Shown here: positions 1 through 33,704 of the stretch, piece by piece
Numbering within the stretch: position 1 is the first letter of the stretch
How the letters are laid out: each line of letters begins with the position of its first letter
Source of the DNA: Cytophagales bacterium
GTDB taxonomy: Bacteria > Bacteroidota > Bacteroidia > Cytophagales > UBA9547
Assembly (NCBI GenBank): GCA_044357485.1
Contig: JBIKPL010000002.1
Location: 1 to 33,704 of the forward strand
Reading direction: 5' to 3'
Length of the DNA: 33,704 nt
Notes under the pieces: model-generated
What the model saw: only the letters and a program-made list of their open reading frames with translations
Databases searched by the model: none
What the model was told of the DNA's origin: nothing
Translations under genes and position numbers: made by a program

Positions 1-1098
1 AGAAGGTTGGTAATTTCCGTTGGAGGAAGTAGCGCGATTGCTTGTCGTTGCAATATTCCTGAAAGGATCAAAGTTAACATTTAAGCCAAAATCTATGGAA
101 GGCACAATGTTATGGGTTCCCAAGGCCCGTTTGGTCGCAGCCAGCATGGTGCCATAAATTGAGCGCTCGTCCTCAAATTTAATTTCAGTTTTGGTAGGGT
201 GTACGTTAATATCAATTTTGGCGGGGTCAATTTCCATAAAAATAACATAAAATGGATAACTATCGTCTTGAAGTAATCCTTTGTACGATTCCATGACTGC
301 ATGGTGCAGGTAATTGTGTTTGATAAATCGGTTATTGGTAAAAAAATATTGCTCTCCACGTTTCTTTTTGGCATGATCTGGTTTGCCCACATAACCCCAA
401 ACCTTCAGGTAATTGGTTTCTTCTTCAATGGTAATGAGTTGTTCTTTGTAGGCATTGCCAAACAATGACACAATGCGTTGGCTTAGTTTACCCGCGGGCA
501 AATGGTAAACTTCGGTATCGTTATGGTAAAAAGAGAATTGTATCTCTGGAAAAGCCAAGGCAATTCTAGTGAATTCTTCAATGATATGGGCAAGTTCAAT
601 GGGGTTTGATTTTAAAAAATTTCTGCGTGCAGGGATATTATAAAATAAATTTTTAACCGCCACAGAAGTGCCTGACTCTGTGGCTATCGGACTTACTTCT
701 TTGGTTTCTGACCCCTCAATGCGCAGCAATACCCCTAAATCATCGCCACGTTTTTGGGTTTTTAATTCTACTTGCGCTACTGCCGCAATAGATGCCATTG
801 CCTCTCCCCTAAAACCCATGGTTTTGATGGAAAACAAATCATCTGTTTTGCTAATTTTAGACGTGGCGTGACGTTCAAAACACATTCTGGCATCATTTTC
901 TGACATGCCTATGCCATCGTCAATCACTTGCAATAGCACTTTGCCTGCTTCTTTGACAATTAATTGTATCGAAGTTGCCTGTGCATCAATGGCATTTTCC
1001 ATTAATTCTTTTACCACAGAAGCTGGCCGCTGTACTACTTCACCAGCAGCAATTTGATTTGCAAGGGAATCGGGTAACAATCGGATGATATCGGCCAC
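1..1098 (-). CDS. mutL: DNA mismatch repair protein MutL, N-terminal 366 codons (3' end lies beyond the window)
   Basis: The minus-strand frame is open from the GTG at 1096-1098 to nt 1. It is absent from the ORF track because there is no stop in the window. Translation reads [39 protein letters not shown]...[15 protein letters not shown]...[15 protein letters not shown]...[16 protein letters not shown], the GHKL ATPase and transducer region of MutL. Confidence 0.9.
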
Positions 1099-1303
1099 AA
1101 CAGTAGTATTTAAGTGATGTAAAAATAATCAAAATTTTGATATTCTAAGATGACTCAGTACTATTCTTCAGGAATAATGCGTATTATTTTTGTATTGTTT
1201 TGTTTTGAATTGAAAGGCAAATAGTTAAAATTTTAATCTGATTGCTTTCTTATCTTTGGCTTAAAAAAATATTGATACAATCGTTGATGCAATAGTTTTA
1301 ACG

Positions 1304-2338
1304 TTATGATTTCGTTTGTTTATTCAACAAATAAACCCCAAAAAAATAGGCACTTCCACCGATAAGCACAATTTGTAATACCTGAATGGCATGCGCTAAA
1401 CCTGCAAAAGATGCTGCCATGTTTTCGGGTAAACCATACAACATTAAACCCTGCGTGACCATAAAATGAAAAGCACCCACACCTCCAGGCACAGGGGCAA
1501 CCATACCCAAACTGCCAACTACAAATAAGGCAAGTGCCACATTTACACCCAAATGAGCGGTAGTTTTAAAAGCAAAAAATAGAAAATATACGGTACAAAA
1601 GTACATGGCCCATATCAACACTGTATGGAAAACAAAAGACCATTTGTGTTCTACATCTTTGATACTTGCAATGCCCTTCATTAATCCAATGCGGAATGAA
1701 AGGATGTTTTGAATAAACGCGTTTTGTCTAATTTTTTCTTTTAACCAAAAACCAATCATGGCGATGATCATCAATGCACCGAATAGCCAATAGAGATAAT
1801 CATGTTGTGGTGCTTGGCTCGTTTTGCTTGCAAATAATCCCATGATAAACCCACCAAGCTTGTCAAACTCTAGAATGATGGTAATGAAAACAATTACAAT
1901 GAGGCAAAGTAAATCTATAATTCTTTCGGTTACTACGGTCCCAATGGCTGTTTCAATTGGCACCTGATCAGATTTATATAAAATTGCACAGCGCGAAACT
2001 TCTCCTGCCCTGGTTACGATTAAGTTGGCTAAATAACCCATCATCACCGCATAAAAATTTCTAAATAAGGATGGTTGATGGCCCAATGGTTTCAGTAATA
2101 GGTTCCAGCGGTAGGCTCTTGCTACATGAGAAACTAATGCCGCCACAAAACATAAACCTACCCAAAAAAAGTTGGCATTTTTCAATTCCACCAAAAGGGT
2201 AGACAAGTCTTGCTTGTGGTAAACCCACCACAATAAACCCACGCCCAAACTTAGCGATAAAATATACTTGATACCGTTTTTAAGGTGCTTCATAACTATC
2301 ATTAATTTATTTGAATCATTAAATTGGTATGATTCCAA
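1304..2338 (-). CDS. Multi-pass membrane protein, LPG-synthase-TM / flippase-like (UPF0104) family
   Basis: 344-aa ORF with about 8 hydrophobic segments and the family-typical ARAYRWNLLLKPLG motif. It starts 5 nt after the panD stop, so it is probably co-transcribed with panCD. Confidence 0.6.
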   Translation of the reverse strand: MESYQFNDSNKLMIVMKHLKNGIKYILSLSLGVGLLWWVYHKQDLSTLLVELKNANFFWVGLCFVAALVSHVARAYRWNLLLKPLGHQPSLFRNFYAVMMGYLANLIVTRAGEVSRCAILYKSDQVPIETAIGTVVTERIIDLLCLIVIVFITIILEFDKLGGFIMGLFASKTSQAPQHDYLYWLFGALMIIAMIGFWLKEKIRQNAFIQNILSFRIGLMKGIASIKDVEHKWSFVFHTVLIWAMYFCTVYFLFFAFKTTAHLGVNVALALFVVGSLGMVAPVPGGVGAFHFMVTQGLMLYGLPENMAASFAGLAHAIQVLQIVLIGGSAYFFGVYLLNKQTKS

Positions 2339-2343
2339 TCAAA

Positions 2344-2691
2344 TTAGAGTAGTTGATTGTTTTCATCTGGAAACAACAACACCGGCTGGTGCGTTTTAGC
2401 TTCTTCAGGGGTCATGCTTGCATAAGCAATGATAATGACAATATCACCTGCTTGGCATTTTCGTGCTGCTGGCCCATTCATACAAATTACTCCAGACCCT
2501 CGTTGTCCTTTAATCACATAAGTTTCAAGACGTTCCCCGTTATTGAGGTTCACCACCTGCACTTTTTGATTTTCGATGATACTTGCTGCGTCCATCAATT
2601 GCTCATCAATAGTGATGCTTCCTACATAGTGTAGTTCTGCCTGAGTAATTTTTACGCGATGTATTTTTGATTTTAAAACTTCAATAAACAT
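2344..2691 (-). CDS. panD: Aspartate 1-decarboxylase
   Basis: 115 aa. The sequence [30 protein letters not shown]...ERLETYVI...[13 protein letters not shown] is the PanD signature, including the self-processing G-S site (VGSIT). Confidence 0.95.
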
Positions 2692-2725
2692 TTGTTTCTA
2701 TATTTTGCCCCAAACCAAGGCAAAG

Positions 2726-3577
2726 CTAAGCATTAAAAATAATATTATCGATAAGTCTGATGTCATCAATATAACATGCAACACAAATTGCTACTTTTTG
2801 CCCTTCTTGAATGGTTTTTATTTCCGTTAAATTATTGGGATCAACTAATTGATAATATTCTAATTGAATAGCTGATGCGGTATATAATTGGGCTATTTCT
2901 TCATAAATTTCAGGAATAGTTTTTTTATTTTTTAGCAAAGATTCTCCCAGTTGTAATGATTTAAAAATAATGGGAGCAAGGGCTCTTTGATTTTTATTTA
3001 ACCGGGTATTGCGCGATGACATGGCTAGTCCATCTGATTCTCTAATAATTGCACAACAATGTAAAGTCAATTGGAAACTTAAATCGTTTACCAGTGTTTT
3101 AATCACGGCAAATTGTTGTAAATCTTTTTGCCCAAAAAAAGCATGGTCAGGTTGAACGATGTTGAATAATTTAGCAACCACGATGCCCACACCATTAAAA
3201 TGGCCTGGTCTGAAAGCACCTTCTAGGATGTTTTCTAATGGTCCGAAGTCAAAACGTATCTGCGTTTTGGAAGCGTACATTTCTGTTACTTCAGGACAAA
3301 ACAAAATATCGCAGCCTGCATGTAGGAGTAATTCGGTATCGTTTGCAATGGTTCTAGGGTATTTGGCAAGATCATCGGCTTTGTTAAATTGGGTAGGGTT
3401 GACAAAAATACTACAGATGACAACTTCACAAATGGCTTTTGCTGAAGCTATTAAGGATAAATGTCCTTGGTGTAAGGCGCCCATGGTAGGTACAAAGCCA
3501 AGTTTTTTTTGCTCCACTTGATGTTGTTGTAATACTAACTGTAAGTCTTTTATCGTTGATACTACGCGCATATACAA
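2726..3577 (-). CDS. panC: Pantoate--beta-alanine ligase
   Basis: 283 aa with PTMGALHQGHLSL (HIGH-like motif), FGQKDLQQ and MSSRN, all typical of PanC. The true start may be the ATG at 3571 (MRVVSTIKDL). Confidence 0.95.
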   Translation of the reverse strand: MYMRVVSTIKDLQLVLQQHQVEQKKLGFVPTMGALHQGHLSLIASAKAICEVVICSIFVNPTQFNKADDLAKYPRTIANDTELLLHAGCDILFCPEVTEMYASKTQIRFDFGPLENILEGAFRPGHFNGVGIVVAKLFNIVQPDHAFFGQKDLQQFAVIKTLVNDLSFQLTLHCCAIIRESDGLAMSSRNTRLNKNQRALAPIIFKSLQLGESLLKNKKTIPEIYEEIAQLYTASAIQLEYYQLVDPNNLTEIKTIQEGQKVAICVACYIDDIRLIDNIIFNA

Positions 3578-3710
3578 ATTATTCTAGTGATTAATTTAAT
3601 CGGTCAATATTACGTTTAAAAACTTAAAAACTTGAATATGTGGAGAAAAAAATGTAATTTTACGAACCCTAACCTATGAGCAAATCTTTGTAGTTAGTTA
3701 AACGAGCCCT

Positions 3711-4523
3711 ATGTCTAAAGTAAGAGTTTTGTATGTAGCCAGTGAAATGAATCCATTTCTGGAAACAAGTAAAGTTGCTGATTTCTTAAGAAAGTTGCCT
3801 CAGGAAATCCAAGAAAGGGGAATGGAAGTGCGAATTTTAGTTCCTCGTTTTGGTATAATTAATGAAAGAAAGAATAGATTGCATGAAGTTGTAAGATTAT
3901 CAGGCATCAATATTTCTGTTGGTGACGAAGAAAAACCTTTGATTATCAAGGTTGCTTCTGTGCCAAATGCTAAATTACAAGTGTATTTTATTGACAATGA
4001 TGACTATTTTCACAGAAAATCAGTTTTCTTTGACAAAGACAACATTGCCCATACTGACAATGACGAAAGAGCCATCTTCTTTTGTAAAGGCGTATTGGAA
4101 ACTGTTAAAAAATTAGGATGGTCTCCAGATATTGTACATTGTAACGATTGGATGACAGGTTTGATTCCGCTTTATCTTAAAACAACGTACAAAAAAGACC
4201 CTATCTTCAAAGACACTAAATCTATTTTCTCTGTGTATAACAACTCTATGGAGTTGAAATTTGAAGGCGATTTGACCAAAAAAGTTAAAATGTTGGATAT
4301 TGAAGACAGCATGTTAGGTCACTTAGAAACATTGAGTTACGAAGGTTTTGTGAAAATTGGTATTGAATATGCCGATTTAGTAATACAGGCCGAAGAAGAA
4401 CTGAATGAAGGCTTAATTAATATTTTCAAAACTACGGAAGCTAAAAATAAGCATCAAATCAATATGTTAGCGGAAGATGTTACGGAATCGCATTTCAATA
4501 TTTACCATGAACTTCTTGCTTAG
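3711..4523 (+). CDS. Half-size glycogen/starch-synthase-like protein (GT5 N-terminal domain only)
   Basis: 270 aa. The N-terminus KVRVLYVASEMNPFLETSKVADF aligns by eye to GlgA (VASE..P..KTGGLADV), but the KTGGL motif reads ETSKV. There is no C-terminal GT-B half. The position divergent from panC and followed by a DUF4270-like gene is typical of Bacteroidota. Confidence 0.7.
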   Translation: MSKVRVLYVASEMNPFLETSKVADFLRKLPQEIQERGMEVRILVPRFGIINERKNRLHEVVRLSGINISVGDEEKPLIIKVASVPNAKLQVYFIDNDDYFHRKSVFFDKDNIAHTDNDERAIFFCKGVLETVKKLGWSPDIVHCNDWMTGLIPLYLKTTYKKDPIFKDTKSIFSVYNNSMELKFEGDLTKKVKMLDIEDSMLGHLETLSYEGFVKIGIEYADLVIQAEEELNEGLINIFKTTEAKNKHQINMLAEDVTESHFNIYHELLA

Positions 4524-5802
4524 AACAATAGTTGCTACCTTTTTAGTGTCCTCTGTTTTAGTGGCTTGTAAAAATAATTCAAGAATTGGCCTTGAGGTAG
4601 CTCCTCAAGGCCAAAATATTGGAACCTACATGCAAGACACATTTACGGTAAATGTTTCTACGATTTTGCTCGACACCATTGCCACTACCAAAACTGGCAA
4701 TCTTTGGGTTGGCGATTATACTGATCCTAATTTTGGTGTTTTAAGTGCTCAAACGTACTCCCAATTAATCCTTGGTAGTCCTGGCGTAAATCTACCAGAA
4801 GGTGCTGTATTTGATTCGCTCTCCTTTATTCTTAAATATGGTGACTTGAAGTTTGGGGACACCACAAAGCCTTTTGGCCTTGCTATTTATCAACTGACGG
4901 ATACCCTCAACAGCAATGCTACTTACTATCATAATTCAACCATTGCTTACAATGCTACGGCCATTGGGAATGCTACTTTTAACCCTGCTACTTTTGTAAG
5001 CAGAAATCAAGATAGTATTCATATTAAATTAAACGATGCCCTTGGTCAAGATTTATTTTCTAAATTTGGTTCTGCCACTTTAAGTACACAAGCCAATTTT
5101 AATGCTTATTTTAAAGGAATTCTTTTGGCTTCAGACGGACTAAATGCGTCTATTATTGGTGGTTCATTTACTTCAACACGTTTGAGTCGAATGGTTTTGT
5201 ATTGTCATAAGGCTGCCGAACCAGGGAATTCAATACGCTATGAATTTCCGATTAGTACCCTTGCAAAAAAATTCACTCATTACGATAACAATAGATCCAA
5301 TACCCCTTTGGCTGGTTTAGTAAATGTTAAAGATAGTGTGAGTGCATTGGCGAGTTCAGTGGCTGTAATTCAAGCGGGAGCTAGGCTTGGGGTTAAAATT
5401 AACATTCCTAACCTTAAAAGACTTCGGGAGCAATTAGGCAACGTGGCCATTAACAGGGCAGAACTTATTATTCGTCCTATTGCCATTCCTAATACAGGCA
5501 CAAATCAAGCCCCATTTTTGATTATGCATCAGTTAACGGCCAACAATTTGTTATATCCAGTACAAATAGACGGCTACAGCATTGCTGGAACTTCCTATTC
5601 ACAAATTATAGCGTATGATTATACCAGCAATCAATACAGTGTATTTTTAACTGATTATGTGCAGTCGTTGTTGTATGATAAGGCAAGTCCTAATTATATT
5701 TTAAGTGGTTCTGTTTCTAGCCCTGGTAATTTCGTGTTAGGGAATCAAAAGCATCCTACAGGCGCCATTAAACTAAAACTCTATTATACCAAAATTGATT
5801 AA
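4507..5802 (+). CDS. Lipoprotein, DUF4270-like
   Basis: The track ORF starts at 4477, but the ATG at 4507 gives MNFLLRTIVATFLVSSVLVAC-KNN, a lipoprotein signal with a lipobox Cys. It overlaps the upstream stop (4521-4523) by 17 nt. The family assignment rests on position and overall resemblance only. Confidence 0.6.
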   Translation: MNFLLRTIVATFLVSSVLVACKNNSRIGLEVAPQGQNIGTYMQDTFTVNVSTILLDTIATTKTGNLWVGDYTDPNFGVLSAQTYSQLILGSPGVNLPEGAVFDSLSFILKYGDLKFGDTTKPFGLAIYQLTDTLNSNATYYHNSTIAYNATAIGNATFNPATFVSRNQDSIHIKLNDALGQDLFSKFGSATLSTQANFNAYFKGILLASDGLNASIIGGSFTSTRLSRMVLYCHKAAEPGNSIRYEFPISTLAKKFTHYDNNRSNTPLAGLVNVKDSVSALASSVAVIQAGARLGVKINIPNLKRLREQLGNVAINRAELIIRPIAIPNTGTNQAPFLIMHQLTANNLLYPVQIDGYSIAGTSYSQIIAYDYTSNQYSVFLTDYVQSLLYDKASPNYILSGSVSSPGNFVLGNQKHPTGAIKLKLYYTKID

Positions 5803-5855
5803 TCGTATGGTTCTAGATTATTTTCTGTAGGGAGAGATATTTAGTTGGTATAGGT

Positions 5856-5981
5856 GGGCGTTTCCCTTTGGGTCGGGCTATCAGCACTCGCTTTTTTTAC
5901 TTTGTATCGAGCCTTCATGATCAAACTACGATTGCAATACAAAGTAAAAAAGTGCTCAAACAATGCTTCTATCCCTAACGC
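5856..5981. repeat. Intergenic repeat element, copy A (long form with internal hairpin)
   Basis: Termini GGCGTTTCCCTTTGGGTCGGGCTATC (5857-5882) and GCTTCTATCCCTAACGC (5965-5981) match the reverse complement of copy B at 22/26 and 14/17 positions. The internal imperfect hairpin pairs 5884-5907 with 5937-5955. Confidence 0.65.
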
Positions 5982-6148
5982 TAAAACTCGAATAACATCG
6001 ATGTGTTTTGAAAAAGGAATGCATTACAGAAATGCTAAAAATAGCACCTTTTGGTACTTAAAAAACAAATTATAATCATCTATACTATAAATATACTAGT
6101 TTCTGTGTAGTATACTCATGGCAACCATACCCCAAAAAATTAACGAAG

Positions 6149-6529
6149 ATGTCTAAAGTAATTATCAACAGCAGTAATGCTCCCGCGCCAATTGGTCCTT
6201 ATAGCCAAGCGGTTTTGGCAAATAATACCCTCTATGTTTCAGGACAAGTTTGTTTTGATCCAATTTCTGGCGCTTTGGTTAATGCCGATATTGTTTCAGA
6301 AACCCATAGGGTAATGCAAAACTTACAAGCGATTTTAACGGAAGCAGGTGCTACGTTTGCCCATGTGGTTAAATGCACCATTTTTGTGAAAGACCTTACT
6401 AATTTTGTGGCCATTAATGGTGCCTACGGCGAATATTTTGATGAAAATCCTCCTGCGAGAGAAACGGTAGAAGTGAGTCGATTGCCACGCGATGTGAATG
6501 TTGAAATATCTTGTATTGCAGTACTTTAA
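6149..6529 (+). CDS. ridA: RidA/YjgF family reactive-intermediate deaminase
   Basis: 126 aa with APAPIGPYSQAV...LYVSGQ...PARETVEVSRLPRDVNVEI, the canonical RidA family pattern. Confidence 0.9.
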   Translation: MSKVIINSSNAPAPIGPYSQAVLANNTLYVSGQVCFDPISGALVNADIVSETHRVMQNLQAILTEAGATFAHVVKCTIFVKDLTNFVAINGAYGEYFDENPPARETVEVSRLPRDVNVEISCIAVL

Positions 6530-6536
6530 TCTTTAG

Positions 6537-6581
6537 GTTAGCTTTACAACCATGTGTTTGTTGTAAAGCTAACTGTTTTTT
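6537..6581. terminator. Hairpin terminator shared by convergent ridA and rlmH
   Basis: A perfect 14-bp stem, GTTAGCTTTACAAC (6537-6550) with GTTGTAAAGCTAAC (6560-6573), a 9-nt loop, then TGTTTTTT. It lies between the two stop codons. Confidence 0.65.
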
Positions 6582-6584
6582 AAG

Positions 6585-7058
6585 CTATTCATGGTGGTAT
6601 GGTTCTCCTTTTAAAATGGTGTAGGCCCTATACAATTGTTCTACAAAAATAAGCCTTACCATTTGATGAGAAAAAGTCATTGCTGAAAGTGATATTTTTC
6701 CATTTGCACGTTGATGCAAGCTTTCCTCAAAACCATAAGGGCCTCCAACTACCATTACCAAATTGCTAGTACTATTGATTTGGAGCTTTTCAATAAATGT
6801 AGAAAATCCTACTGACGAATATGTTTTGCCATGTTCATCAAGCAATAATACATAATCGGTGTTTTTAAGTTGTTTAGCAATTAAATCGGCTTCTGCCTTT
6901 TTTTGTTGGGCTTGACTTAAACTTTTTGTGTTTTTAAGCTCAGGAATTACTTTGAGTTCGAATGAGGTATAATGTTTAAGTCTGTTGAGGTAATTGGTAA
7001 TTCCCTCAATCAGCCATTTTTCTTCTGTTTTGCCAATAACAAGTAAGGTGATTTTCAT
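6585..7058 (-). CDS. rlmH: 23S rRNA (pseudouridine1915-N3)-methyltransferase
   Basis: 157 aa SPOUT-type protein: MKITLLVIGKT...LLDEHGK...VVGGPYGF...LSLSAMTFSHQMVRLIFVEQLYRA. Confidence 0.9.
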   Translation of the reverse strand: MKITLLVIGKTEEKWLIEGITNYLNRLKHYTSFELKVIPELKNTKSLSQAQQKKAEADLIAKQLKNTDYVLLLDEHGKTYSSVGFSTFIEKLQINSTSNLVMVVGGPYGFEESLHQRANGKISLSAMTFSHQMVRLIFVEQLYRAYTILKGEPYHHE

Positions 7059-7103
7059 CGTACGTAGATTTTATCCATTCATTTAGGAGGTTCCTGCTTT
7101 TTT

Positions 7104-7179
7104 GCGTGAAGGATAGCAGCGAAAAGCCCGGAGCAAAGCGAGGACTTGTAGCGAATAGCCTGACCCAAAGGGGCACGCC
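7104..7179. repeat. Intergenic repeat element, copy B (short form, inverted relative to copy A)
   Basis: The reverse complement reads GGCGTGCCCCTTTGGGTCAGGCTATTCGCTACAAGTCCTCGCTTTGCTCCGGGCTTTTCGCTGCTATCCTTCACGC. It has 5-nt inverted ends GCGTG...CACGC and an internal direct half-repeat (GGCTATTCGCTAC / GGCTTTTCGCTGC). Confidence 0.65.
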
Positions 7180-7343
7180 TCAACAATCCAACAACTGTAT
7201 ATTCATTTGATACTGTACTTAGGGTAGACGTCAATGAATATTTTTTTGAATATAGCCATAATCAAAACCATTTGTACCATTGTAGTTGATGTAATGCCCA
7301 TGTTGAATACTTGGGCACCTATAACGTACTGGCATCATCGATG

Positions 7344-9461
7344 TTAGCTCATCAATGCAAATACCATCCAACTTGAAAAATAAGCCAATCCGGTCATGTA
7401 CACCAATTGCATGGCCGGCCAAATCCAAGATTTTGTTTCGCGGTACACGACGGCAATGGTACTCATGCATTGCATGGCAAAGACATAAAAAATAAGCAAA
7501 GACATCGCTAAAGCAGGCGTATACATGATGGTGCCTGTTTTGGGATTTACTTCTGCTTGCATACGTTTAACGATGGTGTTTTCATTTTCGACATCGGCTC
7601 CAATGCTATAGATGGTTGACATGGTTCCAATAAAAACTTCGCGTGCGGCAAATGAAGTAATGAGGGCAATGCCAATTTTCCAATCAAAACCTAAGGGAGC
7701 AATGGCAGGCTCAATAAATTTTCCAAAAGTACCCGCGTAAGAGGCTTCCAGTTTATGCGAAGCCACTAAATTGGTCGTTTGTGCATCGGTCAATTGTTGG
7801 ATTTTAGCCATTGTTTTGGCTTTGTCAGCGGCTTCTAAGATCGTGTTTCCTGGTCCATAAGAAGCCAATACCCATAATACGATAGAAATGGCTACAATAA
7901 TTTTACCCGCTTCAAAAACAAAAGCTTTCACTTTTTCTAAAATGGTTAAGCCAACATTTTTCCATCGGGGTACTTTATAGCCTGGCATTTCCATTACAAA
8001 ATAACTGCGTTCTTTGCTTTTTAATAATATTTGCATCAATTTGGCCGTGATGATGGCCGCAAAAAAACCAATTAAATACAAGCCCATCAAAGCCAAACCT
8101 TGCATGTTGAATACGCCTAATACATAATGTTCGGGCACAATTAGGGCAATTAAAACGGTAAATACAGGAATACGTGCAGAACAACTGATGAGTGGTGTTA
8201 CAAAAATGGTAATCATTCTTTCTTTCCAGTTGTCGATGTTGCGGGTAGCCATAATGGCGGGCACCGCACAAGCCACACTCGATACCAATGGTACCACACT
8301 TTTGCCATTTAAGCCAAATTGACGCATAAGTTTATCCATGATAAACATCACCCTGGCCATATAACCCGATTCTTCTAAAATGGCAATGAAAGCAAATAAT
8401 ATGGCAATTTGAGGTATAAAAATAAGTACACCACCAAGGCCCGTAATTAAACCTTCGGTTAATAAATTTACAGCCGGACCGGCGGGTAATGCCTCGATAA
8501 GGAAGGCATTGAGTTTACTTATCCCGAGGTCAATCCATTCCATCGGAATGCTTGCCCAGGCAAAAATGGCTTGAAATATTAAAAATAAGGTTGCAAAGAA
8601 AATCAAATAGCCCCAAATTTTATGGGTCAATACATGGTCAAGTTTTTTACTGATGGTGTCAACGGTATTGAGTTGTTTTTGTACCACCACTTCCCCGATT
8701 AAAGTGCTTAGGTATTGGTACCTGGCAATGGTTTCTTTGGCCTGCAAAGCACTGCTATCAAAACCATATTTTTGACAAATATTTTTAACGGTATTTTTTT
8801 CTGAGGCCGATAAATGAGGCATTTTATCATACATGTGTGCTGTAAGAAAAGCAACATAGGTATTCGAAATGTTTAATTGGGTAACAATGTCAGCGATTAC
8901 ATGTTCAGCAAAAAGGCTAGGGTTAAAAAATCCGGGGCTTTGTTTTACCCGTGATGCTAAAGTCGCCACTTTTAACCAATCAATGCCTTCACCGGTTCTT
9001 GCATTAATGGCCACTACAGGTACGCCTAGTTTTGCTTTTAATTGATCAATATTAATCGTAATGCCTTGACGTTTGGCAACATCCATCATGTTGATAGCCA
9101 AAACGATAGGGATGCCTAAATCTTTGATTTCTGTAAATAACAGTAAGTTGCGTTTTAGGTTAGCGGCATCAACCACGACAATAATGGTGTCGGGGTAATT
9201 TTTATCTTGAGGATTGGTAAGAATATCAAAAACGACTTGCTCATCTTGCGATTTTGGATAAAGACTATAAGTGCCTGGTAAATCTATGATTTCAGCATTT
9301 ACATGCTCTACCATAATACAAGAACCTGTTTTTTTATCGACCGTTACTCCAGGGAAATTGCCTATTTTTTGATTTAAGCCAGTAAGATGGTTAAATAGCG
9401 ATGATTTCCCCGCATTTGGGTTGCCGATGAGCGCTATTTTGGGATGTGTATTTACTGGCAT
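7344..9461 (-). CDS. feoB: Ferrous iron transporter B
   Basis: 705 aa. The N-terminal G-domain has GNPNAGKSSLFN and DLPGTYSL, followed by a multi-pass membrane domain typical of FeoB. Confidence 0.95.
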   Translation of the reverse strand: MPVNTHPKIALIGNPNAGKSSLFNHLTGLNQKIGNFPGVTVDKKTGSCIMVEHVNAEIIDLPGTYSLYPKSQDEQVVFDILTNPQDKNYPDTIIVVVDAANLKRNLLLFTEIKDLGIPIVLAINMMDVAKRQGITINIDQLKAKLGVPVVAINARTGEGIDWLKVATLASRVKQSPGFFNPSLFAEHVIADIVTQLNISNTYVAFLTAHMYDKMPHLSASEKNTVKNICQKYGFDSSALQAKETIARYQYLSTLIGEVVVQKQLNTVDTISKKLDHVLTHKIWGYLIFFATLFLIFQAIFAWASIPMEWIDLGISKLNAFLIEALPAGPAVNLLTEGLITGLGGVLIFIPQIAILFAFIAILEESGYMARVMFIMDKLMRQFGLNGKSVVPLVSSVACAVPAIMATRNIDNWKERMITIFVTPLISCSARIPVFTVLIALIVPEHYVLGVFNMQGLALMGLYLIGFFAAIITAKLMQILLKSKERSYFVMEMPGYKVPRWKNVGLTILEKVKAFVFEAGKIIVAISIVLWVLASYGPGNTILEAADKAKTMAKIQQLTDAQTTNLVASHKLEASYAGTFGKFIEPAIAPLGFDWKIGIALITSFAAREVFIGTMSTIYSIGADVENENTIVKRMQAEVNPKTGTIMYTPALAMSLLIFYVFAMQCMSTIAVVYRETKSWIWPAMQLVYMTGLAYFSSWMVFALMS

Positions 9462-9504
9462 TTTTAAGTTGTTAATCTTAATTGAATTGGGAATGCTAAA
9501 ATAA

Positions 9505-9741
9505 TTAAACCAATAGTACGGTTGCCGCTTCTTCTAGCCGTATGGCCAATCGATAGCCAGAAACATTGATACAAATGGGGCAGCCAAGTGGGGCAATCGA
9601 ATCAAGTTCTATTTTACTACCGGGCAAGCAGCCCATTTCTAATAATTTTAAAGACATCAATTCATCAGTAAAGCCACTCACTATTCCCGTTTCTCCAATA
9701 TGGAGGGAGGCAATAGTTTTATGTTTTACCAAGTTGCTCAT
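9505..9741 (-). CDS. feoA: Ferrous iron transport protein A
   Basis: 78-aa FeoA/DtxR-SH3-like domain (LLEMGCLPGSKIEL...GYRLAIRLEEA), immediately upstream of feoB. Confidence 0.9.
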   Translation of the reverse strand: MSNLVKHKTIASLHIGETGIVSGFTDELMSLKLLEMGCLPGSKIELDSIAPLGCPICINVSGYRLAIRLEEAATVLLV

Positions 9742-9841
9742 GTTATTTAGACTAATTAAGATTAGTGTGCAAGATAACAGCTATGTTACTAAGAAAAAAG
9801 CTTTTTAAGGAGAAAACATCAATGGGGATGGTCAATAATTT

Positions 9842-10957
9842 TTAAACCATTTGCTCATATAATTTTTCATACATAGGCATAATGTTGGAGACGTCAAAAA
9901 CATTGGCCTGCGCTAAAGCATTGGCTTTAAATGTAGGCAGGTTTTCATCTTTTAACACAAATAAGGCATTTTTTGCCATATCTTCTACGTCGCCAATATT
10001 ACTCATAAAACCAGTAACACCTTGAATGTTTACTTCAGGAATTCCACCGGCATTGGAAGAAATAACGGGAACTTCACAAGCCATGGCTTCTAAAGCGGCA
10101 AGTCCAAAACTTTCTTTTTCCGAAGGCAATAAAAACAAATCTCCTAAAGAGAGCACTTCTTCTACTGCTTCTTGTTTGCCTAAAAATCTAACATCCTCAC
10201 AAATCCCTAATTCTCTACACATTTGTTCCATGCGAGGTCGTTCGGGGCCATCGCCCATTAATAATAATTTACTGGGTAATTGTTGACGAACCTTTTGAAA
10301 AACAGCCAATACATCTTCAATGCGTTTTACAGCCCTGAAATTAGAGGTATGAATGAGTAGCTTTTCATTGTTGGGGCAAATGGCTTTTTTGAAATGGTCT
10401 TTTTTCTGTTTTTTAAATCTTTCTAAATCAATAAAATTTGGAATCACTTCAATGTCACGTGTAATTTTAAAATGGGCATAAGTATCTTTTTTTAAATCTT
10501 CAGAAACAGCAGTCACCACATCTGATTGATTGATACTAAAAGTCACCACAGGTTCATAGGTTTTATCTTTGCCCACAATGGTAATGTCTGTCCCATGCAA
10601 CGTGGTCATCACGGGAATATTGATGCCTTCTGTTTTGAGAATTTGTTTCGCCATATAGGCTGCAGAAGCATGAGGAATGGCGTAATGTACGTGTAAAATG
10701 TCTAAATTTTCGTATTTAACCACATCAACCATTTTACTTGCCAAAGCAAGTTCATAGGGAGGATATTCAAACAAAGGGTAGGAAGAAATATTTACCTCAT
10801 GGTAAAATAAGTTTTGGTCAAAAAAATCAAGTCGAGTAGGTTGACTGTACGTGATAAAATGAACTTGATGTCCATTTTTGGCCAGCGCTTTGCCGAGTTC
10901 TGTCGCTACAACACCACTACCACCAAAAGTGGGATAACAAACGATTCCTATTTTCAT
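9842..10957 (-). CDS. bshA: N-acetyl-alpha-D-glucosaminyl L-malate synthase (bacillithiol biosynthesis glycosyltransferase)
   Basis: 371 aa. From memory it is collinear with Bacillus BshA: KIGIVCYPTFGGSGVVATELGKALAKNGHQVHFIT, TLHGTDIT, HTSNFRAVKRIEDV, LLPSEKESFGLAALEAMACEVPVISSNAGGIPE. Confidence 0.85.
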   Translation of the reverse strand: MKIGIVCYPTFGGSGVVATELGKALAKNGHQVHFITYSQPTRLDFFDQNLFYHEVNISSYPLFEYPPYELALASKMVDVVKYENLDILHVHYAIPHASAAYMAKQILKTEGINIPVMTTLHGTDITIVGKDKTYEPVVTFSINQSDVVTAVSEDLKKDTYAHFKITRDIEVIPNFIDLERFKKQKKDHFKKAICPNNEKLLIHTSNFRAVKRIEDVLAVFQKVRQQLPSKLLLMGDGPERPRMEQMCRELGICEDVRFLGKQEAVEEVLSLGDLFLLPSEKESFGLAALEAMACEVPVISSNAGGIPEVNIQGVTGFMSNIGDVEDMAKNALFVLKDENLPTFKANALAQANVFDVSNIMPMYEKLYEQMV

Positions 10958-10970
10958 TATATGAGTATAT

Positions 10971-11036
10971 AGTACAGGGTACAGCGTACTGAGTGTTAAG
11001 ATATAAAAACCTTACTCAAGACCCTGTACCCAGTAC
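10971..11036. repeat. Heptamer-repeat imperfect palindrome (GTAC-core plus GTGTTAAG units) between the Nfu-type gene stop and the bshA start
   Basis: AGTACAG GGTACAG CGTACTG AGTGTTAAG, a 10-nt spacer, then CTTACTCAAG ACC CTGTACC CAGTAC. The arms pair imperfectly. It uses the same heptamer vocabulary as 27418-27506 and 28323-28387. Confidence 0.6.
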
Positions 11037-11039
11037 GGA

Positions 11040-11615
11040 TTAAACACCTTCTGCTACAACTTCTTGTACTTCTGGAACCATTCGTTTTAATAAATTTTCA
11101 ATACCAGCTTTCAGCGTTACTGTTGAAGATGGGCATCCACTGCATGAACCTTTTAAATTTACTTTTACGATGCCGTCCACAAATGAATGGAAAGTGATTG
11201 CACCGCCATCTTGTTCTACTGCAGGACGCACATATTCGTCTAATAAAACTTTAATTTTAGTTACCACTTCAGAATCGTTTTCGGTAGCTATTGCATCAAT
11301 TTCACCGATTAAAAGCGGTTTGCCATCTTCTAAAAATCCTTTGATAAAAGATTTTAACAAAGGTGAAATATCAGACCAATCTGCGGCTTCATCTTTGGTA
11401 ATGGTTACAAAATTTGCGGCGATAAATACCCTTTTTACAAAATTAAATTTAAATAAATCTATGGCTAAGGGACATTTTTCCGCTTCCATTAATGTGGCGA
11501 AATCTAAGTTTTCGGCCTCAGGTAAAAGCATAAAATCTACCACAAACTTTAAAGAGTTTGGGTTTGGATTGGCTTCTGTATATATATTAACAATTCGTTG
11601 GTTAGTGCTTTCCAT
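11040..11615 (-). CDS. Nfu/NifU-type Fe-S cluster carrier (Nfu_N plus NifU C-terminal domain)
   Basis: The N-terminal half has PNPNSLKF and the C-terminal half has GGAITF...VKVNLKGSCSGCPSSTVTLKAGIE (a CxxC cluster ligand motif). The start is taken at the ATG at 11615 (MESTNQRIV). The track ORF extends to 11660. Confidence 0.85.
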   Translation of the reverse strand: MESTNQRIVNIYTEANPNPNSLKFVVDFMLLPEAENLDFATLMEAEKCPLAIDLFKFNFVKRVFIAANFVTITKDEAADWSDISPLLKSFIKGFLEDGKPLLIGEIDAIATENDSEVVTKIKVLLDEYVRPAVEQDGGAITFHSFVDGIVKVNLKGSCSGCPSSTVTLKAGIENLLKRMVPEVQEVVAEGV

Positions 11616-11701
11616 TTTGTTGATAGTTTGAGCTGGTAAATATAAAACTTTTCTATACAAATTAACCTGAAAATGTATTTTTCCTCTTGATAAAACTAAG
11701 C

Positions 11702-12976
11702 TTATCGCTGCAAATGGTAATTGCTCAGCGTTTGAATCAAAACGAAAATATCTTTAAAAGTAGTATATAAGGGTACAGGGGTGATTCTGATAACATTGGG
11801 TGATCTCCAATCAACAATGATGCGGTTTTTTTGTAAAAAATTAAAAATGTCTTTCCCATTTTCTTTAAAAATAACAGACAATTGACTGCCTCTTTCCTCC
11901 GGATTTGATGGCGTAATGATTTGTAAATTATAGTCAAAATTACTTTTCAGCAACAAAAATTCAAGGTAAGCGGTAAGTATTTTACTTCTTTTGAATAGAT
12001 AGTCAAGCCCAATATTGTCAAATATTTCGGTTGAAGCCATGTAGGCTGCTAGCGGTAAAATAGGAGCGTTGCTTAATTGCCATCCATCTACGCCGGAAGC
12101 CGGTTGAAAATTCTTTTTCATTAAAAATCTTTCTGCCTCTATATGTCCCCACCAACCTCCTAAACGAGGTAAATTGTCATTTGCATAATGCTCATGAACA
12201 AATGCTCCTCCAACGCCTCCTGGTCCAGCATTCAGGTATTTATAAGAACACCAAACGGCAAAGTCAACTTGCCAATCGTGTAATTGTAAGGCAATATTTC
12301 CTACAGCATGTGCCAAATCAAAGCCTGCTTTTGCACCAACTCGATGCGCTGCCTCGGTGATTTTTTGGAGATCAAATGCTTGACCAGTGAAATAATTGAC
12401 ACCACCCAACAATACCAAGGCCAATGCATTGCCATGTTTGGCGATAGTGGCTAAGATATCGGTGGTTCTAAGGTTATATTCACCTTTTCTAGGCAATAAT
12501 TCAATGATTACCTCTTCAGGATTTAAGCCATGAAGTTTTACTTGGGTTTCAAGCGCATATTGATCGGATGAAAATGCACCCGCTTCGGTAATAATTTTAA
12601 ATTTTTGTTTTGTTGGAGAATAAAAACTAATAAGCAGTAAGTGTAAATTGGTGGTGAGAGAATTCATCATCACCACTTCATTTTCTTTAGCTCCGACTAG
12701 TTTAGCGGTTATTTTTTTGGAAAATTGATGGTAGTGTAACCAAGGTTTATCGCCCTGAAAATGTGCTTCTACGCCTAAGTTTTTCCATTGTTCTAATTCA
12801 CCTTGTATATATTGGGCGGTAGATTTTGGTTGTAACCCTAAAGAATTACCACAAAAATAATACACCTCTTTCCCTTCTACAGTAGGGATATAAAATTGTG
12901 CTCGCGCTGGTGTTGGAAATTCGTTTTCCAATGCATCAACACAAGCAGGCTCAGTAGAAAATTTTGTTTCCATCAC
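11702..12976 (-). CDS. kynU: Kynureninase
   Basis: 424-aa PLP-dependent enzyme with YFCGNSLGLQPK, FAVWCSYKYLNAGPGGVGGAFVHE and GWWGH, typical of KynU. Confidence 0.9.
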   Translation of the reverse strand: MMETKFSTEPACVDALENEFPTPARAQFYIPTVEGKEVYYFCGNSLGLQPKSTAQYIQGELEQWKNLGVEAHFQGDKPWLHYHQFSKKITAKLVGAKENEVVMMNSLTTNLHLLLISFYSPTKQKFKIITEAGAFSSDQYALETQVKLHGLNPEEVIIELLPRKGEYNLRTTDILATIAKHGNALALVLLGGVNYFTGQAFDLQKITEAAHRVGAKAGFDLAHAVGNIALQLHDWQVDFAVWCSYKYLNAGPGGVGGAFVHEHYANDNLPRLGGWWGHIEAERFLMKKNFQPASGVDGWQLSNAPILPLAAYMASTEIFDNIGLDYLFKRSKILTAYLEFLLLKSNFDYNLQIITPSNPEERGSQLSVIFKENGKDIFNFLQKNRIIVDWRSPNVIRITPVPLYTTFKDIFVLIQTLSNYHLQR

Positions 12977-13050
12977 TCAAAAGTTTTACCATCTATCAAA
13001 AATTTACCGTCAAGCTTTGGAGGTGAAACTTTTAACTATACCTATATGCC

Positions 13051-15552
13051 TTAAGCTTTGTGGAGGTTTTTTCTATATTGAGTACCCACAACCCCCACAA
13101 CAATCAATAACAAACCAATAGAAGCATATAAACCAATAGTATTGCCTATATAATACATGTTTGGATGAAACTTAAATTCTATTTTATGATTTCCTTGTGG
13201 CAATTTAATACCACGTAAAATGTAATTTACCCTAATATGGTCAATTTTTTGACCATCCATAAAAGCTTGCCAACCTTTATCGTAATACACTTCAGAAAAT
13301 ACAAGAAATCCTACTTTATCGTTGGTGGTGGTATAAGTTAAATGATTAGGTTCATAACTATCTAAGGTTACCCTTGCGCCTGTGGTGTCGTAATGAGAAG
13401 GCGTAAATACGAATTCTTTCAAATCGGCTATGGCAGTAAGTTTAGGGTTGTTTGATTTAAGGCTTGCAATTTCTTGGTCAGCACCATTAACGGCTTTTAA
13501 TTCGGTTACAAACCAAGCATTTCCTAAGGCATAAGGATTGCGTAATACGGCATCTTTTGTTTCTCCAAGTTTAAGGTATTTGGTGTTTAACATATTTAAT
13601 ACCGGAAGGGAAGCCAATAATTGAGGGCTAAACGTTTTATTGTTGAAGCTGGTAATCAGGGATTCCATTTCTGGCGTCAGTGCTCTTTCAATGACATCTT
13701 GGTACCTTCTCATTTTTGCAGCACAATAACCTCCAATTGATTTATGGAAATAAGAAGTACGCGCATCATTAAACGGATTATTTAAATTAAATACCCTGTA
13801 ATCTAATGATTTATCTTCCATGATGGCAACATCGGCTTCAGATGGCGTGTAAAAGTTTTCCATGACATGTTTGGCAAAATTATTTTTATTTAAATAGCGT
13901 TTGTCAACACTCCAAAGGTCAATCAAAGTTAAAAAGGCAATGATGGCAATAGCCAAATTAGCTTTTAATTTATTGATTAAAACCAAATATAGGCACACTG
14001 CTGCACCCAAAATAAACATCATAGACCTAAAGGCATCAGCGCGTACCAAGCTTATGCGGTCTTCTTTTACGGCATCGAGTAACCATTCTCCTCCAGCAGC
14101 TTCTCGAAGTTGAGCATCAGATTTGCCTTCTAAAGTTCCTGAGCTTGCCATAAGCATAATGAGTACTAAAGTTCCCACAACGATACCAAGTGAAATTTTC
14201 AACGGTTTTTCTACTTCACTTAAGCTCGATTTCAGCCCTTTGTCAAGGGCTAAAATGGCAAGTAAAGGCATCGTCATTTGAGCAATGACCATGGCCATGG
14301 TTACTGCTCTAAATTTATTGTACAATGGGAAATGATCAAACATGAAATAGTTAAATGATGGAAAATAACTACCCCATGATAACATAAACGACAGCAAGGT
14401 GCCACCCAATAGCCACCATTTCCATCTATTGTCAACAATTAATAATCCTAATACAAACAAGAAACAAATAATGGCACCTGCATACACTGGCCCTGCCGTA
14501 AAATTTAAACCACCAAAATAAATGGGAACATTGGCTATAAATTGATTGATACTTTCTTGAGGTACACCTTTGTCGACCATTGCTTTATAAGTAGCAGAGT
14601 TTTTATCGAGTGCTGTGCTGCTCCCTCCACCATAAAAGTTAGGCACCAATAGGGTAAAGGTTTCAAATTTTTCGTGACTATAATCAAAGGCATAGTTTTT
14701 ATCTAAGCCTTCTTCTCTTTTTACTTCTTTAGTGTCAAGTGGTTTTAATAGGTATTTGCCTCGAATAGAAGCTTTGCTGTATTCATAATTGGTCAACAAA
14801 GAGCCAAGATTACAAGCAATTGCAATTAATCCAAACACCAATAACAAAGCAGCAGCTTTGAAGAAATGGGTTATTGTTTTGTTTTTGTACGCAAATAGCA
14901 ATTCAGAAATGCCCAATGCTAGCAATACCAAGGCTAAGTAATAGGTAATTTGTAAGTGACTGCTTCTGATTTGTAAGGCAAATGCCAAACCAAAAAGGGC
15001 ACTTCCAGTAAGTGGTTTTTTTCTAAAAGCCCAAATTGCTGCGGCCAGCGTCATGGGCATATAGGCGATGGCCATTATTTTGGCATTGTGTCCTGCCCCT
15101 AAACTCACAAGGGTAAAGGTGGCTAAGGCAAATCCAATGGCGCCAATGGCTGCTAATATGGGCTTAAGGTCAAAGGCTAATAAAAGGAGGTAAAAAGAGA
15201 TAAGCATAATAAATATTAAGCTTACTGGATGTGGCAACCCTAAAGTCAATACTTTGTGAACATGTTTAAAAATATCACCATAATGTTCGGTTGACACAAA
15301 TGCGGAAGGCATTCCTCCAAACATCGCGTTGGTCCATAAGGGTTCTTCATGGTGTTGTTTTCTGAATTGAACAATTTCTTCAGCACTACCTTTCCATTGA
15401 ATAATGTCGTGTTGTTCTAAGGTTTTATTTTCGAAAAATATGGGACTAAAATAAAAGATAACCAACAATAAAAATGCTGCGATAACAGCTAAATGAGGAA
15501 ATATGTCTTTTTTGAAGTCTAATTTTTTCATATTTTTAATAAAGTATAGCAC
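13051..15552 (-). CDS. YfhO-family polytopic membrane protein (GT-C-like)
   Basis: 833 aa with many TM segments in the N-terminal two thirds and a soluble C-terminal domain ending in one further TM. The size and layout match Bacteroidota YfhO-family proteins. An alternative start is the ATG at 15531 (MKKLDF). Confidence 0.7.
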   Translation of the reverse strand: MLYFIKNMKKLDFKKDIFPHLAVIAAFLLLVIFYFSPIFFENKTLEQHDIIQWKGSAEEIVQFRKQHHEEPLWTNAMFGGMPSAFVSTEHYGDIFKHVHKVLTLGLPHPVSLIFIMLISFYLLLLAFDLKPILAAIGAIGFALATFTLVSLGAGHNAKIMAIAYMPMTLAAAIWAFRKKPLTGSALFGLAFALQIRSSHLQITYYLALVLLALGISELLFAYKNKTITHFFKAAALLLVFGLIAIACNLGSLLTNYEYSKASIRGKYLLKPLDTKEVKREEGLDKNYAFDYSHEKFETFTLLVPNFYGGGSSTALDKNSATYKAMVDKGVPQESINQFIANVPIYFGGLNFTAGPVYAGAIICFLFVLGLLIVDNRWKWWLLGGTLLSFMLSWGSYFPSFNYFMFDHFPLYNKFRAVTMAMVIAQMTMPLLAILALDKGLKSSLSEVEKPLKISLGIVVGTLVLIMLMASSGTLEGKSDAQLREAAGGEWLLDAVKEDRISLVRADAFRSMMFILGAAVCLYLVLINKLKANLAIAIIAFLTLIDLWSVDKRYLNKNNFAKHVMENFYTPSEADVAIMEDKSLDYRVFNLNNPFNDARTSYFHKSIGGYCAAKMRRYQDVIERALTPEMESLITSFNNKTFSPQLLASLPVLNMLNTKYLKLGETKDAVLRNPYALGNAWFVTELKAVNGADQEIASLKSNNPKLTAIADLKEFVFTPSHYDTTGARVTLDSYEPNHLTYTTTNDKVGFLVFSEVYYDKGWQAFMDGQKIDHIRVNYILRGIKLPQGNHKIEFKFHPNMYYIGNTIGLYASIGLLLIVVGVVGTQYRKNLHKA

Positions 15553-15697
15553 CTATCGTCTTCTATTTTTACTTAATTGTACGATATACCACTAAAGTAG
15601 GCATAAACTTAAATTAATCAAAAATATAAGGATTGAAATATAGGATTTTAAACTATTCGGGAGTCAAAAAAATTTCTTAAGCAATGAGAGAGGCTTA

Positions 15698-15747
15698 TCA
15701 TAAACGAAGAAGCCAATAGTTTTCACTAATGGCTTCTTCGTTTATGA
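15698..15747 (-). terminator. Perfect 18-bp hairpin just 3' of the 98-aa ORF (possible terminator, no U-tract)
   Basis: TCATAAACGAAGAAGCCA (15698-15715) pairs with TGGCTTCTTCGTTTATGA (15730-15747), with a 14-nt loop. It begins 11 nt after the stop at 15759. Confidence 0.4.
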
Positions 15748-15758
15748 TAAGTATAGGA

Positions 15759-16055
15759 TTAAAATTCTATTTCACAAACTGCTTTTGTTGGAATATTTAC
15801 ACCGCCTTTTAAAGAAATATATTCTTCATTAACGGCCCAAATGGTGGTTTCTACAGCAAAAAAATGCTCATCTTCAGAAACAAAAGTTAATTTTACTTTT
15901 CCTTTGTAACTATTGCCTAGCATTTCAGCTTTTTTCATGTAAATACTGCGCAAGCGTTGTTTAGTGACATCAACCAATACGTCCTTTTTGGCATATTTAA
16001 AATCAGTTAAATCTTCTTTTTGGACAATCTTTACTTGATTTGCAGTAATTCCCAT
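15759..16055 (-). CDS. Small conserved-looking hypothetical protein (98 aa)
   Basis: A clean ORF with balanced composition and no signal peptide, followed by a strong hairpin. I did not recognise a family. Confidence 0.45.
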   Translation of the reverse strand: MGITANQVKIVQKEDLTDFKYAKKDVLVDVTKQRLRSIYMKKAEMLGNSYKGKVKLTFVSEDEHFFAVETTIWAVNEEYISLKGGVNIPTKAVCEIEF

Positions 16056-16162
16056 GGTATTTATGTTTTTTAATGTTTAGGCTAGGGTAACAGTCTTTAC
16101 AGAATGTTTGACTTTCTACGAAAATGTATGCTCAGGGTTATGCTACAAATATAATTTTTAAA

Positions 16163-17032
16163 TTAAATAATTTGAATTGTATAGGAGGCTTTCCATGACT
16201 CATTTGGATTCAATACCACTATGTCTTCTTTTTCAGTAAATTGCCCATTAAATCCTGTATTATCTGCTAATCCTTGCCAAGGTTCTAAACAGACAAATTG
16301 TTCGCAGCCTGTTTTTGACCAAATCCCTAAAGCAGGAAATTCATTGATACTCATTTTTACCCCTTTCCCCGTTTCTTTATGCAAAAGTGCTACCCATTTA
16401 GATTTTAAATGCCTAAATATAAGGGCATCTCTGTCAAATAATGAGGTGTTTAAGGGAATGCTTTTATCATGCATCGCAATCTCCGCTTGTGATGCAGTAA
16501 TGGTACCATTAGATAGGTCTACCAAATGACTTAAGAGTATTTCTTCTTGTTCAAATGTGAGTTGATAATCTTCAAATTGTTCATTTTCAAACAAAGGACA
16601 TTTAAAGGCTGGATGACCTCCAATTGAAAATACAATTTCTTTTTCATCAATATTTTTAACCAGGTAGCTAACTTCAAGATTTTCATTTTCAATGCTATAG
16701 AGAATATGTAATTCAAATTTATACGGATAAATTTTCAATAATTCCTCTGTGTAGTTCAATTGGTAATGAAGCGTATTGTTGCTTTGGCTCCTCAATTCAA
16801 AGTCTAGGTCTCTGGCAAAGCCATGTTTGGGTAATTGATAGGTTGTATCTTCTATTTGATAACTATTGTTGACCAAAGTACCTACAATTGGAAATAAAAT
16901 TGGCGAATGTTTTCCCCAAACGGCGGGGTCTGCTTGCCATAAATATTCTACACCCTCTTTTACAATAGAGGTTAATTCTGCACCAGCTTTTTGGGCTTTA
17001 ACAATGATATGCTTGTTTTGAATTGTTTGCAT
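16163..17032 (-). CDS. Aldose 1-epimerase family protein (mutarotase-like)
   Basis: 289 aa with PILFPIVG, LPKHGFAR, IGGHPAF and CLEPW, typical of the galactose-mutarotase-like fold. Confidence 0.8.
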   Translation of the reverse strand: MQTIQNKHIIVKAQKAGAELTSIVKEGVEYLWQADPAVWGKHSPILFPIVGTLVNNSYQIEDTTYQLPKHGFARDLDFELRSQSNNTLHYQLNYTEELLKIYPYKFELHILYSIENENLEVSYLVKNIDEKEIVFSIGGHPAFKCPLFENEQFEDYQLTFEQEEILLSHLVDLSNGTITASQAEIAMHDKSIPLNTSLFDRDALIFRHLKSKWVALLHKETGKGVKMSINEFPALGIWSKTGCEQFVCLEPWQGLADNTGFNGQFTEKEDIVVLNPNESWKASYTIQII

Positions 17033-17140
17033 TTGAGCAGATGATTTTACAATACACTATTTCTTATGATGATTGCTTTGTTAAAGTAATTTTTATTGAC
17101 AAATTTGAGCATCCGCCACAAAGCTAAACAATGTTTTAAT

Positions 17141-17842
17141 ATGGTTGCACAATTACGACAAGATTTGAATGCTTTTATTAATCCTCTAAAAGCAGCTTTT
17201 TACCCTTCATTTTTTAAAACGGGGAAAGGAGAATATGGGGAAGGAGATATTTTTTTAGGTATTACGGTACCTCAAATCAGGGCAGTAGTAAAAAAGTACG
17301 AAACAATTGCCACCTTACCTGAAATTCAAGCATTAATTTTAGACCCAGTCCATGAAATGAGGTCTGCGGGTTTATTTATATTGGTAAATCAATTTATAAA
17401 AACCAATGACCCTTCAATTCAAAAAGCTATTTTTGATTTTTATCTTAGCAATACCCAGGGCATAAACAATTGGGATTTAGTTGATTGTTCGGCTGCACAA
17501 ATTGTAGGCGCCTACTTGTATGATAAAGACCGTACAATTCTTTATGAATTAGTACAATCAAGTAATTTTTGGGAGCAAAGAATTGCCATTATTGCTACCT
17601 TCTTTTTTATTCGAAAAGGGCAATATCGTGATACGATTTCACTTACGACAATACTAGTGCATCATCCTCATGATTTAATACAGAAAGCTGTCGGCTGGAT
17701 GTTAAGAGAAGTAGGGAAAAGAGATCTTGAAATTTTAAAGCAATTTTTGAATACACACTACCAAACGATGCCAAGAACCATGTTGCGTTATGCCATAGAG
17801 AAATTTCCTGAAGCAGAGAGGCAAGCGTATCTAAAAAAATGA
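17141..17842 (+). CDS. DNA alkylation repair protein (AlkD-like HEAT-repeat glycosylase family)
   Basis: FFKTGKGEYGEGDIFLGITVPQIR, INNWDLVDCSA, FWEQRIAII and QKAVGWMLREVGKRD resemble AlkD. The track ORF starts at the TTG at 17096. The ATG at 17141 is preferred. Confidence 0.8.
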   Translation: MVAQLRQDLNAFINPLKAAFYPSFFKTGKGEYGEGDIFLGITVPQIRAVVKKYETIATLPEIQALILDPVHEMRSAGLFILVNQFIKTNDPSIQKAIFDFYLSNTQGINNWDLVDCSAAQIVGAYLYDKDRTILYELVQSSNFWEQRIAIIATFFFIRKGQYRDTISLTTILVHHPHDLIQKAVGWMLREVGKRDLEILKQFLNTHYQTMPRTMLRYAIEKFPEAERQAYLKK

Positions 17843-17869
17843 TGTGGTATGTTTTTTGATAAAAATGCC

Positions 17870-18856
17870 TTATTTATGTTCTTGTTTTAATCGCAATACC
17901 ATCATGTCGATGTATTTTTTAATGAGTTCTAAACACGCTGCTTTGTATATTTCTTCCTCAACAACGAGTTCATAAACTTTAGAAGCTTTTCCAAAATTAG
18001 CTTCCATTTCAGGAGATTTGTAAATAAACTTCATTTGTTTGAAGTATTTTCTTTCTATTCCTGCGGCTACTTTTTGGGTAAAATTGGCAAATTGTAAGGA
18101 AGGGTTAAAGAAATTAGCATTCATTGCTGAAACAAACAATTTTGGTTTACTGTCTAACAAGATCGTTGCAGGTGCTCCGGTGCTGTTGATATAGTCCCAT
18201 TTATTGGTCATCCCCCTTTGGGTCATGTATTCTAGAAAGTCAATGGTAATGTTGAAATCAACTAAATTGGTATTTAAGTCTTTCAACATTTTAGTGATTT
18301 TCGGGGTGTTTTGAGGGGAATTCAAAAATTGTAAAGTAGGATTGTTGCCTGCTGCAAATGATTTGGCATGGGTACTTCCTGTTAGTTTTACTTGGTTTTC
18401 AATTGGTGAACCAATGCATTTGTATTCTGTAGCATCAAGTGATACCAATACCATTCTTTTATAGGTATCATTTTGTTCGAATACATCTCTTGAAATAACA
18501 TTATACCCTAAACTGATTAATTGATTGATGTAATATTGATAGGCTTCGTTGGTAATTTGAAGGTAGGTTTTGTCTTTAATTCCTGAGAGTACTATGGCAT
18601 TATTGGCCAAGGTGGGTGGTACCGGGGTTTTTAATTTTGAGACGACTAAAGATGATTTGGTGATAAAATTTATTTGAAATGTTGGAATACAAATATTGTT
18701 TGTTTTCCAAGCTTCCGTAAGTTTGGTGTCTATCAACAATAATTTAGTGTCGTTTACTTTATCAAGGTTTTCAATTTTTACTTGGGCTATTGCACCATTT
18801 AAAGTCAAAATGATGGTGAAAAAGATTGGTAAGGCGATATTTTTGTAAAGGAACAT
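17870..18856 (-). CDS. Secreted hypothetical protein (328 aa)
   Basis: N-terminal signal peptide (IALPIFFTIILTLNGAIAQ). No domain recognised. It is co-directional with, and 55 nt downstream of, the pseudouridine synthase gene. Confidence 0.5.
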   Translation of the reverse strand: MFLYKNIALPIFFTIILTLNGAIAQVKIENLDKVNDTKLLLIDTKLTEAWKTNNICIPTFQINFITKSSLVVSKLKTPVPPTLANNAIVLSGIKDKTYLQITNEAYQYYINQLISLGYNVISRDVFEQNDTYKRMVLVSLDATEYKCIGSPIENQVKLTGSTHAKSFAAGNNPTLQFLNSPQNTPKITKMLKDLNTNLVDFNITIDFLEYMTQRGMTNKWDYINSTGAPATILLDSKPKLFVSAMNANFFNPSLQFANFTQKVAAGIERKYFKQMKFIYKSPEMEANFGKASKVYELVVEEEIYKAACLELIKKYIDMMVLRLKQEHK

Positions 18857-18911
18857 ATATTGCGATTAAATGTAGCAGCTTGTACGGACAAGTATTCTAA
18901 AAAGATGAGTA

Positions 18912-19508
18912 TTATTTTGCTTTTTGGGATACCCCTAATAATTTGTAAATATTAGGTTCATTGTATTCAACCACATCACCAGGTTGCATGCCTGTCATGA
19001 GGAGTTTTCCGATTTGAGTGCGCACAAGTCTTAAGGTTGGAAATCCAACAGAAGCCGTCATTTTACGCACTTGTCTATTTTTGCCTTCAACTAAAACCAA
19101 TTTAATCCAAGAAGTAGGAATATTTTTTCTAAAACGGATAGGAGGATTTCTTTCTGGTAATGTTGGGTCAACAGCTTCTTCTGCTTTTGCAGGAATAGTC
19201 TTGTATTTTACCCCATTCACATTAATTTCTGTACCTGTTTTTAATCTTGCCAAGGCTACGTCATTAACTTGTCCTTCCACTTGGGCCAAATAGGTGCGTT
19301 CGTGTTTTAATAAAGGGTCTAAAAGCCTGTTGTTAAGTCTTTTGTCATTCGTAATTACCAAAAGTCCTTCACTATCGGCATCTAATCTCCCTACTGGGTA
19401 CACGTCTTTAGGGAAGTCAAATAATTCTCCTAAAGTGGCGTGATCACCTTCTTTGGTAAATTGAGATAGCATGCCGAATGGCTTATATATGACGTAGTAT
19501 TTGAACAA
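18912..19508 (-). CDS. RluE/RsuA-family pseudouridine synthase (no S4 domain)
   Basis: 198 aa with YVIYKPFGMLSQF, the catalytic motif GRLDADSEGLLVITND and GKNRQVRKM. Confidence 0.85.
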   Translation of the reverse strand: MFKYYVIYKPFGMLSQFTKEGDHATLGELFDFPKDVYPVGRLDADSEGLLVITNDKRLNNRLLDPLLKHERTYLAQVEGQVNDVALARLKTGTEINVNGVKYKTIPAKAEEAVDPTLPERNPPIRFRKNIPTSWIKLVLVEGKNRQVRKMTASVGFPTLRLVRTQIGKLLMTGMQPGDVVEYNEPNIYKLLGVSQKAK

Positions 19509-19512
19509 AGTT

Positions 19513-20067
19513 TTATGTTTTGAGGGTTGTTTCGAGTGCTTTTTGTTGAGCTAAAGCGCGGTTTAATAAATATTCTTCGATAAAAGTTTCTAAAGGTTTT
19601 AACAACAAAGCCATGATAAGTTTGCCAAACATACTTGTCCAAAGTATGATGGTGCTGTATTGTATAAATGCGGTTTGTTTTGGATTACTAACGATGACTT
19701 GTTTGGCCACAGTTTCAATCACGGGATCAAGGATGCCTTCTGACAACACAAAAAGTACAACCGCTAAACCAAAGGTGATGGTTGCTGCTTTTTTACCTAT
19801 TTTTGCTTTGGTAAGCTCATCAATGGTTTCTTGTAATTCTACATTTTTATCAGCAAGAGCAGCATTGGCTGAGTTAAGTTTGTTTTGTAACTTATCACTT
19901 ACTTTGGTGATTAGTTTAGATTGGTCGAGCATTTCCTCATAGTGATCACAGAGGTTTTTATAGTCTCCTATAACCTCTTCCCTGGTTTTGGTGTCATCGG
20001 CAATAATGCTTCTGCTGTGTTCCAAAACAGTGATTTCGTGTTCAAAAAGTTGTTTTTTATTGCTCAT
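19513..20067 (-). CDS. Coiled-coil plus two-TM membrane protein occupying the SiaD position of a Sia-like operon
   Basis: 184 aa. Residues 1 to about 90 are charged and heptad-rich (YEEMLDQSKLITKVSDKLQNKLNSANAALADKNVELQETIDELTKAK). Two hydrophobic helices follow (ATITFGLAVVLFVLSEGIL and TAFIQYSTIILWTSMFGKLIMALLL). It lies 9 nt after the DUF1987 gene. Confidence 0.55.
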   Translation of the reverse strand: MSNKKQLFEHEITVLEHSRSIIADDTKTREEVIGDYKNLCDHYEEMLDQSKLITKVSDKLQNKLNSANAALADKNVELQETIDELTKAKIGKKAATITFGLAVVLFVLSEGILDPVIETVAKQVIVSNPKQTAFIQYSTIILWTSMFGKLIMALLLKPLETFIEEYLLNRALAQQKALETTLKT

Positions 20068-20076
20068 TTTTAGGGT

Positions 20077-20463
20077 TTAGTCTTCAGGTACTTCTATAAT
20101 CTCGAAAGGAATTTTTACGATATCACTATAGTCTTCCGCTGCTTCTTTCATATCGTCGTCATCTTCTTCGTAGTACCATTCCACTTTCACATCGGCACCT
20201 GATTTTTTAAGCTCTGCAAACTTTTTAAGTACATCTAAAATACATTTAGAAGAGCTGGTATTAAAATATTCAAATTTTAATTGTACGATTACAGGTATGG
20301 CAATAGCATCTGCAATTAATTGTATTAACCATTTGTTGATAGGGTCATAAAACTCTACAGAATTTTCCGGTGTTGATCTACCTTTAAATTCCATAATTCC
20401 AGTATTATGGTCTAGTTTTATGTAAGGGGTATGGTTTTTAGCTGGGAGTTCAAATATTTCCAT
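20077..20463 (-). CDS. DUF1987 / SiaC-like partner-switch protein
   Basis: 128 aa with TPYIKLDHNTGIMEFKGRSTPENSVEFYDPI and FEYFNTSSSK, plus an acidic C-terminus. This matches the DUF1987 pattern. Confidence 0.8.
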   Translation of the reverse strand: MEIFELPAKNHTPYIKLDHNTGIMEFKGRSTPENSVEFYDPINKWLIQLIADAIAIPVIVQLKFEYFNTSSSKCILDVLKKFAELKKSGADVKVEWYYEEDDDDMKEAAEDYSDIVKIPFEIIEVPED

Positions 20464-20488
20464 GTTGTATACGTCTATTGGTTTTCAA

Positions 20489-21079
20489 TTATTCTTCTTC
20501 CCCTTTATCAATTTTAGGGATATCAATTTGTAAACTAAAAAATTCAATTTCTTGGTTTACTTTCTGAAATTTATACTTCAGTTTTTGTCCCGACTTTCTC
20601 GCAATATCTATAAAGCCTAGGCCGCCACCGCCTTTTTCAGAAAATTGACCATTGTTAAGCGTACGTTTATAGAGTTCTCTGAGTTCGTCTTTAGAGATAG
20701 AATTTATTTCATCGATACGAAGTTTTAATCCTTCCACTTTTTCTATGGGCACGTAATTTCCTGTTACGACACTGTAGCCAGTCATATCGGTTTCAATAAT
20801 CAATAAAGCGGTTTTACTGTCATAGCCTGTTACTTCAAAATCGGTAGAATCAATGTGATTACACAAATTTTGAAGACATTCGACAAGAACATTGTATACT
20901 TTTTTCCTGGTTTTTCTGTCTTCTTCAATACGGTCTAATCGATCTTCAATAATCTTTAAAACCGAATTAACCAAATCAACAGTAACCTCCCCTTTAAAAG
21001 TAAGCATGATATTGTTTTCATGCATCCTTTCATACAAAGCAAGGTAATCTATCATAGCTGATTGCGACATTTTGTGCAA
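20489..21079 (-). CDS. SiaB-like GHKL serine/threonine protein kinase (anti-sigma-factor-kinase-like)
   Basis: 196 aa with an N-box-like ECLQNLCNH and a G-box-like KGGGGLGFIDIARKS. The size and position between the PP2C and DUF1987 genes match SiaB. Confidence 0.75.
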   Translation of the reverse strand: MHKMSQSAMIDYLALYERMHENNIMLTFKGEVTVDLVNSVLKIIEDRLDRIEEDRKTRKKVYNVLVECLQNLCNHIDSTDFEVTGYDSKTALLIIETDMTGYSVVTGNYVPIEKVEGLKLRIDEINSISKDELRELYKRTLNNGQFSEKGGGGLGFIDIARKSGQKLKYKFQKVNQEIEFFSLQIDIPKIDKGEEE

Positions 21080-21098
21080 TTAAAATTTGAATAAACTA

Positions 21099-22913
21099 TT
21101 ATATTTTAAAACCAATTACTAGAATATCATCTAGTTGTGGCTCCGAATCTCCCATCCATTCTGTGATTTCTTTGTCCAATAAGCGTTGTTGTTCGGCCAT
21201 GGGCAAAGTACAGATCTGCAATAATAATTCTTTAAAGCGTTTGTATAAGAATTTTTTACCTTTTGGTCCACCAAATTGGTCGGCATACCCATCGGTAAAG
21301 ATGTAATAGGTGTCGCCTTTCTGAATTTCAAAATCTAAATTGGTGTATTTTAAATCAGGATCTTCAGCATAATGACCTATAGGGAATTTGTTGGCTTTGA
21401 ATTCTTCTAATTCTCCGTTTCTGATACGGTAAAGAGGATTGAAAGCGCCAGCATATTGCAATAAATTTTTATTATAATTAATCCTACACAAGGTGATGTC
21501 CATGCCATCTTTTGAACCTTGGGCATCTTCTTGACCAACCCGCAAGGCTCTACTAACGCCTTCATTTAATTCGTCTAAAATGGCAGCAGAATCTGTTAAT
21601 ATATGATCGGTGACCGATCGGTTAAGAATATTATTACCAACCATCGACATCAATGCGCCTGGTACTCCATGGCCAGTACAATCTACTGCGGCAATAAATA
21701 AGTCTTCACCTTGTTCTTCGAACCAATAAAAATCGCCACTTACAATGTCTTTAGGTTTGTAAAGAAAAAACACATCAGGAATGTATTTTTTTACATAAGA
21801 AGTTGGTGGTAAAATAGATTGTTGAATTCTTAAAGCATATTTGATACTATCGGTAACATCATTGTATAAAATTTGAAGTTTTTCATTTTTTTCCTCAATG
21901 ACATCATTTTGCTTTTCGAGTTCTTCTTTTTGTTTAACAACCTCTTCAGTTCTTTCTTTTACTTTATTTTCGAGCATTTGCTCATTTTCAAATAAGTCGT
22001 CACGCATTTTTAACAATGCATGTCCGAGTGTATCTTGTTCACTTAAGGGTTGGTATTTGCCATCAAAATTCCCACTACCAATTTCTCTAGAAAAATCTGT
22101 GGTACTTTTTAAGCCATTTACCAGCTGATTCAAGGCCCCTGTCATGTCACCAATTTCATCCTGACGATGTTCAATTTCTTTTTCAGGAAGAATTCCTTTC
22201 CCCATTTTCAATAAAATTTGGCGTAAATTTTTGAGTGGGGGCACTATGGTTTTGGTCGTGAAAAAGGCAATGAGAAAGCCCATGATAATGAGCAGTATAC
22301 CCGCATTGATTACATAAGCCTGTAATAAGTCAAATGAACTGATCATCTGCACACTTTTATCGTGGGCCGAATCTCTGTGAATTTCATTAATGACAGACAA
22401 TTCATCCAAAATTTCACGGGTAAGTAAATCTACATTTCCTCCATCTAATTGAGGGCGAATGAAAAATATAATATTGGGGTCTTCGTATGTCGTAAAATCT
22501 TTTAATTGCACCATTATACCCCGGTACATTTGAAATAGACTATCTATTTTTACAAAAAGCTTGTTGACTTTTTCTTTTTCAACTGGATGCCAATAGACAG
22601 ATAAAGCTTCAATTTCTCTTCTTTTGTTTGGGTAATCCTGACTAATGAGTTTTCTTAAAATAAACTTGTCTTGGTTATCTGGGCCACTTTGAACAAACAC
22701 CCAGTTACTGATGTATTTTTGAGACCTTACCAATAGTAAATCTAAATCATCCAACGCTTCTGCCGATGGATTATAGACTTTGGTTACCTCATTGTTTAAG
22801 GTTCTGCTATTGTGTAGCGTAAGATAAGTAAGAACAAAATTTAGTATGGTAAAAAAGATAAATAACCCAAACCCTAACCAGATTTTTCTCCCAATGTTGA
22901 ACCTAAATTTCAT
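21099..22913 (-). CDS. Membrane sensor phosphatase: TM, periplasmic helical domain, TM, HAMP, coiled coil, SpoIIE/PP2C (SiaA-like)
   Basis: 604 aa. TM1 spans about residues 10-32 and TM2 about 200-222. The HAMP region reads PPLKNLRQILLKMGKG...DEIGDMTGALNQLV, and the coiled coil is NEQMLENKVKERTEEVVKQKEELEKQ. PP2C motifs are VSGDFYWF, DCTGHGVPGALMS, DGMDITL and FTDGYADQ. Confidence 0.85.
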   Translation of the reverse strand: MKFRFNIGRKIWLGFGLFIFFTILNFVLTYLTLHNSRTLNNEVTKVYNPSAEALDDLDLLLVRSQKYISNWVFVQSGPDNQDKFILRKLISQDYPNKRREIEALSVYWHPVEKEKVNKLFVKIDSLFQMYRGIMVQLKDFTTYEDPNIIFFIRPQLDGGNVDLLTREILDELSVINEIHRDSAHDKSVQMISSFDLLQAYVINAGILLIIMGFLIAFFTTKTIVPPLKNLRQILLKMGKGILPEKEIEHRQDEIGDMTGALNQLVNGLKSTTDFSREIGSGNFDGKYQPLSEQDTLGHALLKMRDDLFENEQMLENKVKERTEEVVKQKEELEKQNDVIEEKNEKLQILYNDVTDSIKYALRIQQSILPPTSYVKKYIPDVFFLYKPKDIVSGDFYWFEEQGEDLFIAAVDCTGHGVPGALMSMVGNNILNRSVTDHILTDSAAILDELNEGVSRALRVGQEDAQGSKDGMDITLCRINYNKNLLQYAGAFNPLYRIRNGELEEFKANKFPIGHYAEDPDLKYTNLDFEIQKGDTYYIFTDGYADQFGGPKGKKFLYKRFKELLLQICTLPMAEQQRLLDKEITEWMGDSEPQLDDILVIGFKI

Positions 22914-24094
22914 TTCTTAAGATTTTCAAGTTCGGTTTTAAATTGATTTGATTTGTCTAAATCATTCAATCCAAAATAAATACCTGAAAGCATTTCAAGC
23001 ACATTCTTGTTTTTAGGCTCTAATTCGTATGCTTTTAAAGCAAATGGTAGTGCTTTCTTAAACAAGTCAACACACTCATCTTGTATTTGCGCCAAGGTGG
23101 TAAAGTCGATATTATAATTTTGTTTATTGATGATATCTACTGCTTGGTTATAATAGATAATACCCAAACTATAATTTGCTGTGGTATTGTTTGCATTAAT
23201 GGTTAGGATTTGCAAATATGATTTTTCCGCATTATGCAAATGTGATCTTTTATTGATACTGTCATTCACCGCCAGTTTTTCATATACTTGAGATAGCAAT
23301 AAATGATAATCTAAATTTGTAGGTTCAGTTCTTATGGCTTGATGTAGCGATAAAATTAATAAGGTAATATTGTTTGTTTGGCTATAATAGCGTACCCTTA
23401 GTTGTTCTATTTCTTTGTTATCGTTGTATTTTTCTGTCGCCAATAAAACCACATTATCTGCTTGTTTGATATTGTTGGTGGCTAAATAATCATCTGAAAG
23501 GATAACATACAACAACGGGTCGTTGTAGGCATATTGCATCGCTAAATCAAGGTAATGAATGGCCTCTGGTATGTCACCATTTCTATGGGCAGCATAACCC
23601 GCGTAATAAATACTTGCGGTATCTATGGCATTGCTGATTAAATGATAATTGCTTAAATAAAATTTAAAGTAGTTAAACGAATTTTTGTAGTCTTCTTTGT
23701 TTAATGTATTAACCGCATCAGTTTTAATGGTTGAAAGCAGGTACTTAGTGATGTTTTTGCAATCATTGGTATACTTGTTTTCTTTGTCAAGACCAATACA
23801 TTTGTTGATGTAATTCAGGGCATTTTGACGGTAAGTCATGCCTCCAGTTGCGGCATCTTTTCTTTTGTATAATTCTTTATTAATAAAGCCATTGTAATAC
23901 CAAGCCTTTGGATCGTTGCTTACGTCTTCTGCAGTCAATGCCAATTCAATGGCTTGTTTTGCCTTTTCAAAATCACTCTCTTTTAATGCTTGCTCAGCCT
24001 CTGCAAGTTTAGTTTGTTGTGCATACGCACCACCAACTACACCTATGCAAGTGAATAAAGTCAGAAGAACAATATGTACAAACTTATTTATCAT
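22910..24094 (-). CDS. Secreted TPR-repeat protein
   Basis: 394 aa with a signal peptide (LLTLFTCIGVVGGAYAQ) and repeated A..Y/N..G..Y TPR-like helices. ATGA overlaps occur at both ends (24091-24094 and 22910-22913). Confidence 0.7.
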   Translation of the reverse strand: MINKFVHIVLLTLFTCIGVVGGAYAQQTKLAEAEQALKESDFEKAKQAIELALTAEDVSNDPKAWYYNGFINKELYKRKDAATGGMTYRQNALNYINKCIGLDKENKYTNDCKNITKYLLSTIKTDAVNTLNKEDYKNSFNYFKFYLSNYHLISNAIDTASIYYAGYAAHRNGDIPEAIHYLDLAMQYAYNDPLLYVILSDDYLATNNIKQADNVVLLATEKYNDNKEIEQLRVRYYSQTNNITLLILSLHQAIRTEPTNLDYHLLLSQVYEKLAVNDSINKRSHLHNAEKSYLQILTINANNTTANYSLGIIYYNQAVDIINKQNYNIDFTTLAQIQDECVDLFKKALPFALKAYELEPKNKNVLEMLSGIYFGLNDLDKSNQFKTELENLKK

Positions 24095-24621
24095 TTTTCG
24101 TCTAATATGGCCATGTTTACTAAACTAGAGCTCACAGTTAAGCCAGATCGTTCAGCATTTGATTTACTTAATTCAAATTTTTGTTTATTTTCTTGGTAAA
24201 CAAAGTTGATGACAGCCCCTTTTTTAATTAAACCTGCATTTTCTCCTATCACCAAGGTATTGTTTTTAGCAATTTTTTGTGCTGCCGCTGTTATAGAAGT
24301 GCTTTTTTCGGCCGTAATAAACAGCAATTGGCATTTTCCAATTTCCTCTACGTTGTTATATACTTTTACAATAAAGCTTCTTGTTCCTATTTTGCTCAAA
24401 GCGGCCATTTTCTCTAGTTCTTTGATCAGGTTAGGATTATTATTTCCCAATACCCCTATCACAAAGTCTCCTTGTTTTTGATTTTCGGGCCACTCTATGT
24501 ATTTGGTAAAATTATAGATAAAGATGGCTTTGATTTTAGAGTTTACATCCTGCGCACATACGTCTAGCAAGCTTACGTAAAGTAAGGCGGTTGCAATGCA
24601 TATGTAGCGAAGGTAGAACAT
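24091..24621 (-). CDS. YfiR / DUF4154-family periplasmic protein
   Basis: 176 aa with a signal peptide, then KIKAIFIYNFTKYIEWP...VIGVLG...LLFI, the characteristic DUF4154 (YfiR) opening motif. Confidence 0.75.
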   Translation of the reverse strand: MFYLRYICIATALLYVSLLDVCAQDVNSKIKAIFIYNFTKYIEWPENQKQGDFVIGVLGNNNPNLIKELEKMAALSKIGTRSFIVKVYNNVEEIGKCQLLFITAEKSTSITAAAQKIAKNNTLVIGENAGLIKKGAVINFVYQENKQKFELSKSNAERSGLTVSSSLVNMAILDEK

Positions 24622-24696
24622 GAGTTGGTTAAACTTTTTTGAATATATTTATACGATTGCCTTAAAATTATTGAATTTTATGCAATAATCACAAAT

Positions 24697-27189
24697 TTAT
24701 TCGTCTAAATCAATCACATTATTTTCATCGACTTGTACTTTTTGCTGTTTTTTCCATTCTTCGTCAAGATTTCTTTTCTTAAATAAATTTTTTATTTCAG
24801 TCGATTCAACCTTTAATCTTTCCTTTATTTTTTCCTTAACTGCCTTAGTATCATAGCTTATTTTAATGTTTGGTGGGGTTCCTTGTATTTTTAAAAACAA
24901 GGTAGTACCACCATCTTTTTCGTCTTGCAAGGCATTTTCCTCTTCACTTGTATTTTTCTTTTTAAAATTCTTCAACGACACTTTTAATTTGTAATTCATG
25001 GCATTGTCAAAAGTATGTGTGCCCGAAATGCCAATGGTATTTAAGTTTGATTTTATCACCATTTCTGGAATGGTGACCAATTTGTTTTCAATATGGATGC
25101 TGTTTTTAATTTCTTTAAATTTAATATTCCTTAACTCCACGGCATCGACAAATTTCGACAGTTTTTGCATGGGTTCAAAATTGAGCAGTTGTCCGTTTAC
25201 CAAACTTACATTTACATCAGCTTTCACTGATTGTGGGTTAATTTGAAGGTTTTTATTAAACGCCATTTCTAAATCTATGGAAGTAGTTAGCCGTCCTCTT
25301 AAATTTTGATGGGTAATGAAATTTTGATCAAAATTTTCGAACATATAAAAAACACTGTCTACTATAATGTTGTTGAAGGCTGTTTGTGCTTGTAACTGCA
25401 TTTTTTCTACATTATTGGTATTGAGATTGGCATTGAGGCTAATGCTGCCGCCAGCTATGGTAAAGGAGGTGTTTCTAGTGGATACAATTTTGTCGTTCAG
25501 TTTTAGTTCTCCTTGAATGTTTCCGGTATTAAATTTCCTGAATTTAAGTTTTCCTATATTACAATTTAAATCAAGCGTTAAGCGGGGAGAAATAGCAAAT
25601 TTATAATTTGAAGTATCTTTGTCTGATTGTTTGCTATTGGCTAATAATTCATCTAGATCAACCAATACAGATTTGCAATGCGCATCAATGACAATTTTTT
25701 CTTCTTTAAAAAACAAAAATGGAAATACATTCTTAAACAAGCCATCCAATGCAAAATCAGTATTCCCAATTTTACCGCTAAATTGATTGATAGACACATC
25801 GTTTTTATTGAATAAGAAATTAGCTTTAAAATCACTAAACACATAGGGTTTAGCGCTTACTTTAAAATCAAGTGCATGCACGGTAATTTCTCCATTGGTA
25901 TGGATGTTTTTTTTGCCTTCCGTTGTTTTTAAATCTGCTAGTTTACCATTAAAAGCAAGGTTTATACTCATTTCACCTTTGGCATATTCAAGCCCTTTGA
26001 TAGGGTAAAAGGCAATGATAGAAGCGATATTTAAATCAGCATTGAGGTCAAAACTGATGTCTGGGTTACTAAAGTTTGTAATTTTAAACTCCCCACTGAT
26101 TTTACGATTGTCTAAATAACTTTCTAAATCCGAAATTTCGAGACTGTTTTGTAGCGCCGTACTATTAAATGTACCTTTAAACGAAGTTTTGGTAAGTTCT
26201 TTTTTAATGGATGGATGGTAAAAAGAGGCATGCTGACAACCAAATAATACCTCTATGTCGGGCTGATTACCGTTAGCAATTTCTCCTGCAACAGTTCCTT
26301 TAAAATACACATCTCCTTTGCTTTTGTACACACTTATTTTGTCGTAAATGTCTTTGGATAGCAAGGAGAGGATGGTTTGGATATTGGTATTGATGCCTTC
26401 TAGCGAAAGGTCAATAGAGGGTTTATTGCCAGCTTTAAGGGTGCCACTCACCAAAAATTCAGATTTTTCGACCAACACACTTGTTGGTTTAATTGTTAAT
26501 AATTTCTTTGCTGTCGAAAATACCAAAGCACTTTTTAAATCAATATTTTTGTTTTTAAAGTATATTTTCTCTGCTACATTTATTTTATGCACGGTTAAAT
26601 TTCCATCTACAGCAATGGCTATTTCTTTGGGCGAATATTTTAAGTTAGCACTTGTGAAGTGTGCATAAAGTTGAACCGTATTGTTTTTTTGTTCATTCGC
26701 ATATTGTATTTCGACCTCTTCGAGGATAATTTTTTTAAGATCAAAATTCACTTTCTTTTTACTTTTGCTGGCATCAGGTTTTATGATTTCATAATTGGGT
26801 ATGCCTTCTTTATTTAGCCTAATATGCGCATTTCCTTTTGAAATATATACTTTGTGCAGTTTATATTGCCCGTTAATCATGTCCCAAATGTCAAAGGTGA
26901 AATATATTCTATGGGCTTTTAGTAAATAATTTTTGCTGTTTTTATACGATTCGTTGATGACGATATCGTCAAAACGAATGGCTACTTGTGGGAATTTTTC
27001 AAAGGCGGAGAAAGATATTTTTTTTACTGCTACTTTGGTTTGTAGGTGTTTATTTGCTTCCGATACAAAATGTTGAATAATTTTATCTTGGTATAGATAC
27101 GTCAATCCTACTGCTGTAGTCGCAAATAGTACTACAACAATAAATAGCCCAAAAAGCACTCGCTTGATGTATTTAAAGAGTTTCTCCAT
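24697..27189 (-). CDS. AsmA-family envelope protein
   Basis: 830 aa with a single N-terminal TM anchor (VLFGLFIVVVLFATTAVGLTYLY), a long beta-rich repetitive body and a lysine-rich C-terminus. The layout is typical of AsmA-like proteins. Confidence 0.65.
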   Translation of the reverse strand: MEKLFKYIKRVLFGLFIVVVLFATTAVGLTYLYQDKIIQHFVSEANKHLQTKVAVKKISFSAFEKFPQVAIRFDDIVINESYKNSKNYLLKAHRIYFTFDIWDMINGQYKLHKVYISKGNAHIRLNKEGIPNYEIIKPDASKSKKKVNFDLKKIILEEVEIQYANEQKNNTVQLYAHFTSANLKYSPKEIAIAVDGNLTVHKINVAEKIYFKNKNIDLKSALVFSTAKKLLTIKPTSVLVEKSEFLVSGTLKAGNKPSIDLSLEGINTNIQTILSLLSKDIYDKISVYKSKGDVYFKGTVAGEIANGNQPDIEVLFGCQHASFYHPSIKKELTKTSFKGTFNSTALQNSLEISDLESYLDNRKISGEFKITNFSNPDISFDLNADLNIASIIAFYPIKGLEYAKGEMSINLAFNGKLADLKTTEGKKNIHTNGEITVHALDFKVSAKPYVFSDFKANFLFNKNDVSINQFSGKIGNTDFALDGLFKNVFPFLFFKEEKIVIDAHCKSVLVDLDELLANSKQSDKDTSNYKFAISPRLTLDLNCNIGKLKFRKFNTGNIQGELKLNDKIVSTRNTSFTIAGGSISLNANLNTNNVEKMQLQAQTAFNNIIVDSVFYMFENFDQNFITHQNLRGRLTTSIDLEMAFNKNLQINPQSVKADVNVSLVNGQLLNFEPMQKLSKFVDAVELRNIKFKEIKNSIHIENKLVTIPEMVIKSNLNTIGISGTHTFDNAMNYKLKVSLKNFKKKNTSEEENALQDEKDGGTTLFLKIQGTPPNIKISYDTKAVKEKIKERLKVESTEIKNLFKKRNLDEEWKKQQKVQVDENNVIDLDE

Positions 27190-27417
27190 AATTTGAGCTA
27201 AAAATATAGGTTTAAAATGAAGTTTCTTAACATTACTTGAAGTTTTTCTTTAGCATACAGTGTTATTTACACGGAATATCAAGTGTTTAGGTTTTGTTTT
27301 ATCCTTTATTTTTTATTTTAATTATCTTTTATCGTCTGTGATAATGTGATTTGAACACTGTCTTTTGTGTCGTTCGCCTAGAATTTATCTTTTATTCTTT
27401 TGCCCAAACCAAATACT

Positions 27418-27506
27418 TTGTACCTTGTACTCTGTACCTTGTACTCTGTACCTTGTACTCTGTACCTTGTACCTTGTACCCTGTCCTACTACTTAACACT
27501 TAACAC
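27418..27506 (+). repeat. Tandem heptanucleotide array ending exactly at the murQ ATG
   Basis: In phase: TTGTACC TTGTACT CTGTACC TTGTACT CTGTACC TTGTACT CTGTACC TTGTACC TTGTACC CTGTCCT ACTACTT AACACTT AACAC, then the ATG at 27507. Confidence 0.9.
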
Positions 27507-28322
27507 ATGAATACCACCGAATCTTCCTCCTCTTATAAAAATTTGGAGCAAATGAGTACTGTTGATTTACTACATAATATTAATAAAGAGGATCAATCTG
27601 TGCCTAAAGCTGTGGAGAAGGTAATTCCTGCCATTGAAAAAGTAGTGGATGAAGTGGCTAAAAGACTTGCCAATGGAGGCAGGTTATTTTATATCGGCGC
27701 AGGTACCAGTGGCAGGTTAGGGGTAGTCGATGCCTCTGAATGTCCTCCTACTTTTGGGGTACCTCACGATTTGGTAATTGGCATTATCGCTGGTGGAGAT
27801 ACTGCCATTCGAAAAGCAGTTGAGTTTGCTGAAGATGATATTGCCCAAGCGTGGGTAGATTTAGGCGCTAAAAATATTAGTCCAAAAGACGCCCTTATCG
27901 GCATTGCGGCTTCAGGTCGTACCCCTTATGTGTTGGGTGGTATTAATACAGCCAAAGCCAATGGCATTTATACGGCTTGTATTTGTTGTAATGCGGGATC
28001 TGTAATTGGTCAAGCGGTGGATGATGCCATCGAAGTAGTGGTTGGTCCCGAGTTTGTAACTGGTAGTACGCGCATGAAATCAGGCACAGCACAAAAATTA
28101 GTGCTCAATATGATTTCTACGGCCGTAATGATTAAGTTAGGGAAAGTAAAAGGCAACAAAATGGTCGACATGCAATTGAGCAACCTCAAATTGGTTGATC
28201 GTGCCAAACGTATGGTGATGGATGAAATACCGGTTACTTACGAAGAAGCTTCAGAGTTGCTCGAAAAAAATGGAAGCGTAAGAAATGCGGTAGATGCTTG
28301 GCGAAATGATGCAAATAAGTGA
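27507..28322 (+). CDS. murQ: N-acetylmuramic acid 6-phosphate etherase
   Basis: 271-aa SIS-domain protein with [62 protein letters not shown] and GNKMVDMQ. Confidence 0.92.
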
Positions 28323-28387
28323 TGAGTGTTGAGTGTTGAGTGTTGAGTAAATTTTACTCAACACTCAACACTTACAACTTAACACTT
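28323..28387 (+). repeat. Inverted heptamer array forming a long hairpin immediately after the murQ stop
   Basis: TGAGTGT x3, TGAGTAA, ATTTTAC, TCAACAC x2, TTACAAC, TTAACAC. Positions 28333-28350 pair perfectly with 28354-28371 (18 bp, 3-nt loop), and the stem can extend to 28330-28374. Confidence 0.85.
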
Positions 28388-28549
28388 ATTTAATTGTTAC
28401 TAAAGTATTAGTATTTCTTCATTTTTTACTAATTTTGACAGTTACTTTAAGCGCTAAAATAGTATTGATACTGTAATCAAGAAAATAAATACTGTCTTCA
28501 TTTGATAAGTTTGTTGCTTTGATTACCCTAAAACTTATACCCCAAGTAC

Positions 28550-31500
28550 ATGAAAAAAGTTTTACAAAAAATTAACCACAGTTCCCTAATTGCCTTTTTA
28601 GTTATTGCTATTTCTTTTTGTTCAATGGATGTATTTGGGCAATGTAGCGCTGTTCCTGTAAAAGAAGCAGTAAGAAATGGTGATTTTGAAGCCGGTTATA
28701 TTGCTAACGATTTTAAATCTGATAATATTTATGCAGGACCTTATATTAAATCAAAATTAGATGTTAACCAATGCCATTATGCTACTGGTGACAAATATTA
28801 TATAAGTGATTTTCAAGAAGTTTATAAATGTGAAGGTGTTACAAAACAAGGAACATCTTTTAGCCCTGATTTAGGTACAGTTGGAAAAGGAGGATCTTCA
28901 GACAAAATTTTATACGTGGATCCCAAAGCGGCTATAGATCCATTATTTTGGGAACAAACGGTTTCAGTTACGCCTGGTCAGTTGTATTACTTCTCGTTTT
29001 GGAACACATTAATTTTAGGTCCTGCCATTAATTATGATGTTTATATTAATGGTGTAAAAATTACATTAAATCCTGGTAATGCTGTTTCTTTTAGCGCTAC
29101 CGTATCTAGGAAAGTATTTGATGCAAATGGTAAAGTTGTTCAATATGTTTCATTAGATCCAAATGGAGATCCATATGTTGATAGTAAAGGAGATCCAATT
29201 ATGTTAGATAAAGTTACCACAACAGCTGTTCCTATAACATGGACGCAATTATACGGTACTTGGAATTCAGGAACAAATACTTCCGTTAAAGTTCAAATTA
29301 AAGGACAAGGTTCCATTCCTCAATCAGGTGCTGATATTGCTTTAGATGATATTTCTTTTAAAAATGATTGTTCAGGAATTGTTGCTCAAAATCCAACGCT
29401 TCCAGATTTAGGCGATGATGTTAATTTTTGTTCCACAAATGGTACATTAATTTTAGATTCAAAATTGGCTGTTGCACCGAATTTAAAATATTATTGGTAT
29501 AAAACTAATACTTCAACAGGCACAGAAACACAGATTGCTGCTGCTACTGCCAATAAATTAAATATAGTAAATGCTGATTTACTTACGCCCGACACTTATG
29601 TGAGGGTTTGTGTTGAAGATAATTTAAAATCTTGTTCCTCGGCTTCCGATCAGATCAAAATCTCCAAATTTTTAACTGCTACTTTAGATAATGAAGTATT
29701 ATGTTCACCACCTATTGCCACATTAAAGCCTGTTGTTGAGCCTTATGATCCTTTGGTTTCTTATACAAAAACTTATACATGGAGTAATACGGCAGGTGAA
29801 GTAGTGAGCACAACGGCATCGCAATCTGCATCAAAGGCTGGTAATTATTCTGTGACGGTATCTAATCCAAATGTTCCTGGTTGTGCTGCTACTGCCACTT
29901 CAACGGTTACTTCAAAATTACCAACTGCCCCTACGAATTTAACCTATTGCGAGGATGGTGGTGTGGCTACGAATTTAACCGTAGGTGATGGTAAAAAGTA
30001 CAATTGGTATAAAGATGCTGCTAAAACAGCCTTACTTACTGTAACCAATAATGGTACCGTTACAACTTCTTGGGTGCCTCTTGTTGGAACAACTGGTGAC
30101 CAAACCTTATATATATCTAGTAATGAAACAAGTCCAATAGCAGGCAGTATAGGGCCGGCATCTCCAGGAGCAAGCTATCCTGCAGCAGGAAGTGGTGATG
30201 TAATTACCTTAACAGTAACGCAAGCAGTAGAATTAACTTCCTTTGTGGTTTCTGGTGCTACTTGGGTTGCTGGTTGCTCTGGTGCTGGTTCCACAAATTC
30301 ATCACTATTTACCATTAAAAATGGTGCAACAGTCATCGCTTCTAAATCTGTAACGATAAACTGCGGTAGCGCTACTACCGTTAATTTTGGTGTGTCTTTA
30401 CAACCAGGTACCTATACCCTTAATGCCACCGCTGGTGCATTTTATTTTGGTGCAATGTCAGGTACTTTGTCAAACACTAGCCTAACGATATCAGGAACGA
30501 ATACTGTTTTTGCTAATATTATTACTGCAAGTGCTTCGGCATGTGATCCAATGCCTGTAATTGTTAAAGCGGTGTCTTGTTGCGTTAAACCTGATATCAC
30601 CACACAACCAGCATCAGTTTCGAAATGTGAGGGTGCTTCAACTTCCTTTACGGTTGCAGCGACAGGCGCTACCTTGACTTACCAATGGCAAATTGAATCT
30701 GCTACACCGGGTACGTTTACTGATTTGACGAATACGGGTGTTTATACCAATGTTACAACGGCCACGATGAACATTTCGAATGTTACGGGTTTAACAGGTA
30801 AAAAATACCAGGTAATTGTTAAAACAAACGGTACTTGCCCTGCTACTTCAAGTGCAGCGACTTTAACGGTTAACCCAACCCCAGCTACACCAACCATTAC
30901 CTCTAGTTTAACACCGAATACGTCTTTTGCGTATTGTGCAGGTACGAATATGGCCTTAACAGCAGCAACGACTACACCGGGTACGGCCACATGGTCTTGG
31001 GTAACCAAACAAGGAACGTCTACTACGGCTACCAATACTGCCAACAAAACAAGCATTACCTCTTCAGAGGCAGGTTTATATGAAGTAACGGCAACGATTA
31101 ACAGTTGTGTAAGTGCAAAAGGTTCAGCAACGGTAGCGGTAACGGCATTGCCAGTTGCAACGGTAGCAGCCACACAATCGATATGCTCAGGAGTGCCGAT
31201 GGCAGCGACTACTGTTTCTTTAAATCCTACTACGGCTAAGTTTGATTGGAATACGACGACTACGGCTCCTACAGGTGCTGCTACAGGAGCGAGCCCAACG
31301 TCAGGTACGGCAGTAGCCCATCTTACGGATTTGGCACAAAGCACTTTACAGGTTCCTAATGGTACAGGTTCTGGTACCTATACGTTTACGATTACGCCAA
31401 AAGACGGCGCTTGTACAGGTACAGCCGTAACACATGTGGTGACCGTGAAAGCCAAACCAGCCAAACCAGTACCTACCAACGATGGCCCCTATTGCGAGAC

Positions 31501-33703
31501 TAAAAATATTACTTTAAAAGCTAATGTTGCCCCTGCTTTAGCCGCAAGCTGGAACTGGACTTTTGGCAGTTCTTTAACTTCTATTAGTGCACTACAAGAC
31601 CCAACACCATTTGCCGCTACTTCAGCCAGCAGTGGTTATTACCATGTATCTGTTACCAATACCAATGGTTGTGTAAGTGATACAGGCACCACGAAAGTAG
31701 TGGTGAATACGGTACCAGGCTTGCCATCGGTAGCTATCTTTAATTTTTGTGAAGATACGCTTACTGCGCCAAGCTTATCGGCTACGGTAACGCCATCTTC
31801 AGGATATACCTTAACTTGGTATGGCCAAAATGCTACAGGTGGAACCGGGAGTACAACCGCTTCCGTAGTTGATGTGACGACAGCAGGTCAGTTTACGTAT
31901 TATGTGACCCAAAAATCGGCTACTTGTGAAAGTGCACGTGCACCTATTACCGTAAACATTAAAGCCAGACCAGTTTTTACAGCCACAGGTTCTCCTGCAT
32001 GCAAAGGCACATTGGGCACCATTAATTTTAACACCACAGGTGGCGGAGGTACTTATACGTATTCTTGGACAGCAACTGCCAATCCTGCCATATCATCGGG
32101 AGTGGTTAATTCTACCGGCTACCAATCGGTAACAGCAATTACCCAAACGCTAGACTTGGTAGACCAATCTAATACGGCAGTGCTTACCAAACAAGTGTAT
32201 ACGGTTATGGTACACGATGCAAATGGTTGTACGGCAAAAGATACGGCTAATATCGTGGTAAACCCTTGTCCTTATAACCCAGATTTTAGTTTATCAAAAG
32301 ATACGGCTTGTCTAAAAGCCAATGCCGCTACAGTAACGATTACCCCCAAAGCAATAGGCGCCACAAGCTGGACTTGGGATTTTGGACTAGCCTCAGATTA
32401 TACGACTACACAAGCTTTAACAGACGATGGCACCAATGGTACAGCGATGAATGCGAATAGTATTCCGGCACCAACACCATTTGATGTGGTCTATAAAACG
32501 GCAGGTATTAAGAAAATTACGCTCTCCGTAAAAGGCCCTGGTTCGATTACACCTATTACCAAAGACGTGTTTTTTACCGTTGGTGCAGTGCCAGTGGTAA
32601 CGGTAACAGGCAATAGCCCTATTTGTAGCAATACTAAAACGGCGATTTCCCTTAGCTCCGATATTACAGGTGCTACTTTTGCTTGGGTAAGCCCTATCGC
32701 TACCCCAACGGCAGGAGATGTTACAGGAGCATCTGCAAGTACAGGTACCCCAACAACGATTGCACAAACCTTACAAAATACGACATCAGGCTCAATACCT
32801 GCTAACCTTACCTATAAAGTAATTGCTACCAGCCCTTCCCCTAACTTTTGTAAAAGTGCTGGCACAGATGTAGTGGTAAAAGTGAACCCAATTCCAGTAT
32901 TGAGCGCTACCAATGGTGGCCCTTTATGTGATAAAAAAACAGCACAAGATGCCATAACAGCAATTGCGACGACCGTGTCAGGAAGTGCCATTACATGGAC
33001 TTCAACTTCAAGTATTGCCACAGGCGCAGCAGGAGCAGGAACGGTAGGGGCTTCAGGTATCATCAACGAAGCATTACATACCACCAATGTGCAAGGCAAA
33101 GTGAGCTATACCTTGATTGCTACTTCTACCGATAATTGTAAAGACACTTTAGGCCCTATTGATGTGCTTGTAAATGCTACCCCAAAAGTAACACCAACCG
33201 ATGATAGCATTGGGGTGTGTAGCGGTACAGCGATTTCAGGATTGACCTTGGCTTCTAGCGTTAGCGGTGCCACTATCAACTGGACAGCTGCGTTGACAAG
33301 TGGTACGGTTACCGGATTTTCTCCTGGCCTACAAACAAGCGCAAGCATTACCGATAATTTAGCAAGCTCAGGTGTGGTTACCTATACCATTAACGCGACC
33401 AATACCAATGGTAGTTGTACCGGTCCTGATACTACCGTGGTAGTGAGCGTAAGCCCTCGTCCAGTACTTACGCTTGGAAGTGATGTTACGATTTGTAGCA
33501 GCACAGGCCCAGGCATTGCCATTAGCAGTGATATTTTAACCACCTTAAGCTGGACGGTGAAATCGTCTACCGGAGGTGTTACCCAAATTGCAGGTGCAAG
33601 CAGCAGTGTGCCACTAGCAGGAGGCACATCGGCCAATACCAACGCTACAACCATCAATACGAAATTGGTCACCAAAGACAAAGCCGTAGCCGATGGAGGT
33701 ACC
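28550..33703 (+). CDS. Giant cell-surface repeat protein (signal peptide, beta-sandwich N-domain, many Ig-like / PKD-like modules); C-terminus lies beyond the window
   Basis: The frame is open from the ATG at 28550 to the window end (1718 codons). It is absent from the track because it has no stop. Signal peptide: MKKVLQKINHSSLIAFLVIAISFCSMDVFGQ. It contains CHU_C-associated-type Ig modules (C..G....Y.WY), one classical PKD module (WTWDFG...YKTAGIKKITLSV) and PKD-like modules (ICS......ISLSS...GATF.W). Confidence 0.85.
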   Translation, partial: MKKVLQKINHSSLIAFLVIAISFCSMDVFGQCSAVPVKEAVRNGDFEAGYIANDFKSDNIYAGPYIKSKLDVNQCHYATGDKYYISDFQEVYKCEGVTKQGTSFSPDLGTVGKGGSSDKILYVDPKAAIDPLFWEQTVSVTPGQLYYFSFWNTLILGPAINYDVYINGVKITLNPGNAVSFSATVSRKVFDANGKVVQYVSLDPNGDPYVDSKGDPIMLDKVTTTAVPITWTQLYGTWNSGTNTSVKVQIKGQGSIPQSGADIALDDISFKNDCSGIVAQNPTLPDLGDDVNFCSTNGTLILDSKLAVAPNLKYYWYKTNTSTGTETQIAAATANKLNIVNADLLTPDTYVRVCVEDNLKSCSSASDQIKISKFLTATLDNEVLCSPPIATLKPVVEPYDPLVSYTKTYTWSNTAGEVVSTTASQSASKAGNYSVTVSNPNVPGCAATATSTVTSKLPTAPTNLTYCEDGGVATNLTVGDGKKYNWYKDAAKTALLTVTNNGTVTTSWVPLVGTTGDQTLYISSNETSPIAGSIGPASPGASYPAAGSGDVITLTVTQAVELTSFVVSGATWVAGCSGAGSTNSSLFTIKNGATVIASKSVTINCGSATTVNFGVSLQPGTYTLNATAGAFYFGAMSGTLSNTSLTISGTNTVFANIITASASACDPMPVIVKAVSCCVKPDITTQPASVSKCEGASTSFTVAATGATLTYQWQIESATPGTFTDLTNTGVYTNVTTATMNISNVTGLTGKKYQVIVKTNGTCPATSSAATLTVNPTPATPTITSSLTPNTSFAYCAGTNMALTAATTTPGTATWSWVTKQGTSTTATNTANKTSITSSEAGLYEVTATINSCVSAKGSATVAVTALPVATVAATQSICSGVPMAATTVSLNPTTAKFDWNTTTTAPTGAATGASPTSGTAVAHLTDLAQSTLQVPNGTGSGTYTFTITPKDGACTGTAVTHVVTVKAKPAKPVPTNDGPYCETKNITLKANVAPALAASWNWTFGSSLTSISALQDPTPFAATSASSGYYHVSVTNTNGCVSDTGTTKVVVNTVPGLPSVAIFNFCEDTLTAPSLSATVTPSSGYTLTWYGQNATGGTGSTTASVVDVTTAGQFTYYVTQKSATCESARAPITVNIKARPVFTATGSPACKGTLGTINFNTTGGGGTYTYSWTATANPAISSGVVNSTGYQSVTAITQTLDLVDQSNTAVLTKQVYTVMVHDANGCTAKDTANIVVNPCPYNPDFSLSKDTACLKANAATVTITPKAIGATSWTWDFGLASDYTTTQALTDDGTNGTAMNANSIPAPTPFDVVYKTAGIKKITLSVKGPGSITPITKDVFFTVGAVPVVTVTGNSPICSNTKTAISLSSDITGATFAWVSPIATPTAGDVTGASASTGTPTTIAQTLQNTTSGSIPANLTYKVIATSPSPNFCKSAGTDVVVKVNPIPVLSATNGGPLCDKKTAQDAITAIATTVSGSAITWTSTSSIATGAAGAGTVGASGIINEALHTTNVQGKVSYTLIATSTDNCKDTLGPIDVLVNATPKVTPTDDSIGVCSGTAISGLTLASSVSGATINWTAALTSGTVTGFSPGLQTSASITDNLASSGVVTYTINATNTNGSCTGPDTTVVVSVSPRPVLTLGSDVTICSSTGPGIAISSDILTTLSWTVKSSTGGVTQIAGASSSVPLAGGTSANTNATTINTKLVTKDKAVADGGT

Positions 33704-33704
33704 G

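Follow-up and report, generated by a model that had tools for sequence, protein, structure and literature searches.

A conserved six-gene cluster in a Cytophagales bacterium combines a YfiR-like protein, a SiaABC-type switch and a candidate membrane output, with no c-di-GMP enzyme

In the window (the whole stretch of Cytophagales DNA that was analysed, 33,704 nt), we found a YfiR-like protein and a SiaA/SiaB/SiaC-like partner switch encoded in one gene cluster; sequence comparison supports the view that they form a conserved unit without a c-di-GMP enzyme. The last gene of the cluster encodes a 184-aa membrane protein (ORF6), which is the best candidate for, and probably is, the output of the switch. 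We read the six genes as one envelope-to-membrane pathway, composed of a SiaABC-type switch with ORF6 as output and no c-di-GMP step. The probability of this reading is put at roughly 55%, and there are no binding, phosphorylation or phenotype data for it.

Organization and conservation of the gene cluster

The ORF list of the window contains six co-oriented ORFs on the minus strand between positions 24621 and 19513 (Table 1). Start/stop overlaps of 4 nt (ATGA) at 24091-24094 and 22910-22913 were read directly in the sequence, and the coordinates leave gaps of 19, 25 and 9 nt between the other genes. Sequence and coordinates therefore agree with the initial annotation, in which the six ORFs were described as one packed unit. 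The SiaB-like ORF has a TTG start. When gene neighbourhoods were compared, the identical six-gene order was found in 18 species-level genome loci with different, unrelated flanking genes; two further loci with this order are cut by contig ends and were counted apart. The order is present in loci L001, L005 and L099 too. Because it is kept in 18 species-level loci with different flanks, the six-gene arrangement is more than chance. Cultured carriers include Flexithrix dorotheae DSM 6795 and Raineya orbicola, and the operon is present on the complete Cytophagales chromosomes OZ245737.1, OZ254083.1 and OZ254081.1. A literature search found no paper describing this arrangement, in agreement with the earlier remark that the configuration is uncharacterised.

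Table 1. Positions of the cluster genes and of selected features in the window
Feature	Position	Strand	Basis
Possible Bacteroidota-type -7 promoter box TAAATTTG	24692..24699	-	Pattern match, ~70 nt upstream of gene 1; weak, candidate only
Gene 1: YfiR-like periplasmic protein, 176 aa, signal peptide, DUF4154	24091..24621	-	Pfam PF13689, E=1e-34
Gene 2: periplasmic TPR protein, 394 aa, signal peptidase I-type signal peptide	22910..24094	-	TPR_19, E=6e-6
Gene 3: SiaA-like sensor phosphatase, 604 aa (TM1, periplasmic domain, TM2, HAMP, coiled coil, PP2C)	21099..22913	-	HAMP and SpoIIE profiles
Gene 4: SiaB-family protein kinase, 196 aa	20489..21079	-	PF19788 DUF6272, E=1e-38; NCBIfam SiaB_fam_kinase 155.4 bits (cut-off 85)
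Kinase motif E..QN	20867-20881	-	Read in the SiaB-like ORF
Kinase G-box GGGGLG	20615-20632	-	Conserved with SiaB
Gene 5: SiaC-family phosphoprotein, 128 aa	20077..20463	-	PF09345, 133 bits
Predicted phospho-Thr69 codon of SiaC	20257-20259	-	NTSS aligns with T68 phosphosite of P. aeruginosa SiaC
Gene 6: ORF6, 184 aa; cytoplasmic helical arm and C-terminal membrane module, proposed switch output	19513..20067	-	Comparative genomics
SDKLQNKL helix motif of ORF6, aa 57-64	19876..19899	-	Invariant in alignment A1
Conserved C-terminal module of ORF6, aa 66-184	19516..19872	-	Juxtamembrane helix, TM1, short outside loop, TM2, tail
ORF6 module TM1, aa 95-113	19729-19785	-	Hydropathy
ORF6 module TM2, aa 138-156	19600-19656	-	Hydropathy

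The SiaABC-like switch

The sensor had been described as a two-TM protein with HAMP and SpoIIE/PP2C domains. Profiles and hydropathy (TM segments at aa 11-29 and 201-219) agree with this description, as does the match of its PP2C domain to the structure of the Pseudomonas aeruginosa SiaA PP2C domain (6k4e, E=1e-41); the metal-binding motifs GDFY, DCTGHG, TDGYAD and DD are conserved. The NCBIfam SiaA model gave 240 bits against a cut-off of 700 and covered residues 266-604 only, leaving the N-terminal half unmatched. By profile comparison, the sensor phosphatase is not a SiaA orthologue.

The initial annotation would have been refuted by a lack of significant profile matches for the SiaB-like kinase and the DUF1987 (SiaC-like) protein. 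Both matches were obtained (Table 1). The kinase, which had been assigned as GHKL/SiaB-like, scores well above the family cut-off, carries both the E..QN motif and the G-box, and aligns to P. aeruginosa SiaB (6kko_A, E=4.5e-11); with the NCBIfam equivalog model kinase_SiaB it scores 89, below the cut-off of 225. The SiaC-family protein aligns to P. aeruginosa SiaC (6kko_C and 7e6g, E=1e-16) and reaches 90.9 with the NCBIfam SiaC equivalog, below the cut-off of 150. Its Thr69, which matches the SiaC acceptor residue at the start of helix 2, is the predicted phospho-acceptor, and phosphorylation itself is inferred. The acceptor Thr is conserved in 56 of 58 homologues, fusions included. A "SiaC" that appears in a Flavobacterium paper is an unrelated protein, a sialidase.

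The periplasmic front end

The first gene product was confirmed as a YfiR/DUF4154-like protein by its Pfam profile, and the assignment holds at the fold level. Its AF2 model (pLDDT 86) was compared with PDB by Foldseek and the top matches were P. aeruginosa YfiR structures (4zhu, 4xjy and 4yna; E~1e-6, TM 0.7-0.79). A phmmer search of the protein against PDB did not find YfiR, and the NCBIfam YfiR equivalog model gave only 22 bits against a cut-off of 85. The relationship to YfiR is evident only from the Pfam profile and the comparison of the modelled fold. NF053591 of NCBIfam (TOL_0243 family YfiR-like periplasmic protein) gave 114.6 bits against a curated cut-off of 125; by this score the protein is a close relative of that family, not a member by the curated threshold.

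The N-termini of the first two proteins are signal-peptide-like by hydropathy, as had been proposed. In every canonical locus the YfiR-like gene is followed by one for a homologue of the TPR protein. These homologues have signal peptides ending in AxA-Q, and the signal-peptide Cys of the window protein is not conserved; the possibility that the TPR protein is a lipoprotein was rejected on the basis of these AxA-Q ends and the absence of a conserved lipobox Cys.

The periplasmic domain of the sensor spans ~165 aa between TM1 and TM2. It belongs to no Pfam family (best match 4HB_MCP_1, E=0.034) and does not detectably resemble any known domain. In all canonical loci this domain is accompanied by the YfiR-like protein, and in one locus (L090) the two occur together although the cytoplasmic part of the sensor there is GAF-PAS, not PP2C. 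The front-end triad of YfiR-like protein, TPR protein and phosphatase is found also without SiaB, SiaC and ORF6. No gene for a YfiB-type OmpA/Pal-like lipoprotein is present in the cluster. The earlier proposal that the locus combines parts of the Sia and Yfi circuits is thus correct for the Sia switch and for YfiR; YfiB and the YfiN cyclase are missing, and YfiR is all that the locus has of the Yfi circuit.

ORF6 and the hairpin-module family

ORF6 had been listed as a two-TM protein completing the set. The TM pair was found by hydropathy; a merely accessory role is not retained for what is now the best output candidate. The AF2 model is all-helical (H3-23, H29-127 and H132-183). ORF6 belongs to no family in Pfam, NCBIfam or PADLOC; searches recovered 68 close homologues and, with E<1e-3 as the limit, 563 representatives. 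In this analysis a hairpin-module family was defined, of which the window protein is typical; the family hallmark is a juxtamembrane helix (N..L..T.D.L) followed by a two-TM hairpin with F106, E110, K149 and P158. Ten residues (N75, L78, L85, A94, L105, F106, E110, K149, P158 and E164), among them the intramembrane Glu110 and Lys149, are shared by at least 90% of a set of 211 representatives that spans all architectures. The module (~100 residues) lies without exception at the protein C-terminus, where it follows SiaC, REC, REC-PAS, PAS, GAF or TPR domains. Proteins in which it is linked to REC, PAS, GAF or TPR come from other Bacteroidota and from Gemmatimonadota, and those with PAS or GAF contain no other domain able to carry a signal. 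The gene neighbourhoods of REC-module and GAF-module proteins consist of housekeeping genes and gave no functional clue. In a homology search with one of the REC-module proteins as query, ordinary receiver domains dominated the matches and only one extra REC-module protein was gained.

The helix motif preceding the module (SD[KR]LQ[NK][KR]L) is present in 93 of 162 standalone and six of seven SiaC-fused representatives and in none of the 32 fused to REC, PAS, GAF or TPR; within the sequences compared, the SDKLQNKL helix is confined to SiaC-associated ORF6 members.

A search of PDB sequences with the ORF6 profile gave nothing below E=0.1. Foldseek of the ORF6 model against PDB returned shape matches only (E>3; ATP synthase c subunits and coiled coils), which were rejected. 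PHROGs gave only weak coiled-coil matches outside the module. With no detectable relative of the module among known families or solved structures, any activity ascribed to it would be a guess. An anti-phage defence system with a TM effector was also considered and rejected: PADLOC gave no meaningful defence-system match for any of the six proteins and the flanks are housekeeping genes.

Linkage of ORF6 to SiaC and the proposed pathway

SiaC is encoded directly upstream of ORF6 on the same strand in 47 of 57 species-level loci (median gap 8 nt, range -8 to 132). The two are fused in one locus (L064), and nine of the 57 are standalone ORF6 genes without SiaC nearby. The coupling is kept in two loci in which the phosphatase is dCache-HAMP-GAF-PP2C (L003 and L031) and in two without phosphatase (L024 and L051). 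SiaC-module fusions occur in seven separate 50%-identity clusters; six of these keep the phospho-Thr or a Ser, P0281 has Glu at this position, and one fusion gene lies directly behind a SiaB gene. The 57-locus set was chosen via ORF6 and hence cannot show how often SiaC pairs with ORF6. Among SiaC-selected loci, ORF6 was found downstream in only 1 of the 68 with room for it; this sample (80 loci) is dominated by one Bacteroidia clade, with a median SiaC identity of 75%. In a large Bacteroidia clade, SiaB-SiaC pairs commonly have neither ORF6 nor any other target beside them. According to the published model, SiaC in its unphosphorylated form binds a stalk helix in the protein whose gene adjoins siaC, and the authors proposed that DUF1987 proteins modulate adjacent proteins (PMC8457831).

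In the pathway that we propose, the periplasmic domain of the sensor, which belongs to no family, would be acted on by the YfiR-like and soluble TPR proteins, and the signal would pass through HAMP and the coiled coil to set the PP2C phosphatase activity. This input is inferred. Given the strong homology of the switch to SiaABC of P. aeruginosa, SiaC is expected to be phosphorylated at Thr69 by the SiaB-like kinase and dephosphorylated by the phosphatase. The output step is inferred from comparative genomics: unphosphorylated SiaC would bind the cytoplasmic arm of ORF6 at the SDKLQNKL segment and change the state of the C-terminal module, probably a dimeric juxtamembrane helix leading into the two-TM hairpin. 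The module may then work in the inner membrane on its own, for example by conducting ions or perturbing the membrane, or by taking hold of a different membrane protein. In related bacteria the hairpin module may likewise serve as the C-terminal output for receiver, PAS, GAF and TPR inputs.

ORF6 might instead be only a tether or scaffold that holds SiaC, or SiaB-SiaC, near the membrane phosphatase while the real output is encoded elsewhere. The SiaB-SiaC pairs lacking ORF6 or an adjacent target indicate that SiaC can use unlinked partners, the front-end triad occurs without the SiaBC-ORF6 part, and the module has no enzyme-like feature. We nevertheless hold a pure tether to be unlikely. A generic anchor would not keep N75, L78, L85, F106, E110, K149 and P158 across proteins linked to SiaC, REC, PAS, GAF and TPR, the PAS-module and GAF-module proteins are left with no other domain for signalling, and ORF6 follows SiaC even where no membrane phosphatase is adjacent. 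As a caveat to an effector role, the conserved TM hairpin could be a specific docking anchor.

The question of c-di-GMP and the direction of signalling

The locus had been reported to lack a GGDEF protein, with the proviso that a GGDEF gene lost only here would refute the idea. No GGDEF match was found by HMM search in the window, within ~10 kb of any of 87 ORF6 loci or in the 80 SiaC-selected loci. Loss of a GGDEF gene from this locus alone is excluded because there is none in the window or in the 87 related loci. The search covered ~1.4 Mb around homologous loci, not whole genomes. The pathway could still end in c-di-GMP or a sigma factor, in the Pseudomonas or Rsb style, with the target unlinked and ORF6 in a side role. 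The P. aeruginosa switch controls the cyclase SiaD, and absence of GGDEF proteins is known here only at the locus level, not genome-wide. We regard this outcome as distinctly improbable given the GGDEF-free loci and the position of ORF6, which takes the place of siaD and is even fused to SiaC; c-di-GMP enzymes are, moreover, generally sparse in Bacteroidota.

It is also conceivable that ORF6 is an input, its hairpin sensing a membrane property and signalling to SiaC or SiaB. Some kinases sense the membrane state via TM helices, and ORF6 is a membrane protein with conserved intramembrane charged residues. This is very unlikely: the module is always C-terminal and in REC-module proteins lies behind the phospho-receiver, where response regulators carry their output, and a dedicated sensor with a large periplasmic domain is already encoded in the operon.

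Flanking genes and transcription signals

The AsmA-like and adhesin genes beside the cluster had been taken as a hint of an envelope or surface role. This did not hold up: beyond the three closest relatives they are not conserved, and they offer no hint of function. As functional partners they were rejected, being syntenic only in L008-L010. The genes flanking the cluster are housekeeping genes.

Scans of 18500-27600 for sigma-70 promoters and intrinsic terminators gave counts at chance level, and such scans are unsuited to Bacteroidota. The Bacteroidota -7 motif TAnnTTTG has a single plausible site upstream of gene 1. It remains only a candidate, since the motif is not enriched above chance in the window (66 matches vs. 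54.5 expected). Transcript data are lacking for the cluster and the consensus scans are uninformative, yet the idea that its genes are neighbours by chance or shared ancestry only, with no joint function, can be practically dismissed, as order and tight spacing (4-nt overlaps, 9-25-nt gaps) are kept in the 18 loci with different flanks and the pairs PP2C+SiaB, SiaB+SiaC and SiaC+ORF6 are found fused.

Comparison with known systems

The closest layout is that of SiaABCD of P. aeruginosa (PA0172-PA0169), which has the same order of HAMP-PP2C phosphatase, SiaB-family kinase, SiaC and, in fourth place, a protein that begins with a helical arm; the phospho-Thr, PP2C metal-binding motifs and kinase G-box are conserved in the window locus. 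The fourth protein differs in that it lacks the GGDEF domain of SiaD and has a two-TM hairpin after its helical arm. The periplasmic domain of the sensor is unrelated to that of SiaA, two extra periplasmic proteins are encoded upstream, and the equivalog-level scores for SiaA, SiaB and SiaC are all below the cut-offs. As in YfiBNR (TpbB/DgcN), a secreted protein of DUF4154/YfiR fold is encoded upstream of a two-TM HAMP sensor and tracks its periplasmic domain. Unlike YfiN, this sensor ends in PP2C, not GGDEF, and its periplasmic domain has no family match; a soluble periplasmic TPR protein stands in place of the YfiB-type OmpA-like lipoprotein. The RsbU/RsbV/RsbW-type and HsbR/HsbA/HsbD switches share the opposition of a PP2C phosphatase and a GHKL-type kinase on a small STAS-like, partner-changing phosphoprotein, whereas the phosphoprotein here is DUF1987, not canonical STAS, and its proposed partner is a membrane-hairpin protein, not a sigma factor or cyclase. 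Lying C-terminal to REC, PAS or GAF, the ORF6 module is placed like the output domains of response regulators and one-component proteins; it is a ~100-residue membrane hairpin and not a DNA-binding or enzymatic domain. Neither Pfam-A, NCBIfam and PADLOC nor the PDB sequences contain it.

Implications

SiaABC-type switches and YfiR repressors have been studied so far only as controllers of c-di-GMP synthesis in Pseudomonas and relatives. In the window locus both appear to be wired to something other than c-di-GMP, in a phylum with poorly known signalling outputs. In other genomes the hairpin protein, the SiaB-SiaC pair and the YfiR-TPR-phosphatase triad are found scattered; here the three are united in one operon, which therefore predicts which parts talk to each other. 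The analysis also reveals an unannotated membrane module that stands where response regulators and PAS and GAF sensors have their output. Should it prove to be an effector, it would be a new kind of output in bacterial signal transduction and would provide a second, testable target class for DUF1987/SiaC proteins. We tentatively suggest, at somewhat less than even odds, that the hairpin modules of Bacteroidota and Gemmatimonadota are a new family of membrane-embedded signalling outputs, in which a dimeric helix and a hairpin with a buried Glu/Lys pair would form a gated ion path, a membrane perturbant or a clutch on a membrane machine, driven by SiaABC-type switches, receivers, PAS/GAF or TPR domains. 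If this is true, the operon would provide the first example of a whole pathway that links an envelope sensor of YfiR type to an effector of this kind without a second messenger.

Six ORFs and a probable SiaABC-type switch

Six minus-strand ORFs are tightly packed from 24621 to 19513, at exactly the coordinates of the initial annotation, and the spacing reported there is real, with ATGA overlaps at 24091-24094 and at 22910-22913 and intervals of 19, 25 and 9 nt elsewhere. Its domain calls were also confirmed by Pfam and NCBIfam scans and hydropathy. Protein 3 contains HAMP and SpoIIE/PP2C domains, and two TM segments flank ~165 periplasmic residues. It scores 240 bits against the NCBIfam SiaA model over residues 266-604 only. 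Protein 4 (DUF6272) scores 155 bits against SiaB_fam_kinase (cut-off 85) and protein 5 is SiaC/DUF1987 (133 bits). Alignment to the P. aeruginosa crystal-structure sequences located the PP2C motifs GDFY, DCTGHG, TDGxxD and DD in protein 3, the kinase motifs E..QN and GGGGLG in protein 4, and Thr69 of protein 5 at the position of the SiaC phospho-acceptor T68. Judged by sequence, the cluster has every catalytic and phospho-acceptor feature expected in a SiaABC-type switch.

Coordinates of the cluster, its surroundings and features in homologous loci
Sequence	Feature	Coordinates	Strand	Remark
Window	Protein 1, YfiR-like	24091-24621	-	
Window	Protein 2, TPR	22910-24094	-	
Window	Protein 3, HAMP-PP2C sensor	21099-22913	-	
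Window	Protein 4, SiaB kinase	20489-21079	-	
Window	Protein 5, SiaC	20077-20463	-	
Window	Protein 6	19513-20067	-	184 aa
Window	AsmA-like protein	24697-27189	-	830 aa, upstream of cluster
Window	RluE-like pseudouridine synthase	18912-19508	-	TTG start
Window	328-aa protein	17870-18856	-	signal-peptide-like N-terminus
Window	Giant secreted protein	28550-33704	+	at least 1718 aa, runs off window end
Window	MurQ-like SIS protein, DNA-alkylation repair protein, aldose epimerase			farther out from cluster
L054	PP2C-SiaB fusion	7633-9492		one protein, ~620 aa
L055	PP2C-SiaB fusion	7726-9603		one protein, ~620 aa
L031, L036, L039	SiaB-SiaC fusion	about 9025-9993		one protein, ~320 aa
L090	YfiR-like paralogues and sensor homologue	8001-11773		
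L100	TerB-ABC protein	1006-4101	-	example among L100-L178
L037	TerB-ABC-type protein	7052-10153		
L058	TerB-ABC-type protein	3397-6408		Raineya
L061	TerB-ABC-type protein	3453-6464		Raineya

Conservation of the six-gene unit

A one-genome-per-species scan, with an alignment of protein-6 homologues as query, returned 80 loci, which were annotated with iteratively built HMMs for each window protein. The protein-6 homologue stands alone as a short protein in 57 of these loci; 18 of them have the complete six-gene order, and contig ends truncate it in two more. The flanking genes vary among lineages, which supports a conserved unit. PP2C and SiaB are fused in a Kapaibacterium-labelled MAG and in a chromosome labelled only "metagenome", and SiaB and SiaC in three MAGs; the fused gene lies upstream of the protein-6 homologue in all five. 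SiaC is fused to protein 6 in another locus (L064). Chance adjacency of the six genes was dismissed because the order is conserved, the flanks differ and neighboring components are fused. It was concluded, with a probability of about 0.85 and without experimental or transcript data, that the six genes form one SiaABC-type signalling unit. Four Bacteroidota-type operon contigs (L009, L011, L035, L048) come from MAGs whose record titles read Bifidobacterium breve, Bifidobacteriaceae, Hyphobacterium and Thalassovita; these bins are probably mislabelled or contaminated.

By domain scans, the cluster is flanked in the window by unrelated housekeeping genes. The RluE-like gene starts 4 nt past the stop of the sixth gene and, given this spacing, may be co-transcribed with the cluster. 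It directly follows the sixth gene in the closest relatives only (L008-L010), and in L012, L013, L015 and L017 a match to it lies instead on the upstream side of the YfiR-like gene, ~1 kb away. A river-water MAG (L008), which carries the label Bacteroidota bacterium NASQAN2011_458_B_bin.12, is near-identical to the window (97% identity in protein 6). Pfam scans assigned no family to the 328-aa protein, and none above threshold to the AsmA-like protein, which has one N-terminal TM segment and a weak C-terminal GspN-like match (E = 3.5e-5, below cut-off). In the giant secreted protein, a signal peptide, numerous Ig-like repeats rich in Thr/Ser and a single weak match to CHU_C-associated Ig_7 were recognised; G+C in this region is 0.43-0.47, clearly above the window average of ~0.35.

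The periplasmic front end

Protein 1 is DUF4154/YfiR-like (Pfam, E = 1e-34) and scores 114.6 bits against the NCBIfam TOL_0243 YfiR-like model (cut-off 125). The best PDB matches to its AlphaFold model (pLDDT 86) are P. aeruginosa YfiR (E ~1e-6, TM 0.7-0.79). Protein 2 was identified as a TPR protein in the Pfam and NCBIfam scans, and hydropathy indicates signal peptides in both proteins. Homologs of the TPR protein have signal peptides of the signal peptidase I type and lack a conserved lipobox cysteine; they are therefore not YfiB-like lipoproteins. No family was found for the periplasmic domain of the sensor (best match 4HB_MCP_1, E = 0.034). These three elements occur together in every locus with the canonical gene order, and in other Bacteroidota (L088, L089) the triad is also found where SiaB, SiaC and protein 6 are all missing. 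In L090, an unknown 158-aa gene sits between two YfiR-like paralogues, and these precede a protein with the periplasmic domain and HAMP of the window sensor, in which GAF-PAS replaces PP2C. The front end is thus reused with another cytoplasmic part, and the YfiR-like protein tracks the periplasmic domain, not the cytoplasmic output. This fits, without proving, a YfiR/YfiN-type contact between the YfiR-like protein and the sensor periplasmic domain.

Protein 6 and its membrane module

Pfam and NCBIfam scans gave no match for protein 6, and no solved likeness was found by comparing its model with PDB structures or its profile with PDB sequences. Hydropathy places TM segments at 95-113 and 138-156, and the AlphaFold model (pLDDT 73) is all-helical (H3-23, H29-127, H132-183). 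Across 1.84 billion representatives, a full HMM search retrieved 563 relatives at E<1e-3, of which 244 reached E<1e-10. When the longer relatives were scanned with Pfam, the final ~100 residues of protein 6 (juxtamembrane helix and two-TM hairpin) turned up at the C-terminus of SiaC, REC, REC-PAS, PAS, GAF and cytoplasmic TPR-array proteins. The TPR arrays are about 470 aa long and such proteins are found in 23 of the 80 genome loci (Saprospiraceae, Chitinophagales, Gemmatimonadaceae). The module is invariably C-terminal, with a median of one residue beyond it. Ten residues reach 90% conservation or more among 211 representatives of all architectures: N75, L78, L85, A94, L105, F106, E110, K149, P158 and E164. 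Two points are inferred from the sequence: the N/L/I/L residues are spaced 3-4 positions apart, as would suit a parallel coiled coil that leads into TM1, and Glu110 and Lys149 lie at similar depth within the two hydrophobic segments. As far as sequence can tell, this previously undescribed module sits where several signalling architectures have their output.

In 47 of the 57 standalone protein-6 loci, the gene immediately upstream, in the same orientation, encodes SiaC (median gap 8 nt, range -8 to 132), and in one more SiaC is fused to protein 6; nine standalone genes have no SiaC nearby. The pairing is kept where the phosphatase is a 1000-aa dCache-HAMP-GAF-PP2C protein, and some loci retain only SiaB-SiaC-protein 6, adjoining a threonine dehydratase or peptide transporter. 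SiaC-module fusions form seven separate 50%-identity clusters, and one such fusion immediately follows a SiaB gene. Among the seven fused SiaC domains, Thr or Ser remains as phospho-acceptor in six; the divergent fusion P0281 (299 aa, weak SiaC score of 35 bits) has Glu at this position and its SiaC domain may be a constitutive "phospho-mimic" or degenerate. Immediately before the module, an SD[KR]LQ[NK][KR]L helix occurs in 93/162 standalone and 6/7 SiaC-fused members and in 0/32 REC/PAS/GAF/TPR-fused members, the pattern expected of a putative SiaC-specific docking or coupling element.

A second sample, 80 loci from a metagenome scan, was selected through SiaC instead of protein 6; one Bacteroidia clade dominates this sample (median SiaC identity 75%). 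SiaB precedes SiaC almost everywhere, and protein 6 follows SiaC in only 1 of 68 loci having room for it. Protein 6 is therefore not a universal neighbor of Bacteroidota SiaBC: it is a neighbor mainly in Cytophagales-type lineages, and in other lineages the components are scattered or the target is a different one. The dominant clade shows conserved synteny (methyltransferase > SiaB > SiaC < TerB-ABC transporter), and a ~1030-aa protein with a TerB-like N-terminus, ABC ATPase and ABC-2 membrane domain is convergent to SiaB-SiaC in 53/80 loci. A protein of this type also adjoins SiaA-SiaB-SiaC-ORF6 in L037 and lies near orphan ORF6 genes in Raineya. This neighbor could reflect plain synteny or a functional link.

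Proposed output of the switch and comparison with known systems

With an HMM for GGDEF based on nine PF00990 proteins, no match was found in the window, in ~1.4 Mb of 87 homologous loci (loci only, not whole genomes) or in the 80 SiaC-selected loci. This excludes the scenario, foreseen in the initial annotation as a refutation, of a GGDEF gene lost only here. The reading proposed there, a YfiR-like front end joined to a SiaABC-like switch with no c-di-GMP enzyme, is supported by the profiles, the conserved order and the absence of GGDEF at these loci.

The window system works like SiaABCD, its logic equals that of PP2C/kinase/STAS-like partner switches, and it has only the YfiR component in common with YfiBNR. 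It is not a strict SiaABCD member because the defining cyclase output was tested for and is absent; the equivalog-level NCBIfam scores were also all below cut-offs. Literature searches found work on SiaABCD in Pseudomonas only, and nothing on DUF6272, DUF4154 paired with PP2C sensors, or a membrane-hairpin output. In P. aeruginosa, SiaC that carries no phosphate binds the stalk helix at the N-terminus of SiaD, which is encoded next door, and it was suggested that DUF1987 proteins in general modulate adjacent proteins (PMC8457831). Protein 6 takes the siaD position and likewise has a helical arm, but carries a membrane hairpin in place of GGDEF. By analogy, the published SiaC-SiaD model would fit protein 6 as the SiaC partner. 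From genomic context, and with no experimental data, we lean slightly towards protein 6 as the direct target and output of the switch.

Homology suggests that SiaB would phosphorylate SiaC Thr69 and that the PP2C domain would take the phosphate off. Genomic context further suggests that the YfiR-like and TPR proteins in the periplasm would tune the phosphatase via its periplasmic domain, and that unphosphorylated SiaC would bind the helical arm of protein 6 and switch the membrane module. The activity of this module is a matter of speculation: ion conduction, membrane disturbance or a grip on another membrane protein. Beyond the initial annotation, the sixth gene, overlooked before, defines a membrane module not described so far, and demonstration of an activity could make it a new class of output domain.

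Follow-up and report, generated by a model that had tools for sequence, protein, structure and literature searches.

The window, the whole 33,704-nt stretch of DNA from a Cytophagales bacterium that we analysed, carries a gene cluster on its minus strand, where all cluster features given below lie. The first cluster gene in this clade (24091..24621) encodes a YfiR-like periplasmic protein (DUF4154; PF13689, E 1e-34) that scores 114.6 bits against a cutoff of 125 with the NCBIfam YfiR-like model TOL_0243. It is followed by genes for a secreted TPR protein, recognised by a TPR_19 match and a signal-like N-terminus (22910..24094), and for a membrane phosphatase with two transmembrane helices, a HAMP domain and a PP2C/SpoIIE domain (21099..22913; PF07228, 1.6e-16; PF00672). 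The phosphatase reaches 239.9 bits with NF038263 (SiaA), below the equivalog cutoff of 700, so that by NCBI's rule it is SiaA-like and not an orthologue. The next gene (20489..21079) encodes a SiaB-family protein kinase (DUF6272), with 155.4 bits for NF038262 (SiaB_fam_kinase, cutoff 85), a match to PF19788 at 1e-38, and a score below the equivalog NF038264 (89 vs. 225 bits). A SiaC-family phosphoprotein follows (DUF1987; 20077..20463; PF09345, 133 bits), also below its equivalog, NF038265 (90.9 vs. 150 bits). By these family profiles the cluster is of the SiaABC type, having a HAMP-containing membrane PP2C phosphatase, a SiaB-family kinase and a SiaC with an acceptor threonine. A scan of the operon for promoters and terminators gave no signal above shuffled expectation. 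Elsewhere in the window, 28.3–30.7 kb looks free of ORFs but belongs to a long one that continues past the window end.

Directly after siaC lies the gene of interest (19513..20067, ATG start), which encodes a 184-aa protein, called X here, in which a predicted SiaC-docking stalk leads through a heptad-phased coiled coil to a membrane hairpin. As given in a preliminary description of this DNA, the ORF starts 9 nt past the siaC stop (20068–20076); both genes are on the minus strand and in the same frame. Relatives of X comprise 236 cluster representatives (50% identity) at E ≤ 1e-3, of which 103 also reach E ≤ 1e-10. Comparison with two orthologues gives a dN/dS of 0.04, the mark of strong purifying selection, and the gene is vertically conserved in Cytophagales and in other Bacteroidota. 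Flexithrix dorotheae DSM 6795 (locus L048) is one carrier that can be cultivated. In 49 of the 53 genomes with the stand-alone form, the gene directly upstream is SiaC, with gaps in the genome loci mostly of −8 to +40 nt, and the flanking genes vary from lineage to lineage; four of the 53 X genes have no adjacent SiaC. X thereby holds the co-oriented position right after siaC that is one of the criteria for SiaD. Natural SiaC-X fusions form seven clusters, one such fusion being present on 5 contigs, and every adjacent gene pair is joined by some fusion (PP2C-SiaB, SiaB-SiaC and SiaC-X). Among the clustered neighbours of the 53 X loci and of 24 fused-module loci, only Sia genes, the TPR protein (kept at 17 of 53 X loci) and DUF4154 (upstream at 16 of 53) recur, and no conserved membrane partner gene was seen near X in these loci. 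The preliminary description had made conservation in syntenic loci of relatives a test of its reading; the gene upstream of X is SiaC in the great majority (49/53). A second check, that a homologue should always follow DUF1987, failed: X follows SiaC at just one of 71 assessable metagenomic loci (SiaC 47–62% identical). The other 70 of these 71 related SiaB-SiaC pairs are without X, so X is one clade-restricted output and not the general one.

SiaC and the predicted docking region of X

The window SiaC matches P. aeruginosa SiaC (6KKO/7E6G) at 1e-16 in phmmer. The alignment places its YFNTSS on the P. aeruginosa YLNTSS (N67-T68-S69), so that T69 (codon 20257–20259), the predicted phospho-acceptor, corresponds to T68. 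This phospho-loop is at least 90% conserved among the SiaC partners of X, and the SiaC domain in an AF2 model of the natural fusion P0104 compares with 7E6G SiaC at a TM of 0.90.

The predicted SiaC-receiver region of X (aa 4–66; 19870..20058) was delimited from hhalign homology and AF2 helices, and consists of helix 1 (aa 3–23), a turn and the beginning of a long helix. For the homology, a profile of 144 X-family members was compared with five proteobacterial genes that lie directly after siaC, namely a histidine kinase from Azospirillum and four GGDEF cyclases from Azospirillum, Methylobacterium, Burkholderia and Variovorax. An N-terminal pattern is common to all five proteins and X, with aa 4–66 aligning at 95.6% probability and E 1.3e-8, profile scores that coiled-coil composition can inflate. 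With P. aeruginosa SiaD alone X aligns weakly (probability 36%, E 3.7e-4), and the best alignment sets S57-D58-K59-L60-Q61 of X on S82-D83-R84-Y85-Q86 of SiaD, matching S57 to S82 and Q61 to Q86. In the crystallised SiaD, S82 and Q86 form hydrogen bonds with T68 of SiaC (PMC8457831). Their counterparts in X belong to the core docking motif ITKVSDKLQNKLN (aa 53–65; 19873..19911; codon of S57, 19897–19899), which was assigned from conservation and the SiaD alignment, where it falls on I81-S82-D83-R84-Y85-Q86. Of 144 members, 139 keep T54, 128 S57, 141 D58, 139 L60 and 130 Q61, and the motif is missing from the REC-, PAS- and TPR-fused forms of the X module. PDB sequence searches with the X profile and with the stalk peptide returned no relevant match. 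As judged from these alignments, aa 4–66 of X and the N-terminus with which SiaD-type cyclases receive SiaC are homologous. The preliminary description had read the N-terminal coiled coil as a possible docking stalk for SiaC, separated from any GGDEF domain; the hhalign result argues for this, as do the S57/S82 and Q61/Q86 register, the seven fusion clusters, the synteny with siaC and the YFNTSS loop of SiaC.

Coiled coil, membrane hairpin and reuse of the module

Within aa 1–95, the best register puts 15 of the 26 large hydrophobic residues on a/d positions, compared with about 7 expected, and L64, L71, L78 and L85 are spaced exactly 7 apart; S57 would sit on the 'a' seam. The part of the coiled coil that leads into the output module (aa 67–94; 19786..19869; conserved N75, L78, T81, D83, L85, T86 and A94) is conserved across all architectures. 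The spacing between the docking and output motifs follows 4+7n in all 159 genuine members (18, 25, 32, 39, 46, 53 or 60 residues), which means that every change of linker length among these relatives is a whole number of heptads. Further along, the D83-L105 distance is 22 in 153 of 154 members. A continuous coiled coil (AF2 helix aa 29–126) with heptad-conserving indels is what characterises a signalling helix, and X has both.

The first transmembrane helix (aa 95–117; 19717..19785), with conserved L105, F106, E110, D/E114 and P115, averages about 2.0 on the Kyte-Doolittle scale over 19 residues, and AF2 models it as one helix with the coiled coil. A predicted outside loop follows (aa 118–136; 19660..19716), placed by the alignment and its negative net charge; the loop is 29 aa in X compared with a median of 12 aa, being about 17 aa longer in this clade. 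The second hydrophobic helix (aa 137–158; 19594..19659; K149, A153, K157 and P158) is weaker, with Kyte-Doolittle values of 1.5–1.7 in the window protein and a family mean of 2.1 for aa 142–156, and is borderline as a membrane span in some members. It leads into an amphipathic cytoplasmic tail (aa 159–184; 19516..19593; within AF2 helix 132–183) that has E160 and E164 and then basic residues. Net charges across the family, positive in the N-flank (+3.6) and the tail (+2.1) and negative in the loop (−1.8), fit an N-in/C-in hairpin. Across 144 members, F106 is kept in 141, E110 in 139, K149 in 142 and P158 in 136. When X was modelled alone, as the preliminary description had suggested, AF2 returned three helices (3–23, 29–126 and 132–183) at a pLDDT of 89.7, and the fusion P0104 reached 91.9, though pTM is only 0.50–0.56 and long helices get high pLDDT cheaply. 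The main outline of that description holds in these results: about 90 heptad-patterned residues at the N-terminus, two hydrophobic helices (aa 95–117 and ~137–157) and an amphipathic tail, here basic. The same is true of its remark that no catalytic motif is visible, as X matches no family in Pfam, NCBIfam or PADLOC.

Scanning 144 relatives of X with Pfam and NCBIfam gave coiled-coil noise only and no GGDEF or other domain, and PADLOC models gave only noise on X itself (E 0.008). With the whole-protein SiaD model NF038266, X scores 13.5 bits against a cutoff of 290 (E 0.033), and this match is limited to aa 34–74, the stalk part of the model. A Foldseek search of the X model against the PDB found nothing better than E 5; a c-subunit-like hairpin match at E 8.5 was not significant and was set aside. 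REC, REC-PAS, PAS, GAF and TPR proteins also end in the module formed by aa ~67–180, which, counting the SiaC fusions, stands C-terminal to unrelated inputs, as signalling outputs do. One REC-Xc gene, coding for a REC domain joined to the module, shares its operon with genes for REC, H-NOX and an HNOBA histidine kinase, and a single 4.51-Mb chromosome carries both SiaBC-X and REC-PAS-Xc. As far as sequence comparison can tell, aa ~67–180 is a separate, highly conserved module and a new family. Many REC, PAS, GAF and TPR proteins of Bacteroidota and Gemmatimonadota have it as their sole output, and in Bacteroidota it would occupy positions held by GGDEF/EAL enzymes in Proteobacteria. With inputs as different as REC, PAS, GAF and TPR domains driving it, the module appears to be a general signalling output from the inside to the membrane. 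Among the papers searched, none describes a non-cyclase SiaC output, and DUF1987 is hardly mentioned.

A probable membrane-embedded SiaC target and its alternatives

These comparisons suggest that X, non-enzymatic and embedded in the membrane, is probably what SiaC targets directly in a SiaABC-type partner switch. The preliminary description had likewise seen in X a non-enzymatic output at the place of SiaD, a view supported by the lack of a catalytic domain and by the position after SiaC (49/53). In the mechanism that we propose, unphosphorylated SiaC would clamp a parallel X dimer at V56-S57-D58-K59-L60-Q61, as in the SiaD2:SiaC4 complex, and phosphorylation of T69 by SiaB would release SiaC from X. 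The resulting repacking of the coiled coil would pass along one continuous helix (aa 29–126) into the membrane, where a two-hairpin bundle, with near-invariant E110, K149, K157-P158, E160 and E164, would repack in turn; this membrane event would be the output of the switch. The output would most likely be the control of an unlinked membrane partner, or a regulated oligomerisation into an ion-conducting bundle. The data also agree with the earlier idea that the switch might gate a function in the membrane. S57, Q61, E110, K149 and P158 of X, and T69 of SiaC, are positions that could be mutated.

X could instead be a mere membrane tether or sink for unphosphorylated SiaC, its hairpin a passive anchor, which would either keep SiaC near the SiaA phosphatase or titrate it from its real target, for example a kinase that carries the docking region. 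X has no enzymatic domain, and such kinases exist: the docking region is joined to HisKA/HATPase in Cytophagales proteins, and one of these shares a MAG with a SiaBC-X locus (L077 and L091). The SiaC of Azospirillum also appears, by motif, to have two docking targets. However, the hairpin is among the best-conserved parts of X (E110, K149, P158 and F106), which a passive anchor would not need, and REC, PAS, GAF and TPR sensors that would otherwise be without an output have the hairpin module as their only C-terminal domain. The spacing to the first transmembrane helix is moreover fixed, with linker indels that are all whole heptads, and we consider the tether unlikely.

We think it improbable that X acts as a toxic or pore-forming effector under regulation, as the two-TM proteins of CBASS/Pycsar-type defence systems do, so that its activation would abolish the membrane potential and leave the cell dormant or dead. 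The X locus lies among housekeeping genes and in no defence island, the gene is vertically conserved in Cytophagales and other Bacteroidota at a dN/dS of 0.04, PADLOC models give no match, and the upstream inputs are envelope-sensing (YfiR-like, TPR and HAMP) rather than phage-sensing. These features outweigh, in our view, the resemblance to small TM effectors of an architecture that joins a cytoplasmic sensing or docking part to two membrane helices with buried charges, and the variety of sensor domains that drive the module. There is, finally, very little chance that X is an unrelated coiled-coil membrane protein, such as a tail-anchored one of the ElaB/YqjD kind, with siaC next to it by accident. 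One JGI homologue record does bear the name 'ElaB/YqjD/DUF883 family', others being named at random, and there are weak coiled-coil matches to many Pfam families. The DUF883 profile, however, is unmatched by X and its 144 relatives, X has two hydrophobic helices compared with a single C-terminal TM, and its SiaD-type docking motif is in register. The synteny, which persists at 49 of 53 loci despite differing flanks, and the seven clusters of SiaC-X fusions already contradict an incidental neighbour.

Beyond the direct target of SiaC, a broader reading can be put forward tentatively, and as a whole we regard it as possible but doubtful. The C-terminal ~110 residues of X would represent an undescribed class of signalling output that takes cytoplasmic signals straight into the membrane, either by forming a gated ion-conducting bundle or by regulating a machine in the membrane. 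The signals would come from the SiaC partner switch, REC phosphorylation, PAS/GAF ligand sensing or TPR domains, and in Bacteroidota, Gemmatimonadota and relatives the module would replace the c-di-GMP enzymes of systems such as SiaABCD and H-NOX/HnoK.

Comparison with known signalling systems

To our knowledge, SiaABCD is known only for c-di-GMP and biofilm formation in Pseudomonas, and Bacteroidota and Gemmatimonadota make little use of c-di-GMP. Like SiaD (PA0169 of P. aeruginosa; complex 7E6G), X is encoded directly after siaC and has an N-terminal helical region with the SiaC-binding motif [IV]-S-D-[KR]-x-Q on a parallel coiled-coil stalk, and its SiaC has the same fold and phospho-threonine loop as the partner of SiaD. 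Unlike SiaD, X is without a GGDEF domain and so makes no c-di-GMP; it has one SD+xQ docking motif where SiaD has two, and its stalk continues into a membrane hairpin, whereas SiaD is soluble. Proteins of an Azospirillum oryzae plasmid and the Xn-HisKA proteins of Cytophagales, like X, place the docking N-terminus ahead of an interchangeable output, which is enzymatic in their case (HisKA/HATPase or GGDEF) and in X is the ~110-aa membrane module. The SiaC-docking helix behaves as a portable element, found before cyclases, histidine kinases and a membrane hairpin, and since the docking motif points to the targets, SiaC-type switches become readable from sequence.

Among STAS-type switches, HsbA-HsbD of P. 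aeruginosa and BgrV-BgrR of Sinorhizobium control cyclases (PMC8457831). The logic is the same, in that a phosphatase and a kinase set the phosphorylation of a small STAS-like protein that binds and controls an output; here, in contrast, the antagonist has the DUF1987/SiaC fold, and the output is non-enzymatic and in the membrane. H-NOX/HnoK two-component systems feed c-di-GMP enzymes in Proteobacteria. The REC protein of the H-NOX operon described above ends in the X module, which therefore serves as the response-regulator output there. Docking motif and SiaC are both absent from this case, the input being phosphotransfer, and the module may have taken the place of c-di-GMP signalling.

CBASS/Pycsar two-TM effectors, MgrB and SafA are short membrane elements that oligomerise or bind membrane proteins under a cytoplasmic signal. 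X shows no sequence or profile similarity to them, has a housekeeping context, and differs also in its long and conserved coiled coil. With 236 clusters (50% identity) and no match in Pfam, NCBIfam or the PDB, the hairpin module makes up an unannotated family, and solving how it acts would explain how envelope, NO and phosphorelay signals lead to a membrane response in these phyla. In its transmission, X resembles S-helix and HAMP-type systems, where a continuous dimeric coiled coil links input to output and indels come only as whole heptads. It differs from them in direction, since the signal would run from the cytoplasm to the membrane, and in ending in a transmembrane hairpin instead of a catalytic domain.

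Gene cluster and synteny

The 184-aa protein X is encoded by an ORF with an ATG start at 19513..20067 on the minus strand, which, as the preliminary description had it, begins 9 nt past the stop codon of a DUF1987 gene, here SiaC (20077..20463, minus; 128 aa; Pfam PF09345 'SiaC', 133 bits); both genes share one frame. Further upstream, on that strand, come genes for a SiaB-family (DUF6272) kinase (20489..21079; 155 bits to NF038262, whose cutoff is 85), a SiaA-like HAMP-PP2C phosphatase (21099..22913; its 240 bits fall short of the equivalog cutoff), a secreted protein with TPR repeats (22910..24094) and a periplasmic YfiR-like DUF4154 protein (24091..24621). The last two genes (22910-24621), which precede the phosphatase gene, are co-conserved with it in 16-17 of 53 X loci, and by analogy with YfiR-YfiN their products may be a periplasmic input controlling the phosphatase. 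An RluE-like pseudouridine synthase gene (18912-19513, minus) starts 4 nt past the X stop codon and may be co-transcribed with X; it sits beside X in only ~7 related loci. Just upstream of the cluster, an 830-aa protein (24697-27189, minus) has weak matches only, to a GspN-like C-terminus (E 3.5e-5, below cutoff) and to BT_3535-like proteins.

The surroundings of X are otherwise ordinary chromosomal genes: MprF-like, PanC, DUF4270, FeoB, a GT4 glycosyltransferase, kynureninase and YfhO, in addition to the RluE-like gene. tRNA and Rfam searches of the window gave zero hits. A hairpin of AGTGTTG heptamer repeats at 28313-28391 (39-nt arms, 87% complementary), directly 3' of a SIS-domain gene, is probably a terminator or REP-like element; the sub-threshold Rfam matches to a miRNA precursor are surely spurious. 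A reading frame that stays open for at least 1,724 codons (28532-33703, plus strand) has a signal-peptide-like start (MKKVLQKINHSSLIAFLVIAISFCSMDVFGQ), continues past the window end and probably encodes a large secreted or surface protein; GC in this region is 0.42-0.49, above the remainder of the window.

Searches of Pfam, NCBIfam and PADLOC with X matched no family, which agrees with the earlier reading that X carries no catalytic motif. A Pfam scan of all 144 X relatives gave scattered coiled-coil matches only, and in source records the homologues are annotated 'hypothetical protein' or carry arbitrary names. A word-indexed search returned 68 homologues (36-97% identity), all ~160-200 aa, while exhaustive HMMER over 1.84 billion cluster representatives returned 236 at E≤1e-3, of which 103 reach E≤1e-10. 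The dN/dS of X is 0.040 against the orthologue at locus L012 (dS 0.42) and 0.038 against that at L013 (dS 2.4). The X gene is real and under selection.

Three diverged homologues examined singly all lie directly after SpoIIE, DUF6272 and SiaC genes, with unrelated flanks. Scanning a single genome for each GTDB species gave 80 loci, mostly from Cytophagales MAGs, with others from Bacteroidales, Saprospiraceae, Microscillaceae, Bernardetiaceae, Flexithrix dorotheae DSM 6795 and a Kapaibacterium. Four public MAG records (L013, L015, L039, L051) carry the titles Bifidobacterium breve, Bifidobacteriaceae, Hyphobacterium or Thalassovita although their SiaABC-X loci are clearly of Bacteroidota type; their labelling or binning is likely wrong. 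Calling ORFs and searching them by jackhmmer with the window proteins defined 53 stand-alone X loci, and SiaC is immediately upstream on the same strand in 49 of them (gaps -8 to +147 nt, mostly <40); X is conserved in syntenic loci of relatives. No further neighbours recur except SiaB, the PP2C phosphatase and, within the window's clade, the TPR and DUF4154 genes. For the reverse scan, metagenome contigs were searched with an alignment of window-subfamily SiaC and the 80 best loci kept (L095-L174; 47-62% identity), nine of them too short to judge. X lies downstream of SiaC in only one of the 71 assessable loci, L095, the closest; in the other 70, the cluster ends with the SiaB-SiaC pair, beyond which lie unrelated or convergent genes and no adjacent output gene, and a Bernardetia plasmid likewise has a terminal pair. 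The idea that an X homologue always follows DUF1987 thus does not hold: X nearly always comes with an adjacent SiaC, whereas SiaC usually comes without X. X is one clade-restricted output of SiaC, and the remaining SiaC proteins probably act in trans on targets encoded elsewhere.

Seven clusters at 50% identity (P0104, P0156, P0205, P0167, P0191, P0160, P0212) consist of fusion proteins in which SiaC forms the N-terminal domain and X comes after it. Five contigs of separate runs carry P0104, and a DUF6272 gene lies directly before it. In several of these fusions a linker takes the place of the first helix of X, but the ...ISDRLQ(N/K)KLN... motif is retained. In some lineages the switch also contains PP2C-SiaB fusions (L057, L058; 619-625 aa) and SiaB-SiaC fusions (L005, L035, L040, L042), and there are SiaB-SiaB-SiaC triple-domain proteins (P0221, P0222, P0223; 504-520 aa). 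In P0160 (299 aa) the YFNTSS phospho-loop of the SiaC domain is lost and reads LQEMDEAG, while the docking motif of X is retained; this protein may be a constitutive, phosphorylation-independent variant.

A predicted SiaC-docking stalk on a membrane hairpin

The best-conserved N-terminal stretch of X is I53-T54-K55-V56-S57-D58-K59-L60-Q61-N62-K63-L64, with T54 conserved in 139, S57 in 128, D58 in 141, L60 in 139 and Q61 in 130 of 144 members. In the P. aeruginosa cyclase SiaD, the stalks are parallel, and T68 of SiaC enters between two helices and hydrogen-bonds S82 and Q86; V78, R80, I81, D83, R84 and Y85 make additional contacts, and a second SiaC-binding motif lies at S50/Q54 (PMC8457831). 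The X profile aligns residues 32-73 with SiaD 57-98 (E 3.7e-4, only 36% probability, the target being a single sequence), placing S57-D58-K59-L60-Q61 on S82-D83-R84-Y85-Q86. We gathered proteobacterial replicons by tblastn with P. aeruginosa SiaC, and in those examined every gene directly after siaC has an N-terminal pattern like that of X residues 7-61, 'LF..E...L ... [YF]E.L[LM].[QE].[KR].[LI]....SD[KR]'. The 144-member profile matches five such N-termini over X residues 4-66 with 95.6% probability (E 1.3e-8). In Methylobacterium, Burkholderia and Variovorax the followers are GGDEF cyclases with the docking pattern; in Azospirillum oryzae two genes with the pattern come after siaC, first one for a histidine kinase, next one for a GGDEF cyclase. 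On the A. oryzae plasmid NZ_CP054616 (L010 5387-7098), where siaC is equivalog-grade, the HisKA/HATPase and GGDEF genes share the N-terminus KIAKISDR[LM]QT, and one SiaC may control two different outputs. The docking N-terminus (FITKISDRLQNKLN) is also fused to a histidine-kinase core (HisKA/HATPase) in Cytophagales/Flammeovirgaceae (L085 7019-7952, L090 6998-8035, L091 7016-8035); these genes have no adjoining SiaC gene, and L091 and the SiaB-SiaC-X locus L077 belong to one MAG.

On the SiaC side, Y66-F67-N68-T69-S70-S71 of the window protein aligns to P. aeruginosa Y65-L66-N67-T68-S69-S70, and the phospho-loop is at least 90% conserved among SiaC partners of X. By sequence comparison, X begins with a predicted SiaC-docking region of the SiaD type, in which the key Ser and Gln are in register. 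The homology, the fusions and this register support the proposal that the N-terminal coiled coil is a docking stalk lacking GGDEF.

Composition analysis recovered the charged heptad N-terminus, two hydrophobic helices and amphipathic tail of the preliminary description: a single a/d register takes in 15 of 26 large hydrophobics in residues 1-95, residues 95-117 form a strongly hydrophobic stretch (19-residue Kyte-Doolittle mean ~2.0) and residues ~137-157 a moderately hydrophobic one. L64, L71, L78 and L85 are spaced exactly 7 apart, and S57 falls in the same series, so that the seam of the coiled coil has a small polar residue here, as would be expected for a site admitting the SiaC threonine. 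Among 160 non-identical sequences matching both patterns, the spacing from D58 to the next invariant block, T81-I-D83-E-L85-T86, is 18, 25, 32, 39, 46, 53 or 60 residues, always 4+7n, in 159; the lone outlier is a spurious pattern match within a TPR protein. D83 and L105 of helix 1 lie 22 residues apart in 153 of 154 cases. These spacings place the docking site, lead-in and first membrane helix on a single coiled coil that runs on without a break and in fixed phase. The net charges in 144 relatives (+3.6 before helix 1, -1.8 in the loop, +2.1 in the tail) fit an N-in/C-in hairpin.

For X, AlphaFold2 with the 144-sequence alignment predicted helices at 3-23, 29-126 and 132-183 (pLDDT 89.7, pTM 0.56). 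For the natural fusion P0104 (pLDDT 91.9, pTM 0.50) it modelled a SiaC domain joined by a low-confidence linker to the three helices seen in X, the SiaC domain matching those of 7E6G (the P. aeruginosa SiaC-SiaD complex) and 6KKO with TM 0.86-0.90 and rmsd 1.4-2.3 Å. Foldseek with the X model returned no PDB match below E 5, and neither the family profile nor the stalk peptide found anything relevant among PDB sequences.

The membrane module behind other inputs

Residues ~62-180 of X match the C-terminal ends of longer proteins. This hairpin module follows TPR repeats (P0129, P0137, P0142), REC (P0147, P0178), REC-PAS or REC-PAS-PAS (P0155, P0157, P0185, P0190, P0192), PAS (P0208) or GAF (P0158), in genomes that include Saprospiraceae, Chitinophagales, Flavobacteriaceae and Gemmatimonadaceae. 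The fused modules do not have the SD+LQ docking motif; they keep N75, L78, T81, D83, L85, A94, L105, F106, E110, P115, K149, A153, K157, P158, E160 and E164. No conserved companion gene was found among their neighbours. The operon of P0178 encodes REC, REC-module, H-NOX (HNOB) and HNOBA-HisKA-HATPase proteins (L177/L178 555-3982); here a two-component system has the module as its output, and that system looks like an NO-sensing one with a response regulator ending in the hairpin. A 4.51-Mb Cytophagales chromosome carries both a SiaB-SiaC-X locus (L029) and the REC-PAS-module protein P0185, so several inputs can feed this module type within one cell. These architectures identify the C-terminal part of X as a putative reusable output module.

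Proposed mechanism and comparison with SiaABCD

We propose that the SiaA-like phosphatase would sense envelope cues, possibly via the YfiR-like and TPR proteins, and remove phosphate from SiaC. Unphosphorylated SiaC would clamp the X dimer at S57/Q61, with a predicted stoichiometry of X2:SiaC2, as against SiaD2:SiaC4, because each X chain has one motif. The changed coiled-coil packing would be transmitted into a four-helix membrane bundle, until SiaB re-phosphorylates T69 and SiaC is released. The bundle most likely acts by controlling an unlinked membrane partner or by regulated oligomerisation into an ion-conducting assembly. The membrane residues of X hardly vary, and many sensor proteins have this module as their sole output, which makes it less likely that X does no more than tether SiaC or act as a sink for it. 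The genomic context of the locus and the PADLOC result make a defence-type toxin unlikely, and synteny together with the SiaC-X fusions excludes placement next to SiaC by chance.

DUF1987 proteins have been suggested to modulate adjacent proteins (PMC8457831), the one paper mentioning DUF1987 in our literature search, which found none on non-cyclase SiaC outputs. The output module is a family without earlier description. One idea, drawn from the SiaABC and H-NOX/histidine kinase parallels and from the sparseness of c-di-GMP signalling in Bacteroidota, is that it might replace c-di-GMP enzymes in this phylum. The window switch would work like SiaABCD. Homology between X and SiaD is confined to the N-terminus that receives SiaC; X has no GGDEF domain and does not reach the SiaD model score, and is therefore not a member of the SiaD family. 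The system is thus best described as a SiaABC-type switch with a new, predicted non-enzymatic membrane output.
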